The notes under the pieces are model-generated. The model did no database searches and had not been told where the DNA came from. It saw only the letters and a program-made list of their open reading frames with translations. Positions 1 to 64,000 of a DNA stretch of 64,000 nucleotides are shown here, in pieces. Positions within the stretch are counted from its first letter, which is position 1. Every line of letters begins with the position of its first letter. Source of the stretch: Eledone cirrhosa. Its lineage: Eukaryota. The stretch lies in contig OZ024741.1 of the NCBI GenBank assembly GCA_964016885.1, forward strand, positions 332,816,001 to 332,880,000, read 5' to 3'. The translations under genes and the position numbers were made by a program.

Positions 1-211
1 AGAGGTTGAAGCCTTTAAAGAAGGCTGTGAGTTCTTTTCTGAACCTGTCACAAGCACGTGGGCCGCACTTAGTCATGGTCAAAAGACCATCAACACGGTA
101 CAAACCACCGCCCATGTTGGGGAATTCTTCCTTGATAGAGAAAAGAAGGAAAAGGCCGATAAGATCAGTAACCTCCGCAGAATCGCTGGCGCCCATACTC
201 ACGTCGAATGG
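1..211 (-). pseudogene. Penelope-like element reverse transcriptase fragment (runs off the window start)
   Basis: Manual minus-strand translation gives PFDVSMGASDSAEVTDLIGLFLL...GGLYRVDGLL...DRFRKELTAFFKGFNL. This matches the PLE RT pattern FDVxMGxxDxAExxxLxG...GLYRDDGL, with the first catalytic D changed to V. Confidence 0.8.
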
Positions 212-386
212 GATACTATTAGATATATATCTATATACATATGTATATATGTATATATGTATATATATATATACTTGTTTACCAGCAAATTGAATTGCCA
301 CCTGTCATATAATATCCCCCCTCTTCTTCCTTTCTTACAACTAATATAAGTACTTCAATTTTTCTCATTTTTTCCAATTCATCCAA

Positions 387-505
387 TATCTCTGAAGAAG
401 TGACAACTGATTATACATTTGCTATCGAATACTTGCTAACATTATATGATTACGCAAGCAGCGATACATAGGTATTCCGTCTGTTACAGAAACATATGTC
501 AATAC
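387..505 (+). ncRNA. Type I hammerhead ribozyme motif, long helix II, damaged helix I
   Basis: CTGAAGA at 392-398; helix II GTGACA...TGTTAC; GAAA at 489-492; palindromic helix III ACATATGT; triplet GTC. Helix I TATCT/A-ATA needs a one-base gap. Confidence 0.55.
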
Positions 506-547
506 CTAATAAATCCCTTTATAAAAGCACTTTCATTTTATATTCAT

Positions 548-590
<43 letters not shown>

Positions 591-904
591 ATGTATATAT
601 GTGTGTGTCCGCATGTATCTGTGTGTTTCTAAATATATTGTTAATAACTCCCTCTGGTCGAGCAACCTTTGAAGTGTGGGGACGGCTGGAAGGCTTCCAT
701 TACTCATACTTCTCGCCTTCTTCACCACCTCTTCTACGGCCTCGATATAAATACCCCCTCAACCGCCGTGGTATGTTCTTCGGGGTTATAAGAGGCTTAG
801 CTCTGTTTCCCGACCGTTATATCGCGTGACTATCTCCCCCTCCGCCTTTTGGGATTCTTTCTCACGTCGTGTAGACGCGTTCTTGAGACTAGTAAAATGA
901 GGTA

Positions 905-994
905 TCCTCTTGATAAGTCGGCAGACCTCGCAAGGACTCTATATCTTTATGATATATTGTTTTTGTTTATGCCACGAAACTACGTAGTCGAGGA
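905..994 (+). ncRNA. Degenerate type I hammerhead motif
   Basis: Helix I TCCTC/GAGGA; core TTGATAA (two changes from CTGATGA); helix II GTcGGCA/TGCCAC; GAAA; palindromic helix III ACTACGTAGT; triplet GTC. Confidence 0.55.
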
Positions 995-1080
995 ATTTAG
1001 GAGCAGTTTAGGTATGATACATTTTATTACTAATTATATCTAAATGTTTCTTCTCTCTTCATTATATATATATATATATG

Positions 1081-1132
<52 letters not shown>

Positions 1133-1283
1133 GAAGGCGCATGGCTTAGTGGTTAAAGCATTGGGCTTGTAATCAAAAGGTTGTGAATTCAATTCTTGGA
1201 CCGGGTGATGTGTTGTTTCCTTGAGCAAGACACTTTATTTCACGTTGCTCCAGTTTACTCAGCTGTAGAAATGAGTACCGGTA
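1133..1283 (+). mobile_element. tRNA-derived SINE family 1 (head and core), 3' truncated
   Basis: A-box-like TGGCTTAGTGG and B-box-like GAATTCAATTC, followed by the core TCCTTGAGCAAGACACTTT. Closely similar copies lie at 33302, 36962 and 58152. Confidence 0.8.
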
Positions 1284-4200
1284 TATCATCAGCATCATCA
1301 TCATGGTTTAACGTCCATCTTCCACGCTAGCATGGGTTTGGACGGGAATTTTCCCACTTGAGGCAAGATTGGTTGTCTTGCTCGTATAGGACTGTCTGGC
1401 GGGTTTTCTACGGCTGGATGCCCTTCGTAACACCAACCACGTTTATAGTGTGGACTGAGAGGTTTTTACCGTGTTACCTACACGGCCACATTACAGCGTG
1501 GACTGTGTGTTTTTTTGTCGTGACACCTACACGACCTCATTTGTTTCGGACTAGATGTTGTGGTACCAACATAACTTTATATTGGAAGGAGTGGGGGTAG
1601 TGGGGTCGGGATGTATTTTTGTTAAGAGGTGCCAACTGACTGTAGGTTTCGCTTTGTATTTAGGCAAAGCGGGTCTTCTGTATTACTGCGTAGCACCAAA
1701 GATCTCGGTCCAGTGACATTTTCTTGGAGAGATGTAAGTGTGTAAGGTCGGAATTTATCAAGTCATCCCAGGTTTTTCTGGGTCTGCCTACTCCGTAGCT
1801 ACGGTCTATTTTTATCGCCCTGCACTTTTTTATACAGCTGTCATCTTTCATGCGCATCACGTGACCGTACCAACGTAGTCTTCTCTCGAGTAAACAGCAT
1901 CTGATCTCTCTTATTCCTAATTTCTCACTTAGTTCATTTATGCTTTGCCGTTCACGTATATTACTATTAAACATCTAACGGAGCATGCAAGCTTCGTTCC
2001 TCTCCAGTCTGCACAGATCCTCTGCACACAATGCCCATGTCTCACTGCCATGTAACATTGTTGTTCGTATGCAGGCATCATACAGTCTGCCTTTCATTTT
2101 TAGAGAGAAACCTTTAACGGCCAATAGTGGTATAAGCTCTCTGAATATTTTCCATCCGGTTCTGACTCTGGCTCCTGTATTTTCAGAGCACCCTCCACCA
2201 CTGCTGATTTTGTCACCCAGGTAATGGAAGGTGTCCACTATTTCTATAGAACCATCTGGGCAATGGAAGGAGCTAGTATCCTGTGGGCACTTGCTGCTAC
2301 TTATTGCACCTGACCACTGGCCACATATAAAATCTACGTTCTTAGATAGCTTACCTGTGATCTCACTACATCTTTTATGCACCCATACTTTGCATTTGGG
2401 ACATACAATGGAGTTTCTGCCTACTCCTTTCCTACACACTGAGCATGGCCATTTCCTAGATGGGACTGGTGCCCTATTTTCCTTCCTACATACTAGAACT
2501 TTAGTCTTAGACAAGTTTATTTTAAGGCCTTTTGATTCTAGGACATGATTCTATGTTTGGAATTTCATCTCTAGTTCAACCATTGATTCAGTTATGAGCA
2601 TTAGATCATCTGCATATAGAAGTTCCCATGGGCAGCCTGTCTTGAACTCCTCTGCTTTAGCCTGAAGGACAATAATAAATAGGAGGGGGCTAAGGAGAGA
2701 GCCCTCATAAACACCAACTTTTACACTAAATTCTTCACTATATTCGTTGTTAATTCTAACGTTGCTAACTGTTTCTTTATACATGGCTTGTATAGCTGTC
2801 ACAAACCATTCATCAACACCTAGTTTTATAAGAGCCCACCAGATAATGGAGCGGGGGACTCTGTCAAAGGCTTTCTCCAAGTCAACAAAAGCTAAGTATA
2901 GGGGTTTACTTTTAGCTAGGTACTTCTCCTGTAGTTGTCGTACAATGAAAAGAGCATCTGTGGTACTTTTCCCTGACACAAACCCGAACTGCATTTCATC
3001 TAGATCAATTCGCTCTCTGATTAGTTGCGCTATTACTTTTTCTGTGACCTTCATGACCTGGTCGATTTATTTAATGCCTCTATAGTTACCCCTATCTAGG
3101 GCATCTCATTTACCATTGTAGCAGTTAATGATGATGCTGCTACACCAGTCCTTCGGAACGACCCCATTCTGTATGACTTGGTTTATACTCCGGGTGACCA
3201 TAGTGTGTCCCACTGTTCCAGATGCTTTCAGCATTTCAGCAACTATTTCCGAAGGCCCGACCGCCTTGCCCGTCTTCATGTCTTTGATCGCCTTACTTAT
3301 TATACTACCTTCAACTTGCACTGCTGGTCCCTCTATTGGATCTATGTGGGGGAGACTGTCTTTCTCCCAATTATTCTCCTCATTGAGTAGCCTTTCGTAG
3401 TGACACTTCCAAGCTACCTTCTTATCAGCGTCAGTGATGGCAAGTACACCATCATCATTAAGGACACACTTCTCCCCGACAATATCACTGTTTTCCTTGA
3501 CACATTGCCTAGCAATCATGAACACCTCACGTTTTTGGTCCTCGCGTTGTAGAACATGCTTGAACTTCTTTCCTCTGCTTCCCTTCTTGCGAAGTACACT
3601 TGACCCCTATCTTCCCTCCTGGCCACTTGATAGTCTTCTCTACTTCCCCCATCCCACCATACTTTCCAAGCCTGCTTTTTGGCCTTAATTGACTCCTCCA
3701 CCTTACTGTTCCAGCACCATGTTACTCTCCTCCTGCCTATAGCCCTGCTCCAGCCACAGACATCATCTGCCGCCTTCAGCAGGTTAGCTTTCAGGAATTC
3801 CCACTGTTCCTCTATATTGTACGACTCTAAATGCTCTTCCTTACTGTTAAAAGCATCAAGTAATATGCTTTTAAATTTATTACTGGCTGTGAGGTCCTTT
3901 AGCTTCCATATTTTTCTCCTGAGGATAGTCCTCCTCTGTTGTCGAGTACGTCTTGTCCTGACTAAGAGGTCGCTGACTATGAGTCTATGTTGGGAGGTGC
4001 ATTCTTCATGGGGGAGGGATTTAGTGTTTACAACAGACACTCTATCACGTCTTCTGGTAAGGATATAATCTATCTGACTGGCGTGTTCCCCTGATATATA
4101 GGTGATCAAGTGATTGTCTCGTATTTTGAAGTTAGTGTTACAGATAGTTAGGTTATTTGCATCACAGAATTCCAGGATTCTGGAGCCTTCCTCATTTCTA

Positions 4201-4900
4201 GTACCAAACACATAGCCTCCATGGATTCCATCATAGCCATCACAATGTTGTCCAACGTGAGCATTTAGGTCTCCAGCAATAATTATGTAGTCACTGTCAG
4301 TTATTTGGGAGGTCGTGAGCATCAATGTCTCATAGAATCTGTCTTTTATAACGCCAGGCAGTCCGGATTGGGGAGCGTATGCAGATATTACTGTCACAGT
4401 AGTTCTATTTAGGACATGTCTTATTTTAATTATTCTGTCGCTCACTCTATTTACGTCTATTATCTTATCTACCCATTTTTCTGCTAACATGATTCCTCCC
4501 CCACCCAGCCCATTGTCATTTCCCACCCAGAAAAGCTTATAGCATCGTTTTTAACCCACAATGAATCTAGCAAACCTACCCCTCCACCTGGTCTCTTGGA
4601 TACAACAAACATCAACCTCCTTACGTTCAAGCATTTCTACAACCTCGTTAGAGCGACCTTTTAAGGTGCCTACATTCATGGTACCAACTCTGAAGTTTTG
4701 GATTGCGTTTGGTGGGTGGGAACGGTGGGGCGAGGGGAGGGTTGAGAGGGCTGGGTTTGGGGTTATGTTGGCCATCCACGGCCGAAATAAAGAGGAGTCC
4801 TTGCCTTTTTGTTCGGCAGTATGAGGTGAATTTGTCCGCTGACTTATGATTGGTCGAAATAATAATGGTGGCATGTGTGGGCGGATAGGAGAGGTATGGT
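1284..4900 (-). mobile_element. Near full-length decayed RTE-type LINE (APE endonuclease + RT)
   Basis: Consecutive minus ORFs give the endonuclease (TMNVGTL, IQETRW, YAPQ, GDLNAH, IDYIL, SQHRL) and the RT (QFGF, AFVDLEKAFDRV, LSPLLF, LLYADD), then a Cys-rich insert and the C-terminus [11 protein letters not shown]...GRPRKTW. There is a (GAT)n-type tail at the 3' end and several stops and frameshifts. Confidence 0.92.
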
Positions 4901-5143
4901 GTAGTTAGCGAGAAGGTTTAAATAAAATCCTCAAATTTTGGGCATAATTGGACAAGCATATAACAGTAATAAGCGAATAATATTTAGAACAACCTGACAG
5001 AATTATAGAATAGCATTGAGATGGACCAGGAAGATGGAGAGACAAGAAAAGAAAATGGCATTTTACATTACATTTCACAGGAGAGCGAACAGTGTGACCA
5101 TTAATAAGATTTACATATCATCATCAAATACATATATATATAT

Positions 5144-5295
5144 ACAATATCTTAATAAATGGAAACTATATTTATAAAACCATATTTATTTTATTATACA
5201 TATTTCAAGGGCCACCAAGGCAAATTATGGTGCGCTTTAATCAGATAAAATAAATATGGTTTTATAAATATAGTTTCCATTTATTAATATATTGT
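5144..5295 (-). ncRNA. Hammerhead-like core closed by a 51-bp inverted repeat
   Basis: Arms 5144-5194 and 5245-5295 pair at 50 of 51 positions. On the minus strand the loop reads CTGATTA, helix II (AAGcGCACCA/TGGTGGcCCTT), GAAA, TATGTA, TA. Confidence 0.65.
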
Positions 5296-5383
5296 GTATT
5301 TACTCCCCTAAGCTGTTGAGTGCTTTATATCAGTTATAAAAATGTTTAAGCTTGTTGAATCCCAACAAATTAAATATAACCTC

Positions 5384-5436
<53 letters not shown>

Positions 5437-5464
5437 CTAGATATATATATATATATACATATAT

Positions 5465-5495
<31 letters not shown>

Positions 5496-5499
<4 letters not shown>

Positions 5500-6102
5500 A
5501 AATTGAGATAAGCGGGACAAGCAAAATTCAAACAATCTTTCAAAATAAATTCAAAAAATATAATTTACATATTTACCTATCCATATTTCTTTTGCTGATG
5601 GTTTCACCTCACAAAAGATTGGAAATCCAACGGACTTCCAATGGAAAGTTCGGCTCTTCAGAAAGCATTTTCCCTTACATAGGACATAAAGTCCCACAGC
5701 CAGCAAATATATTGCCTTCAGCCAACTAGTGCAAGATCGAATGGGGCCGTAAACGTGACCTACACGTGAACTGGTCATTAGTAGAAGCGGGTGTAGCATA
5801 GATGTGTTTTCTGCCACCCCACTAAAAATAGCAGCTAGGTAAACGACCGATTTTTTCTCTACACATGGGACAATATACATAAAATGAGATCAATATCCCC
5901 ACAGGTACTAAGTACCCTTGGAAATATATAGGGTGTCTATGATACAGATGTTGTTCAATGGTATTAATTTGACATACCAGAACTATAAAATTGAGATAAG
6001 CGGGACAAGCAAAATTCAAACAATCCTTCAAAATAAATTCAAAAAATATAATTTAAATATTTACCTATACATATTGCTTTTACTGACGGTTTTGCCTCAC
6101 AA
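5496..6102 (-). mobile_element. Non-coding partial tandem (pseudo-LTR-like) insert in (TA)n carrying a hammerhead-like motif
   Basis: Direct repeat of about 119 bp at 5496-5614 and 5984-6102 (offset 488). Minus strand 5667-5593 reads CTGAAGA GCC...GGT GAAA CCA TC; the second repeat copy reads GGC AAAA CCG TC. Helix I is weak. Confidence 0.5.
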
Positions 6103-6154
6103 TATATATATATATATATACATATATCTATATATATACATATATATATATATA

Positions 6155-6216
<62 letters not shown>

Positions 6217-6233
6217 CAGATATATATATATAC

Positions 6234-6284
<51 letters not shown>

Positions 6285-6301
6285 CAGATATATATATATA
6301 C

Positions 6302-6358
<57 letters not shown>

Positions 6359-6364
6359 TATACA

Positions 6365-6456
<92 letters not shown>

Positions 6457-6638
6457 TATGTATATATACATATATATACATATATATATATACATATACA
6501 TACATATATATACACACATATATATATATATGTGTATATATGTATATACATATATATGTATTACCCTATGTACTATACATACACTTTTGATGAGTTGTAG
6601 TGCACCTGAGCACTGTACACAATATTTTCATTATTATT

Positions 6639-6724
<86 letters not shown>

Positions 6725-6745
6725 CATGTATATATATATATGTAT
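6102..6745. repeat. Long (TA)n/(TATACA)n microsatellite
   Basis: Directly visible; it is the source of the YI-repeat ORFs. Confidence 0.95.
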
Positions 6746-6759
6746 AACTTTGATAACTT

Positions 6760-9720
6760 TGATAGGTTTCGGCCAGTATTGGCCCAGGCCATGTCTAACT
6801 TAATAGCACCACCTGGCGAAGTCTTACAAATGAGTGTTTGCGCACCATGGCCCACTCGAGCAGAGAGTTATTGTTTACGGAGGCATATCTGGGTGTAGGA
6901 GGCTTATCCGGGATTTCTTGAAGGAATTTATCCAAAGACTTCTTGAACTTGATGGGGTCTGTCTCTGCTTTGATGTGTTTTGGTGTAATGTTAAAGAGTG
7001 CAGGGCCAATTGAGGTGAAATAATTGTGCTGTATTGTTGTAATGAGATGCGAGTGAGATTTTTGTCGTGGGCGGATAGCACGGGGCCCAAGCCTTGGGTG
7101 TACATTAAAGGTGATGCTAACATCATTTGGGCTAAGCTGATGGAATATTTTCTACATCATGCAGATAATGTAGCGCTCACGGCGACGTTGGGGAGAATAA
7201 AGGTTGAGCTTTTCTAATCGACTCCAATAGTCAAGGCCTGTTATGCCATCTATCTTTTTTGTAATTGACCTTTGGGGTGCTTCAACTTTCATGATACTTT
7301 GTTTCGTGTGGGGTGACCACAGTAGACAACAGTATTCAAGGTGGGGTCGGGCAAAAGTGGAGAAGAGAAGGATGACAGTGAGGATATCTCTCGACTGGAA
7401 AGTTCTGAGAATCCAGGAAAACATTCTGCGGGTCATATCAACTTTGCTGTTTATATGAGTGGCCCAGCTTACGTTGTTGTCCACAATTACTCCCAGGTCT
7501 CTGATGTTATTGGAAGCCACCAGAGTTTCACCCGAAGGAAGAGAGTATGGTAGTTTCATGGCATCCTTTTTTCCAAAGTGGATTAATTCAAACTTATCCT
7601 CATTCAACAGCATATTATTCCTTTCTGCCCATTGGATAATAGCCAGTAGGTCTGACTGAAGGCAAGTCCGGTCACCCACCTCATTGATGACCCTTTGGAG
7701 CTTGGAATCATCTGCGAAGATTCTTATGTTGCTGTGCTTGATGATGTCAGTAATGTCATTAATGTAGATGATGAAAAGAAGTGGGCCCAACACAGTGCCT
7801 TGTGGGACGCCACTGCTGACTTTGACAGGGCTTGATTTTACTCCTTTGACTACAACATGCTGGGTTCTGCCTATCAGGAAACATTTGATCCACTGTAGTA
7901 ACCTTCCAGAGACACCAACATTGGATAGTTTTTTCAGTAGAATTTTATGATCAACCCTGTCAAAGGCCTTGCTGAAATCAAAGTAGATAACATCAGTGTT
8001 GGAGCCCTCTCCCAAGGCTCTCAAAACATCGTCAAAGTGATGCAGGAGCTGCGTTTGGCAATCCCTTCCATTACAGAACCCATGTTGGTTGGAGTTCAGC
8101 AGGCCGTTGCTTTCAAAAAAGTGGGTTATTCGTGATCTCACCACCCTCTCAAATACCTTGATAATATGAGTAGTAAGTGAGATCGGACGGTAGTTCACTG
8201 CAAGGGACTTATTTCCCTTTTTGAAGACTGGACTAGAAAGTTTTCAGGAATATAGCCAGTGTCCAGTGAGTTCCTCCACAGATTAGCAAGAGGAGATGCA
8301 AGTTGGTATCGACCCACCTTCAGGACACAAGCAGGGAACCTGTCGGGGCCTACTTCTGAATTGTGTTTAATTTCGTTTATTGCCACTAAGACATCAGGGG
8401 CGCCAAATGTTATGTCTGATATAGTGTGTTGGAGATTAACATCACTGATACAGCCCAATCGGCCATATCAGGATTGCTGAAAACAGAGCTGTTTCTGCAG
8501 TATCTCGCCCATGGTTTTGGCATTGTCCTGGAGTGTGTCATTTTCATCAACTAAGGCGCCAACAGTGGAGATGGTGACCTTGTGTTTTTTAGCAAATTAA
8601 AAGAACACTTTGGGGTTGAGTTTGATTTTCTCAATGGCCCACCTCTCTTCAGCTATTCTCTGGTTATTGATGATGGTCATCATGCATTGCTGGAGGTTAT
8701 ATTTTTTTGACTTAAGCAGGGCGATAGCCATTGAATGTGTGTGTTGCTGTTGGCAGTATTTTAGTGTGTTAATTTTTTTGTTTGTTCTTTTTATTTTTCT
8801 GTAAATTGTTTTTCTGTTTCGGGGGATACTGCACTTGGTTTTGTTCACAGGTTTTGGTGGGGTGTGTTTTGTACATATATTTGTGACAGTGTCTACAAAG
8901 ATCTGCCAAGATGTTTTGATGTTGGTGGAAGTGTGTGCGTGTGTAAAAGACCAGTTGACATGTGATAGTTTGTTCATAATTGCATCCCAGTTGGCATTGT
9001 AGAGATCCATGTTATCAAATGGGTGGGCTGGAAAGAGGACCCTGGGATTAGCTTTCGGCTGATGGAATCTCAGGTTTCAAAGAACCATGTCATGGTCTAA
9101 GAGAAGGGTTTTTTCCACTGTAATATTATGTATAGTGTTAGTGTGGTTACTAAACACTAGATCCAGAATGTTCTTCTGATGCCTCGTTGGTGCAAGGACA
9201 AGTTGGGACAAGAAAAACTCATTCATGAAGTCAAGAAGTGACTCAACAGCCTCTTTGTCAGTGGTTGAGGCTGTGGAGCCTGGTTTCAAACTGCTTGTAG
9301 ACCAAGCAACACAGGGTAGATTAAAGTCTCCCATTAAAAGTATGTTGCTAGAATGGCACTGTTTAATAAAGCATTTAATACTGTTGAGGCATTCTTTGAA
9401 ACAGATTATGGGTGTTTGTGGCGGCCTATAGAGCCCAACTAATGTCAGGTCATTGGCTTTATTGTGCACAGTGACTGATTCACAGTATCCATTAGAGAAT
9501 GTTGTGTTACCATCTGCCGTAAAGGAATCATGCAGGAAAATGGCAGTTCCACCCTTCCTTCTGCCAACACAATCCGTACGGATGGTTGTGAAATTTCTCA
9601 CTCTTACTTCGGCCTCCAAGTGGGAGTTGTCAAGGTGGGTCTCAGTAAGAATGAAGAAGGGGATGTGAAATGGATGGTTACCAACCCAATCCTCAATGAA
9701 TTGGATTTTCCATTTCTGTG
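6760..9720 (-). mobile_element. Decayed CR1-group LINE ORF2 (APE endonuclease + RT), 5' truncated
   Basis: Endonuclease motifs LTETHL, LYRPP, MGDFNLP, ILDLVF, DHDMV; RT motifs NYRPISLT, QHGF, DFSKAFDRVDH, GVPQGTVLGPLLF, FADDSK, RPHLEYC. Confidence 0.9.
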
Positions 9721-9803
9721 CATTATATGCATGTATATACATGTATATATATATGTATGTATATGTATGTATATATATATATATATATATTTATATATGT
9801 AAA

Positions 9804-9875
<72 letters not shown>

Positions 9876-10363
9876 CATATATAAATATATATATACATAT
9901 ACATATATATATATATATATATATACACGCACACATACATATAAAGCATAAAACAATCTACTAAAAGTAAAAGCCAACAAACTTGTCTTTTACAAATACA
10001 CAAATGAAGGAATGTTTAGTCACGTTTGGAAGCGTGAAAGAAAATAATGAATTTGCTTTTAATATCTTCCAAATATACACTGCAGATTCTAGAGATAATG
10101 ATTAATAAAGAGAAGCAAAAAATGACAAAAAAAAAAAAAATTGTGAAGAGTGGAGCATGAGTGATACAATGGTAATTACAATAAGCAAGAGGAGAAAAGA
10201 GTTGTTAAAATGGACATTTTGCCTGCTGCTACAGTGAATGATATAGAAATCAAGATAGAAACTATCAAACCACCAAATTAAAAAAAGCAATGTATATATA
10301 TTTATATATATCTATAGCTGTTGGAATGGTAAGAGCTCAGCCATCTAGTCCTGCCTCTTTATT

Positions 10364-10414
<51 letters not shown>

Positions 10415-10423
10415 ATAGAAATG

Positions 10424-10472
10424 GCTTCTACAGGACTAGAACTGTTTCATTAGGGAGAAATCATCAGGAAGC
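10424..10472 (-). ncRNA. Type I hammerhead motif with intact core
   Basis: Minus strand reads GCTTC CTGATGA tttctccctaat GAAA CAG ttctagtc CTG TA GAAGC. Helix II is weak here but reads TTC-ttat-GAA in the truncated sibling at 21565-21600. Confidence 0.7.
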
Positions 10473-10683
10473 TGACTGTCCAAGTAATATGGTGGTATTT
10501 ATACCTTTTCTGGTGGTAGGAGAAGGTGGTAATTCGGATGGTTGGAGCTCATTGGTTGATGGATTTAAAGAAAAGGGAATTCTTTAAAAACTATATTTAG
10601 AGTAACAAAGGCATACATTATAAAGTGAAATGACAGTAGGCCAAATATGTTGAATTTCCTTAATTTTTTTATTATAGCTGTAC

Positions 10684-10741
10684 ACACTATGGTCATTTCA
10701 GCAGCCAGGTTGCGTAAGAACCCGGTGACCTCATCAGGTGT
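10684..10741 (-). ncRNA. Type I hammerhead motif with intact core
   Basis: Minus strand reads ACAC CTGATGA GGTcaCCGGGTT cttacgc AACCTGGctGCT GAAA TGacCA TA GTGT. Confidence 0.75.
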
Positions 10742-11430
10742 AAATTGCGTAATAGATGTATACCAACGGAATGATGGTAAACTTTAAGGAAAAAAAGCAA
10801 AGAAAAAACAGAGAGGAAAAAGTGTGCTATGTTTTTGACCCAGAGACGGATGTAGTATCATGCTGCCACATTGATTGCCTGCCTCTGAGTCATGGTTAAC
10901 ATTGCAGAATGACCAATTCTACCCAGTGGTAAACCACCAAATTTAAATGTATATGTATATATATATATATATATGTAGGACTATATATATATAGGACTAT
11001 ATATATATATATATATATGTAGGACTATATAAATATATATATATATGTAGGACTATATAAATATATATATATATATATATGTAGGACTATATATAGGACT
11101 ATATATAGGACTATATATATATATATATATATATAGTCCTATACGAGCGAGACATGGTTACCCGACCAATCTTGCCTCAAGTGGGACAATTCCCGTCTAA
11201 CCCATGCTAGAGTGGAAGATAGACGTTAAATGATGATGATAATGATGATGATGATATATTTGAGTAAGGGGTTAACAGAACAGGGATGTGCGGATCACAC
11301 CACGGTCTGTCGGTTACGAAGCAGATAAAAGGAAGCACTCAACGACCTGTATAAATGGTACAAGATGGAGCATTATTTATTAATAAATGATGAGAGGCCA
11401 TATTCAGTTGATTCAGATTTATTTAAAACT

Positions 11431-11488
11431 CTGTTATACATATTCCACTGAGGACTATCAATTATGATAACCTGAGCTCCTCAGACAG
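11431..11488 (-). ncRNA. Type I hammerhead motif (GAAA changed to GGAA)
   Basis: Minus strand reads CTGT CTGAGGA GCTcAGG TTATCA taat TGATAG tCCTcAGT GGAA TATGTA TA ACAG. Confidence 0.6.
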
Positions 11489-11542
11489 CAAAACCTAAAA
11501 TAAGCATTGAAAGTTCCTAAGATACCTTTAAAGTTGGAAAAA

Positions 11543-11703
11543 TCCAATAATTTCTACGAAAGAGATTTTCTTTTCATGATACAGGGGTCCAGCTGAACGT
11601 GTGGTGTTGTTTTTTCAGGGGCTGGCCATAGAAGAAAAACACCATGCATTCAGCTGGCCCCCTGTATCACGAAAAGAAAATCTTTTTCGGGAAAATTATT
11701 GGA
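11543..11703. repeat. Inverted repeat/foldback with arms of about 65 bp
   Basis: TCCAATAATTTC...CAGCTGAACGTGTGGTGTT pairs imperfectly with AACACCATGCATTCAGCTG...GAAAATTATTGGA. Confidence 0.8.
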
Positions 11704-12539
11704 ACAGGAATTGAACTTGCAACCTTACAATTGTGAATTCTAACCACTAAACCATGCATAATTTTGGCAGAAATTGAGTTCCATCTGTAATATTTCAGTT
11801 CCAGTAGCTGTGATCTTCTTACTTGAATAATATTACTTTACTTCTCTCTCACTCCTCCCTCTCTCATCCTCTCTCACCCACCCCCTCTTTCACATCTTCA
11901 CATTCTGAGCTGAGATATGAAGTAGATTTTTGCCCAGTGGCAGCTTTATTACTTGTTTACAATTGCTCATAGGTTTGTGTTGTTGGCAGTGGTGTATGGT
12001 CTTTTGGTGGTAGCAGGTCATTTGGTGTTGATGTCGGTAGTAGTGCTGGCAGGTCATTTAGTGATCTTTTGGTGGTGGCAGTGATTGTGGTAGTAGTGGT
12101 TGGTCATATTTTGTGTTAAAAAAACACTTGTATATTCAGTCAGCCATTTTGGAGAAATATATATATATAATTTTGAAAATTCCTTCCTAACTAACGTTTC
12201 GATGGGAAACATGCTTGGAATTCAGGAAAGGTTTAAACCTTTCCCAACCACATTTCTAATGAAATACATTCTATTTCAAATAACTAATGAATAATTTTGA
12301 GAGTTTCATTAAAATTTAGACTAATTCCATTATTAAGATAATAATTTGACATATCATTCTGGATGTTATCCAACCAAGTTGGTTTGCTTAGGGATCCAGC
12401 TGGATGGTGATGGCTGCTTCCCATAGGACCCCTTGGAAGGCATGTCTAAAGACTGTGCTTCATTGACCCTCTTAGGAATTAGGGGGCATATGAAAAGAGA
12501 AAGAAGGTTCTTATGTAAATTTGTGTTGGGAGATTTTAA

Positions 12540-12840
12540 TTTAAATAGGAAACTTTTAAAATGAGTAGCTTTGTTTCATAGAACCGGAGCTGGTTCTGAT
12601 TGTGTTGGTATGAAATTATTAATTATTTCATTAGTAAGATAGCAACTTAGTAATGTTAAAAGCAACAATTATGTTAAACGATTTTAATATAAATAGAAAA
12701 CTTTTAAAATAAGTGGTTTTGTTTCATAGAACCAGAACCAGTTTTGAAATGGTTTGTATCAAAAATGAACCTTTAAAATGGATGGTTTTGTTTCATAGAA
12801 CAAGAGCCAGTTTTGGCCAGTTTGGCATCAAAAGGGTTAA
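12540..12840. mobile_element. MITE-like remnant with a TTAA-flanked end (piggyBac-like)
   Basis: Three subrepeats of TTTAAAATG...TTTGTTTCATAGAAC ending in ATCAAAAGGGTTAA. A similar end occurs at 19655-19719. Confidence 0.4.
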
Positions 12841-13429
12841 TGGGGACTGTTTGTCTGTAGCTCTGTTTAAAATCATACAAAATAAACTGAAGAACATTTG
12901 ACAACCATTCTCCTGTAAAACAGATATAAGTCTGATATTCTTTTATGATCAATAAAATATTTCTTGTCTGAAATTCTATACAGCCTGCTGCTGCTGACAA
13001 AATAAATATAATTCTTGTATATATTTGTCTGTTTATCTATCTATCTATCCATCTATCTGTCTATCTATATATCTATCTATCTATCATCATCATTACTGGT
13101 TTATATCCGTTTTACATGTTGGTATATATGTGTGTATACACATACACACACGCATACACACACACATATATATAAATCAATATCGATACAGGAAAAAACT
13201 GTTTAGACCATTACTCATCAGAGTACTCAATACTTGGGTAGTAGAGTGTGGTTATATGAAAGAGTTGGGACCCGAATGGCTAAGCACTAGCCGTTTCAAC
13301 AGCTAGTGGAACTAACTATTGATATGGCAAGAGCTTGGCCGTTGGGGTTCTGACTCTTTCATATATGTATATATATATATATATGTGTGTGTATATATAT
13401 ACATATATATATATATTTATGTATATATA

Positions 13430-14732
13430 CAGGGTGTGGACGATATTTGTTCGTAATTTTCAACTGCTAATTATATGCAAATTTTTTTTACTTCCGTTGT
13501 CACTCTTGTCTTCATAAAAACAGTGACTATATTTCCATTATTTATTGTCAGAATAATTGATTATGAATAATTTTGAACCTCCAAATTTGTGGAAGAGATA
13601 CGGAGTTCTTCTTGGAATCCACGCCAGGAGGACAAATAATGAAATTTCAGACTTTCTCAGCGTCAGCAGAAGAATGGTGGAAAAGGTCAGAAAGGAATTG
13701 GAAGATTCAGGATTCGACTACGAAGCAACATCAGAGAGGAAAACACATGATCGACGATCTGACGCCCTCAGAACACCCGAGTTCGTCGCTGAAGTTCAGG
13801 ATATCATCAGCAATGAACCTAGCAAGTCGATGCGTGCCATTGCAAGGGAGAAAGGCGTAGATGAAAAGCTCATTAGGCTGGTGGTACATGAAGACATTCG
13901 CTACGTTTCATACAAGATGAGGAAAGGACAATTTCTGTCAAAGGCGATGCAAGAAAAGCGACTGAAGCACGCAAAGAAGCTGATCAACAAGTTGAAACAC
14001 CCACTGGAACCAGACATGCTGTGGTTTTTCTCCAACGAGAAAAACTTCTGCCAACACCAGAAGATCAACTCCCAGAACAACAGGTGGCTCACTGTCTCAC
14101 CCAAAGACGTGCCCAGAGTCATGCAGACAAAGTTTCCAGCGACAACATTGGTCTTAGGTGTCGTCAGCAGTGAAGGTGACGTCATGCCACCACACTTCTT
14201 CCCTGAGGGCCTCAAGCTGAACACTGATGGCTACATCCGCGTTCTGAGCAAGGTAGTAAATCCCTGGATCGACCAGGTAGGCCGTACGTGTGGCAGCAAG
14301 ACTCAGCACCCTGCCATACCAGCCAAAAGACCTGGCTGTCAGAGAACTTCGTCGACCACACTTCACCTGACATCTGGCCTCCCAGCTCGCCTGACTGCAA
14401 CCCCCTCGACTTCTTTGTGTGGGGCACAGTGGAACGAGACACCAACAGATCTAGCTGCAATATGAAAGACGATCTGAAGGCCAGGATCACAAGTGCCTTT
14501 AGGGGCCTAAGTCGGGGGACAGTGACGAAGGCCTGTAGCTGGTTCCGAGGCCGCCTTGAGGCCGTCATCAAAGCCGATGGCGGGTTTATCGAGTGAGATC
14601 GCAAGAACAAGTCATGAAGACAAACTGACCCAAGTTTGATAAATATATCTTAAAATATATCTTAAAAAATAAAACTACTGTGTTATTTTTTCCTAGACAG
14701 TAATCTTGCGAACAAATATCGTCTGCCCCCTG
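13430..14732 (+). mobile_element. Full-length Tc1/mariner-superfamily DNA transposon (probably DD37D/maT-like) with an inactivated transposase
   Basis: TA target duplication; TIRs CAGGGTGTGGACGATATTTGTTCG and its near reverse complement. ORFs 13557-14465 and 14288-14596 give an HTH, FSNEK (first catalytic D changed to N), QQDSAPCH and WPPSSPDCNPLD, with a frameshift near 14285. Confidence 0.92.
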
Positions 14733-15896
14733 TATGTGAATATATATATATATATTATATATATATATATAGTGTGTGTATATATATATATATATATAGA
14801 GAGAGAGATATTCATACATACATATATGTATATATATTCAGATAGTTAACTTATTTCATGCATCTTTACAAATGTACAGATTTCTAGATGGAGAAGTGGT
14901 ATGTTTTTGTTATTATTTTTGTTATTGTTGATGTAGCTGTTGTTGTGCCTCTCCCGGAAAAAGTGAGGCAACTAAACACTGTTTTGTCCAAAGATTAATT
15001 TCGGTTTGGAGTAAAATCATAAGAAAACACTTTAGATAAACAACAACACTACCGCCACCACCGCTACCACTGACAACTCGTACACTACCACCAACAACAA
15101 CAATACTATCACCACCACTACTACTAACAACAACAGTAACAGCACCACCACCCAACAGCAACACCACCACCACCACCAACAACAACAACACCCCTAACAA
15201 CAACAGAAGTAACATCAACATCAACAACACCACCACCAACAACAGAAAACAAATCTTCAATTTCCAAAGCAGCTATTAACATGCAACAGAGAGAAGTGAA
15301 GTCAATTGTTATGGTGGGTATAGAATAGAAGTTATCAAGAGCATGTATTAGTATAGGAATTGGAAAACAGGGGAACAAACATTGCTTCTGTCTACTGCAT
15401 TAGTAACTATGTGAAGATATGTGGCTTAGTGGTTAGAGGGTTTGGCTCATGATTATAAAGGGGTGGGTTCGATTCCTGGTAGCAAATTGTGTCCTTGAGC
15501 AAGACACTTTGTAATTTCAAAGGACCATGCTTGTCACACTCTGTGTGACAAACTTGTCTTGGGAATCATGTTAAAGGGATGCATGTCTGTAGAGCAGAGA
15601 GAGAGAGAGAGAGAGAGAGAGAGTGTGTGTGTGTGTGTGTGACAGAGAGAGAAAGAGTGTATGTGAGAGAGAGAGACAGAGAGAACAGTGTATGAGAAGT
15701 TCAAAGCTTCAGCTATTCAAAAACTCTCTACTTCCTCCTAAGTTTGATACTAATAAGAATTTGTGTTTTTGATCCCTGTGTTTGAGTTGTCATTTCTTTA
15801 GATGTCAACATGAATGGACCTGTTATTTTTATCTAAAGACATTTTTTTCCAATTCCAACCCGCCTGTCTCCTCAATCTATTTTATTTCTCATTCTT

Positions 15897-15932
15897 TCTT
15901 CTGATGAAGGACTAGCGTCCGAAACGTTAAGA
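15897..15932 (+). ncRNA. Minimal type I hammerhead motif (PLE-like), intact
   Basis: TCTT CTGATGA a GGAC tagc GTCC GAAA CG TT AAGA. Homologues that share about 90 nt of 3' flank lie at 38061-38096 (-) and 56205-56240 (+). Confidence 0.8.
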
Positions 15933-16302
15933 CCCTCTTCCTGCTATATCAAGCGTTAGCCTAATATATACCTTCCATATACTGTACCGATTGTGTTGTT
16001 ATTTCTGTTTACCTTTTACATACATACATATATATATATATATAGACAATATATAAATATATAGACGTAGGTTTCATAAGGCATGGTAAAGGATAACCCA
16101 TCTAGGAGAACAGTCACTTTGAATAAAAACTGATACAGAGTAGAGAGGACCCTTCAGTCAGCTAAGACAACTTCTCTACTGCTGGTGATACAAATAATGC
16201 ACCCAGTCCATACTGTAAAGTGGTTGGTGATATGAAGGGCATCCAGCCAGTTAAACCTTGACAAAACTATGCAAAGTACAACACATAAATCTCATACATA
16301 CA

Positions 16303-16491
16303 CCAGGCCCAGATTAAGCTTTTTGGAGGCCCTAAGCACTTAAATGATTATAGTGCCCTTCATATATAAATTCAACAAATAAAGAAATGGGTTGGGAGGC
16401 AACAAATACATTTAATATGAATAAAATAGTACCCCTCTTTCCTTGATGCACTAAACATGTGTTTATTTTGCTTAATGGTTAGTTCAGCTCT
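16303..16491. mobile_element. hAT-like MITE remnant
   Basis: Imperfect terminal inverted repeats CAGGCCCAGATTAAGC...GGTTAGTTCAGCTCTG. Confidence 0.4.
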
Positions 16492-16535
16492 GTTGTGGAA
16501 TGCTCAGCCACTTGCATGTTAATTTCATATTTAGA

Positions 16536-16750
16536 CTGGATTAGCAGTATCGGTAGAGGGTTGGACGTCATGCTTTGCAGCATAGAGTTACGGCCCTTTA
16601 TGATCTGAGTTCAAATTCCGCCGAGGGTAACTTTGCCTTTCATCCTTACGGGGTCGATAAAATAAAGTACCAGTCACGCACTGCGGTCGATTTAATCAAC
16701 TTTCCCCTCCCCCAAAATTGCTGGCCTTGTGTCTATATAAGAAACCATAT
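16536..16750 (+). mobile_element. tRNA-derived SINE family 2
   Basis: B box GAGTTCAAAT followed by the conserved core CTTTGCCTTTCATCCTTACGGGGTCGATAAAATAAAGTACCAG. There are more than 10 copies in the window. Confidence 0.8.
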
Positions 16751-17389
16751 TTAGACCTGAATATTCATTGTCAGAAATGATGGAAGTCCAACATACACAC
16801 ACACATGCAGACAGACACAAGCACACAAGGCACACACACAGACACATGCACACACATACACACTAATATACATACAAAATACACATGTAGACATAGACAC
16901 AGGCACACACACACACACACACACACACGTATGCAGACACACAGAGATATAGACACACACACATAGACAAACACATATGCACATATAGATACAATCACAT
17001 ATTCACACACACACATACACCCACATGCACAAACACACATACACACACACACAGGCACACATACACACATACACACACAGATAGACACACACACACAGAT
17101 AGACACACACAGATACACATACGTATGCAGACACACAGACACATACATACACGCAGAGTAGCCATAAGGAATATTTTTCAAGGTCTATGGAAATAGTTAG
17201 AAGATGTGCTGAACAACAGCAATGCTTCACCAAATTTGGTTCCAAAAGATGAATTCATTCTTTAGTCTTTGGAATTATTCTAGCAAAAGGAGGCTGTAAT
17301 ATTATAGAGAAATATTTTCTGTTGGCGTTAGTGTTGTGGTAAGTTCTTTCAACTTGGTTATGGAGAGCTAATTCTAGTTTTAGGCAATG

Positions 17390-18540
17390 TCGTGGTGGTG
17401 GTGGTGGTAGTGGTAGTGGTATTAGTGGTGGTGGTGGTGGTGGTGAAAGTGGTAGTGGTATTAGTGGTGGTGGTAGGGGTGGGGTGGGGGTGGGGGTGGT
17501 GATGGTGGTGAAAGTGGTAGTGGTATTAGTGGTGGTGGTGGTGGTGGTGGTGGTGAAAGTGGTAGTGGTATTAGTGGTGGTGGTGGGGGTGGGGTGGGGG
17601 TGGGGGTGGTGATGGTGGTGAAAGTGGTAGTGGTATTAGTGGTGGTGGTGGTGGTGGTGAAAGTGGTAGTGGTATTAGTGGTGGTGGTGGTGGTGGTGGT
17701 GGTGAAAGTGGTAGTGGTATTAGTGGTGGTGGTGGTGAAAGTGGTAGTGGTATTGGTGGTGGTGGTGGTGGTGGTGGTGAAAGTGGTAGTGGTATTGCTG
17801 GTGGTGGTGGCGGTGGTGAAAGTGGTAGTGGTATTGGTGGCGGTGGTGAAAGTGGTAGTGGTATTGGTGGTGGTGGTGAAAGGGGTAGTGGTATTAGTGG
17901 TGGTGGTGGTGAAAGTGGTAGTGGTATTAGTGGTGGTGGTGGTGGTGGTGGTGAAAGTGGTAGTGGTATTGGTGGTGGCGGTGGTGAAAGTGGTAGTGGT
18001 ATTGGTGGTGGTGGTGGTGAAAGGGGTAGTGGTATTAGTGGTGGTGGTGGTGAAAGGGGTAGTGGTATTAGTGGTGGTGGTGGAGAAAGTGGTAGTGATA
18101 TTAGTGGTGGTGGTGGTGGTGGTGGTGGTATTAGTGAAAGTGGCATTGGTATTAGTGGTGGTGGTGGTGTTAGTGGTGGTAGTGGTAGTAATGGTGGTAG
18201 TCATGGTGGTAGTAGTGATGATGGTATTGGTAGTAGTAGTGGTGGGGTAGTGGTGGCAGTGGTAATGGTGATAATAGTGGTAGTAGTCGTAGTGGTGGTA
18301 GTAGTAGTGGTTGTAGTGATGATGGTATTGATAGTAGTAGTGGTGGTGGTAGTGGTGGCAGTGGTGATGGTGGTAGTGGTAGTAATAGTGGTGGTGATGG
18401 TGGTAATAGTGGTAGTAGTCGTGGTGGTGGTAGTCGTAATATTAGTGGTGGTGGTGGTCATAGTGGTTGTAGGGATGATGGAATTGGTAGTAATAGTGGT
18501 TGTGATGGCAGTAATAGTGGTGGTGGTAATAAGGTAGTAG
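17390..18540. repeat. Compound G-rich minisatellite built on (GGT)n with the unit GTGAAAGTGGTAGTGGTATTAGTG
   Basis: Directly visible tandem units with variable-length GGT runs. Confidence 0.9.
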
Positions 18541-18834
18541 TAACCGTTCTATTAACAATAACAGAAAAGTATGTTTGCTTTAGGGGAGAGGGAGAGGGAT
18601 GGTGTGAAATATTATTGCATAATAATATTTCATATAAAATTATTTTGGTGTTATGTATAATGGTATACATACATACACATGCATACACATGCTCACACAC
18701 ACATACACACACACACATATGCACACTCTCATATATATATATGTATATACACAGTAGCACTGACATTGTATGTATATATATATATATATACATAAGCAGT
18801 AGAACTGATATGGTGTGGTTCATATTAAAGATTT

Positions 18835-19335
18835 ATATAATAATAATAATAATAATGAAATTATTATGTAAAGTGCTCAGGTGCACTACAACTCGTCAAA
18901 GGTGCATGTATAGTACATAGAATAATATACAAATGTCAGGGAAGTGAATAGTGTATGAGTTATGATATACATGTGTGCGTGTGTTTGGAGGGGGAATATT
19001 AGGTGTAGTGTTGGCGAATCTCAGGAAGCATGGAGGTTTTAAAGGATGCAGTGTCTCGACAGCTAACAACTGATGCAGGCAGCCTGTTCCATGCTTCAGC
19101 AACTCTGAGCGTGAAAAATGTTTCTGAAATTCATGGGAATTGTGCTGTTTTCTGACTTTGTTAGACACATGGAAATCAAAAAGGTACTCAGGGTTGTTGT
19201 TGGCAAGATGGTTAATAATTTTGTGGGTGTTTACCAAGTTAGTTGCCAGACATCGGAGCTTCAATGTATCCATGCAAGGCGTTCAGTGTATGGTAGATGC
19301 CTGATGGAGGGTATTCGCTTGGTTGCACGTCTCTG
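18835..19335 (-). mobile_element. 3' end of a CR1-group LINE
   Basis: Translation resembles a CR1 ORF2 C-terminus (DTLKLRCL...HKII...FDFH...KVRKQH); (TTA)n tail at about 18835-18856. Confidence 0.65.
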
Positions 19336-20729
19336 AAGTCTTATACAATATGTTTATGTATAATAAGCATATATGTCTCTCTGGAGTTGTAGGGATGCTT
19401 ACAAAGCCCACCCTCTCCTCAGGTCAGAACAAAGCTGATTTCTTCCAGAGAACGAGAGAGAGGAATTGAGATAGAGATACAGAGGAAGAATCGGTCCCAG
19501 TACATGACTGGCCCATTTTTATTGATTCAAAAGGATGAAAGGTAAAGTTCATCTTGGCAAGATTTGAACTCAGAGCACAGAGAGTGACTACTGCAAAGCA
19601 TTCTATCTACCTTTCTAACAACTCTGCCAATTTGCTGCCTATTTTAATTTAAGTAGGAACCCTTTAAAATGGCTGCTTGCTTCATAGAAAGAGAAGTGGG
19701 TTTGTATCAAAAGGGTTAAGCCATGTGACAGATTTAGTCTACAACATATAAAAATGTTCATATGTTGATATAGAGTTTCTAATTTGTTGTTGAAACTATC
19801 TATGTAACATGTTAGTAAGCAAACTATTTACCAAAAACAATTGATTATTAATATCTTTCGCTATTGTTCTTCAAGTGTTTGAAAGAAAGAAATTAGATAA
19901 ATCCAACTTAACAAAATTCTATTAGAACTGTTCTTCAACAAACTTCTAATATTAATGGACTTGTGGCAAATTCAGAGACAAATAGATTGATTATTAAGTT
20001 GTTGACTACATACTTTCTGTTTGTGTATGTGTCTATTTTAATAGACGACACAATGTTGTGAAAATTTGCAATATTTGTGTAAGTGAAGTGCTTTAATTTT
20101 TAATATGAGGTAGAGGTAGATCAAGAACGATATGGGCAGATGTTGTGAGAGCTGACCTCAAATCACTAAGACTCACATGACAGGAGATGACAGAAGATCG
20201 TGATGAGTAGAGAGATGCTGTGCTGAGAAGGAGCCATCCAACCCATGCAAGTGGGGAAAAAAGGACGTAAAAATGATGATGATGATGATAATGATGATTC
20301 AGTCATAGTTCTGTTTTATACTTTCTCAAGAGTGTTTTTGTTAATGAAGTTTCATGCAGTACAAGACATCAATTGTTTAAAGTCACCACTGTGGCTTACC
20401 AAAATTCCATCTCATACAGTTGATGCTATTAAAAGAAATCCCTAAAAACTGAAACAACAACTAAAGCCACAGACTAATTTTGTTGAAATAATATTCTAGT
20501 ATGGCTTAGATCGGTTGTCATGTATTGAGGCTAGAGACTGAACTGATAAGGTAACTATTAGTTTCTATACTTGATTACCTTCCTAATCTTAATCCCTTTA
20601 CAGTGTTACTAGAGAATTTTATTGTGGTTCTGGTACTAAAAATTTACAGAGTGGACTGGATGCTTTTTCGTGGCACCAGCACTACTGCTTTACAGCACAA
20701 ATTGGGTGCTTTTTATCATGGTACCATCG

Positions 20730-20778
<49 letters not shown>

Positions 20779-20877
20779 TATATATATATGTATATATATA
20801 ATATATATATATATATATGTATATATATAATATATATATAATAAATAATATATATGTATATATATAATATATATATA

Positions 20878-21390
20878 TCATTATCATCATCATCGTTTAA
20901 CATCCATCTTCCACACTAGACTAGGTTGGACGGTTTTGTCCCACTTGGGGTGAGATTGGTTGGGAGACCATGTCTCGCTCATACAGAACTGTCTCTGGCA
21001 GGTTTTCTACGGCTGGATGCCCATCCTATCACCAACCACACTACAGTGTGGACTGGGAGCCTTTTTGTCGAGTCACTTACACGACCACGACAGAAGTGGG
21101 AGGATGGAGTAGGGGATAGGGTGGAGTGTATATAGGTTTAAGAGGTGCCTACTGACTGTAGGTTTAAGTTTGTATGCAAGGGAAGGTGGGTCTTCTGTAT
21201 AACTGCATGGCACCAAAGATCTCAATCCAGTGACATTGTCTTAGAGAGGGGTAAGTGAGCAAGGTCAGTTTTTATGACTTTGTCCCAGGTTTTTCTTCCT
21301 CTACCCACTCCGTTGCTTCCATCAATTTTGATCGCACTGCACTTTTTTATACAGCTGTTGTCCTTCATACACATCACATGTCCATACCAA
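20878..21390 (-). mobile_element. RTE LINE 3' fragment
   Basis: Homologous to 1284-1880 (3' UTR, C-terminal coding region, GAT tail). Confidence 0.8.
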
Positions 21391-22553
21391 TGCAATTTCA
21401 CACATATTCTGCAAAATTAACCACTTATACAAATACACACACATACATATATATATATATGTATGTATATGTGTATATAATAGGCAGATTCCTAGTGTAT
21501 ATCAGCAGATGACTACAGTTCAAAAAGGTTCTCATTGCAGTAGTAGAGTATAGACATCTTTATTTACAGGACTAGAACTGTTTCATTCATAAGAAATCAT
21601 ATATATGAGAGAAAGCGAGTGAGAGAGAAAGAAGATCTAATGGAGATCTAATGGAGAGACAAACAAGTGTCTAGGCCTATTTTATAAGTGCACTCATTAA
21701 GCATGTTATAAATAAAATCATATAAATACAAGTTAACAACAAACAGAGAGCAAGTTAGAATTCTTCAAATTGTTCTCAATCTCTTGTCTTCTACTTTTAT
21801 GTAAACACAATTTCTTTGAACATTTTCAAACACAGATTTTGTTATTTACCATCATGTGTTAAATGTGAAAACAATCAGTCTAGCATTGGTTATTAATGTC
21901 TTTTATAAATATCTCTGAAAGTCTGTGTAAGTGTTTTCATTAGAAGCACCATCAGCGATTGTCCGAGCAACAAGAAAATAAACATCGATATTTTACAAAT
22001 ATTTAAGTTGATGGTTATGTACATCATTTTACTCTCGTATTCTGATATCATCAAATAGAAATTGGGAAAAAATTATTAAACATGACTACATACATACATA
22101 CATTTATACATATATATACATAGATACATACACATACATACACTAACACATATATTCACAGACATATTTATGTATGTGTATATATATATGTTTACACATG
22201 TGTGAGTGTATGTATGTATATATGTACACATTTGTGAGTGTATGTGTGTATATATGTATACATGTGTGAGTGTATGTGTGTATATATATATACACACATA
22301 CACTCACACATGTATACATATATACACATATCCACTCACAAATGTATACATATATACACACATACACTCACACATGTGTATATATATACACACATACACT
22401 CACACATGTATACATATATACACACATCCACTCACAAATGTATACATATATACACACATACACTCACACATGTACACATACTTATATATGTATATAGACA
22501 CATACATATATGTATATATATATATATATGAGTGTGTGTATGCATGTATACAC

Positions 22554-22593
<40 letters not shown>

Positions 22594-23399
22594 GTACATA
22601 TCTGAAGATTTCTGAAACAAAGAGTAAGAAATTTATTCTTTTGACATGATTTCAAAGATTGAGTGTAATTTTCTTTCCTGTTTTTACTCCATTGAATCTC
22701 AGACACATTGTCAACATATTGTGTTGATGTTGGGGCCACAGTCGGATCCCATGATGAGTGATCTAGTTGTTCAAACAATAGAACATAGCTTATGGAGTTA
22801 ACATTAAAGTGACTGAGTTGTTCAGTATTCCATATACATGCTGGCCCTTAATGTGATTTTCAGGGACGTAGAGATTTACATAGTATATGACATGGCTGGC
22901 CCTTTGAATTACAGCTACAACTTACTTTTGCCAGTTGAATGGACTAAGTCTAAACTTTGTCTGAAGCCCCAGAGGCTCATTAGGCCAGTGATTATCCCAG
23001 TCTCTGTGGCTTTAAATGACTGAGTGTACAAGACTAACTCCTGGACAGGGCGCCAGTCTTCACATCATAAAGTCAGACTCAAGCTGGCAGGCTTGCCAGG
23101 CTGGTGTTTATCCTGGTTTCCATGGCATTAAGTGACAGAGAATAGAACTCCCCCCCCCCCCCCCCCCCTTCTGGACAAGATGCCAGTCCAATGTAGGGTT
23201 AAACCCCCAAATATTGCTGGTACTTATTTTCAGCTGAGTATACTGGAGCAATGTAAAATGAAGTGTTTTGCTCAAGAACATAATAGACAACCAAGTGCAC
23301 TAATTGAACCCATCACATTATGTTTGTAAGTTCAACACTCATACAACTAAGCCATATACCTCCACTGAATGGACTGGAGCAACATGAAATAGTGTCTTG

Positions 23400-23803
23400 C
23401 TGAAGGACACAATGCATGGATGGGTATTGGATTTAGTGATGAGATGCAGTGTGCAGGAGAGGAAAATATGTTGGTGTGGACATATGATGCATATGAAGGA
23501 TGTCTGCTGTATAAAAAGGGGCAGGGGTCTCAAGGTTGATGGAAGCTATATTGTAGGAAGACCTAGTAAAACTTGGGATGAGGTGATAAAAACTGATGTT
23601 GCACAATTCTACCTCTCGAAGGTAATGACACAGCATCGAGATCTTTGGTGTGTACAGAAGACCCACCTTCACATGTGCATGGATTGAAGCATACATCTTG
23701 TATGCTCTACCTTTCCCCACTCCCTACCATACATCTCCATGTATGGTAGGGAGTGGGGAAAGGTAGAGCATCCAAAAATGGACGTTAAACAGAGATGATG
23801 ATG
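23400..23803 (+). mobile_element. RTE LINE 3' fragment
   Basis: WCGHMMHMKD...GRPSKTWDEVI, then the GGACGTTAAA-(GAT)n tail. Confidence 0.8.
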
Positions 23804-23826
23804 ATATAATACATATATATATAATG

Positions 23827-23886
<60 letters not shown>

Positions 23887-23986
23887 AGTGGTAGAACACT
23901 GGAAGGTAATATCTGCAGTGGCAGAGCACTCAGTCCATGGGACGAGTTAGGTAGAAGGTTGTCCTTCCTGTTCCATATAACCATGC

Positions 23987-24036
23987 CCATTACAAGCTGA
24001 GGATCCGCTAACGTGAAACAATTGTTCTCGGTATGG
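23987..24036 (+). ncRNA. Minimal type I hammerhead motif in a ~180-bp island between (TA)n tracts
   Basis: CTGAGGA tcCGctaaCGt GAAA CAATTG TT, with palindromic helix III ACAATTGT. Helices I and II are imperfect. Confidence 0.55.
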
Positions 24037-24145
24037 TGAACTAACTGTTGTGTAACCACTTCTATATAATACATATATATATATGTATATAATACATATC
24101 TATGTATTTACATATATGATGATACATATATGATGATACATATAT

Positions 24146-24304
24146 GTATGAATGTATATATCTAGACATATATTTACATATGTGCATATATCACCAGTGG
24201 ACATTAAACTATGATGATGATGATGATCATCATCATCATAGTTTAATGTCCGCTGGTGATATATACACATATGTAAATATATGTCTAGATGTATACATTC
24301 ATAC
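24146..24304. repeat. Near-perfect 160-bp palindrome with no spacer
   Basis: The arms meet at (GAT)n|(CAT)n around 24225 and include a GGACATTAAAC LINE/SINE tail motif. Confidence 0.9.
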
Positions 24305-24600
24305 ACACTTCGACAGCACAAAGGAATTGTGAACATAGCATAAGGCCATTTCTTTGTATAATATCCTAATTAGATTATCACATAGCTAATCTGATAGACA
24401 CAGCATTTTAACACAGTTGGTGCGTTTCTGCTCAGATTGCAGATTATGTTTGTATAGTGGAGTGCCTTTTATTTCGTGTGTCTTACAGAAACAATTGAAA
24501 GCCATCATGTTCATCGCCCACTGAATAGAAATATGGACATATTAACTTGCTAAAAATTTAATAAAGGATTTATTAGCGTTATTAATTTTCATAGTTATTA

Positions 24601-26041
24601 TCTATACATATATATACAACTGAAATTGTCTGTGTGTGTGTCCTGATTTTTGCAAAGTCTATACAAATCCACATTTCTACTCCGATTGACTTCAAACTTG
24701 CATTTATATATTCCTTGCGGTCTAAACATATTAACTGCAGCTTTTATTTTTCAATTTTCTGTTGTTAAAGGCGTGTTAGGCGCCGGTTAGCGACCTCTCT
24801 CTCTTTCTTAGCTTGTCTTTTTAGATAGATACATAGCTATAACGTCGCGTCCTTATAATATCTATCTGTATGTCTGGCTGTTTGCATTACAACATTATGA
24901 AAACATTGTTCTCATTGCTGATTATTATCTTCGATATTTTCCATTCAGGGAATGTCTTCACGAACCAAAGTATCGTCTTCCTGTTTTCCTCGATTGCAAC
25001 GTTTTTCGAAATATTTACTTCTGCATTCACAGATTGATTTTTTTAGTTTCAGAAGATCCCATTAAGGGTGAAAGCAGCGATTCTTTGCTTAAACTTTAAT
25101 CTGTTATTTTAATATATATATATATAATTATATATTCGTGTACAGATATTTTTGCATACACAAAAACAAAATATAAACCAATGTATTTATTTCACAAAAG
25201 CACAGACGGCTTATCGTTATTGTTACTGCCAATATTTAACACAAAAAAGTCCCACTACTTTTGGCACAAGGCCAGCAATTACATAGTCAACGGTTCGGAA
25301 ATCACATGCATCACTGATGAGTTTACTCCTTACTCTACCAGTTAGTCTTAGTGTACTTCGTCCTGCTTTTAGGTCATGCCTCGAAGGAAGAGATACTCCA
25401 TTGGCCTAAATACTGCGAAAGCAGCAAGAGAAAGAACAAGGCGGGCAAATGAATCGTCAGTGGAATTTGCTATTCGATGGTCGCAAGATGCTGAATGTAC
25501 TGCCACCAGAAGAGCACTTGAAACAAACCACCAACGAACCATTCGCTGAACCCTGTCAGCTTTGCAATGTCTATCAACAAATCCTAGGGTCAAACCCTAG
25601 CTGTTGCTGGTCTTCTTTTGGAAGAGTCATGTTTTTCATACGTTGGCTGCTCAAGAGTGGGAAGCAAGACAAATCTCTTTGCATATGCCTGACACGGAAG
25701 AACAAGGAACATTGTGTACAAGGAGGTGCTACAATCATTGTTTAGGTAGACAAGGCAGAAGGGGATATACACGATTGGCTGAAGAAGGATGAGACTGTGT
25801 TAGTAGTACGACCAACGGCTGCTATCACACCAACAGCAGCAAAAAACAACAACAAAAAAGAAAGGGAACGCAATTACATGCTTTTGAAAAATCTTAATGG
25901 AAAATTATTTGCCTAAGCACAAAATGTAGACACCACCCCCAGGCCGAGGTATTCCGTACTTCTCTGTACTGTTTCAGAAAGGAGGAATAAACATGCCAAT
26001 CTATGTTTAGAAGCCCGAGCAACGCCGGGCCATTCTGCTAG
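24601..26041 (+). mobile_element. Internally deleted, non-autonomous Helitron
   Basis: A|TC 5' end; 3' hairpin GCCCG-agcaacgc-CGGGC followed by CTAG|T. It contains a RepHel-like N-terminus (MPRRKRYSIG...RRANES, from 25376) joined to a Pif1-helicase C-terminus (FAMSINKS*GQTL...YVGCSRV...RNIVYKEVL). Confidence 0.88.
25045..25095 (+). ncRNA. Type I hammerhead motif with A4 core variant
   Basis: AGTTT CAGAAGA tCCC attaa GGGt GAAA GCA gcgattctt TGC TT AAACT. A second copy lies at 33154-33204 (-). Confidence 0.65.
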
Positions 26042-26355
26042 TTATAATTATTATTATTTGTGCTTTTTCTTTTCCTTCAGTTTTGTTTCCATTTGTTGCC
26101 GAGTGTCTTCTCAACACTTAAGGCAGAGAAACTCACAGCATACATTGATAAACCACAAAATAAACACACCAGATTGGTCACGTCATGAACTTTACACAGT
26201 TGCAAGTTTATCATTTGCTTTATCAACACCATCATCATCGTTTAACGTCTATCTTCCACGCTAGCCTGGGTTAGATGGTGTATATTTTATATGTGTGTAT
26301 ATTTCATTATCTGTTTAAAATCATAGTATCGTTATTATTATTATTCAGTGGATTT

Positions 26356-26992
26356 AGGGCGGTGGATTGGCGGTATCGGTAGAGGGTCGGACGTCATGCT
26401 TTGCAACATAGAGTTAAGGCCCTTTACAGTCTGAGTTCAAATCCCGCCGTGGTTGACTTTGCCTTTCATCCTTACGGGGTTGATAAAATAAAGTACCAGT
26501 TACGCACTGGGGTGGATTTAATCGATTTTCCCTCCCTCCAAAGTTGCTGGCATTGTGCCTATATAAGAAACCATTATTATTCAGTGGATTGGCAGTATTG
26601 GTAGAACATTAGACCACGTGCTTTGCAGCATTGAGTTATGGTCCTTTATGTTCTGAGTTTAAATCAGGCCGAGGTTAGCTTAGCTTTTCATCCTTACATG
26701 GTTGATAAAATAAAACACCAATAATCGATTTAATTGACTTTCCTCTCTCCTAAAATTACTGGCCTTGTGCCTAAATAAGAAACTATTATTATTATCATCA
26801 TGGATGGATTGGCAGTATCGGTAGAGGGTCGGACGCCATGCTCTGACGCATAGAGTTACGGCCCTTGCCATTCTGAGTCCAAATCCCGCTGAGGTTAACT
26901 TTGCCTTTCATCCTTACCGGGTCGATAAAATAAAGTACCAGTAATACACTGGGTAATTGCTTGCCTTATGCCAAAAGTAGAAACAATTATTA
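26356..26992 (+). mobile_element. Three tandem copies of SINE family 2
   Basis: Copies start near 26356, 26585 and 26803 and are separated by (TTA)n tails. Confidence 0.85.
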
Positions 26993-27429
26993 CTATCATC
27001 ATCATCATCATATTTTATTTTTATCATTATTGCATTACTAAGCTTGGCTATGTGCCGTGTTGTTTTTTGGTGTTGTTTCTATTGTATTGAGAGTAATTTT
27101 CATGATATGTGTGTGGAGCCTAGTAGTGCTATTTTTTTGTATGCTGTACATATTTGTAAGTCCTAGGGTTTTGGTTTTACATTTATCTGGGTGTTTCTTT
27201 TTATCATTCCCACGTCCAAAGCTACATGCTTCAGCTTCCTTAAATCGCAACCCAACACAACATGAAAGCTTCAGCCTATGTGACGATGGGCAGATATGGA
27301 AGTTTATTAAGTCTGGTGAAACAGAAAAGAGATGCCAGCTGGTCTAAGCACACTGTACCCACAATAGTTGGCAATGGAAAAACTGGGAAACTAAATCAGA
27401 ACAACCTGCCATCCCCTATACATCATCAT

Positions 27430-28135
27430 AAACTGAAATGAAGGTAAATTTGTTGTCCTTAAATGCTTGTAGCTTATGCAACAAGATACATCATTTGATT
27501 CTTACGTCAAAAGTATTGACCCCGATTTCATTACAGTCATGGAAACAAGGGCACATTCTTTACTCTGTGATGGGGTTTTCAGGATAGCTGGCTACAACTG
27601 GTTTTGCAAAGACTGCATTAATCATTGTGGTGTTGGTGTGAGGGTCTACATTCATTCAAACTTTTCAACAATTCCTTGCATTGATTTGAACCAATCACAA
27701 CAAGAAGTATTTTTCTGTGATATATAACCATGGCAACATTTCTACTTGGAGTTATTTACCGCCCCCAAAATTACCATCAGGACACACAGTTTTGTGATAT
27801 CCTCAGAGCTTCTGTCAGGAAAGCAGCCACTTATGTTTTTATCCAGGCAACTTCAATGACCCTGAGATTGATTGGGAAACCATTCATTGGTCACAAAGTG
27901 CAAATGATTTCCTTGAGCTAGTGCTCGACTCGAACTGGTAGCCCCTCCCATACAAGAGATGACAACACTTTGGATCTGCGCTTTACTGCTAATCCTGAGA
28001 CGGTTTTTAGTATCACTACTGAGGAACCTTTAGGTGACTCTGATTATGCTATGATCATTGCCAATCTGTCTCTTATGGGCAGTAACAAAAACCACAACCA
28101 TCTCCAAACTGCTCACTTTGACTGGAATAAAGCAG
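27430..28135 (+). pseudogene. Heavily decayed CR1-type APE endonuclease fragment
   Basis: LNACSL, ITVMET, GVIYRP, GNFNDP (frameshifted), LDL, PLGDSDYAMI. Confidence 0.65.
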
Positions 28136-28139
28136 ACAG

Positions 28140-28860
28140 TTTTTATCACTTCATCCCAAGTCTTCTTGGATCTCCCCACTCTAAGGCTTCCATCGACCTT
28201 GAGCACTCTGCACCTTTTTATGCAACTGTCCTCCTTCAAATGCATCACATGTCTATACCAATGTAATCTCCTCTCCTGCACACAGTATTTGATTCCTCTT
28301 ATGCCTAGTCTCTCTCTCTCTCTCAGTTCGTTTATGCTTTGCTGTTCATGTATATTACTATTACACATCCATCGGAGCATGCAAGCTTCATTTCTTTCCA
28401 ATCTACACAAGTCTTCTGCATGCAATGCCCAGGTCTCACTACCATGCAACATTGCTGTTTGTATGCACGCATCATACAGTCTGCCTATCATTTTGAGGGA
28501 AAAGCCTTTTGCAGCTAGCAGTGATAGTAGCTCCCTGAACTTCTTCCATCCTGTTCTTACTCTGGTTACTGTACTTTCAGAACACCCACTTCCGCTGCTA
28601 ATTTGGTCACCTAGGTAGCAGAAGCTGTCTACTGTTTCTACTGAGCCCTCCTAGAATTTGGTAGTGCTTGTTTCCTGTGGTCCTTTGTTGCTTACTGTCC
28701 TGGTGCAACATGTAAAGCCTACATTCTTAGCTAAACTTCCTGAGATCCCACTACATCTCTTGTGTGCCCATAGTTTGGATTTGAGACAGAGGATGGAGTT
28801 CCTACCTACACCTTTCCTACATACTGAGCAAAACCATTTCTCTGAGGGGATCGGGGTTCA
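28140..28860 (-). mobile_element. RTE LINE fragment (RT C-terminal region)
   Basis: [19 protein letters not shown]...ERRLHWYRHVM; homologous to 1750-2470. Confidence 0.85.
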
Positions 28861-29431
28861 AAAATAAGAATAGGCCAACATTAGCTGCCATTGAGACACA
28901 GGTTTTACATTAGAGTTTTCTTTCTAGAATCATGCCCTAACAAAGTGGTTGTGCTGATATCACAAAAAAAAGAAGCCCAGTCAATCCTGTCAGAGTTTTC
29001 CTGGAGCCACAAAAAAGCATCCCTTCTATAAAATAAAGTGGTAGAGGTGGTATTATGACAGAAACTTCCAGCACATGCTATATGTTTGGGATTAGGAAGG
29101 GCATCCAGCCATAGAAAACCCAGCCCAAAACAAATCTGCATGAACAAGACACGGGCCCCTGATATGGCTAGCCTTATAACATGACAACCTAGTTAACCCC
29201 TATATTAAACTTGATGTTTACACTCTACTAATGTATTGAGTACCTAATGTGATTACCCTTGACTGAATCCAGGACTCATAATAAATATATATATATATAT
29301 ATTTGTCTAACCCATGCTAGCATGGCAAAATGGACGTTAAATGGTGATGATGATATATATGAGTAAATGTGTACGTATGTGCATACATTTGTGTGGGTAT
29401 GTATGTGTTGTGTGTATGTGTGTATATATAT

Positions 29432-32400
29432 GATCATCATCATTTTACGTTCGCTTTACCCTGCTTGCAAGGGTGGGACGGGTCCTATTCAGCACAGCAT
29501 CTGTCCACTTGTCACGGTCCTTCATAATCTCCTCTGTGAGCTTCAGCAATTTGAGGTCCACTCTCACCAACTCCACCCATGTTTTTCCTGGTCTTCATCT
29601 ACTGCGTCTTCCTTCTACTGGCATTTCTTGGCACTTCTTTATCCAGCGGTCATCCTCCATGTGCATCACATGTCCATACCATCGCAGTCTTCTCTCCTGC
29701 ACACTACAACTTATCCCTCTTATACACAGTTTCTCTCTCAACTCATCCATGTTTGGTCATTCACGTACATTGACATTGCACATCCAACGAAGCATGCTTG
29801 TCTCATTTCTCTCCAGCTGTCGCATATCCTCTGCAGTTGTTGCCCATGTCTCACTACCATGCAGCATCGCGCATCTCACACAACCATAATATAACCAGCT
29901 TTTCATACACAGGGAGAAACCCTTCTTTGTCAGCAGAGGAAGCAGCTCCCTAAACTTCTTCCAACCCATCCTTATTCTAGATACTATGGCCTCGGAACAC
30001 CCCTCTCCCATGCTAATCTGATCTCCTAGGTACCGGAAGCTATAAACCACTTCTATAGAACCTACCTGCATTTGAAAAATGTGTCTATCACTGCGACTTC
30101 TACTGTCAAATTTCCCTCTACATCTACTGCATACGTATTTTTCACTACCTGTTAGTTTTCCTGCTATCCCGCTACATCTCTTGTGTACCTAAGATCTACA
30201 TTGTGTACATTTTATAGAATTTATGCCAGTTCCTTTTCTACATATCGAACATGGCCATTTCCCTGACGGAATCAGAGTTTTGTCCTCTTTTCTACTTATC
30301 AACAATTTTGTCTTAGCTAGGTTCACTCTCAGTCCTCTTAATTCCAACTGCTGTTTCCATAGCCAGAATTTATTCTCTAGCTCCTCTACTAATTCTGCTA
30401 TAAGAACCAGATCGTTAGCATAGAGAAGTTCCCATGGGCAGCCAGTCTTAACCTCCTCTGCAAGATCAGGCTGAGGATTGAACCCTGATGTACTCCTACT
30501 TGTATCTGGAATTCCTCACTAAAATCCATTCCTACCCTCACTTTACTGACAGCATCTCTGTACAAAGCTTGCACTGTTCCCACAAGCCATTCCTCAACAC
30601 CTAGTTTCCTTAGGGACCATCAGATAATAGATCAGGCAACCCTATCAAAGGCCTTCTCTAGGTCAACAAAAGCTAAGTATAGTGTCTTATTCTTTTCTAA
30701 GACCCTTTCTTGTAGTTGTCTCACTAAGAAGAGGGCATCTGTTGTACTTTTCCCAGGCACAAAACCAAACTGCATCTCATCTAGTTTGACCCTTTCTCTA
30801 ATTAATATCCTTTCTGCCACTTTCATAACCTGATCCATCAGTTTTATAATTGCTCCTCTCCAGAGCATTCCCTTTACCTTTGTAGGAATTTAGGAGAATA
30901 TTGCTGCACCAGTCTTTGGGTATGACTTCGCCATATATAGCTTGATTAACGATGCGTGGAACCAGTTTAGTGCCTACTCTACTTCTGATGCCTTCAGCAT
31001 CTCAGCAACTATTCCCAACGGTCCAGTTGCCTTACCATTTTTTATTTCCTTAATTGCCTCTTGGACCCTATATTCGTCAATTTCAGTAGCTGGTCGCTCT
31101 GTCGGTTCTACTAGGGGTAGTTTCTCTCTCTCCCATTTGTTCTCCACATTCATCAGCCTCTCATGACATTTCCAGGCCTCCTTTTTCTGATCATTAGTGA
31201 CACTAAGTACACCAGCATCATTCCAGACACATCTATCTCCAACAACATCCCAATTACACTGACACACTGCCTTGCAATGTGGAACATCACACGTCTCTGA
31301 TCTTTCCATTGCAGGACATTGGCAAACCTCCTACTCTCAGCCTCCGTGCGTGCTAAGTATACCTGACGACTAGCTTCTCTCTTAGCGGCTGTGTATCGGT
31401 CTCTACTCCCACCATTTTCCCAAGCATTCCATGCTAGTCTTTTGTCTCTAATGGCCCTATCTACCATGTTGTTCCACCACCAGGTCACTCTCTGTCTGGT
31501 TGAAGCTCTGCTCCAGCCACAAGTTTCTTCAGTAGCCTGCAGTAAGCTGTCACATAAGAAATTGCAGTTATCATCTATGTCATACGATTCTAAAACATCT
31601 TCTTTCTCGTCATACACATCTTGAAGGGCTTTCCTAATTTTATATTTTAGTGAAAGGTCTTTTAGTTTCCAGGCCTTCCTTTTCCACACCTTCCTGTATG
31701 TCTCATTTTGTCTCTTGCTTATTGAGATTTCACTAACGACTAACCTATGCTGTGGTGTACATTCTTCCTCGGGGTATGCCTTAGTATTTGACACCATCTG
31801 TCTGTCTTGCTGCCTAACTAGCAAAAGTCAATCTGGCTATGTGCTCGCCTGATTTGTAGGTTATTAGGTGGTTGGTAGGTTTCTTGTTGCAAATGGTTAG
31901 TGTACTTGCATCACAAAATTTAAGAAGCCTCACTCCTTCATTTCTTGAGCAATAACCATGACCACCATGTACCCCAGGGTATCCATCCTGGAGCTGTCCA
32001 ACATGACCATTGAAGTCCCCTGCTAGCATAACGATGTCTCTGTCCTCTGTCATCGTGGCTGTTTGTAAAAGTTGTTCGTGAAAGCAGTCTTTCTCTTCTT
32101 TACCTAGGCCTGCTTGGGGAGCGTAGGCAGAGATGATTGTAAGTAGTCTCCTGCCTACAACTAATCTAAGCTTAATTATTCGATTAATAACTCAAACTAC
32201 CTTTATTGTTTCATCGATCCATCTCTCAGCCAGTAAAATGCCTACCCCACTTAACCCATCATTATTACCCACCCAGAAAAGCTTATAAATAAGATGTTTG
32301 TCTGTGATAGGTCTTGCAGAAGCACCTCTCCATCTCACCTCTTGCACGCAGCACACATCCACCTGCTTTCTCTCTAGCATTTCCCCTATCTCACTAGGTC

Positions 32401-32455
32401 TGCCTGTTAGAGTGCCAACATTAAGTGTGGTAACTCTGAGATTTGACGTCTTCAT
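29432..32455 (-). mobile_element. Near full-length decayed RTE LINE, second subfamily
   Basis: [50 protein letters not shown]; many frameshifts; GAT tail. Confidence 0.9.
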
Positions 32456-32571
32456 ATTCTTGTTGTTGTTGTTGTTGTGGTGGTGGTTGTGTGATTGCTT
32501 GATGATATATATATATATATATATCATCATGTGTGTGTATATATATATATATACAGATATAGCATCATGTA

Positions 32572-32690
32572 TATATATAGGAAAAGAGTCAGGACACTGA
32601 CGGTTGAGCTCCGGCCGTTTTGACAGCTAGATCTGAGTATTGAGTACTCTGGTGCGTTATGGTCCACCTGATATCTTACCACACCCTCTT

Positions 32691-32736
<46 letters not shown>

Positions 32737-32864
32737 ATATATAACAAAGAGGGTGTGGTAAGATATCAGGTGGACCATAACGCACCAGAGTACTCAATAC
32801 TCGGATCTAGCTGTCGAAACGGCCGGAGCTCAGCCGTTGGGGTCCTGATTCTTTTCCTATATAT
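32572..32864. repeat. Inverted repeat with ~120-bp arms around a (TA)n(TG)n spacer, containing the 3' half of a hammerhead-like motif
   Basis: Arms 32579-32697 and 32737-32859; GAAA CGGC...GCCG TT at about 32816-32838. Related pieces lie at 10313-10360, 13187-13360 and 36244-36290. Confidence 0.8.
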
Positions 32865-33099
32865 GTATCATCATCATCATCATCATCAACGTTTAACGTC
32901 CGTGTTCCACGCTTGCATGGGTTTGGACGGGGGTAGTCCCACTTGAGGCAAGAGTGATTGTCTTGCTCGCATAGGACTGTCTATATATATATATATATAT
33001 ATATACACATGATGATATATATATATATATACGCACACACACAACACATACATACCCACACAAATATATGCAGATACGTACATATTTACTCATATATTC

Positions 33100-33137
<38 letters not shown>

Positions 33138-33153
33138 TAAAATAACAGATTAA

Positions 33154-33204
33154 AGTTTAAGCAAAGAATCGGTGCTTTCACCCTTAACGGGATCTTCTGA
33201 AATA
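33154..33204 (-). ncRNA. Second copy of the A4-variant hammerhead motif
   Basis: Minus strand reads TTT CAGAAGA tCCC gttaa GGGt GAAA GCA ccgattctt TGC TT AAA. Confidence 0.6.
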
Positions 33205-33301
33205 TTTGCTCTACAGTTCTTATATATTTAATATATATTTATCCCTATCAAGCCCTCTTTGGATTTTAGTCTTCAAATTTATTATTACTACAATATATAT
33301 A

Positions 33302-33638
33302 TATGGCTTAGTGGTTAGAGCATTGGCCTTGCAATCGAAAGGTTGTGAGTTCAATTCTCAGACCGGGTGATGTGTTGTTTCCTTGAGCAAGACACTTTAT
33401 TTCACATTGCTCCAGTTTACTCAGCTGTAGAAATGAGATGATAGGGACAGGGGTTCCTATCATTCCACTGCAAAGTGGTCATGGAGGTGCCACGGCAAAA
33501 AAGCACCCAGCACTCACTGTAAATGAGGTTGGTGTTAGGAAGGGCATCCAGCTGTAGAAATCAAGCCAAAATCAGTTCCCGTCCCACCCTTGCAAGCAGG
33601 GAAAAAACGGACGAAAAATGAAATGATGATGATGATGA
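33302..33638 (+). mobile_element. Full SINE family 1 copy with an RTE-derived 3' tail
   Basis: tRNA-like head and core, then a tail shared with the RTE 3' UTR (AGGAAGGGCATCCAGCTGTAGAAA...GGACG-(GAT)n). Confidence 0.85.
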
Positions 33639-33863
33639 TATATATATATATATATATAAACACATATGTTTGTGACTCTTGAAAAAAAAATTCCATATTT
33701 TGTAATCATTGATGTTTTTTTGAATATAGTTACTGCTTAGTTTCCTTCTTTGATGGGAGGCCAGGCTTTTAACCTTTTAGCTTCAGGTCAACATGGTTAA
33801 TGTAGTCTTTAGAATTTTTAATGTTCTATGTGTATGTATGTGTACATATCATATATGTGTGTG

Positions 33864-33925
<62 letters not shown>

Positions 33926-33938
33926 TGTGTATTGTGTA

Positions 33939-33997
<59 letters not shown>

Positions 33998-34222
33998 ATA
34001 TTTATTTATTTATTTATATATTCATATATATATATATATTTATTTATTTATTTATATATTCATATATATATATATTTATTTATTTATTTATATATTCATA
34101 TATATATATATTTATTTATATATTTATTTATTTATTTATATATTTATATATATATATATTTATTTATATATATCATACATATTATATATATACATATGCT
34201 TATATATATATATATATGTATG

Positions 34223-34297
<75 letters not shown>

Positions 34298-34674
34298 GCT
34301 CATATATATATATATATATACATATGCTCATATATATATATACTTATGCTGCTATATATATATATATACACACACACACATATACATACACTCAAAAAGA
34401 GAAGCACATATTGTGTTTGTTAGAAGGAGCGTAAGAGAACCTTTTGAATTTAAACAAATAATTATGAATAAATTTCTGTTTTGTATTCAACTGACTTTAT
34501 TAGGAGTTTAATTTGATTTTCCTACAAGGAAATAGCACAAAACATTATGGCTTGAATGATATTGTTCATAGTTGATGATATTGTTGTGGAGTTGTTTGTA
34601 CATTATCTTAAATTTCATTATTGAAGACAATGTATGTACTGCATATAATACCACACATGATTGCTCTGTGTGTG

Positions 34675-34724
<50 letters not shown>

Positions 34725-34729
34725 TGCAA

Positions 34730-35736
34730 ACAATGGGTACACAAGAGATGTAGCGGGATCTCAGGAGGCTTAATTAAGAGACAGCAAGCAGCAAACAGCC
34801 ACAGGAAACAAGTACCACCAATCTCTGGGAGGGCTCTGTAGAAACAGTAGACAGCTTCTGCTACCTAGGTGACCGAATTAGCAGCGGAGGTGGGTGTTCA
34901 GAAAGTACAATAACTACAGTAAGAACGGGATGGAAGAAGTTTAGGGAACTACTACCACTGCTAGCTGCAAAAGGCTTCTCCCTCAGAATGAAAGGCAGAC
35001 TGTATGATGTGTGTATCCGAACAGCGATGTTGCATGGTAGTGAGACCTGGGTGCTGAAGGTGGAAGACTTACGTAGATTAGAGAGAAACGAAGCCTGCAT
35101 GCTCCGATGGGTGTGTAACAGTAATATACGTGAACGACAAAGCATAAATGAATTGAGAGACAGACTGAGCATAAGAGGAATCAAATGCTGTGTGCAGGAG
35201 AGGCGGTTGCGCTGGTATGGACATGTGATGCGTATGAAGGATGACAGCTGCATAAAAAGGTGCAGAGCACTAGAAGTTGATGGAAACCGCAGAGTGGGGA
35301 GACCCAAGATGACCTGGGATGAGGTGATAAAAGCCGACCTTACCCAATTACACCTCTCAAAGGCAATGACACACGACCGTGACCTCTGGCGTCACGCAGT
35401 AATACAGAGTACCCGACCTCCCATGGGTACAAGCTGAAGCATATAGACAATATGCCCCACACCCCCCACCGCAAGGTGGTCGTGGAGGTGCCACGGCAAA
35501 AAAGCACCCAGCCCACACTGTAAAGTGGACGTGTAGGTGCCACGAAAAAGCACCCAGCACTCACTGTAAATGAGGTTGGTGTTAGGAAGGGCATCCAGCT
35601 GTAGAAATCAAACCAAATCAGTTCCTGTATGAGCAAGGGATGGTCAGCCGACCAGACACTGCCCACAACAAGACAACCCGTCTAACCCATGGTAGCGTGG
35701 AAGAACGGACGTAAAACGGTGATGATGATGATGATG

Positions 35737-35737
<1 letters not shown>
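34730..35737 (+). mobile_element. 5'-truncated RTE LINE (C-terminal ORF, 3' UTR and tail)
   Basis: ORF 34988-35437 [19 protein letters not shown]...[11 protein letters not shown]...GRPKMTW. Confidence 0.9.
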
Positions 35738-35807
<70 letters not shown>

Positions 35808-35810
35808 GAT

Positions 35811-35884
<74 letters not shown>

Positions 35885-35886
<2 letters not shown>

Positions 35887-36220
35887 TGTTGACGAAGAAG
35901 GGTTTCTCCCTGCTTATGAAAGGCCGGTTGTATGATGCCTGTGTGAGGAGCGCGATGCTGCATGGTAGTGAGACATGGGCAGCAACTGCAGAGGATATGC
36001 GACGGCTGGAGAGAAATGAGGCAAGCATGCTCCGTTGGATGTGCAGTGTAAATGTGCGTGAACGACCCAGCATAAATGTGTTGAGAGAGAAACTGTGTCT
36101 GAGAGGGATAGAATGTAGTGTACGGGAGAGGAGACTGAGGTGGTATGGACATGTGATGCGCATGGAGGATGACCGATGGGTGAAGAAGTGCCAGGAAATG
36201 CCAGTTGAAGGAAGACGTGG
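35885..36220 (+). mobile_element. RTE LINE internal fragment between (TA)n tracts
   Basis: [28 protein letters not shown]...[11 protein letters not shown]. Confidence 0.85.
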
Positions 36221-36582
36221 TATATATATATATATGAAAATGTATGACTCCGACGGCAGAGCTCAAGCCATTTGGACGGCTATTTCTGGACTATATATAT
36301 ATATATATCATCATCATCATCATCATCATCACCGTTTTACGTCCGTTCTTCCACTCTAGCATGGGTTAGACGGGTTGTCCTGTTGTGGGCAGTAGCCGGT
36401 CAGCTGACCATGTCTGGCCCATACGGGAACTGATTCTGGCTTGATTTCTACAGCTTGATGCCCTTCCTAACACAAACCTCATTTACTGTGTGAGCTGGGT
36501 GCTTTTTTGCTGTGGCACCTCCACGACCACTTTGCAGTGGAATGATAAGGACCCCAGTTATCATCTCATTTCTAAAGCTGAG

Positions 36583-36613
<31 letters not shown>

Positions 36614-36617
36614 GTGC

Positions 36618-36651
<34 letters not shown>

Positions 36652-36833
36652 GTATGTATATATGTGCATATATATAAATATATGTATGTATATATGTATA
36701 TATATATAAATATATGTATGTATATATGTGCATATATATATATATGTATATATATATGTATATATATATAACATATGTATGTATATATGTGCATATATAT
36801 ATATGTATGTATGTATAAATGTGCATATATATA

Positions 36834-36885
<52 letters not shown>

Positions 36886-36961
36886 CATATATATATATGT
36901 GTATATATATATATATAGATGAGCATATGTATGTATAATTATAAATAAATAAACGTATATA

Positions 36962-37299
36962 TGGAGGCACATGGCTTAGTGGTTAGAGCATTGGCTTTGC
37001 AATCGAAAGGTTGTGAGTTCAATTCTCAGACCGGGTGATGTGTTGTTTCCTTGAGCAAGACACTTTATTTCACATTGCTCCAGTTTACTCAGCTGTAGAA
37101 ATGAGATGATAGGGACTGGGGTCCCCATCATTCCACTGTAAAGTGGTCGTGGAGGTGCCACGGCAAAAAAGCACCCAGCACTCGCTGTAAAATGAGGTTG
37201 GTGTTAGGAAGGGCATCCAGCTGTAGAAATCAAGCCAGAATCAGTTCCCGTCCCACCCTTGCAAGCAGGGAAAAAGCGGACGTAAAATGAAATGAAATG
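36962..37299 (+). mobile_element. Full SINE family 1 copy
   Basis: Closely similar to 33302-33638 and 58152-58490. Confidence 0.85.
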
Positions 37300-37913
37300 A
37301 TATATATATATATAAATATAAATTCACCATGAATCGCATTTCGGAGGGTAGAAAAGGCGAAACGAAACGCAAAAACCAGAGCTAAACAATATGTTAAAAC
37401 GCCATACAAAACTGAAAAAGTGGTCAAGAAATCATCAACCACCTAAGCCAAAAAGCAAATCAAGCTAAACAGGTCAAAACAAAAAAATGATAAAAAAACA
37501 CAGACCTGGACCCATTGGAATTGATGTTAAAATCCAAATGCAGGGTTTCTATGACACCTAAATCAAAATACTGTCTGCTCAAAATTATAAGCTTTAGGTA
37601 TAATGATTGAACAAGGATTATCACGTCATCAACAGGTATTTTGCTCTGTACCAAATTTGTGAATGAGACAGAGCCGCATAAAAGCACACGTGGAATTCAC
37701 AAGGGGAAAAACCCCAGATTTTGGCAAATGAATTTAGTATGTGTATACCATGCAAAAAATTGCATAAATAGCACAAATCGAATAAGCACTCAACCTGTGT
37801 ATATGTGTATGTACTATGTATAGATAGATACACCACACATGATAGTTCGTGTATGTATTTATATATGTGTGTATATGTATGTATGTAGATTTGTGTGAGG
37901 CTTTGTGCACTAA

Positions 37914-37963
<50 letters not shown>

Positions 37964-38060
37964 AGAAGTAAATATGTGAGAAGTAAATAAAAAATACAAC
38001 AGACAATGAAATACAATGAAGATATATTTATTAGTTTCACACCTAATATAGTAGGAAACG

Positions 38061-38096
38061 TCTTAATATTTTGGGCGCTAGTCCTTCATCAGAAAA
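38061..38096 (-). ncRNA. Degenerate copy of the 15897 hammerhead family
   Basis: Minus strand reads TTTT CTGATGA a GGAC tagc GCCC AAAA TA TT AAGA; GAAA has been lost. Confidence 0.55.
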
Positions 38097-38377
38097 TAGA
38101 ACGAGAAATTAAAAAAGAAATAGTAACATAGAAGAAAGTGAGCAAGGGCAGAAACAAAATAATTTTCTTCGAAAAAAAGCAGGTCTGTTCATTTTGACAT
38201 CTCTTGTATATGTTTATGTGAAGTGGCAGGGTCATTAAAATGTTGGATAGAATGCATCACTGTCATTATTTAGGCTGTCTGCACTCAAATATTGCTGAGG
38301 TCAACTTTGCTTTTCATCATTTGGTGGTTAATAAATAAAGTACCAGTTTCGTACTTGGGTCGATTATTCCTCTATAT

Positions 38378-38581
38378 CACACATGTCAAACATACAGCCT
38401 GCAGGCTGCATGTGGCCCTTTACAAGCACAAAGGTTTTTACAGCACGACCATGTTTTATCTTTGTAATATAAAATAAAAAAAAATTAGTTGTAATGTGCG
38501 CAATTAGTTGTCATGTGTGGCCCTCAGACAACACATATGTGACCCATGTGGCCCTCCGGGGACCCTCAGTTTGACATGCTG
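38378..38581. mobile_element. hAT (Charlie-like) MITE
   Basis: Terminal inverted repeats CATGTCAAAC / GTTTGACATG with internal GTGGCCC motifs. Confidence 0.55.
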
Positions 38582-39672
38582 CTCGATATCTTTTTCTCTC
38601 TTGCTCTCTTTCTTTCTCTGGAATTAATTGGCTGTGTTCAGACCTGGTGTAGGATAAACTCTACCAGGTTTAAATATACCGAAAACACTGTATGTCACAA
38701 CTGGGACCTTAAAACTTCATCAGAAGTTCAAAGCTAAAAAACAAAGGAAAGACACGCATAAATGCACATGCACATACAAACACACACATGAGCACACATA
38801 CACATATACACTTGCACACACATGCACACATATGTACACACACATGCACACACACCCACACACACAAACATGCATACATATGCTTATATAACAAACCACA
38901 TTCACATATATGTGAACGTGAGAATGTAGGTATATATGTGCATATTTCACTGCTTCAAATTATATACATATATGCAGTTATATACATATGTGTTGTACAA
39001 TTTATATACATATATAAGTGTATATGTGAATGTGGGTACATGTGTATATATTTTCCTATTTCAATATTTATATATGTACTTGTGTAATAAAACACATATT
39101 TATGTAGTAGTGTGTAGGTGTATATATGTGTAGTGCGTATATAGATTCCTATATCAATGTATATATATATATATGTATATATGATTGTCTAATGAATCAT
39201 ACCCATATGAGTGTATGTGTGATTATATGTGTAATATAATATAATATGTGTATATATTTTCCTCTCTCTCTCTCTTTCGACACACGCACACACACACACA
39301 TATATATATGCTTGTACAACAAAGCACACACTATAGACGTGTGTGTACAATTCTCTGTTACAATACATATGCATGTTTATGTAACAAAACATACATACAT
39401 ACACTTATGAATGTATGTGTGTGAGCTTGTGGAACAAAATATATACACATGAGGAGTGGTGTATGCATGACTATATGTGTGCATATATCTGTGCATATAT
39501 CCTCCATTATAACATATGCATGGCACGGATGTTTGTAGGTGTATGTGTATGAGTATATTTGCATGTGCATCAGTGTTGGTATATGGATGTATTCATGAGT
39601 GGCAAAACTAGTTCTGCAAGTATAAAATGGTACTTATATCTACTACTAATAGTCTTCTCGCACACTCTCATG

Positions 39673-39722
<50 letters not shown>

Positions 39723-40026
39723 ATTATATATATATATATATATATGTATATTTATATATGTATATATATATATATATATATATAACCCATGCTAGCATGG
39801 AAGATAGACGTTAAATGATGATGATGATGATATATATATATATATATGGGTGTGTATATACATGTAAATGTATGTATATTTATATATATATATATGTGTG
39901 TTTATATATATTGCTAGCGTGGAAAATGAATGTTAAACGATGATGATGATGATGATAATATATGTGTGTTTATATATATATATATATATATGGGTGTGTA
40001 TATATATGTAAATGTATGTATATGTA

Positions 40027-40089
<63 letters not shown>

Positions 40090-40095
40090 GTGTGT

Positions 40096-40129
<34 letters not shown>

Positions 40130-40230
40130 GTATATATATAGGTGTGTATATACATGTAAATGTATGTATATATATATATATGTATATGTATATATATATA
40201 TGTGTGTGTGTATGTGTATATATATGTAAT

Positions 40231-40262
<32 letters not shown>

Positions 40263-40611
40263 TACACACACAGACACATATATATATATATATCATCATT
40301 GTTTAACGTATTTTGCTGCCCAATTTGCTGTTCTAATAGCAACAAACACAGCCTACAATCTCCTCTAATGTAACCTTTATATCTTTATATCAACCTATTG
40401 TTATTATTATTGATGTTTAGAAAAGAATCACGCAATACATTGTTCATAGCTGAATGAATCTTTAGCATTGTGTTCCACTGAAATAAGGAAATCTTAATCC
40501 ATATTAGTGTACAAATATTAACAACCTGGCTAATGCTAACTTTGTCAGCCATTTCTCCATATTCATATAAGGATGATGATGATGATAATTATCATCATCA
40601 TTATTATAAAT

Positions 40612-40953
40612 GTTACGGCCCTTTATGGTCTGAGTTCAAATCCTGCCGAAGTTAACTTTGCCTTTCATCCTTACAGGGTCGATAAAATAAAGTACCAGTA
40701 ATACACTGGGGTAATTGCTGGCCTTGTGCCAAAAGTAGAAACAATTATTATAAATGTTAGGGGAGGTGGATTGGCAGTATCGGTAGAGGATCGGACACTA
40801 TGCTTCAACGCATAGAGTTACGGCCCTTGCCATTCTGAGTTCAAATCCCGCCGAGGTTAACTTTGCCTTTCATCCTTACGGGGTCGATAAAATAAAGTAC
40901 CAGTAATACACTGGGATAATTGCTGGCCTTGTGCCAAAAGTAGAAACAATTAT
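40612..40953 (+). mobile_element. Two tandem SINE family 2 copies
   Basis: The conserved core occurs twice, each time with a TTA tail. Confidence 0.85.
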
Positions 40954-41030
40954 TATAAATGTTGTTATTATTTTATGTTGCAGGTATACTTCACCCTGCC
41001 TCATTAATTGGTTCCAGAAATCAAGATTTA

Positions 41031-41248
41031 CTGTATATACTTGAATATAATCTGAAGAATATCTGACTTAATAAATCGATGGCAGAAGTAGGAGGGAGGG
41101 TGTCGGTTTATCTTTAGGATCAATATTTTGAGGATTTTCACCAACTTTAAATTCTATGTAAATAAGGTTTGGATTTTTGCCCATTTCTCAGACATAATAT
41201 AGTGGGGTCGGCTTATATTCTTATCAGCTTATATTTGTGTATATACAG
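41031..41248. mobile_element. Tc1/pogo-type MITE
   Basis: TA flanks; TIR CTGTATATACTTGAATATAA / TTATATTTGTGTATATACAG. Confidence 0.65.
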
Positions 41249-41849
41249 TAAGTTGTAAAATGCTGAATGTCAAATTAATCCCTCTCCTATAAACTGCTAA
41301 TAGGCATCCCCCTAAGGCCCCTATCCATCAGTAATGGCCATGGTTTTACACCTAGAATGGTTCCCTCTGAGGCACAAGTGTGGGTAAGATTTTTTGTGAA
41401 AGACCAGTCTCACCAATGTTATCCAATGGAAAGGCAATGGCTGATACACTTTGACACAAGTGACATTGCAATTCACTTCTACAACTGAGTGAATCGGAGT
41501 AACATGAAATAAAGTGTTTTACTCAAGGACACAATACATCACCCGGTCCAAGAATCGAACTCACATTCTCTCAATTGCAAACCCAACACTCTAACCATGA
41601 TGCCATCTCCCAGGGCTCTAATTTAATGTGCATACAGCATACAGTACACTATTATTTATGTATTTGTTGTTTTTTATGGTTTTATATTTTTGGTAGACCA
41701 ATGTAAAGATGAGTCAGTCAATATAACAAAAGGTTTTTTTGCCATATAATATTTTAAAAAAACCCCATAATTTCGAATATGGTAAAACTTGAAATGTCGT
41801 AAACAAATGTATACCTGTATTTTGCTTTCCATGCTGGCAAAAGTTGAAC

Positions 41850-42635
41850 AGGTTTTCATGGTCTAAAACTTAATTGATCAGGGATGCACATTTATTGTAT
41901 ATATACCCTATTTCAGCATAGTTTCTATGGCTGCAAAGCTTTTCATAATACCAATCACTTTATTGAAAGTACCAGGTGCATTGTCACGGTCTGAAACTAA
42001 ACTGGTCAGGGAAGCATAATATGTACCATATTCAAGCATGGTTTCTACAGCTGCATGCCCTTCCTAATGCCAACCAGTTTACAGAGTATACTGGGTGCAT
42101 TGTCACAGTGTGAAACTAAACCTGTCAGGGAATCACATCTAGCTCATATGTCCTATATTTTAGCATGGTTTCTATGGCTGCATGCCATCCCTAATGCCAA
42201 CCACTTTACAGAGTGTACTGGGTGCATTTGATTGTGGCACCTGCACAACCACTTTACAGAGTGTACATTGTGTGTTGTCATGGTGTGAAACTTAACTGGT
42301 CAAGGAAACACTTTTAGCTTATGCATACCGTATTTCAGCATGGCTTCTACGACTGCATGCCCTTCCTAATGCCAACCACTTTACAGAGTGTACCAGGTGC
42401 ATTTCATCAATAGATCAATGCTACCATTTTATACTGTGTACCAGGTACTTGTTATAATGGCACTAGCAGGACCACTTTACAGAATGTACAGGGCATTTTA
42501 TCATAGCACCATCACTATGGCTGTAGAGTGTACTGGGTGCATTTTATCATGACACCAACACTACCACTTTACAGAGTGTACTGGGTGTATTTTATCATGA
42601 CATCAGCACTATCACTTTACAAGTGTATTGGGTGG
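41850..42635 (-). repeat. Minisatellite derived from an RTE/SINE 3' UTR motif
   Basis: Repeated ACCACTTTACAGAGTGTACTGGGTGCATT in units of about 115-120 bp and then about 42 bp. Confidence 0.75.
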
Positions 42636-43526
42636 GAGTGATGATGATGATGTGATGAAGTGGAGAAGGAGGCCATATTTTCCTGAGTGCATCCTGTTTT
42701 TGTTTTTTTTTAGAAAAGATTAGTTACACAATATCAATTTTCTCCTCTATATCTCTTTCTCATTTCCATTCTTTCACTTTCTATCCTCTGGAAAAAAATC
42801 GGCTGTGTTCAGACCTGGAAAAGAGTTGGACTCCGCCAGGTTAAAAATGCCCAAGAAATGCCATATGCCACTATAGTGCTCCTATGGGACAATACTATAC
42901 CATACTATACCATACCATAAGTACCAGGGTTGATGTGATCAACTTCAACCTTCACCCAAATTACTGGTCTTGTGCTAAAGTTAGAAAGTATTATTATTCC
43001 CTCTAGCCCTATCTCTTCCATAACTCCCCTTTTAATACTACATCTCCCATCATACACTCACCTCATTCTCTCATCACTATCTTCTAGTCCTCCCTTTTCT
43101 GCCAGACCCAAGGTCGGATATATCAGGGAGTTAGAGGGGGCGAATGTTCTAGACACCCCTTGTCGCCCCCCCCCCCCCGAACATGTCCTCCCCCCTCTAG
43201 GAACAGCCCTACCCCCCTCTAGGAATAGCCCTGGCGACCCCCAAACCTGAGCTTCCTGGGCACCTTACCAGCCCTAAACTTCCCTAGGCCCTCCCAAACC
43301 TGAACTGCCCTGAGCCCCCAAAGTCTAAATATGGCCTTTACTTCACCATATCATTCCTGTTCATTTTGTTGCTCTCATAATACTCTTCTACTCTTCCACC
43401 TCTCATCCTCTTCTTTTTGTTGCTATCATTTCTCTCTCTCTTCTGGCCACACTCTTGGACATGTTACCTTAAATAAACAAAGGCTGTGTAGGAACCTTTT
43501 AATCTTTCAAGATCCAACACAAACTC

Positions 43527-43770
43527 ACTAGTGCTGATGTTATGATAAAATGCACCCAGTACACTCTGTAAAGAGGTTAGTGTTGAGAAGGGCCTCTAGT
43601 CATAGAAACTAGTGCAGGTGTTATGATAAAGTGCACCCAGTACACTCCACAAAGGGTTGATGTTGGGAAGGACATCTAGTCATAGAAACTAGTGCTGGCT
43701 TTATAACAATATGCACATAGTACACTCTGTAAAGGGGCTGGTATTATGAAGGGTATCTAGTCATAGGAAC
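43527..43770 (+). repeat. Three tandem ~80-bp units of the same 3' UTR motif
   Basis: ACTAGTGC...GCACCCAGTACACTCTGTAAAG...CTAGTCATAGAA three times. Confidence 0.8.
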
Positions 43771-43894
43771 AATGCCAAAAATGGAACATAGGAGTGAAGG
43801 ATGGTTCTCTGACCTGTTTAGGAGGTCAGTGATTCTGAATAAAAACTGACAATGACCATAACTCCTACAACCCATACCAGTATAGTAAGTGGAC

Positions 43895-44497
43895 AACAGG
43901 GATGATGATGATGGTGATGGTGATGATGACAGGGATGGTAGTGGGAATGATGATCACATTGATCACAAGAATCATTATGATGATGATGATGACAGTGGGA
44001 TGATGGTGGGGTGATGGTGGTGATGATGGCAATGATGATGATGATGATGACATGACAAACATGATGATGATAATCACGACGATGATGATAACGATGACAA
44101 CTATGATGAGGATGGTGGCATGATGGTGGTGGCCTGATGGTGGTAGTGGTGATCATGATGATGATCATGGTGGGGTTATGGTGGTGATTGTAATAATCAT
44201 GACGATGATGGGGATAATGACAGCCATGGCAGCGATGGTGATGATGAATTTGGCAGTATTGGCTGGACGCCATGCTTTGCAGCATAGAGTTACGGCCCTT
44301 TACGGTCTGAGTTCAAATCCCACTGAGGTTAACTTTGCCTTTCATCCTTACGGGATCGATAAAATAAAGTACCAGTAATGCGCTGAGATAATTGCTGGCC
44401 TTGTGTCAAATATAGAAACAATTATTATGATGAATATGATGATAATCACTACAGTGATGATGATGATGACGATGACGATGATGATGATGACGATGAC

Positions 44498-44540
<43 letters not shown>

Positions 44541-44885
44541 TACATGCCTCATCTAAATGAAAGTTATAAAGAATAAGCCAACAATGAAAGCGCTAAACAA
44601 TTAAAAGAAGCTATTGATTGTCTATCAAAGTATATGATGTAATTAGCAAAGTTGTTGGTCTATGATTCTAGTGTTATAATATCTGACATGCTACTATCTG
44701 CTATCCAAAGCAAGCTTACCGCTTTCACATTCTACACATCATCATCATCATCGCTATCATAATTATTATCATCATCATCATCATCATCATCATCTTCTTC
44801 TTCTTCTTCTTCTTCTTCTTCTTCTTCTTCTTCTTCTTCTTCTTCTTCTTCTTCTTCTTCTTCTTCTTCTTCATCCTCATCATTT
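43895..44885. repeat. (GAT)n, (CAT)n and (CTT)n tracts with a SINE family 2 copy at about 44250-44428
   Basis: Directly visible. Confidence 0.85.
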
Positions 44886-45890
44886 TTATGAATGCTTTCC
44901 CAGCTGACATGGGTTGTACAGACTGTTATGGTCCAAGATTGTTCTAGGAGGCCAGTATGTTACTGGCCTCCTAGCTGCTCCAGGGTGTGGACCACATGTC
45001 ATTGTTACTCATATTTTCCTAACACCATTCACATAACAGAGTGCACATACAGAAAAACAAAATATATATATATGAAGATAAAAGTGTTTAAGAGTTCTTC
45101 TCTTCATAACCATTTAGTTTTAGTTTCAATCCTACTGTGCAGCACCTAAAGCCTTTAGCATTCACATTACTCTATATTCACTTGAGTATTTACACAGTAA
45201 AGGCTTTATCTCACATAATATCAAATCTATGAGATTTTGATGCTATTTATTTTAAGAACAATACCTTAACATCAGTATGAGTGGCCAGTTATAGCCAGTT
45301 TGAACAGAAAGAGGTGCGAAAATGCTGGCTAAAGGGTTTAAATGCTAAAGAGTTAAGCAAGTTTCTTGTACAATAGCTTATTTTGATAGTAATGTTAGGA
45401 ATTGATTGTCAGAATCCCAGACATCATTTGCTTACCAAGTGGAGTAGAAATCATCCAATCAAACGAAGGAAACAATGTTTCCATTGATCTTTCCATTGTT
45501 GATACTATCTACTGGTCACAACCCCTGGCAAATTAAATGTAAAGAGTAATTTTAATAATGGGTTTTCATTTCGGCACAAGACCAGCGATGTGAGGGGAAG
45601 AGTATGTCAATTAAATCAACCTCAGTATTTGACTGGTACTTTATTTTGTCAATTGACCTCAGCAGGATTTTAACTCAGAAGGTAAAGAGCTGGAATAAAT
45701 ACCACAAAGCATTTGTCTGATGCTCTACCAATTCCGCCAATCCACTACCCTTATAAGCAATTTTAATAATTGTGATTCTGAGTTCAGTTCCACTACTCAG
45801 CACCTTGGGCAAGTGTCTTCTACACTTGCCTCAGATTCACCATTTTCTTGTGAGTGGAATTTGGTAGCTGGAAACTGCAAAAGCTCATTA

Positions 45891-45942
<52 letters not shown>

Positions 45943-46062
45943 GAGGTGAGTTTTATTGTAGCACAATAAAGCAATGCAAATATCAGATAAGTAGCACTCT
46001 ACAGTTTGTAGGACTGGAGTATAAATAATATAAGATCAAAAGATGGTTAAAAGAGTTCCAAG

Positions 46063-46133
46063 TATTTTATTATGCGCATTTCAAAAACAAATATCATCAT
46101 GGGATGATATCTGCGTTCACATCAGATAAAATA
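46063..46133 (-). ncRNA. Hammerhead motif in the PLE-A left arm (A9 mutated)
   Basis: Minus strand reads TATTTTAT CTGATGT gaacGCAGATATCATC ccat GATGATATTTGTtttt GAAA TGCGCA TA ATAAAATA. Confidence 0.75.
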
Positions 46134-48964
46134 GGGAGACATGATATGAAGCTTAAAAAACACTTGTGAATAGTGAAGTTTTAAATCAACATATGAAAAA
46201 TAAATTAAGATTGATGTATGAGATTGGGAAAAAGTGAGGTGAGGTTGGAAAAGGTAAGGAAGAGGAAGAGATGAGAGTAAAGGATGGTGGGGGGAGGAGT
46301 ATAAGAAGGAAGGATGAGAGAGGAGGAGAGATGGGTGATAGAGAGAGAGAGATAGCCTTTATAACTGAGAAAAAATATATATTGTCTCACAGAGAGAAAT
46401 TGAAAAGCCGTTGGAAGATAATAGATAATTTAGAATATTTTGAAATTAAAAGTTAATGAGGTTTATGCATGAAGAAAAAAGAATTAAGAATAGTATTAAA
46501 TTACGGTTTCTATAACCTTAATATTATTAAGAACATTATACGTGATCTCTTTAAGCAACATAACCTTAAAATTGAATTTGATAACAACGTCAAACTAGCT
46601 AACTTCTTGGATATATCCCTTAATCTTGACACTGGCCTATATTACCCTTACCATAAAAACAATGAGAATCTAAATTATGTTAATTTTAAATTTAACCACC
46701 CCACTAACATTAAAAATGCTATAGTCAGTAATATTGGAAAAAGAATCTCAAACCTATCCTCTAATAAAGATATCTTCGATGCTAACGCCAATTACTATAA
46801 TAATGCGCTTTCTAAAGCCGGCTATCCTGATAAAATTAAATACAGTAAAGAAACCAATCCTAGAAGGTCTTACAGTAAAATAATTAATTATGAACATTCC
46901 AATAACTTAAATAAAAGACCTAGATACAAAAATATAATCTGGTATAATGCTCCTTTCTCTATTTCTATTAATAATAATATTCCTAAACTATTCTTTAGGG
47001 CCTTAGATAAATGCTTCCCTCCCTCACATATCTATAGTAAAATCTTTAACAAACATTCAATAAAATTTTCTTATTCCACCTCTTCCAACATCTCTAGCAT
47101 TATCTCTAAACACAACAATAAAATATTAAATAATAAATCACATCCTTCCAACACTGAGCGTCATAATAATAGCAGTAGTACTCCCGACTTCATTGTTAAC
47201 TCTAGGCTAGATTCTGTAAACTTAAATACGACGTCAAACGTAACTTCGTTGAATGTTCATAATACCAATCTAAATCAGAAACTATTATTCCTATCGTAAA
47301 TAACTTCTCCAATCCAATTCCTCCTATAAATAACAATAGGTCACTTGTTAATAACTCTGTTAATTTCTCTAATCGTAATTGCAATTGCCCTGTTAGAACT
47401 AAATGTCCTCTTAATAACCACTGTCTTGATAAAAACTTAGTCTATGAATGTAAAGTTATAACTGATACCAATTCCTTTACCTCTTTCGGTTCCACCTCCA
47501 CTTCCTTCAAAGCTAGATTTTATAATCACAATTCGTATTTTAGATACCAACTTAAAAGAACTAACACGGCACTCTCGGAACTCATATGGTCCTTGAAAGA
47601 CAAAAATATTAACTATAACATCTCTTGGAGGAAGGTTTGTTCTGCCTTTCCTTACCTGAATTCTTCCCTATCCAGAACATGCAATCTCTGCCTAGCCGAG
47701 AAATTTACCATTATATCTAATTTCAATTCTATAATAAATAGACGCACGGATTTATTTTCTCTCTGCTTGCATAAATTCCACAGAACATTCCATAAAGTAT
47801 ACAGCTAATATCTAATACCTTACTAGTTTAAAATCCTTTTTCTCAAAGGCTTATATATCTTTTACAAATATACCCATCTTTCTACCTTATTTCAATATTA
47901 TTTATTAAATATTATATAATACAATTTACTCATTCTATATCATTCCTCTTTATCATTTTCCTTTCTTCTTTTTTTCTTTTTAATTTCTAACCTCTAATCT
48001 GTACTTTTTCTTCCCAACTACTTCTCTATTCTTATTATTACTCACCACAACATTATCCATTCTGCCATCTTTCCTCATATCTCTGGCCATAAAAATTATT
48101 TTTTTAATACATTATAGTATTACCATTAGAAGTCCTTCGTAAACATATAATTTTTTGACGTTAGATTTTTTTTCTTCCTTAAATGTTTCTTATTTCCTCC
48201 ATCCTTTCATGCTCGTTTTAAACTACTACTTAATTTGACTTTTACATATTACAATACATAAAAACAAACTTAAACCCTAACTAATTTCTTTTAATATATT
48301 ATATTATTACCATTAGAAAATATTTCGTAACTTTTTGATGTTAGATATTTTCTTCCTTAAATATTCTTTTCTTCTTTCCTTCCGCGCTCATTTTAAAACA
48401 AAATATTTACGTACACATATTACATTACATAAAAACAAACTTAAACCCTAACTAATTCCTCTAAATTCATGACTCATTCATTCTTCTCCCTCTTTTTACA
48501 TTATATCCTTAATAACATTAATATTTTTATTTTAATAATACATATTAATAAATTCTTTTCCTCGCACATATTATTAAACCCTTCAATATACAAACCTTAA
48601 TTTAATACTATTCTTAATTCCTTTTTCTTCATGCATAAACCTCATTAACTTTTAATTTCAAAATCTTTTAAATTATCTATTATCTTCCAACGGCTTTTCA
48701 ATTTCTCTCTGTGAGACAATATATATATTTTTCTCAGTTGTAAAGGCACTCTCACTCTCTCCATCACCCATCTCTCCTCTTCTCTCATCCTTCCTTCTTA
48801 TACTCCTCCCCCCACCATCCTTTACTCTCATCTCTTCCTCTTCCTTACCTTTTCCAACCCCCCCCCCCTCACTGTTTCCCAATCTCATACATCAATCTTA
48901 ATTTATTTTTCATATGTTGATTTAAAACTTCACTATTCACAAGTGTTTTTTAAGCTTCATATCA

Positions 48965-49030
48965 TTATCTGATGAGAACGCAGATATCATCCCATGATGA
49001 TATTTGTTTTTGAAATGCGCATAACAAAAT
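48965..49030 (+). ncRNA. Hammerhead motif in the PLE-A right arm (core intact, helix I damaged)
   Basis: CTGATGA at 48969-48975, long helix II, GAAA at 49012-49015, TGCGCA TA. Confidence 0.75.
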
Positions 49031-49369
49031 ACTTGGAACTCTTTTAACCATCTTTTGATCTTATATTATATTATATATATACAGTTCAAGAGTAACCAAT
49101 CTTAAAGAGAGAGATGGAGATAGGAGAGGAGAGATTGGTGAATTAGTTAGAAGCCAAAGCGTAAAGGCATGTGCTCAATGTACAATATGCAGTGGAAGGC
49201 AGCTAGGTAGCTGGGTTCATGCAGAGGTTAGGTGCACAGAGCTGGAAATATTCATTAGTTAAGCAAAACAAGACCACAAATTTCACAAGGAAGACATTAT
49301 TAAAAGATTGTCAACATATTTTAGTTTGATGTAAGGAATGTAAAGAATAATAATAATAATATTAATAAT

Positions 49370-49745
49370 AATTGTTTCTATTTTAGGCACAAGGCCAGCA
49401 ATTCACCAGTACATTATTGGTACTTTATTTTATCGACCCCGTAAGGATGAAAGGCAAAGTTAACCTCGGCGGGATTTGAACTCAGATCATAAAAGGACGT
49501 AACTCTATGCTTCAAAGCATGGTGTCCGACTCTCTACCGATACTGCCATAATATTGTTTCTACTATTGGCACAAGGCCAGCAATTAACCAGTACATTACT
49601 GGTACTTTATTTTATCGACCCCGTAAGGATGAAAGGCAAAGTTAACCTCGGCGAGATTTGAACACAAAATGGCAAGGGCCGTAACTCTATGCGTCAAAGC
49701 ATGGTGTCCAACACTCTACCGATACTGCCAATCCACCGCCCTATA
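49370..49745 (-). mobile_element. Two tandem SINE family 2 copies inside the PLE-C left arm
   Basis: The reverse-complement core occurs twice and is absent from the right arm. Confidence 0.85.
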
Positions 49746-49774
49746 CTGCCATAATATTAATAATAATAATGTCC

Positions 49775-49893
49775 GTTTACAATTGTTTCGCTACTCCATA
49801 TAATATTTCTGGATCAAAGGATTCAAGATCATTATTGATCTGGTTCAGTTGAAAATAATTAATATAGGTAAAAATAAAGCAACTCATCGGACC
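49775..49893 (-). ncRNA. Hammerhead motif (C4 variant) in the PLE-C left arm
   Basis: Reverse complement of 51097-51215, again with CCGATGA. Confidence 0.6.
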
Positions 49894-51096
49894 TTCAAAA
49901 GGAATATAAATTAAAATAAGCAAAGAATGTTACATAAATGTAATGTTCCATATATTGGTATTTCACTATGGTGTCCTGGGTATATCTATTGTCTGCCAGA
50001 GTCAAGCAGTATTCTTCTGTCGAGGCTGCATTGTGTGAGATCTGCCTATGGGTAACAAGATAGCCGCCAATGGACATATTTACCTTACTAATTAGAGGGT
50101 GGTTTCAGGGGAAGTAACTCCTCGCGAGATTAGAAATTGTGGGTAGTTTATAGTTAAGTGCTAATTTTTTAATTTTTTAATTGAGAGATAATATACTTAC
50201 TCTAGTAACACACCTCCCCCATCTAATCCTTCTAGCACTGACCAACCGCTTAGGTTAAACAACCCTACTCTCACTAACCGCAGAAGTAACTGCAACTGCC
50301 GTTACCCAAATGCATGCCCACTAAATGGACATTGCCTGACACCCAATATAGTTTATAGGTGCACGGTTAAAACTGCTTCGCATACCAGCTCCTATATCGG
50401 GTCTACCTCTAACCCTTTTAAGGTACGCTATAACGCGCACTCTTTTTCCTTCCTAGACCCTAACAACAGATGTTCGACATCTCTAGCTAGGCTCATTAAA
50501 AACCTTAAATTAACCAACATTGAACACTCACTAACATGGGATATCTTGGTTAGGGCCTAACCGTTTAATGGATGAAGAAAATCTTGTGACTTCTGTCTTA
50601 CCGAAGCATATTACATAACTCTATCACGACATCTACCGATTAACTATAGAACGAAGGTAACTTTTCAACATCGAAGGGCTAATTCCTTCGCCAACAGAAT
50701 ATTTGACCCAACATAGTCATCTATCCCCATTTTTACTTGTAGCTAAGAAGTTAAATAGTTATAGCTAACTTAGATAATTATAAGTTACCTCCCGTATATT
50801 GTCTCTCAATTAAAAAATTAAAAAATTAGCACATAACTATAAACTACCGACAATTTCTAATCTCTCGAGGAGTTACTTCCCCTGAAACCCCCCTCTAATT
50901 AGTAAGGGAAATATATCCATTGGCGGCCATCTTGTTACCCATAGGCAGATCTCACACAATGCAGCCTCGACAGAAGAATACTGCTTGACTATGGCAGACA
51001 ATAGACATACCCAGGACACCATAGTGAAATACCAATATATGGAACATTACATTTATGTAACATTCTTTGCTTATTTTAATTTATATTCCTTTTGAA

Positions 51097-51215
51097 GTTC
51101 CGATGAGCTGCTCTATTTTTACCTATGTTAATTATTTTCAACTGAACCAGATCAATAATGATCTAGAATCATTTGATCCAGAAATATTATATGGAGTAGC
51201 GAAACAATTGTAAAC
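51097..51215 (+). ncRNA. Hammerhead motif (C4 variant, 94-nt helix II domain) in the PLE-C right arm
   Basis: GTT CCGATGA GCTGCTCTAT...ATGGAGTAGC GAAA CAATTG TA AAC. Confidence 0.65.
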
Positions 51216-51478
51216 GGACATTATTATTATTATTCTCTACATTCCTTACATCAAACTAAAATATGTTGACAATCTTTTAATAATGTCTTCCTTGTGAAAT
51301 TTGTGGTCTTGTTTTGCTTAACTAATGAATATATATATATATATATATATATGTAGGAGGTGAGTTTTATTGTAGTACAATAAAGCAATGCAGATATCGG
51401 ATAAGAAGCACTCTACAGTTTGTAGGACTGGAGTATACATAATATATAAGATCAAAAGATGGTTAAATGAGTTCCATG

Positions 51479-51549
51479 TATTTTATTATGCGCATTTCAA
51501 AAACAAATATCATCATGCAATAACATTTGTGTTTTCATCAGATAAAATA
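51479..51549 (-). ncRNA. Intact type I hammerhead motif in the PLE-B left arm
   Basis: Reverse complement of 55209-55279. Confidence 0.85.
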
Positions 51550-51912
51550 GGAAGACATGATATGAAGGTTAAAAACACTTGTGGATAGTGCAGTTTTAAA
51601 TCAACATATGAAAAGTAGTTTTACATTGATGTGTGATATTGGGGAAACATTTTTTCTTAGGGGTTGGGGGGTTGGAAAGGATGAAAAAAAGGAGGAGATG
51701 AGAGTAAAAAGTGGAGGGAGGGGGGAGTATAATGAGGAAGGATGAGATAGGAGGAGAGATGGGTGATAGAGAGAGAGAGATAGCTTTTATAACTGAGAAA
51801 AATATATTGTTTTACATAGAGAGGTTGAAAAACCGTTGGAAGATAATGTATAAATTAAAAGAATTTGAAAATTAACGAAGAGAAAAATAATGTAAAGTTA
51901 AGGTTTGTATAT

Positions 51913-52142
51913 TGAAGGGTTTAATAATATGTGCGATGAAAAGAAATTGTTAATATGTATTAAGAATAATATTTAAGGGTTTAATAATATGTGCGATGAA
52001 AAGAAATTGTTAATATGTATTAAGAATAATATTTAAGGGTTTAATAATATGTGCGATGGAAAGAAAATGTTAATATGTATTAAGAATAATATTTAAGGGT
52101 TTAATAATATGTGCGATGGAAAGAAAATATTGATATGTATTA
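51913..52142. repeat. 60-bp tandem repeat, about four units, in the PLE-B 3' UTR (mirrored at about 54630-54860)
   Basis: Unit AAGGGTTTAATAATATGTGCGATG(A/G)AAAGAAATTGTTAATATGTATTAAGAATAATATTT. Confidence 0.9.
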
Positions 52143-53742
52143 TTAAAAAAACCCAAAAGTAATGTAAGTAAGGATATATTGTGAGATGAGCATGAATAAG
52201 TTAGATGAAAGTGAGAAAAAAATAATGAATAGAGGATGAATAATCTAACATAAAAAAAAATGTTTATGTTTACGAAGGATTTTTTCAAGGTGATATAAAG
52301 TATTGTGTAATAATTGTTTCTATGTTAGGCACAGTGAGAAAAGGTACAGATTAGGGGTTAGAAATTAAAAGAAAAAGAAAAGGAAAAGGAAGAAAGGTTA
52401 AGTGATAAATAGGAGTGATATAGAATATAATAAATAACTTTGAAATAAGGTAGAAACATGGGTATATTTTTAAAGAAGTATATATATATATATATATGTG
52501 CCTTTGAGAAAAGGATTCTGAATTGATAAAGTTTAAGATATTAGCTGTATACTTTATGGAAAGTTCTGTGGAATTTATGCAAGCAGATAGAAAACAAGTC
52601 AGTGCGTCTATTTATTATAGAATCTAAATTAGATATAATGGTAAATTTTTCATTTAGACAGAGATTGCAAGTCTTGGATAGAGAACTGTTCAAGTATGAA
52701 GAAGCAGAGGAAACCTTTTTCCAAGAGATGTTATATTTAATATTTGTGTCTTTCAAGGACCATATGAGTTCTGAGAGAGCCGTGTTGGTTCTTTTAAGTT
52801 GGTATTTAAAAGACGAATGATGATTATAAAGACCAGCTTTAAAGGAGGTGGAAGTGGAGCCAAATAGGTGAAGGAATTGGTGTCAGTTATAACTTTACAT
52901 TCGTAGATTAAGTTTTTATCAAGACAATGGTTGTTAAGAGAATATTTATTTTTAGCAGGGCAATTGCAATTGCGATTAGAGAGATTATTAACGAGTGACC
53001 TAGTGTTATCTATAGAAGGAATTGGATTGGAGAAGTTATTTGCGATAGGAATAATAGTTTCTTGATTTAGAATAGGATTAAGAACATTTAGCGAAGTTGT
53101 GTTTGACGTTGTATTTGGGTTTGCAGAAATTAGCCTAGAGTTTACAATGACGTCGGGAGTACTATTACTATTATTATGATATTCAGTGTTGGAAGGAAGA
53201 GATTTAGTATTTAGTATTTTATTGTTGTGTTTAGAGATAATGTTGGAAATGTTGGAGGATGTTGAATAGGAACATTTTATAGTGTGTTTGTTAAATATTT
53301 TACTATAGATATGTGAGGGAGGGAAGCATTTATTTAAGGCACTAAAGAATAATTTAGGAATATTATTATTAATAGAGATGGAGAAAGGAGCATTATACCA
53401 GATTATGTTTTTGTATCTAGGTCTTTTATTAAAGTTATTGGAATGATCATGATTAATTATTCTACTGTAAGATCTTATAGAATTTGTTTCTTTATTATAT
53501 TTGATTTTATCAGGATAGCCGGCTTTAGAAAGCGCGTTATTATAGTAATTGGCGTTAGCATCGAAGATGTTTTTATTAGAAGATAGGTTAGATATTCTTT
53601 TTCCAATATTACTAACTATAGCATTCTTAATATTAGTAGGGTGGTTAGATTTAAAATTAACATAATTTAGGTTCTCATTGTTTTTATGGTAAGGGTAATA
53701 TAGGCCAGTGTCAAGATTAAGAGATACTAACTAATTTCTTGG

Positions 53743-54237
53743 ATGTATCTCTTAATCTCTTCTATAGATAACACTAGGTCACTCGTTAATAATCTCTCTA
53801 ATCGCAATTGCAATTGCCCTGCTAAAAATAAATGTCCTCTCAACAACCATTGTCTTGATAAAAACTTAATCTACGAATGTAAAGTTATAACTGACACCAA
53901 TTCCTTCACCTATTTTGGCTCCACTTCCACCTCCTTTAAAGCTGGTCTTTATAATCATCATTCGTCTTTTAAATACCAACTTAAAAGAACCAACACGGCT
54001 CTCTCAGAACTCATATGGTCCTTGAAAGACACAAATATTAAATATAACATCTCTTGGAAAAAGGTTTCCTCTGCTTCTTCATACTTGAACAGTTCTCTAT
54101 CCAAGACTTGCAATCTCTGTCTAAATGAAAAATTTACCATTATATCTAATTTAGATTCTATAATAAATAAACGCACTGACTTGTTTTCTATCTGCTTGCA
54201 TAAATTCCACAGAACTTTCCATAAAGTATACAGCTAA
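53743..54237 (+). pseudogene. PLE GIY-YIG endonuclease domain, open frame, 5' truncated
   Basis: CNCPAKNKCPLNNHCL..LIY...YFGST..FKAG..NH..SF...CNLCLNEK...CLH; the conserved Arg of FKxR is replaced by Gly. Confidence 0.85.
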
Positions 54238-55208
54238 TATCCTAAACTTTATCAATTCAGAATCCTTTTCTCAAAGGCACATATATATATATATATATAT
54301 ATACTTCTTTAAAAATATACCCATGTTTCTACCTTATTTCAAAGTTATTTATTATATTCTATATCACTCCTATTTATCACTTCCCTTTCTTCCTTTTCCT
54401 TTTCTTTTAATTTCTAACCCCTAATCTGTACCTTTTCTCACTGTGCCTAACATAGAAACAATTATTACACAATACTTTATATCACCTTGAAAAAATCCTT
54501 CGTAAACATAAACATTTTTTTTGACGTTAGATTATTCATCCTCTATTCATTATTTTTTTCTCACTTTCATCTAACTTATTCATGCTCATCTCACAATATA
54601 TCCTTACTTACATTACTTTTGGGTTTTTTTAATAATACATATCAACATTTTCTTTCCATCGCACATATTATTAAACCCTTAAATATTATTCTTAATACAT
54701 ATTAACATTTTCTTTCCATCGCACATATTATTAAACCCTTAAATATTATTCTTAATACATATTAACAATTTCTTTTCATCGCACATATTAAACCCTTAAA
54801 TATTATTCTTAATACATATTAACAATTTCTTTTCATCGCACATATTATTAAACCCTTCAATATACAAACCTTAACTTTACATTATTTTTCTCTTCGTTAA
54901 TTTTCAAATTCTTTTAATTTATACATTATCTTCCAACGGTTTTTCAACCTCTCTATGTAAAACAATATATTTTTCTCAGTTATAAAAGCTATCTCTCTCT
55001 CTCTATCACCCATCTCTCCTCCTATCTCATCCTTCCTCATTATACTCCTCCCCCTCCACTTTTTACTCTCATCTCATCCTCTTTTTCACCCCCCCCCCCC
55101 TAAAAAAATGTTTCCCCAATATCACACATCAATGTAAAACTACTTTGCATATGTTGATTGAAAACTACACTATCCACAAGTGTTTTTAACCTTCATATCA
55201 TGTCTTCC

Positions 55209-55279
55209 TATTTTATCTGATGAAAACACAAATGTTATTGCATGATGATATTTGTTTTTGAAATGCGCATAATAAAATA
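55209..55279 (+). ncRNA. Intact type I hammerhead motif in the PLE-B right arm
   Basis: TATTTTAT CTGATGA AAAcACAAATGTTATT gcat GATGATATTTGTtTTT GAAA TGCGCA TA ATAAAATA. Confidence 0.88.
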
Positions 55280-55354
55280 CATGGAACTCATTTAACCATC
55301 TTTTGATCTTATATATTATATATATATATATATATTTATATATATACAATGATA

Positions 55355-56127
55355 TCGAGGGATTTGTAATAGTAATATACATGAATGGCAAAGAGAAATT
55401 AAGCATAAGATCATCAGATGCAGTGTGCAAGAGAGGAGATTGTATTGGTATAGCAATGTGATATGTATGAAGTATGACAGCTTTATAAAAAAGCGCAGGG
55501 CGATCAAAGTTGATGGAAGCTATGGAGTAAGATGACTCCAGGAGAACTGGGATGAGGTGATAAAAGCTGACCTTGTGCAATTACACCTCAAAAGCAATGT
55601 CACAGGATTGAGATCTTTGGTGTTATACAGTAATATAGAAGACCCACCTTCCCATGCGCACAGACTGAAACATACATCTAGTAGGCACCTCTTAACCACT
55701 ATACCCACTTCCATACACCTCCCATCCCTCAATACCCATCCACATCTGTTCACACTGCCCTTGCACTGTAAAGTTGTCGGGTTGGTATCACAACAAAAAG
55801 CATCCAGCTCACACTGTAAAGTGGTTGTTTAAGTGTCATGACAAAAAGTATCCAGCCAACACTTTAAAGTGGTCATGTAGGTATCATGACAAAAAGTACT
55901 CAGTCCACACTGTAAGGTGGTCGTGTAGGAGTCATGACAAAAAGCACCCATCCCGTACTCTAAATGTGGTTGGTGTTAGAAAGGGCATCCAGCTGTAGAA
56001 ACCTAGCCAGAAACAGTTCTGTGTGAGAAAGACATAGTCACCTGACCCAACCTGCCTCAAATAAGACAACCCATCAAACTCATGATAGCAAAGAAATGGA
56101 TGTTAAACGATGATGATGATGATGATG
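55355..56127 (+). mobile_element. RTE LINE 3' fragment with ~42-bp UTR subrepeats and GAT tail
   Basis: Homologous to 35110-35737. Confidence 0.8.
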
Positions 56128-56204
56128 GTAACAAGAACTGGTGAAATGAAAAGTCCTGCTGTTTCTTGAAGTAATGCTTTTCGTTTCTGCCACTGCTCAC
56201 TCTA

Positions 56205-56240
56205 TTTTCTGATGATAGACTAGTGTCTGAAACGTTAAGA
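56205..56240 (+). ncRNA. Minimal type I hammerhead motif (15897 family)
   Basis: TTTT CTGATGA t AGAC tagt GTCT GAAA CG TT AAGA. Confidence 0.78.
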
Positions 56241-57129
56241 CTTTTCCTACTATATTAAGTATGAAACTAATATATATATTCATTGTACTTCATTGTCTGT
56301 TGTGTTTTTTCCATTTACTTTTTGCATATATATATATAGTATACAAAAATCACCAAATTTATTTCAGTGACTTCTGGCCATGACCCACTCACTCAATGAG
56401 GGAATAAGCCAGCAGTTGAGGAGCTGCATCCTTAAAATACAGGGTGCACACAAATAGTTAGTGAGTATTATGGCATTTTCTGTTTCTATTTCTATATCAC
56501 ATAACTTAGCAATTCAATAAAAAAAAAAAGCATGTTCGATAAAATAAGTACTCGGGTTGATGTAATTGACTAAATGAAGGTGGTGATCCAGCAAAAGAAT
56601 AAAATAATATCTTCAAGGTAGTTTAATTTGAATTTGTCAGCATCAAAACAAACTTCGGGATTTCTGAGGTTTGGGAATTTCAGATAAAAGATTCTTTAAC
56701 TAGTGGCAATTTTCAGATATTTTCCCCCACATTGAAAAATATTACTGGATCAAAGAATTATTGGTCTTTTAGATCTTTGTAAAGGGATTTATTAAGGATG
56801 ACATTATACTGGATTAACTCTGACATATACCTTTATGCTAAACTGGCTATTTTAAATACATTTTTAAATGCAATGCAGGGTTCCTTTTGCCATTATATGA
56901 CAGAATTTATTCTCAGGTAATAATTCTCTCTGTGTAATATTTTCATTTAGTCTATTATTGTTCCAGCAGATTATATGAGGGACCTTAGAAAGAAAGAATG
57001 GCTCTATGATGATGTATTTCTCTTTAATAATTGCAATAGGGGTATAATATTTTTACTGAATCATTTGAAGAGATTTTTGTGTATGTTGTGGTTTGGTGAG
57101 GTGAGAGCCAGCTATGCTATTTGATCACA

Positions 57130-59250
<2,121 letters not shown>

Positions 59251-59336
59251 AATTCTTCTAGCTCTGTGGAACCTAAAATTTTATGATCTTCTCTACCTTT
59301 GAGGAAAATGGTTGGAATGGACATTATCCTCAAACA

Positions 59337-59377
<41 letters not shown>

Positions 59378-59674
59378 AAATAAACACCAAATGAAAAAAA
59401 TATAAACATATATAATTGTTTATTTGACTGGTTTGGTAAAAATGGATAGGGATTGATGTTGGGTTGAGGCAGGGGTGAATCATATGTAGAATATTCTTTG
59501 AAGGGGTGCAGAGAGGTGGAATTTAAGCCCCTTTTTATTTATATATATGCTTTATTGGCAATGGAATGGTAAGAGGCTAGCAGAAGACATCTGAAAAGTG
59601 GAGGGTATCAAGGTTTATGTCAACTAGACATTGGAGTGAGATAGATAGGATTTGACATTATGTGGTTGTGTATG

Positions 59675-60170
59675 TAGAGAGAGAGATATAGAGGGAGAAA
59701 GTGATGGGGAGAGGAAGAGATAGGGAAAGAAAGAGATGGGGTGAGAGTGAGGAGGAGGAGCTATAGTGAGAGGGAGAATAGAGGGGGCGAAACTGTGTGT
59801 GGAGAGAGAGAAATGAAGGAAAAGAGAGAAAAAGAAACAAAGCTACAGAGATAGAGAGATTGGGCAAAGAGAAGAGGAGGGAGAGAGTGTTAGAATGAGA
59901 GAGAGGAGAAGGGAGAGGGAGAAATAGTGTGAGAGAGGGAGGAAGACAGAGAGGCAGAAAATTAGAAAGGGATGAGAGAGAGCGAAAGAAGGATGAAGAG
60001 AAAAAGAAACGAAGCAAAGGTGAGAGAGAGAGTGAGAGAAAAAGAGAGAGAGAGAAAGAAGGAGAGAGAGAGAGAAAGGAGAAGGAAGGGAGAGAGAGAA
60101 AGAAGGAGCAGAGAGAGAAAGGAGAAGGAAGGGAGAGAAAAAGAGACAAAGCAAGGGAGAGAGAGAGAAG
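59675..60170. repeat. Polypurine (GA-rich) low-complexity tract
   Basis: Directly visible. Confidence 0.9.
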
Positions 60171-60344
60171 TACTGTGGTATAGAAAGGTGTTTATAGTTG
60201 ACATTGTCCTTCCATATATAGTCCTTCATAGATGGGGCTTATTATAAAGCAATAATACCTCTGTTGTTTTTATTCTGTAATTCTGTCACTGTTTGAAGGC
60301 TGGGAATTGGTAATGCCATTAGAATGATGGGTAGAATGTTTTAT

Positions 60345-60875
60345 GTCATCATTACCATCATCACCATCACCGTCATCATTATCATCATCACCACCATCAT
60401 CATCATCATCACCGTCATCATTATCAGCCTCACCATCATCCTCACCATGATTCTCATTGTCGTCGTCATCATCATCATCATCATCATCATTATCATCATT
60501 ACCATTATCGTCATTATTGTCGTAGTCATCATCATCATCATCATCATCATCATCACCATCATCGTTATCATCATCACCAACATCATTGTTGTCATGGACG
60601 TCATCACCACCACCACTACCACCACCATCATCATCATCATCATCACCATTATCACCACCATCATTATCATCATCACCAACATCATTGTTGTCATGGATGT
60701 CATCACCACCACCACCACTACCACCACCATCATCATCATCATCATCACCATTATCACCACCATCATTATCATCATCACCAACATCATTGTTGTTATGGAT
60801 GTCATCACCACCACCACTACCACCACCATCATCATCATCAGCAGCACCATCATCACCATCATCATCATCATCATC
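60345..60875. repeat. (CAT/CAC)n compound repeat with a higher-order unit of about 100 bp, three times
   Basis: CACCAACATCATTGTTGTCATGGA recurs at about 60575, 60674 and 60776. Confidence 0.85.
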
Positions 60876-61149
60876 TAATGTCCACTTTTCTTACTAGCAA
60901 GAGTTAAACAGATTGTTATAGATCAAGTCAATACCCAATCGATGTCACTGACCTCACAGTTGTGCTGAGGGGTGGGATGGTATGGGGAGTGAGGATTGGT
61001 GTAAGGCACATCTTGCTGATATACATTTCTGAACTTTACAGCGTGTGCTGGGTGTATTTGATTGTAGCACAAGCAATAAGAAGGTTGTCATGCCTTTGAC
61101 ATAACTGAAATGTTCTCTTAACTCATTGTTTGGTAGGTTTTGTATGACT

Positions 61150-61315
61150 GGATGGATGCCGGTTCCTGAATTGTGAACTCCATCTTCTGCATGTTCTTTC
61201 AGTCATGACATCATCTCCATAAGTGTTTTGGAGTGATTTCGCTGTTACACTTGCACTATTATGTATTTGAAATTCATAAAGAATAACACGGTGGATGTGT
61301 TTACTTGGTGCCAAT
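61150..61315 (-). pseudogene. Mariner transposase N-terminal HTH fragment
   Basis: KHIHRVILYEFQIHNSASVTAKSLQNTYGDDVMTERTCRRW resembles the mariner (Mos1/Hsmar-type) N-terminal HTH. Confidence 0.7.
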
Positions 61316-61796
61316 TAGGGCTGGTGCCAGAATATTTGACACCCTAGACAAGGTTAGATTCTGGCCTCTCCCTCCCCCCAGGAAAATATCAATTTCAAAA
61401 TTTATAAACAATAAATCTTTTTTGAATTTTTCAATATTTATTTGTCCCTGTATGAAATAATTGTTTCTACTTTAGGCACAAGGCCAGCAATTACCCAGTG
61501 CATTACTGGTACTTTATTTTATCGACCCTGTAAGGATGAAAGGCAAAGTTAACCTCGGCGGGATTTGAACTCAGATCATAAAGGGACGTAACTATGCTGG
61601 AAAGCATGGCGTCCGACCCTCTACCGATACTGCCAATCCACCATGTATGAAATAATCGAGGATAAAAATGACGCTCAATAAAACTGACATTTATTTATTT
61701 ATTTTTCAAAATTGTTGTTGATTTGGAGAAATGTGCCCACTGAAATCAGTGCCCTAGGCAGCTGCCTAGTTTTCCTATATGGTAGCACCAGTCCTG
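61316..61796. mobile_element. hAT-type MITE inserted at the start of the mariner ORF, itself carrying a SINE family 2 copy (61462-61643, minus)
   Basis: TIR TAGGGCTGGTGC / GCACCAGTCCTG; 8-bp target duplication GTGCCAAT / GTGCCCAT. Confidence 0.7.
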
Positions 61797-61869
61797 GTGC
61801 CCATACAAAATTTGACAAAATCTAAAATAAAATAAAAAGGTTTTGAGACTTTTATCAGATACACATTTA

Positions 61870-62290
61870 TTTAACTCAACACAAAACTCTAGTCCCTCAA
61901 AATAGGATCCTCCAGCTTCAATTCACTTATTGTACCACCCAGATCTAGAAGGCCTCCTTGTAGTCCTCCAAAATGAAGGTGTCCAAGGCTCTTGTCACAG
62001 CTTCCTTCATCTCCTCCACATCCTCAAAGCAGATACCCCTGAGCTTTTCCATCAGCTTCGGGAACATCCAGAAGTTGCATAGGGCTAAGTCTGGACTGTA
62101 GGGAGGATGAGGGACAGTTGTGATCGCCATATTGGCCAAATAGTTGGTCATCAGGATGGATTTGTGGTAGGGGCATTGTCCTGGTGCAGGTGCCACTGAC
62201 CAGACTTGAAGAGTTCTGATCTCTTGCAACAAAATCTCTATCTGAACTGTCTCAAAACCTCAACATAGTACTCTGTTAACTGTCTGGCCC
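61870..62290 (-). pseudogene. Mariner transposase catalytic C-terminal fragment
   Basis: VPHPPYSPDLALCNFWMFPKL..KLRG..FEDVEEMKEAV. Confidence 0.85.
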
Positions 62291-62339
62291 AAATCCTCAC
62301 TGGTTGTGGTAAGGGAGACATTGAATTTATACCTAAAAT

Positions 62340-62589
62340 GCTGCTAATACCAACAGATGTTCTCTTTCATTTCAAATGATTGCAATTTCCAGTGAGAGTC
62401 AGTTACACAATGAAAATTAATGCATCCAAAGGTCAAACACTGCAGGTCGTCAGTCTCCATCTAGAAGAGGGATGTTTCTCACGTGGCCAATTGTATGTAG
62501 GTTGTCCCAGACTAGGAAGACCTCACAAACTCTTCATATATACTCCAAAGAAAAAAGTTAAAAACAATGTATATACTGAAATTCTGTAA
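62340..62589 (+). pseudogene. Helitron Pif1-like helicase C-terminal fragment
   Basis: QFPVRVSYTMKINASKGQTL...CFSRGQLYVGCPR...KNNVYTEIL*. Confidence 0.85.
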
Positions 62590-62904
62590 ATATTTTATAA
62601 TTTTCATAGAATAAATTTTTCTATTATTATTTTTATTTCTCTGTATTGTGATATTCTAAATAAAACTTTAAAATTATGTTGGGCAATATTTAAATACCTT
62701 TTAACATCTTTTATTCTAAGAAAAGTGGACACTACGACAGATGACAATAGGTGCCTTATGAATAGATTTGAGCACAGTACACACCAAGATGAAGGCTGGG
62801 AAGCCACAATTATATACATATATATATATATACATGTATATATATATATGTGTGTGTGTGTGTGTATGTGCATGTGCGTGTATGTGTGTGTGTTTTATTC
62901 ACAA

Positions 62905-63225
62905 TCACATGGTATTTGGGCTTCCTCCCATTGCTCGGCATCTTGGTCAAGTGATTTCTACTATAGCCTCAGTATGACCAGTGCTTTGTGAGTGAAATTT
63001 GGAAGGCAACAACTGTGCGGCTGCCTCTCATGGATATGTGTTTGTTCATATCTGTGTTTATACCTACTATTTGTTTATGTCCTGCAACTTAGCAGTTTTA
63101 CAAACAGTGCTCAATAAAGTACGTACCTGACTTGAAATAAAAAACAGTACTTATGCCAATATAACTCTTGAAGGCCGTGCCCCAGCATGGCTGCAGTCTA
63201 ATGGCTGAAACCAATAAAAGAATAT
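62905..63225 (+). mobile_element. Decayed SINE
   Basis: Core CATCTTGGTCAAGTGATTTCTACTATAGCC and tail CCCCAGCATGGCTGCAGTC...GAAAC; similar to 45780-45880. Confidence 0.5.
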
Positions 63226-64000
63226 ATATATATATTAATATCAGGAAGAGTAATGTACCATTTGAGAATTCTGAAATAGATTTATTTACCGCTATACTTT
63301 TCTCTATAGTAGCTCTCAATCTCAAGATTCTCAATCTAAAATTGTCCAAGCAGTAAAGATTTTTAAATTAACACCATTAGCTTCAGCATGATAAGAACTG
63401 CACAAAGTCTCGATATAAAATTCTTCAATAATATTAACTTTGAATTTGTGTTTGATTTAGTAGATAGTTCCTGCTATTCTCACTCGAGAACTTACAATAA
63501 TAATAATAATAATCTTAAGTCAAACAGCTAAAGAGGATGGGAAGTTTTCCGAGGCAAAATTGAAAATATTATTCCTCATGCAAAAATCAGTTCAATGACA
63601 AAGCCATTATCTTTGGACATTCCAGCATAATAGCTCCATAGCAATATCTATATATCACACGAGATTTATGATTTTTAAATCTCTTTCACTTATCCAAAGT
63701 TACACTGGCAAATTGCCATAAACACGCTTGCTACGAAACTGGCATTCTCGGCTTGCTTGTAAAAGGACATTACTTAAGCAAGGAATAGAAAAGCTTTTCT
63801 TCACTAGAATTCCCTGCAACTATTAGCAAGTTTATTTCAAGAAAAACACTGAATAAAATCGAAGTAAAGGAGATACAATAAATCAAAAGAAAGTTTAACT
63901 GCATCTTCTTTCCTGTTATATGTGACACAGACACACTCATGCATACACACACATACACATGTATATAGACACATACACGCAAGTACACACACACACAGAT

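What the first reader, a model, noticed from the sequence alone, without database searches (positions are those of the whole stretch)
5144..5295. Hammerhead core sitting as the loop of a 51-bp near-perfect hairpin
What looks like a MITE or foldback has arms that abut the catalytic core exactly at the helix I positions, so helix I is 51 bp long. PLE hammerheads usually have only a few base pairs there. This copy has G8 changed to U and is probably inactive. Inference: a ribozyme-processed long dsRNA hairpin, a possible Dicer or ADAR substrate, or a fold-back priming product.
Basis: partly seen in the sequence, partly recalled or inferred. Interest (0 to 1): 0.72.

Follow-up and report, generated by a model that had tools for sequence, protein, structure and literature searches.

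The report
Penelope insertion joined at ribozyme stem
The hairpin is real: it is two short end-pieces of a common Penelope-type jumping gene set head to head, likely joined where the ribozyme's own short stem gave them matching bases, so the 51-base-pair stem is a rare by-product (3 such copies found among thousands) and not a feature of the family.

Summary
Observation confirmed, interpretation mostly refuted. The minus strand holds a type I hammerhead (C3 at 5244, G8U) closed by a 51-bp stem with one mismatch. It is the 3' end of a Penelope-like retrotransposon with Hydra-clade motifs. G8 is the family consensus (4,576 of 4,625), so G8U is a sporadic substitution. The family's own helix I is 8 bp, an internal loop, then 12 bp. 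The long stem arises because 5245-5387 is a second, inverted copy of the element's 3' end, fused at the 8-nt helix I complementarity. Only 3 loci have this junction, 14 more use the 12-nt segment, and the core lies on either arm. Inverted arms flank 71 of 100 sampled tail-bearing copies, usually one tailed and one tail-less, which fits priming at both nicked strands and joining by microhomology (inferred). Copy ends do not cluster at the ribozyme cut site; they cluster about 137 nt upstream. No RNA data were available. Inverted insertions with a one-sided tail are published, and this scan already noted twin-primed Penelope hairpins on other DNA. Low interest.

The parts
5144..5252 (-). Short (tail-less) arm: element 3' region from the helix I 5' strand through the hammerhead core to about +51 after the cut site, ending in (TA)n
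   Evidence: 94.7% identical over 113 nt to the hammerhead region of ORF-bearing copies L098 and L101
5245..5387 (+). Long (tailed) arm: inverted second copy of the element 3' end, +1 to +143, ending in (TA)n; supplies the 5' strand of the 51-bp stem
   Evidence: 98.6% identical over 144 nt to L101; its 30-nt tail motif occurs 2,258 times in G000
5245..5252 (.). 8-nt junction microhomology, readable both as the helix I 5' strand of the short arm and as +1 to +8 of the long arm
   Evidence: sequence compared with native helix I in unbiased copies
5238..5244 (-). Core C3-A9, CUGAUUA; G8 changed to U at 5239
   Evidence: 4,576 of 4,625 copies have G; 28 A, 11 T, 10 C
5207..5237 (-). Helix II (9 bp, C-C mismatch, one bulge, 10-nt loop; A10.1-U11.1)
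5195..5206 (-). G12-A15.1, short self-complementary helix III and U16.1-A17; predicted cut between 5195 and 5194
   Evidence: dimer requirement inferred from PMC4209133
5144..5295 (.). 51-bp stem (5144-5194 with 5245-5295), 7 of 51 G+C, with the core as a 50-nt loop
5131..5143 (.). (TA)n target, left side; the right side is (TA)n from 5388; no target-site duplication discernible

Best explanation
This is a 244-bp head-to-head stub of the 3' end of a Penelope-like retrotransposon, likely made when two separately primed cDNAs were joined at the 8 complementary bases of the ribozyme's helix I, which left one hammerhead core as the loop of a 51-bp stem. Shown: both arms are pieces of the element's 3' end; one ends at the short terminus (about +51) and one at the tailed terminus (+143); both ends abut (TA)n; the junction overlaps by 8 nt; the parent encodes RT plus GIY-YIG. 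Inferred: the element protein nicked both strands of a (TA)n target and primed at the RNA's two start sites. One cDNA ran from +143 to the helix I 3' strand, the other from about +51 through the core to the helix I 5' strand, and their 3' ends annealed and were filled in. G8U is a sporadic substitution, probably acquired after insertion. The stem likely has no selected function.
For: Family and parent: 4,625 exact core matches; RT + GIY-YIG ORF remnants lie about 1.4-1.8 kb upstream of the same hammerhead in 3 of 4 extended loci, and the fourth is interrupted by a sister-family insertion. Layout: 71 of 100 tail-bearing copies have an adjacent inverted arm, 55 of them ending at the short terminus. 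In 38 of those 55 each arm holds sequence that the other lacks, which self-copying cannot give, and 27 of 55 overlap at the junction. Junctions recur at both complementary segments of helix I: 3 loci at the 8-nt segment and 14 at the 12-nt segment. The core is on the short arm in 2 of 3 and 8 of 14 loci, and on the long arm in 1 of 3 and 6 of 14. Core-less hairpins joined at a nearby palindrome also occur (L109, L118, L121). PMC11167929 shows in vitro that a Penelope protein nicks and extends both strands from two RNA start sites and uses uncut RNA.
Against: No call observes the joining. A later deletion between near-direct repeats in a longer palindrome gives the same product. The long arm begins within the 8 nt that follow the predicted cut site, which is also what a cut RNA would give. 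Two of the 3 proximal-junction loci have a broken core (G8U, G12U), against 1 of 14 distal ones; the window was ascertained, and the numbers are tiny. The 100-copy sample comes from one contig and includes some near-identical duplicates (L145/146, L220-L225). PMC3846280 explains such junctions by self-priming on an antisense template instead.
Confidence: 0.72

Rival explanations
1. A longer head-to-head insertion with two cores lost one core later, by slippage or repair between the near-direct repeats that helix I creates in such a palindrome.
For: Two-core palindromes are common (9 close minus-then-plus pairs among the first 100 matches). The more frequent junction uses the longer homology (14 loci at 12 nt, 3 at 8 nt). 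Microhomology deletions occur in the family and are described for Penelope elements (PMC3846280).
Against: Needs a second event. Equally abrupt junctions with overlaps occur all along the element in 27 of 55 pairs, so no special event is required.
Confidence: 0.13
2. The long arm was copied from a ribozyme-cut RNA, so reverse transcription ran off at +1, and the short arm came from an uncut RNA; the junction then records hammerhead cleavage in vivo.
For: The long arm can start exactly at +1. A few other arms end at +1 (L064/L065, L083, L232). Two of 3 proximal loci have broken cores.
Against: No long arm of 100 starts at +1; 2 fall within -5..+8, at +6 and +7. Genome-wide break patterns give 11 hits at the cut site, 3 at +4 and 10 at -3, about half of each being real ends by eye. 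Five of 9 apparent cut-site ends checked are Helitron-like insertions after which the element resumes. PMC11167929 found no RNA ends at the cut site.
Confidence: 0.08
3. One cDNA folded back on its own helix I copy and primed the second arm.
For: It would explain L062, where the core is on the long arm and the stem is a perfect 51 bp. A hybrid (fold-back, then a switch to a second cDNA) cannot be excluded for the window.
Against: In the window the core is on the short arm and the other arm has about 90 nt (+52 to +143) that the short arm lacks; 38 of 55 pairs are likewise non-nested.
Confidence: 0.05
4. A selected, ribozyme-processed long double-stranded RNA for Dicer or ADAR.
For: The stem is stable on either strand and would be double-stranded if transcribed.
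Against: The stem is not conserved in the family. The core is broken here. A cut inside the loop would not release anything from a 51-bp stem (inference). Many family insertions have longer overlapping arms, so this locus is not special.
Confidence: 0.02

Closest known systems
Inverted-pLTR insertions of endonuclease-bearing Penelope-like elements with a one-sided tail (PMC8557442 passages; PMC3846280 passages)
   Same: 5'-truncated inverted copy head to head, tail at one end only, (TA)n target, overlap at the junction
   Different: Here a 244-bp stub without ORF; the tail is about 90 nt rather than 30-40; the junction falls in helix I, so one core forms the loop
Hydra clade of Penelope-like elements (PMC8557442, section 11 read)
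   Same: C-terminal GIY-YIG, DKT, CxCX5C linker, CxH, canonical hammerhead, (TA)n insertion
   Different: About 1.4-1.8 kb of non-coding sequence lies between ORF and hammerhead; RWK was seen only in the sister family; no tree was built
Type I hammerheads of metazoan Penelope-like elements (PMC4209133, parts 1-2 of 4 read)
   Same: Type I topology, long helix II, short palindromic helix III that suggests dimer activity; that paper notes motif pairs 100-700 bp apart on opposite strands
   Different: A10.1-U11.1 in most copies instead of G10.1-C11.1; native helix I of 8 + 12 bp around an internal loop; this copy is G8U
Green anole Poseidon element in vitro (PMC11167929, parts 1-2 of 4 read)
   Same: Two reverse-transcription start sites that define the tail, both target strands extended, AT-rich target, cleavage not needed
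   Different: Another clade; joining of two cDNAs is not shown in the parts read
Non-LTR retrozymes (bioRxiv 10.64898/2026.07.22.740005, part 1 of 5 read) and MITEs (recalled)
   Same: Short, non-coding, high copy, hammerhead-bearing (retrozymes); inverted arms (MITEs)
   Different: No head-to-tail tandem of hammerhead units; arm lengths vary from copy to copy; no fixed terminal repeats

Membership tests
Type I hammerhead ribozyme | Core CUGANGA and GAAA with NUH | tested here: not met
   This copy is CUGAUUA; the family meets it, G8 in 4,576 of 4,625
Type I hammerhead ribozyme | Helices I, II, III around the core, with covariation | tested here: met
   91.9% of cells paired in 28 diverse copies; 7 of 9 helix II pairs change on both sides; 0 of 500 shuffles reach the score. 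Helix III has only a 2-nt loop
Type I hammerhead ribozyme | Self-cleavage | not testable with these tools
   No assay; no RNA run listed
Type I hammerhead ribozyme | Match to an Rfam hammerhead model | tested here: not met
   None listed at E<=10 for 5100-5340 or at E<=1 for 1-15000
Endonuclease-bearing Penelope-like element | RT followed by a C-terminal GIY-YIG endonuclease, linked to this 3' end | tested here: met
   L098, L099, L101: YRDD and VY..YVG motifs upstream of the hammerhead; Pfam GIY-YIG E=4e-4, 21 bits, just under the 22.6 cut-off, in 1 of 4 proteins scanned
Endonuclease-bearing Penelope-like element | Inverted 5'-truncated copy and one-sided tail | tested here: met
   71 of 100 with an inverted arm, 55 short-ended, 7 long-ended
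Endonuclease-bearing Penelope-like element | Direct pLTRs in partial tandem around a full ORF | not tested
   No full-length copy was sought; L098 shows a tail-end fragment just upstream of its truncated ORF
Hydra clade | DKT in place of DKG | tested here: met
   KSDKTN in L098; 85 of 120 listed relatives have DKT, 1 has DKG
Hydra clade | CxCX5C linker and CxH | tested here: met
   CNCRNKFNC (L099), CNCRNKSNC (L101), SCKH (L098, L101); 91 of 120 relatives have CxCX5C
Hydra clade | N-terminal RWK | tested here: inconclusive
   Family copies are 5'-truncated; RWK present in the sister family and RW[KR] in 63 of 120 relatives
Hydra clade | Insertion into (TA)n | tested here: met
   Window and most loci
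Hydra clade | Placement in an RT phylogeny | not tested
   No reference Hydra sequences were on hand
MITE | Fixed terminal inverted repeats and constant structure across copies | tested here: not met
   Junction positions range over hundreds of nt; 3 loci share this layout
Non-LTR retrozyme | Head-to-tail tandem units, each with a hammerhead | tested here: not met
   Close pairs among the first 100 core matches are head to head; 2 of 100 tail rows had an adjacent same-strand piece

The most novel reading that the evidence does not exclude
The hammerhead does cut in vivo and steers integration: a cDNA that runs off the cut RNA end at +1 anneals, through helix I, to a second cDNA made from an uncut (core-mutant) RNA. 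Core-in-loop hairpins such as this one would then be genomic records of Penelope ribozyme cleavage and of two-RNA twin priming, a function not shown in the papers read.
Probability: 0.08. Interest if true: 0.6.

Novelty: new member of a known kind. Interest (0 to 1): 0.22.

Why it matters
As a locus it matters little: it is one dead stub among thousands. As a data point it bears on an open question named in PMC8557442, how Penelope elements form inverted insertions. Junctions at helix I with the core on either arm, and non-nested arms in 38 of 55 pairs, favour two primed cDNAs over self-priming. The lack of an end peak at the cut site agrees with in vitro evidence that uncut RNA is the template. 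The strong 5' hotspot about 137 nt upstream is a testable candidate for the RNA start. It also warns that such stubs look like MITEs or microRNA hairpins.

Tried and rejected
(1) Recurrent G8U: the 30 loci were rich in U8, often on one arm of a pair. This was query bias; the unbiased count is 11 T, 10 C, 28 A of 4,625. (2) Arms ending at the cut site: suggested. Five of 9 such loci checked are Helitron-like insertions and the other 4 were unresolved within 1.5 kb. Most of the 30 loci examined from the 877 hits were small indels. No peak. (3) Rfam: only below-threshold microRNA hairpin matches. (4) Expression: no RNA holder listed, which is no evidence either way. Logan contigs of four runs were swamped by family copies and no listed piece spans the hairpin. 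(5) PDB search of the parent ORF: 0 hits; Pfam: 0 families for 3 of 4 proteins. (6) One search used a structure string out of register and is void; one search is the corrected count. (7) One window ORF (52753-53730) was translated on the wrong strand, so those query rows are to be ignored. (8) Literature: 'Penelope + twin priming + inverted' gave 2 off-topic listings; 'hammerhead, retrotransposon, long hairpin, helix I, Dicer' at 4 of 5 terms gave 0; two searches gave listings only. Supplements were not read and may hold Hydra-clade hammerhead structures.

Full report
Observation. Positions 5144-5194 pair with 5245-5295 at 50 of 51 positions, far beyond chance (z -12.5 and -9.4; 0 of 200 shuffles). 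On the minus strand the loop is a type I hammerhead: CUGAUUA at 5244-5238, helix II at 5237-5207, GAAA at 5206-5203, a short self-complementary helix III, and U16.1-A17 with the predicted cut between 5195 and 5194. The arms start exactly at positions 2.1 and 1.1. The hammerhead fold without helix III is within 2 kcal/mol of the minimum-energy fold. Rfam lists no hammerhead here.

The family. The sequence is multi-copy: a 29-nt core pattern matches 4,625 times in G000. Position 8 is G in 4,576 copies and A, T, C in 28, 11, 10, so G8U is sporadic. In 28 diverse copies chosen from 93 distinct helix II sequences (32 picked, 4 left out: two junction loci, one sister-family copy, one degenerate copy), 91.9% of cells pair and 7 of 9 helix II pairs change on both sides. 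The native helix I is 8 bp, an internal loop, then 12 bp. None of 29 scorable loci of 30 unbiased ones exceeds 10 uninterrupted Watson-Crick pairs. Flank duplex energies are -13 to -25 kcal/mol, against -57 to -67 for the three long-stem loci.

The parent. Extending four long copies found RT plus GIY-YIG ORF remnants about 1.4-1.8 kb upstream of the same hammerhead in three (L098, L099, L101); the fourth is interrupted by a sister-family insertion. The window arms are 94.7% and 98.6% identical to L101. The protein has YRDD, DKT, CxCX5C and CxH motifs, and 85 of 120 listed relatives have DKT against 1 with DKG. These are the Hydra-clade marks given in PMC8557442, section 11. The closest named relative is an Argonauta hians protein at 41% identity. 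No tree was built.

What the stem is. The + strand stretch 5245-5387 is a second, inverted copy of the element's 3' end (+1 to +143 from the cut site). The minus-strand arm runs from helix I through the core to about +51. Both ends abut (TA)n. The two arms share 8 nt at 5245-5252, which are helix I itself. So the '51-bp helix I' is the +1 to +51 region paired with its own inverted duplicate. The same junction occurs at 3 loci: the window; L062 (perfect 51 bp, core on the tailed arm, G12U); and L063 (another subfamily, 57 bp, intact core). Fourteen more loci join at the distal 12-nt segment, 13 with an intact core, with the core on the short arm in 8 and the long arm in 6. L008 is a further such case.

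How such insertions form. Of the first 100 matches to a distal tail motif (2,258 in all; all 100 on contig C1, some near-duplicates), 71 have an adjacent inverted arm: 55 end at the short terminus, 7 at the long one, and 9 elsewhere. In 38 of the 55 each arm holds sequence the other lacks, in 26 the long arm starts at or beyond +39 as classical twin priming predicts, and 27 overlap at the junction. PMC11167929 (parts 1-2 of 4 read) shows a Penelope protein nicking and extending both strands from two RNA start sites, with cleavage not required. I infer two cDNAs, primed at about +51 and +143 and joined by microhomology; in the window that homology was helix I. Simple fold-back fails for the window because the core is on the short arm. 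Later deletion from a two-core palindrome remains possible. PMC3846280 (passages) prefers self-priming on an antisense template.

Does cleavage set the junction? The long arm could begin at +1, so I tested this. No long arm of 100 starts at +1; two lie at +6 and +7, one of them a microsatellite interruption. BLAST placed 4 of 55 short arms within -5..+8, but by eye only L139 clearly reaches that far. Genome-wide break probes gave 11 hits at the cut site, 3 at +4 and 10 at -3, roughly half real ends in each. Five of 9 apparent cut-site ends checked are Helitron-like insertions. A few real +1 ends exist (L064/L065, L083, L232), so a small excess is not excluded. The true hotspot is -140 to -128: 27 of 55 short arms and 21 of 100 long arms. 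It lies at a CACTATCC motif that also precedes both sister-family hammerheads in the window, and is likely the RNA start (inference).

Double-stranded RNA. No RNA run was listed and the contigs were uninformative, so Dicer or ADAR use is untested. Any such use would be generic to the many inverted insertions of this family and not tied to this ribozyme.

What is known. Inverted 5'-truncated copies, a one-sided tail and (TA)n targeting are described (PMC8557442 passages; PMC3846280 passages). Opposite-strand hammerhead pairs and palindromic helix III are described in PMC4209133 (parts 1-2 of 4 read). My searches found no paper on twin priming in Penelope elements or on a core-in-loop hairpin. 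This scan's own notes hold 646 findings with these words in at least 53 genomes, several reaching the same twin-priming reading; they are unchecked notes, not support. I had formed this reading before looking.

Verdict. A real feature, an ordinary origin, a new member of a known kind. Interest 0.22.

Noticed in passing
family-wide; positions -140 to -128 from the cut site (L132-L227): Sharp 5'-end hotspot (27 of 55 short arms, 21 of 100 long arms) at a CACTATCC motif shared with the sister family (window 55168 + and 51590 -); candidate RNA start site.
   Followed up: partly
window 51350-55420: About 4-kb head-to-head insertion of a sister Hydra-type element with ORF remnants; intact hammerheads at 51541 (-, tailed arm) and 55217 (+, short arm). 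Further ORF remnants at 46460-47808 and 50192-50560.
   Followed up: partly
window 10670-10755, minus strand (C3 at 10737): A second, unrelated multi-copy type I hammerhead with an intact core; 1,013 candidates, 40 scored at 87-93% identity. Parent element not identified.
   Followed up: partly
L066, L072, L074, L077, L081: 0.9-1.3 kb Helitron-like inserts (TC...CTAG, naming recalled) at the A-T next to the hammerhead cut site; they mimic cleavage-defined ends.
   Followed up: partly
L064/L065: Duplicated insertion of a related subfamily in which both arms stop near +1 and about 57 nt of non-core sequence form the loop; the best single case for cleavage-defined ends.
   Followed up: no
family 3' end, +51 to +143 (window 5296-5387): The tail is about 90 nt, longer than the 30-40 nt described, and holds a small hairpin that is also seen in the sister family.
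   Followed up: no
window 5500-5620 and 5988-6102: Two 93% identical copies of a 115-nt repeat, each beside a (TA)n tract; identity unknown.
   Followed up: no
window 1975-4550, 7152-9790, 13557-14596: Decayed endonuclease/RT LINE remnants (two families) and a Tc1/mariner-like transposase remnant, named by eye from the translations.
   Followed up: no
L220, L221, L223, L224 and L222, L225: Near-identical insertions within about 1.1 Mb on contig C1, likely segmental duplicates; they inflate the hotspot counts slightly.
   Followed up: no

What the first reader, a model, noticed from the sequence alone, without database searches (positions are those of the whole stretch)
25045..25095. Recurring non-canonical core CAGAAGA (U4 to A) in two independent copies
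Both copies keep all three helices and the same A4, with a U-U juxtaposition at the base of helix II, while differing in the loops. This suggests a family-level variant that standard CUGANGA searches would miss.
Basis: partly seen in the sequence, partly recalled or inferred. Interest (0 to 1): 0.7.

Follow-up and report, generated by a model that had tools for sequence, protein, structure and literature searches.

The report
Retrotransposon hammerhead with fixed A4 core
A very common Penelope-like jumping gene in this animal genome carries a hammerhead ribozyme motif in which a normally fixed core letter (U4) reads A in 99% of about 20,000 copies and in older relatives, while the rest of the core and stems stayed unchanged, so it is likely a natural, slowed-down ribozyme variant, although cutting is untested.

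Summary
The motif is real: a type I hammerhead fold at 25029-25104 with A at core position 4 and a U-U pair closing helix II. The two copies are not independent. Both are 3' ends of one Hydra-clade-like Penelope retrotransposon (telomerase-like RT). Copy 2 lacks most of helix I; copy 1 is cargo in a Helitron-like element. Genome-wide, 20,564 of 20,782 exact matches have A4. Older lineages also have it (86 of 88, no U4). Between old and young lineages 65 of 141 silent ORF sites and 10 of 20 loop sites changed, but 0 of 56 core and helix sites, so the fold was likely kept by selection after A4 arose. Related elements elsewhere have U4 (69 of 71 hits; 25 of 25 published families). U-U is a known clade trait. 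There is no covariation, no RNA data and no genomic footprint of cleavage. Best reading: an attenuated, probably protein-assisted ribozyme (0.55); main rival: a catalytically dead but needed fold (0.25). I found no natural U4A in the papers searched. This scan noted the same family twice before on other pieces of this genome.

The parts
25029..25104 (+). Complete type I hammerhead-like fold, copy 1, with extended helix I (9 bp + 7-nt bulge + 5 bp)
25050..25056 (+). Core C3-A4-G5-A6-A7-G8-A9; A4 at 25051
25057..25069 (+). U10.1 and U11.1 mismatch closing a 3-bp helix II with a 5-nt loop
   Evidence: clade trait
25070..25090 (+). G12-A13-A14-A15.1, helix III (G15.2-C16.2, 4 bp + 7-nt loop), U16.1, U17; predicted cut between 25090 and 25091 (C-U-U triplet)
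   Evidence: cut site inferred from hammerhead numbering
24923..25119 (+). Last ~200 nt of the Penelope-like element's 3' pseudo-LTR, 87% identical to full-length copy L104
24601..26041 (+). Helitron-like non-autonomous host element (A|TC start, subterminal hairpin 26014-26029, CTAG|T end) that carries the fragment
   Evidence: Helitron end motifs recalled, not tested against a library
33130..33202 (-). Copy 2: 5'-truncated pseudo-LTR end with the same A4 core (33193-33199); helix I reduced to 3 bp
33200..33295 (+). Inverted copy of the element's ~90-nt 3' tail joined head-to-head to copy 2
1..224 (-). ORF fragment of the same element family (96% to L104 1979-2202)

Best explanation
The motif is the hammerhead of the 3' pseudo-LTR of a Penelope-like retrotransposon family in which A4 is fixed, and it is likely an attenuated but still catalytic ribozyme kept by selection. 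Shown: the element context, A4 fixation in young and old lineages, and stasis of core and helices while loops and silent sites changed. Inferred: in tandem transcripts the upstream hammerhead would cut after U17, about 155 nt before the ATG, and free a unit-length RNA. The downstream one must usually stay uncut, because genomic copies end about 30 or about 115 nt beyond the cut site, so reverse transcription starts 3' of it. A slow core (A4, U-U, 3-bp helix II, C-U-U site), perhaps switched on by the element's own protein as reported for another Penelope element, fits both needs.
For: Context: L104 and L096 hold a ~700-codon ORF upstream of a sense-strand motif, with inverted or tandem pseudo-LTRs and (TA)n flanks; the AlphaFold model (pLDDT 87) has TERT as best Foldseek hit, E 1e-9. 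Fixation: 20,564 of 20,782; 90 of the first 100 of 281 older-type hits; 86 A4, 1 C4, 1 unscorable, 0 U4 of 88 hits anchored outside the core (hand count); 7 of 7 old-type motifs beside ORF-anchored old copies, query locus excluded. Selection: between old and young majority sequences 65 of 141 fourfold sites differ (corrected 0.72) and 45 of 430 amino acids; 0 of 14 core, 0 of 42 helix, 10 of 20 loop/bulge/N7 and 22 of 127 flank sites differ. Core+helix against loops p 2e-7, against flanks p 3e-4; core alone against loops p 0.002. N7, the free core position, is the only core site that changed. Literature: position 4 tolerates a natural U4C, and U10.1-U11.1 is the best tolerated mismatch (PMC3088659, passages); no U4 escape mutant among 50 plaques selected against cleavage (PMC4075628); a Penelope hammerhead is protein-assisted and uncut RNA is the insertion substrate in vitro (PMC11167929, passages).
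Against: No cleavage data. In a full mutational scan all CUGA-turn single mutants had low activity (PMC9901934, passages; U4A value not seen). Core alone is not significantly more conserved than the pseudo-LTR flanks (0 of 14 against 22 of 127, p 0.13). No compensatory change exists between lineages, and double mutants of the middle helix II pair are compensatory in 27 of 65 against 28.8 expected. Copies starting at the predicted cut site are not clearly enriched (167 against 117 at a control site; both shaped by microhomology). The hammerhead fold lies 2.1-2.4 kcal/mol above the MFE and proximal helix I has pairing probability under 0.1. The older hammerhead sets were found through similarity to the young one, and the 'old' majority mixes subfamilies. 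Hammerhead cleavage was dispensable for insertion in vitro.
Confidence: 0.55

Rival explanations
1. A4 killed catalysis, but the hammerhead-shaped RNA (or its cDNA) is still needed as a binding or priming platform for the RT-endonuclease, so helices and core stay conserved.
For: CUGA-turn mutants have low activity; cleavage dispensable for insertion in vitro; Penelope clades without canonical hammerheads reach very high copy numbers (PMC8557442); three suboptimal traits coincide (A4, U-U, C-U-U; G15.2 in 0 of 71 related hits); no cleavage footprint; flanks also constrained.
Against: All 14 core sites, the unpaired ones included, are unchanged while N7 and the loops drift. That matches catalytic constraint and is not obviously needed for a plain scaffold.
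Confidence: 0.25
2. A4 is a fully compensated new core solution and the RNA cuts as a monomer about as fast as U4 relatives, helped by the long helix III and a contact between the helix I bulge and loop 2.
For: Monomer-competent helix III with a 7-nt loop, unlike the short-looped helix III of the published families; 14-bp helix I with a bulge facing loop 2; long stasis; tertiary contacts proposed to offset core variants.
Against: A4 absent from 25 of 25 published families and from 69 of 71 related hits, the one A4 hit being chance-level; bulge and loop 2 change freely with no sign of pairing; copies extend past the cut site, so templates were uncut.
Confidence: 0.13
3. A4 is an inactivating founder mutation in a relic that was merely amplified by the retrotransposon and by Helitron capture, with no function.
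For: Copies decay neutrally; some copies, including copy 1, ride in Helitron-like elements; a short palindrome centred on position 4 offers an easy U-to-A route.
Against: 0 of 56 core and helix changes over 0.7 silent substitutions per site, with A4 present in both lineages; Helitron-type flanks are a minority of the first 30 A4 loci.
Confidence: 0.07

Closest known systems
Hydra-clade Penelope-like elements and their type I hammerheads (PMC8557442, section 11 and File S2)
   Same: RT plus C-terminal endonuclease-like ORF, DKT and CxCX5C motifs, (TA)n targets, sense hammerhead near the 3' end, U-U at the base of a short helix II (14 of 25 families), U17 common.
   Different: All 25 listed families have U4 and C15.2 with a short helix III loop; this family has A4, G15.2-C16.2, a 7-nt loop 3, a bulged 14-bp helix I, RWR in place of RWK, about 3.25 kb, and over 20,000 copies.
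Natural hammerhead core variants (U4C viroid variant, U3-A8, A6C, U10.1-U11.1; PMC3088659, PMC4209133)
   Same: A single departure from the consensus core in an otherwise intact fold; position 4 already known to vary once.
   Different: U4A is not named in the passages read; here a purine is fixed at position 4 through several subfamilies rather than seen in isolated sequences.
Poseidon element hammerhead of Anolis (PMC11167929)
   Same: Hammerhead in the pseudo-LTR, reverse transcription from sites downstream, tail present on some copies.
   Different: Minimal fold with tested, protein-assisted cleavage; no such test exists for this family.

Membership tests
Hammerhead ribozyme, type I | Three helices around the core, helix I open | tested here: met
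   Copy 1 and full-length copies; copy 2 has only 3 bp of helix I
Hammerhead ribozyme, type I | C3, G5, A6, G8, A9, G12, A13, A14, A15.1-U16.1, H17 | tested here: met
Hammerhead ribozyme, type I | U4 of the CUGA turn | tested here: not met
   A4 in 20,564 of 20,782; hence filed as a variant that works like a hammerhead, not as a verified member
Hammerhead ribozyme, type I | Watson-Crick pair 10.1-11.1 | tested here: not met
   U-U; documented tolerated variant
Hammerhead ribozyme, type I | Rfam hammerhead model at gathering score | tested here: not met
   0 hits in the window; canonical-core motifs at 15901 and 56209 were missed too, so this test is weak
Hammerhead ribozyme, type I | Covariation in the helices | tested here: inconclusive
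   Helices invariant between lineages; 27 of 65 compensatory double mutants against 28.8 expected
Hammerhead ribozyme, type I | Tertiary contact between helix I and loop 2 | not tested
   Bulge position is compatible; no modelling done
Hammerhead ribozyme, type I | Site-specific self-cleavage after position 17 | not testable with these tools
   No RNA run listed; genomic footprint inconclusive
Penelope-like element, Hydra clade | Telomerase-like reverse transcriptase | tested here: met
   Best Foldseek hit TERT 3du5, E 1.2e-9; Pfam and PDB sequence searches blank
Penelope-like element, Hydra clade | C-terminal GIY-YIG endonuclease without CCHH, with CxxC and CxH | tested here: inconclusive
   Motifs visible by eye in L104; PF01541 precomputed on 1 of 120 listed homologs; the C-terminal end was not in the model
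Penelope-like element, Hydra clade | RWK, DKT and CxCX5C motifs | tested here: met
   RWR (conservative change), DKT, CNCRNRVDC in L096
Penelope-like element, Hydra clade | Pseudo-LTRs in tandem or inverted arrangement, optional tail, (TA)n targets | tested here: met
Penelope-like element, Hydra clade | Canonical hammerhead in the pseudo-LTR | tested here: not met
   Motif present but with A4
Penelope-like element, Hydra clade | Phylogenetic placement among published Hydra families | not tested
   No tree built with the published sequences

The most novel reading that the evidence does not exclude
A natural hammerhead that works without the uridine turn's U: an A4 core, selected for over 0.7 silent substitutions per site, that tunes cleavage down or makes it depend on the element's protein, so that one RNA can both be freed from tandem transcripts and serve uncut as the insertion template, helping this family expand to tens of thousands of copies.
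Probability: 0.4. Interest if true: 0.7.

Novelty: new variant of a known kind. Interest (0 to 1): 0.5.

Why it matters
U4 is one of the letters that hammerhead searches and filters require. A purine fixed there in a very large, evolutionarily constrained family would widen the known catalytic core and show that censuses miss whole families. It also offers a direct test of an open question, what hammerheads do for Penelope elements, because a U4 family with the same U-U architecture lives in the same genome as a natural control.

Tried and rejected
Rfam: no hit. Generic repeat finder swamped by microsatellites. The 848-aa ORF beside a copy in L093 is an unrelated LINE-type RT, not the parent. 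Pfam and PDB sequence searches with the parent ORF were blank. A second A4 family was suspected and rejected: 92 of the first 100 of 134 hits have U4, 4 have A4, 4 have C4. Covariation among copies: none. Footprint of cleavage in 5' ends: 167 against 117, not interpretable. Expression: no RNA holder listed; contigs of 4 runs showed no other letter at position 4 above 3%, but cover in two of them was thin (37 and 3 contigs) and the run kind is unknown. Literature searches without a natural U4A: and supplement searches 70 (first 6 places per term only) and 80. Papers seen: PMC4209133 parts 1-2 of 4; PMC8557442 passages, section 11, supplement parts 1-2 of 59; passages only of PMC11167929, PMC3088659, PMC9901934, PMC3376415, PMC13725137, PMC6155905; PMC4075628 part 1 of 2; bioRxiv 10.64898/2026.07.22.740005 part 1 of 5 (its supplements are closed). 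Four papers that could bear on U4A were not held, among them a 2017 study of Penelope hammerhead variants (recalled), and figures such as Fig. 5 of PMC3088659 could not be seen, so absence from print is not established.

Full report
Observation. The window holds a type I hammerhead-like fold at 25029-25104 on the + strand: core CAGAAGA at 25050-25056 (A4 = 25051), U10.1 opposite U11.1, a 3-bp helix II, GAAA, a 4-bp helix III with a 7-nt loop, U16.1 and U17, and a helix I of 5 bp continued by 9 bp behind a 7-nt bulge. A second copy lies at 33130-33202 on the - strand. It is 94% identical over 89 nt but starts 3 nt before C3, so most of helix I is missing. Rfam finds nothing in the window. The segment does not fold better than shuffles, and the hammerhead conformation is 2.1-2.4 kcal/mol above the MFE in intact copies.

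What it belongs to. The motif is the 3' end of a high-copy repeat in a 3.0-Gb animal genome. Paired copies led to full-length elements: L104 has an inverted pseudo-LTR (743-1035), an ORF from 1065 to about 3185, the sense-strand motif at 4133 and a 90-nt tail; L096 has the tandem arrangement and a 645-codon open stretch. The protein has RWR, DKT, YRDD and CxCX5C motifs that match the description of the Hydra clade of Penelope-like elements (PMC8557442 section 11). It has 567 homologs at E <= 1e-20 among 7,995 candidates scored, and its model resembles telomerase RT best. Clade placement rests on motifs; no tree was built. Copy 1 is the last 200 nt of such an element inside a Helitron-like element (24601-26041) whose parts recur beside the motif in other loci; copy 2 is a truncated insertion with an inverted tail. 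The two copies are therefore not independent.

How fixed is A4. A 29-nt exact pattern gives 20,564 matches with A4 and 218 with another base; of the first 100 of those 218, 40 have U, 34 G and 26 C (hand count). Older subfamilies with other loops also carry A4: 90 of the first 100 of 281 hits (4 of the 5 U4 loci inspected are fold-back junctions), and 86 of all 88 hits anchored outside the core, with 1 C4, 1 unscorable and no U4 (hand count; 29 of the 30 fetched). Among 30 loci found through an old ORF fragment, the 7 old-type motifs other than the query's own all have A4. Outside this lineage U4 rules: 25 of 25 published Hydra-clade families, 69 of 71 motif hits in 57 of 78 related metagenome loci, the single A4 hit being at chance level, and 92 of the first 100 of 134 hits in a second U-U family of this genome. 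U-U at the base of helix II is common in the clade (14 of 25; 38 of 69) and is not novel.

Is it under selection. Majority sequences of the young lineage (11 loci) and of older copies (29 loci) differ at 65 of 141 fourfold sites and 45 of 430 amino acids. In the pseudo-LTR, old and young sets (30 loci per set) differ at 0 of 14 core sites, 0 of 42 helix sites, 10 of 20 loop, bulge and N7 sites and 22 of 127 flank sites. Core and helices II-III were read from the set anchored outside them, helix I from the set anchored on the core. Core plus helices against loops gives p 2e-7, against flanks p 3e-4; core alone against loops p 0.002, against flanks only p 0.13. Since both lineages have A4, the constraint acted after A4 arose. 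Limits: the old sets were found by likeness to the young motif, the old majority mixes subfamilies, and invariance is not covariation. Double mutants of the middle helix II pair are compensatory in 27 of 65 family-derived rows among the first 100 of 125 listed (35 rows from other families, unrelated DNA or with deletions were dropped), against 28.8 expected, as neutral decay predicts.

Mechanism. Shown: context, fixation, stasis. Inferred: in a tandem transcript such as L096 the upstream motif would cut after U17 about 155 nt before the ATG. Genomic copies end at L104 4202 or near 4290, beyond the cut site at 4172/4173, so their templates were uncut at the 3' motif. A slow or protein-gated ribozyme serves both needs. 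For another Penelope element the hammerhead cut only with protein, and uncut RNA was the insertion substrate (PMC11167929 passages). Position 4 is among the more tolerant core sites (natural U4C, PMC3088659; no U4 escape mutants, PMC4075628), but CUGA-turn mutants were of low activity in a full scan (PMC9901934). That A cannot donate the U-turn hydrogen bond of U4 is my recalled structural knowledge. I found no direct sign of cleavage: no RNA run was listed, and copies starting at the cut site number 167 against 117 at a control site, both dominated by microhomology junctions (28 and 24 of 30 inspected were called truncations). I put 0.55 on attenuated catalysis, 0.25 on a dead but needed fold, 0.13 on full compensation and 0.07 on a functionless relic.

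A possible origin of A4. Position 4 is the centre of a short palindrome when N7 is A. 669 loci are perfect head-to-head junctions centred on it, reading U4 on one strand and A4 on the other. U4 copies are enriched near 5' junctions (9 of 16 against 6 of 30 for A4, p 0.02; 2 of 14 for G4 and C4). Template switching could thus interconvert U4 and A4. This is an inference from a small sample.

Novelty and verdict. It works like a Hydra-clade pseudo-LTR hammerhead but fails the U4 criterion, so it is filed as a new variant of a known kind, activity unproven. No natural U4A turned up in the searches listed under Tried and rejected, but four relevant papers and several figures and supplements were out of reach. 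Two earlier notes of this scan describe the same family on other pieces of this genome and reach the same reading; they are unchecked AI notes and not independent support, and my reading was written down before I saw them. Interest 0.5: a real, well-supported core variant with a cheap decisive assay, in a known class of element.

Noticed in passing
genome-wide; L225-L234, L162/L163: 669 perfect fold-back junctions centred on hammerhead position 4; one strand reads a canonical U4 core without a proper helix I.
   Followed up: partly
window 24601-26041; L003, L022, L026, L028 and others: Helitron-like non-autonomous elements have captured the pseudo-LTR end and spread it as DNA.
   Followed up: partly
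window 15901 (+) and 56209 (+): Minimal hammerheads with a canonical U4 core, of another Penelope-like family.
   Followed up: no
window 46460-47808, 50285-50509, 52748-54237; motifs at 55217 (+) and 51541 (-): Inverted fragments of a distant Hydra-like element (33-55% protein identity) with canonical U4 hammerheads and a long helix II.
   Followed up: partly
L245:2400, L272:1769, L308:1938: U3-A8 core covariants in Hydra-like elements from metagenomes.
   Followed up: no
L305:2168: Well-formed hammerhead with C4 in a metagenome contig, a possible natural U4C.
   Followed up: no
L085:924, L093:8261: A further hammerhead family with a very long helix II, seen with C4 in one copy and U4 in another.
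   Followed up: no
L104 3773-4049: A 137-nt tandem duplication (82% identical) in the 3' UTR just upstream of the hammerhead.
   Followed up: no
L093 2506-5049 (-): An 848-aa open LINE-type RT ORF with zf-RVT between two copies, unrelated to the family.
   Followed up: no
L091, L092 (C3, 139.29-139.50 Mb): A local cluster of repeated fold-back copies carrying C4, probably a segmental amplification.
   Followed up: partly

What the first reader, a model, noticed from the sequence alone, without database searches (positions are those of the whole stretch)
45940..55320. Cluster of three PLE insertions, each a long inverted repeat with outward-pointing ribozymes near both ends
PLE-A (arms about 490 bp), PLE-C (about 540 bp) and PLE-B (about 1570 bp) fill 9.4 kb almost back to back, bounded mostly by TA tracts. 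Inverted pseudo-LTRs are known for PLEs, but three in a row from at least two families indicates a hotspot. A transcript from either strand would fold into long dsRNA that includes an HHR sequence, a potential siRNA source or ADAR target (inference).
Basis: partly seen in the sequence, partly recalled or inferred. Interest (0 to 1): 0.7.

Follow-up and report, generated by a model that had tools for sequence, protein, structure and literature searches.

The report
Chain of three Hydra-clade Penelope insertions
Three broken copies of Penelope-type jumping genes sit end to end, each in the two-armed form usual for these families, likely because each new copy landed in the TA repeat left beside an older one; in this genome that is ordinary.

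Summary
Three inverted Penelope-like (PLE) insertions abut across short (TA)n spacers: A 45940-49075, C 49082-51332, B 51353-55324. All three are 5'-truncated and lack the RT active site.

The inverted form with a one-sided tail is the family norm (43 of 45 called pairs elsewhere). Arms of one insertion share variants 2-3 times more than re-paired arms, so both came from one donor, likely by two priming events.

No special hotspot is needed. The genome has at least 11,700 A/B/C insertions, a third of random (TA)8+ tract sides abut some recurrent element end, and other A/B/C junctions exist. About 1 to a few tens of such triplets are expected. A weak excess of neighbours (odds 3.6, p 0.03) was not seen in a small genome-wide count.

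Only B's two hammerheads are intact. Both of A's and C-left are damaged, and family C has a U4C core. Transcription, dsRNA and editing are untested, and no read bridged a junction.

This scan found the two-armed architecture before, elsewhere in this genome.

The parts
45891..45939 (.). (TA)24 left flank
45940..46024 (-). PLE-A tail (about 84 nt, first bases of the element body), left arm only
46020..46514 (-). PLE-A left (short, inverted) arm
46071..46125 (-). Type I hammerhead-like motif, A9U core change, predicted inactive
46515..47805 (+). PLE-A remnant: RT C-terminal part, CxCx5C linker, GIY-YIG EN; one frameshift near 47280; starts after the RT YRDD motif
48587..49075 (+). PLE-A right arm, tail-less end
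48969..49023 (+). Hammerhead-like motif, core intact, stem I broken
49082..49247 (-). PLE-C tail (166 nt), left arm only
49248..50196 (-). PLE-C left arm, interrupted by the SINE dimer
49361..49757 (-). tRNA-like SINE dimer inserted in the (ATT)n tract, 17-nt target duplication (SINE label from recalled A/B-box motifs; high copy number shown)
49778..49890 (-). C hammerhead-like motif, U4C, long stem II, stem I broken
50192..50660 (+). PLE-C GIY-YIG EN remnant with stops
   Evidence: (Pfam GIY-YIG E 0.022, below cut-off)
50794..51332 (+). PLE-C right arm, tail-less end
51100..51212 (+). C hammerhead-like motif, U4C (family norm), 3-bp stem I, about 95-nt stem II, palindromic stem III
51333..51352 (.). 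(TA)n spacer between C and B
51353..51436 (-). PLE-B tail (84 nt), left arm only
51434..53730 (-). PLE-B long arm: RT C-terminal part and EN (frameshift near 52864), 3' UTR with 60-nt tandem
51487..51541 (-). Intact type I hammerhead-like motif with palindromic stem III
53731..53758 (+). About 30-nt RT-region filler at the B inversion junction
   Evidence: sequence
53759..55324 (+). PLE-B right arm (EN and 3' UTR), tail-less end
55217..55271 (+). Intact type I hammerhead-like motif with palindromic stem III

Best explanation
These are three 5'-truncated Hydra-clade Penelope-like insertions joined by short TA repeats, likely laid down one after another because each insertion leaves TA tracts that are targets for the next. 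Each insertion was likely made when the element's endonuclease cut both strands of a (TA)n tract and its reverse transcriptase primed from both cut ends on RNA of one donor, at two fixed start sites 84 nt (A/B) or 166 nt (C) apart. The two incomplete cDNAs then joined head to head, giving outward-facing arms with a tail on one side only. The copies cannot move by themselves and the chain needs no function.
For: Shown: a full-length natural B copy (L102:2319-4727, 803 aa) has C-terminal EN, DKT, RLRW at the RWK place, CxCx5C, CxxC, CxH and no CCHH, the Hydra features of PMC8557442 section 11. 43 of 45 called inverted pairs in 140 ten-kb loci have one tail and one tail-less end, 2 have two tail-less ends, none has two tails; 31 further ends were unpaired. 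Arms of one insertion share non-majority variants: B 31 vs 11.3, A 33 vs 15.1, C 36 vs 11.2 in re-paired arms, p<=0.0005 each. In A and C the tail is on the shorter arm, so neither arm can be a copy of the other. Exact counts: 10,129 A/B tail ends next to TA, 1,643 C tails, 1,719 C short ends. 279 of 869 random (TA)8+ tract sides start a recurrent element end, and 13 of 869 an A/B/C end. C-short to A/B-tail junctions with a spacer of at most 14 nt: 1 seen, about 1.3 expected (5.3 x 7/28). Arm divergence of 1.3% (B), 3.3% (A) and 3.8% (C) suggests separate ages. From papers: two RT start sites delimit the tail, both strands are cut and extended, and AT-rich targets are preferred, in the anole PLE in vitro (PMC11167929).
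Against: A/B/C ends had an A/B/C neighbour at 5 junctions among 101 ends in anchored loci (5.2%, against 1.5% of random sides; odds 3.6, p 0.026), so some clustering beyond random TA use is possible. With the lowest estimates the expected number of A/B/C triplets is only about 0.6-2.6 (my arithmetic). The genome-wide junction count rests on one event. Shared variants do not separate one RNA molecule from two RNAs of one donor, or from partial gene conversion (24 of 100 shared variants were seen only at their own locus). Two-ended priming is shown in vitro only for a Poseidon element. No read bridged a junction.
Confidence: 0.85

Rival explanations
1. Homing: the enzyme prefers the ends of existing PLE copies, or this region is unusually open to insertion, so chains form faster than TA content predicts.
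For: Odds 3.6 excess of A/B/C neighbours. 57 of 107 A/B/C ends face another recurrent element end, against 32% of random sides. Both sides of a random tract co-occur with odds 1.5, p 0.07. [quoted passage not shown]
Against: Longer tracts are more often flanked (27%, 33%, 38% by length class), a confounder. The genome-wide short-spacer count matched chance. Junction polarity varies: tail-tail 3, short-tail 1, short-short 1.
Confidence: 0.1
2. The cluster is kept as a functional source of long dsRNA (siRNA or ADAR substrate), read through from a neighbouring pLTR promoter.
For: Arms are predicted to pair over more than 500 bp. All three tails point left, so a pLTR promoter of B would fire into C and A (inference; a promoter in the pLTR is proposed in PMC11167929).
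Against: The arms decay like other copies, with one-sided SINE and deletion damage. About 10^4 like insertions exist. Same polarity of three has a 1-in-4 chance.
Confidence: 0.04
3. Assembly artefact (chimeric fold-backs or misjoined repeats).
For: No listed contig bridged the A/C junction.
Against: Arms differ by 1-4% with private changes, a one-sided tail and a one-sided SINE. The anatomy recurs at 43 other insertions. Short-read contigs show the same TA-joined ends (table 7).
Confidence: 0.02

Closest known systems
Hydra clade of C-terminal EN+ PLEs (Craig et al. 2021, PMC8557442; includes Hydra-1_Obim)
   Same: C-terminal GIY-YIG, DKT, CxCx5C, CxxC and CxH, no CCHH, (TA)n targets, hammerhead in the repeat. 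RT motifs of L102 match the printed Hydra-1_Obim rows by eye.
   Different: RWK reads RWI. The B body is about 3.6 kb against 'generally <3 kb'. The hammerheads differ from the one listed for Hydra-1_Obim, so these are other families.
Inverted 5'-truncated PLE insertions with a one-sided tail (PMC8557442 Fig. 2 legend; PMC11167929)
   Same: Inverted copy at the 5' end, tail at one end only, two fixed ends.
   Different: Tails are 84 and 166 nt rather than 30-40 nt. The inverted form is the majority form here.
Minimal PLE hammerheads with palindromic helix III (Cervera and De la Pena 2014, PMC4209133)
   Same: Type I, palindromic stem III, dimer-dependent. Close pairs on opposite strands were already noted in Schistosoma.
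   Different: Family C has U4C in 41 or more of 52 arms and a stem II of about 95 nt. U4C is known as a weakened natural viroid variant (PMC3088659).
L1 twin priming (recalled)
   Same: Two priming events on one cut, joined head to head, often with short overlaps.
   Different: In L1 the arms copy different parts of the RNA. Here both copy the same 3' end.

Membership tests
Hydra-clade PLE | Single ORF with RT then C-terminal GIY-YIG EN | tested here: met
   L102 803-aa ORF; window remnants align at 80-93% (A, B) and 39% (C). Pfam does not detect the RT or EN of L102.
Hydra-clade PLE | DKT in place of DKG | tested here: met
   HSDKTNNLY in L102; SDKTKNLY in the broken C copy L113. This region is absent from the window copies.
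Hydra-clade PLE | N-terminal RWK motif | tested here: inconclusive
   RRLRWIA in L102 (RW kept, K to I); broken by a stop in L113.
Hydra-clade PLE | CxCx5C linker; CxxC and CxH around E/N; no CCHH | tested here: met
   A: CNCPVRTKC, CNLC, CLH. B alike. C: CNCRYPNAC, CDFC, but CxH not seen.
Hydra-clade PLE | Insertion in (TA)n | tested here: met
   Nearly all listed ends are followed by TA tracts.
Hydra-clade PLE | Canonical hammerhead in the pLTR | tested here: met
   A/B: core and stem III intact in 54 of 76 arms. C carries a U4C variant.
Hydra-clade PLE | Placement in an RT tree with reference clades | not tested
   Reference proteins were seen only as paper text; compared by eye.
Naiad/Chlamys | N-terminal EN, no canonical hammerhead | tested here: not met
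   EN is C-terminal and hammerheads are present.
Neptune, Nematis, Penelope/Poseidon | CCHH motif in the EN; DKG | tested here: not met
   No CCHH; DKT (definitions).
Active hammerhead ribozyme | Self-cleavage | not testable with these tools
   Motif match only. Monomer folds do not give the three-way junction for the A/B motifs, as expected for dimer-type motifs.

The most novel reading that the evidence does not exclude
Hydra PLEs build self-seeding chains in which each copy's pLTR promoter fires into the inverted arms of its neighbour, making some ten thousand two-armed insertions a genome-wide source of long dsRNA that silences the families and feeds ADAR editing.
Probability: 0.12. Interest if true: 0.6.

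Novelty: new member of a known kind. Interest (0 to 1): 0.22.

Why it matters
As a locus it matters little: it is a tidy example of known PLE anatomy. Its value is as a data set. The one-tail rule, the shared variants between arms, and tails on the shorter arm give genomic support, in a second clade, for the two-start-site priming seen in vitro, and tell a bench worker which RNA ends to test. If the arms proved to be transcribed, about 10^4 such insertions would be a large dsRNA pool.

Tried and rejected
Rfam on the window and on the cluster: no hammerhead hit; the motifs were found by pattern. My first strict pattern scan returned nothing. Pfam on five window ORF pieces: one weak GIY-YIG hit. 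Pfam on 70 of 113 filtered window ORFs of 70 aa or more: only LINE RT/endonuclease hits, no host gene; small exons would be missed. Sequencing runs: no RNA holder listed, which is no evidence on expression. Laying Logan contigs: fragments too short to bridge junctions. A 93-nt own-genome search of the C end found nothing, a sensitivity failure since one search counts 1,719 such ends. Idea that the SINE in C's arm was picked up during PLE insertion or marks a different template: rejected, because SINEs at that site differ in length and target duplication, occur in both arm types, and one of six duplicated loci gained a second SINE alone (L237). Idea of one event or a duplicated haplotype: A and B are only about 85% alike and arm ages differ. 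Long-spacer junctions could not be counted genome-wide, so the homing test is weak. Literature searches for twin priming in Penelope (2 papers) and nested microsatellite-targeted PLEs (3 papers) listed nothing on PLE chains; listings only were seen, so this is no proof of absence.

Full report
Observation. Self-BLAST and the repeat finder confirm three inverted repeats: A 46020-46514/48587-49075 (93%), C 49248-50196/50794-51332 (96-99%, left arm split by a 397-nt SINE dimer) and B 51434-53018/53759-55324 (97%). The 166 nt between A and C's arm are C's own tail, seen after the same end in many other C copies. So the three elements touch, separated only by TA spacers, and all three carry a tail on the left arm only.

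Identity. The window holds only RT C-terminal and endonuclease remnants with frameshifts or stops, all starting after the RT YRDD motif. A natural full-length B copy elsewhere (L102, 803 aa) shows DKT, RLRW, CxCx5C, CxxC, CxH, a C-terminal EN and no CCHH. These are the features of the Hydra clade in Craig et al. 2021 (PMC8557442; I read passages, section 11 and supplement rows), which also reports (TA)n targets and canonical hammerheads. Its RT motifs match the printed Hydra-1_Obim rows by eye; no tree was built. A and B are sister subfamilies (EN region 82% identical); C is a separate family (40-47%). The host is an animal with a 3.0-Gb genome; I did not establish which.

The inverted form is the norm. 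In 140 ten-kb loci (60 chosen around A, B or C hits, 80 evenly spaced; three duplicate loci left out of the count), 45 inverted pairs were called. 43 had one tail and one tail-less end, 2 had two tail-less ends, none had two tails, and 31 ends had no partner called. End positions are sharp: 78 and 95 hits at two A/B positions, 30 and 38 at two C positions (overlapping loci not merged). Craig et al. describe inverted 5' copies and a one-sided 30-40-bp tail. Frangieh et al. (PMC11167929; parts 1-2 of 4 read) show that an anole PLE cuts and extends both strands, prefers AT-rich DNA and starts at two RNA sites that delimit the tail.

Template. Arms of one insertion are closer to each other than to other loci (0.022 vs 0.032 for B, 14 pairs; 0.033 vs 0.051 for A, 11 pairs; 0.030 vs 0.045 for C, 16 pairs). 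After dropping short or distant arms they share 31, 33 and 36 non-majority variants against 11.3, 15.1 and 11.2 in re-paired arms (13, 10 and 15 pairs; p<=0.0005). 76 of the 100 shared variants also occur at other loci, and the arms still differ at 400 places. In A and C the tail sits on the shorter arm, so neither arm can be copied from the other. Two priming events on RNA of one donor fit best (inference). One molecule, two molecules and partial conversion are not told apart.

Is three in a row special? Exact patterns count 10,129 A/B tail ends, 1,643 C tails and 1,719 C short ends; a stricter A/B short-end pattern gives 2,467. The 80 evenly spaced stretches held 6 A/B/C insertions in 0.8 Mb, about 22,000 per genome, and dozens of other element ends adjoining TA: 279 of 869 (TA)8+ sides began a recurrent end and 13 an A/B/C end (a few counted twice). 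With a per-end chance of 0.7-1.5%, about 0.6-5 A/B/C triplets are expected; with the 5.2% seen in anchored loci, about 30-56 (partly my arithmetic). Other A/B/C junctions exist: five in anchored loci and three found by pattern. Against a plain reading, the anchored rate exceeds the random rate (odds 3.6, p 0.026). For it, the one genome-wide class I could count gave 1 junction against about 1.3 expected. Counting all TA-targeting families, 57 of 107 A/B/C ends face another recurrent element, so chains are common. Arm divergence (B 1.3%, A 3.3%, C 3.8%) suggests B arrived last.

Ribozymes. The six motifs are type I with a palindromic stem III, the dimer-dependent, weakly active kind of Cervera and De la Pena 2014 (PMC4209133; parts 1-2 of 4 read), who also noted close pairs on opposite strands. 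Only B's two are intact. A-left has A9U and A-right a broken stem I. Family C reads CCGAUGA in at least 41 of 52 arms with a stem II of about 95 nt; U4C is reported to lower activity while allowing viroid infectivity (PMC3088659, passages). In a transcript through a whole element the sense motif would pair with its antisense copy, so cleavage is predicted to be blocked. The anole hammerhead was not needed for insertion in vitro.

dsRNA. Folding the + strand of C and A gives 533 and 582 pairs over more than 500 nt; B was not folded. No RNA run was listed and no host exon was found, so transcription, small RNA and editing are open. The argument applies equally to about 10^4 like insertions.

Prior work. 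Earlier notes of this scan on other parts of this genome describe the same two-armed, TA-targeted Hydra architecture; none on chains was returned. The O. vulgaris repeat paper (PMC13282606, passages) and a retrozyme preprint (10.64898/2026.07.22.740005, passages; supplements closed) say nothing on such chains in the passages seen.

Verdict. Real, explained and ordinary for this genome: new families of a known clade in a known arrangement. Interest 0.22.

Noticed in passing
window 49361-49757; L056, L070, L076, L079, L105, L109, L222, L224, L234, L242: The (ATT)n tract 7-35 nt downstream of family C's predicted cleavage site is a repeated SINE landing site: 4 of 22 arms picked by sequence upstream of the site carry independent SINEs (window arms removed, six duplicated loci counted once, L245 unclassified). 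The SINE favours ATTA(T) targets genome-wide.
   Followed up: partly
window 51100-51212 and family C: Family-wide U4C hammerhead-like core with an about 95-nt stem II and a 3-bp stem I, missed by Rfam.
   Followed up: partly
L224, L236, L237, L248, L249, L250 (G000:C8 39.1-40.2 Mb): One C insertion is repeated at least six times within about 1 Mb, a local segmental or tandem duplication.
   Followed up: no
L101:6405-9425 and L119:5107-7044: Long ORFs of a different PLE-like family (1007 and 646 aa, C-terminal YIG) lie next to B and C copies.
   Followed up: no
L102:2319-4727: Uninterrupted 803-aa Hydra-clade ORF that Pfam does not recognise as RT or GIY-YIG.
   Followed up: partly
L055, L052, L135, L157, L037: In several insertions one arm is only part of the tail (about 40-100 nt), showing that the tail-primed copy can stop very early.
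   Followed up: no
window 32570-32867: A 298-nt palindrome around a TA/TG tract whose arms match one of the commonest TA-adjacent element ends in the genome.
   Followed up: no
window 2-346 and 13557-14462: Another Hydra-like RT fragment at the window start and a 302-aa ORF that looks like a mariner-type transposase (recalled; no Pfam hit at E 0.001).
   Followed up: no
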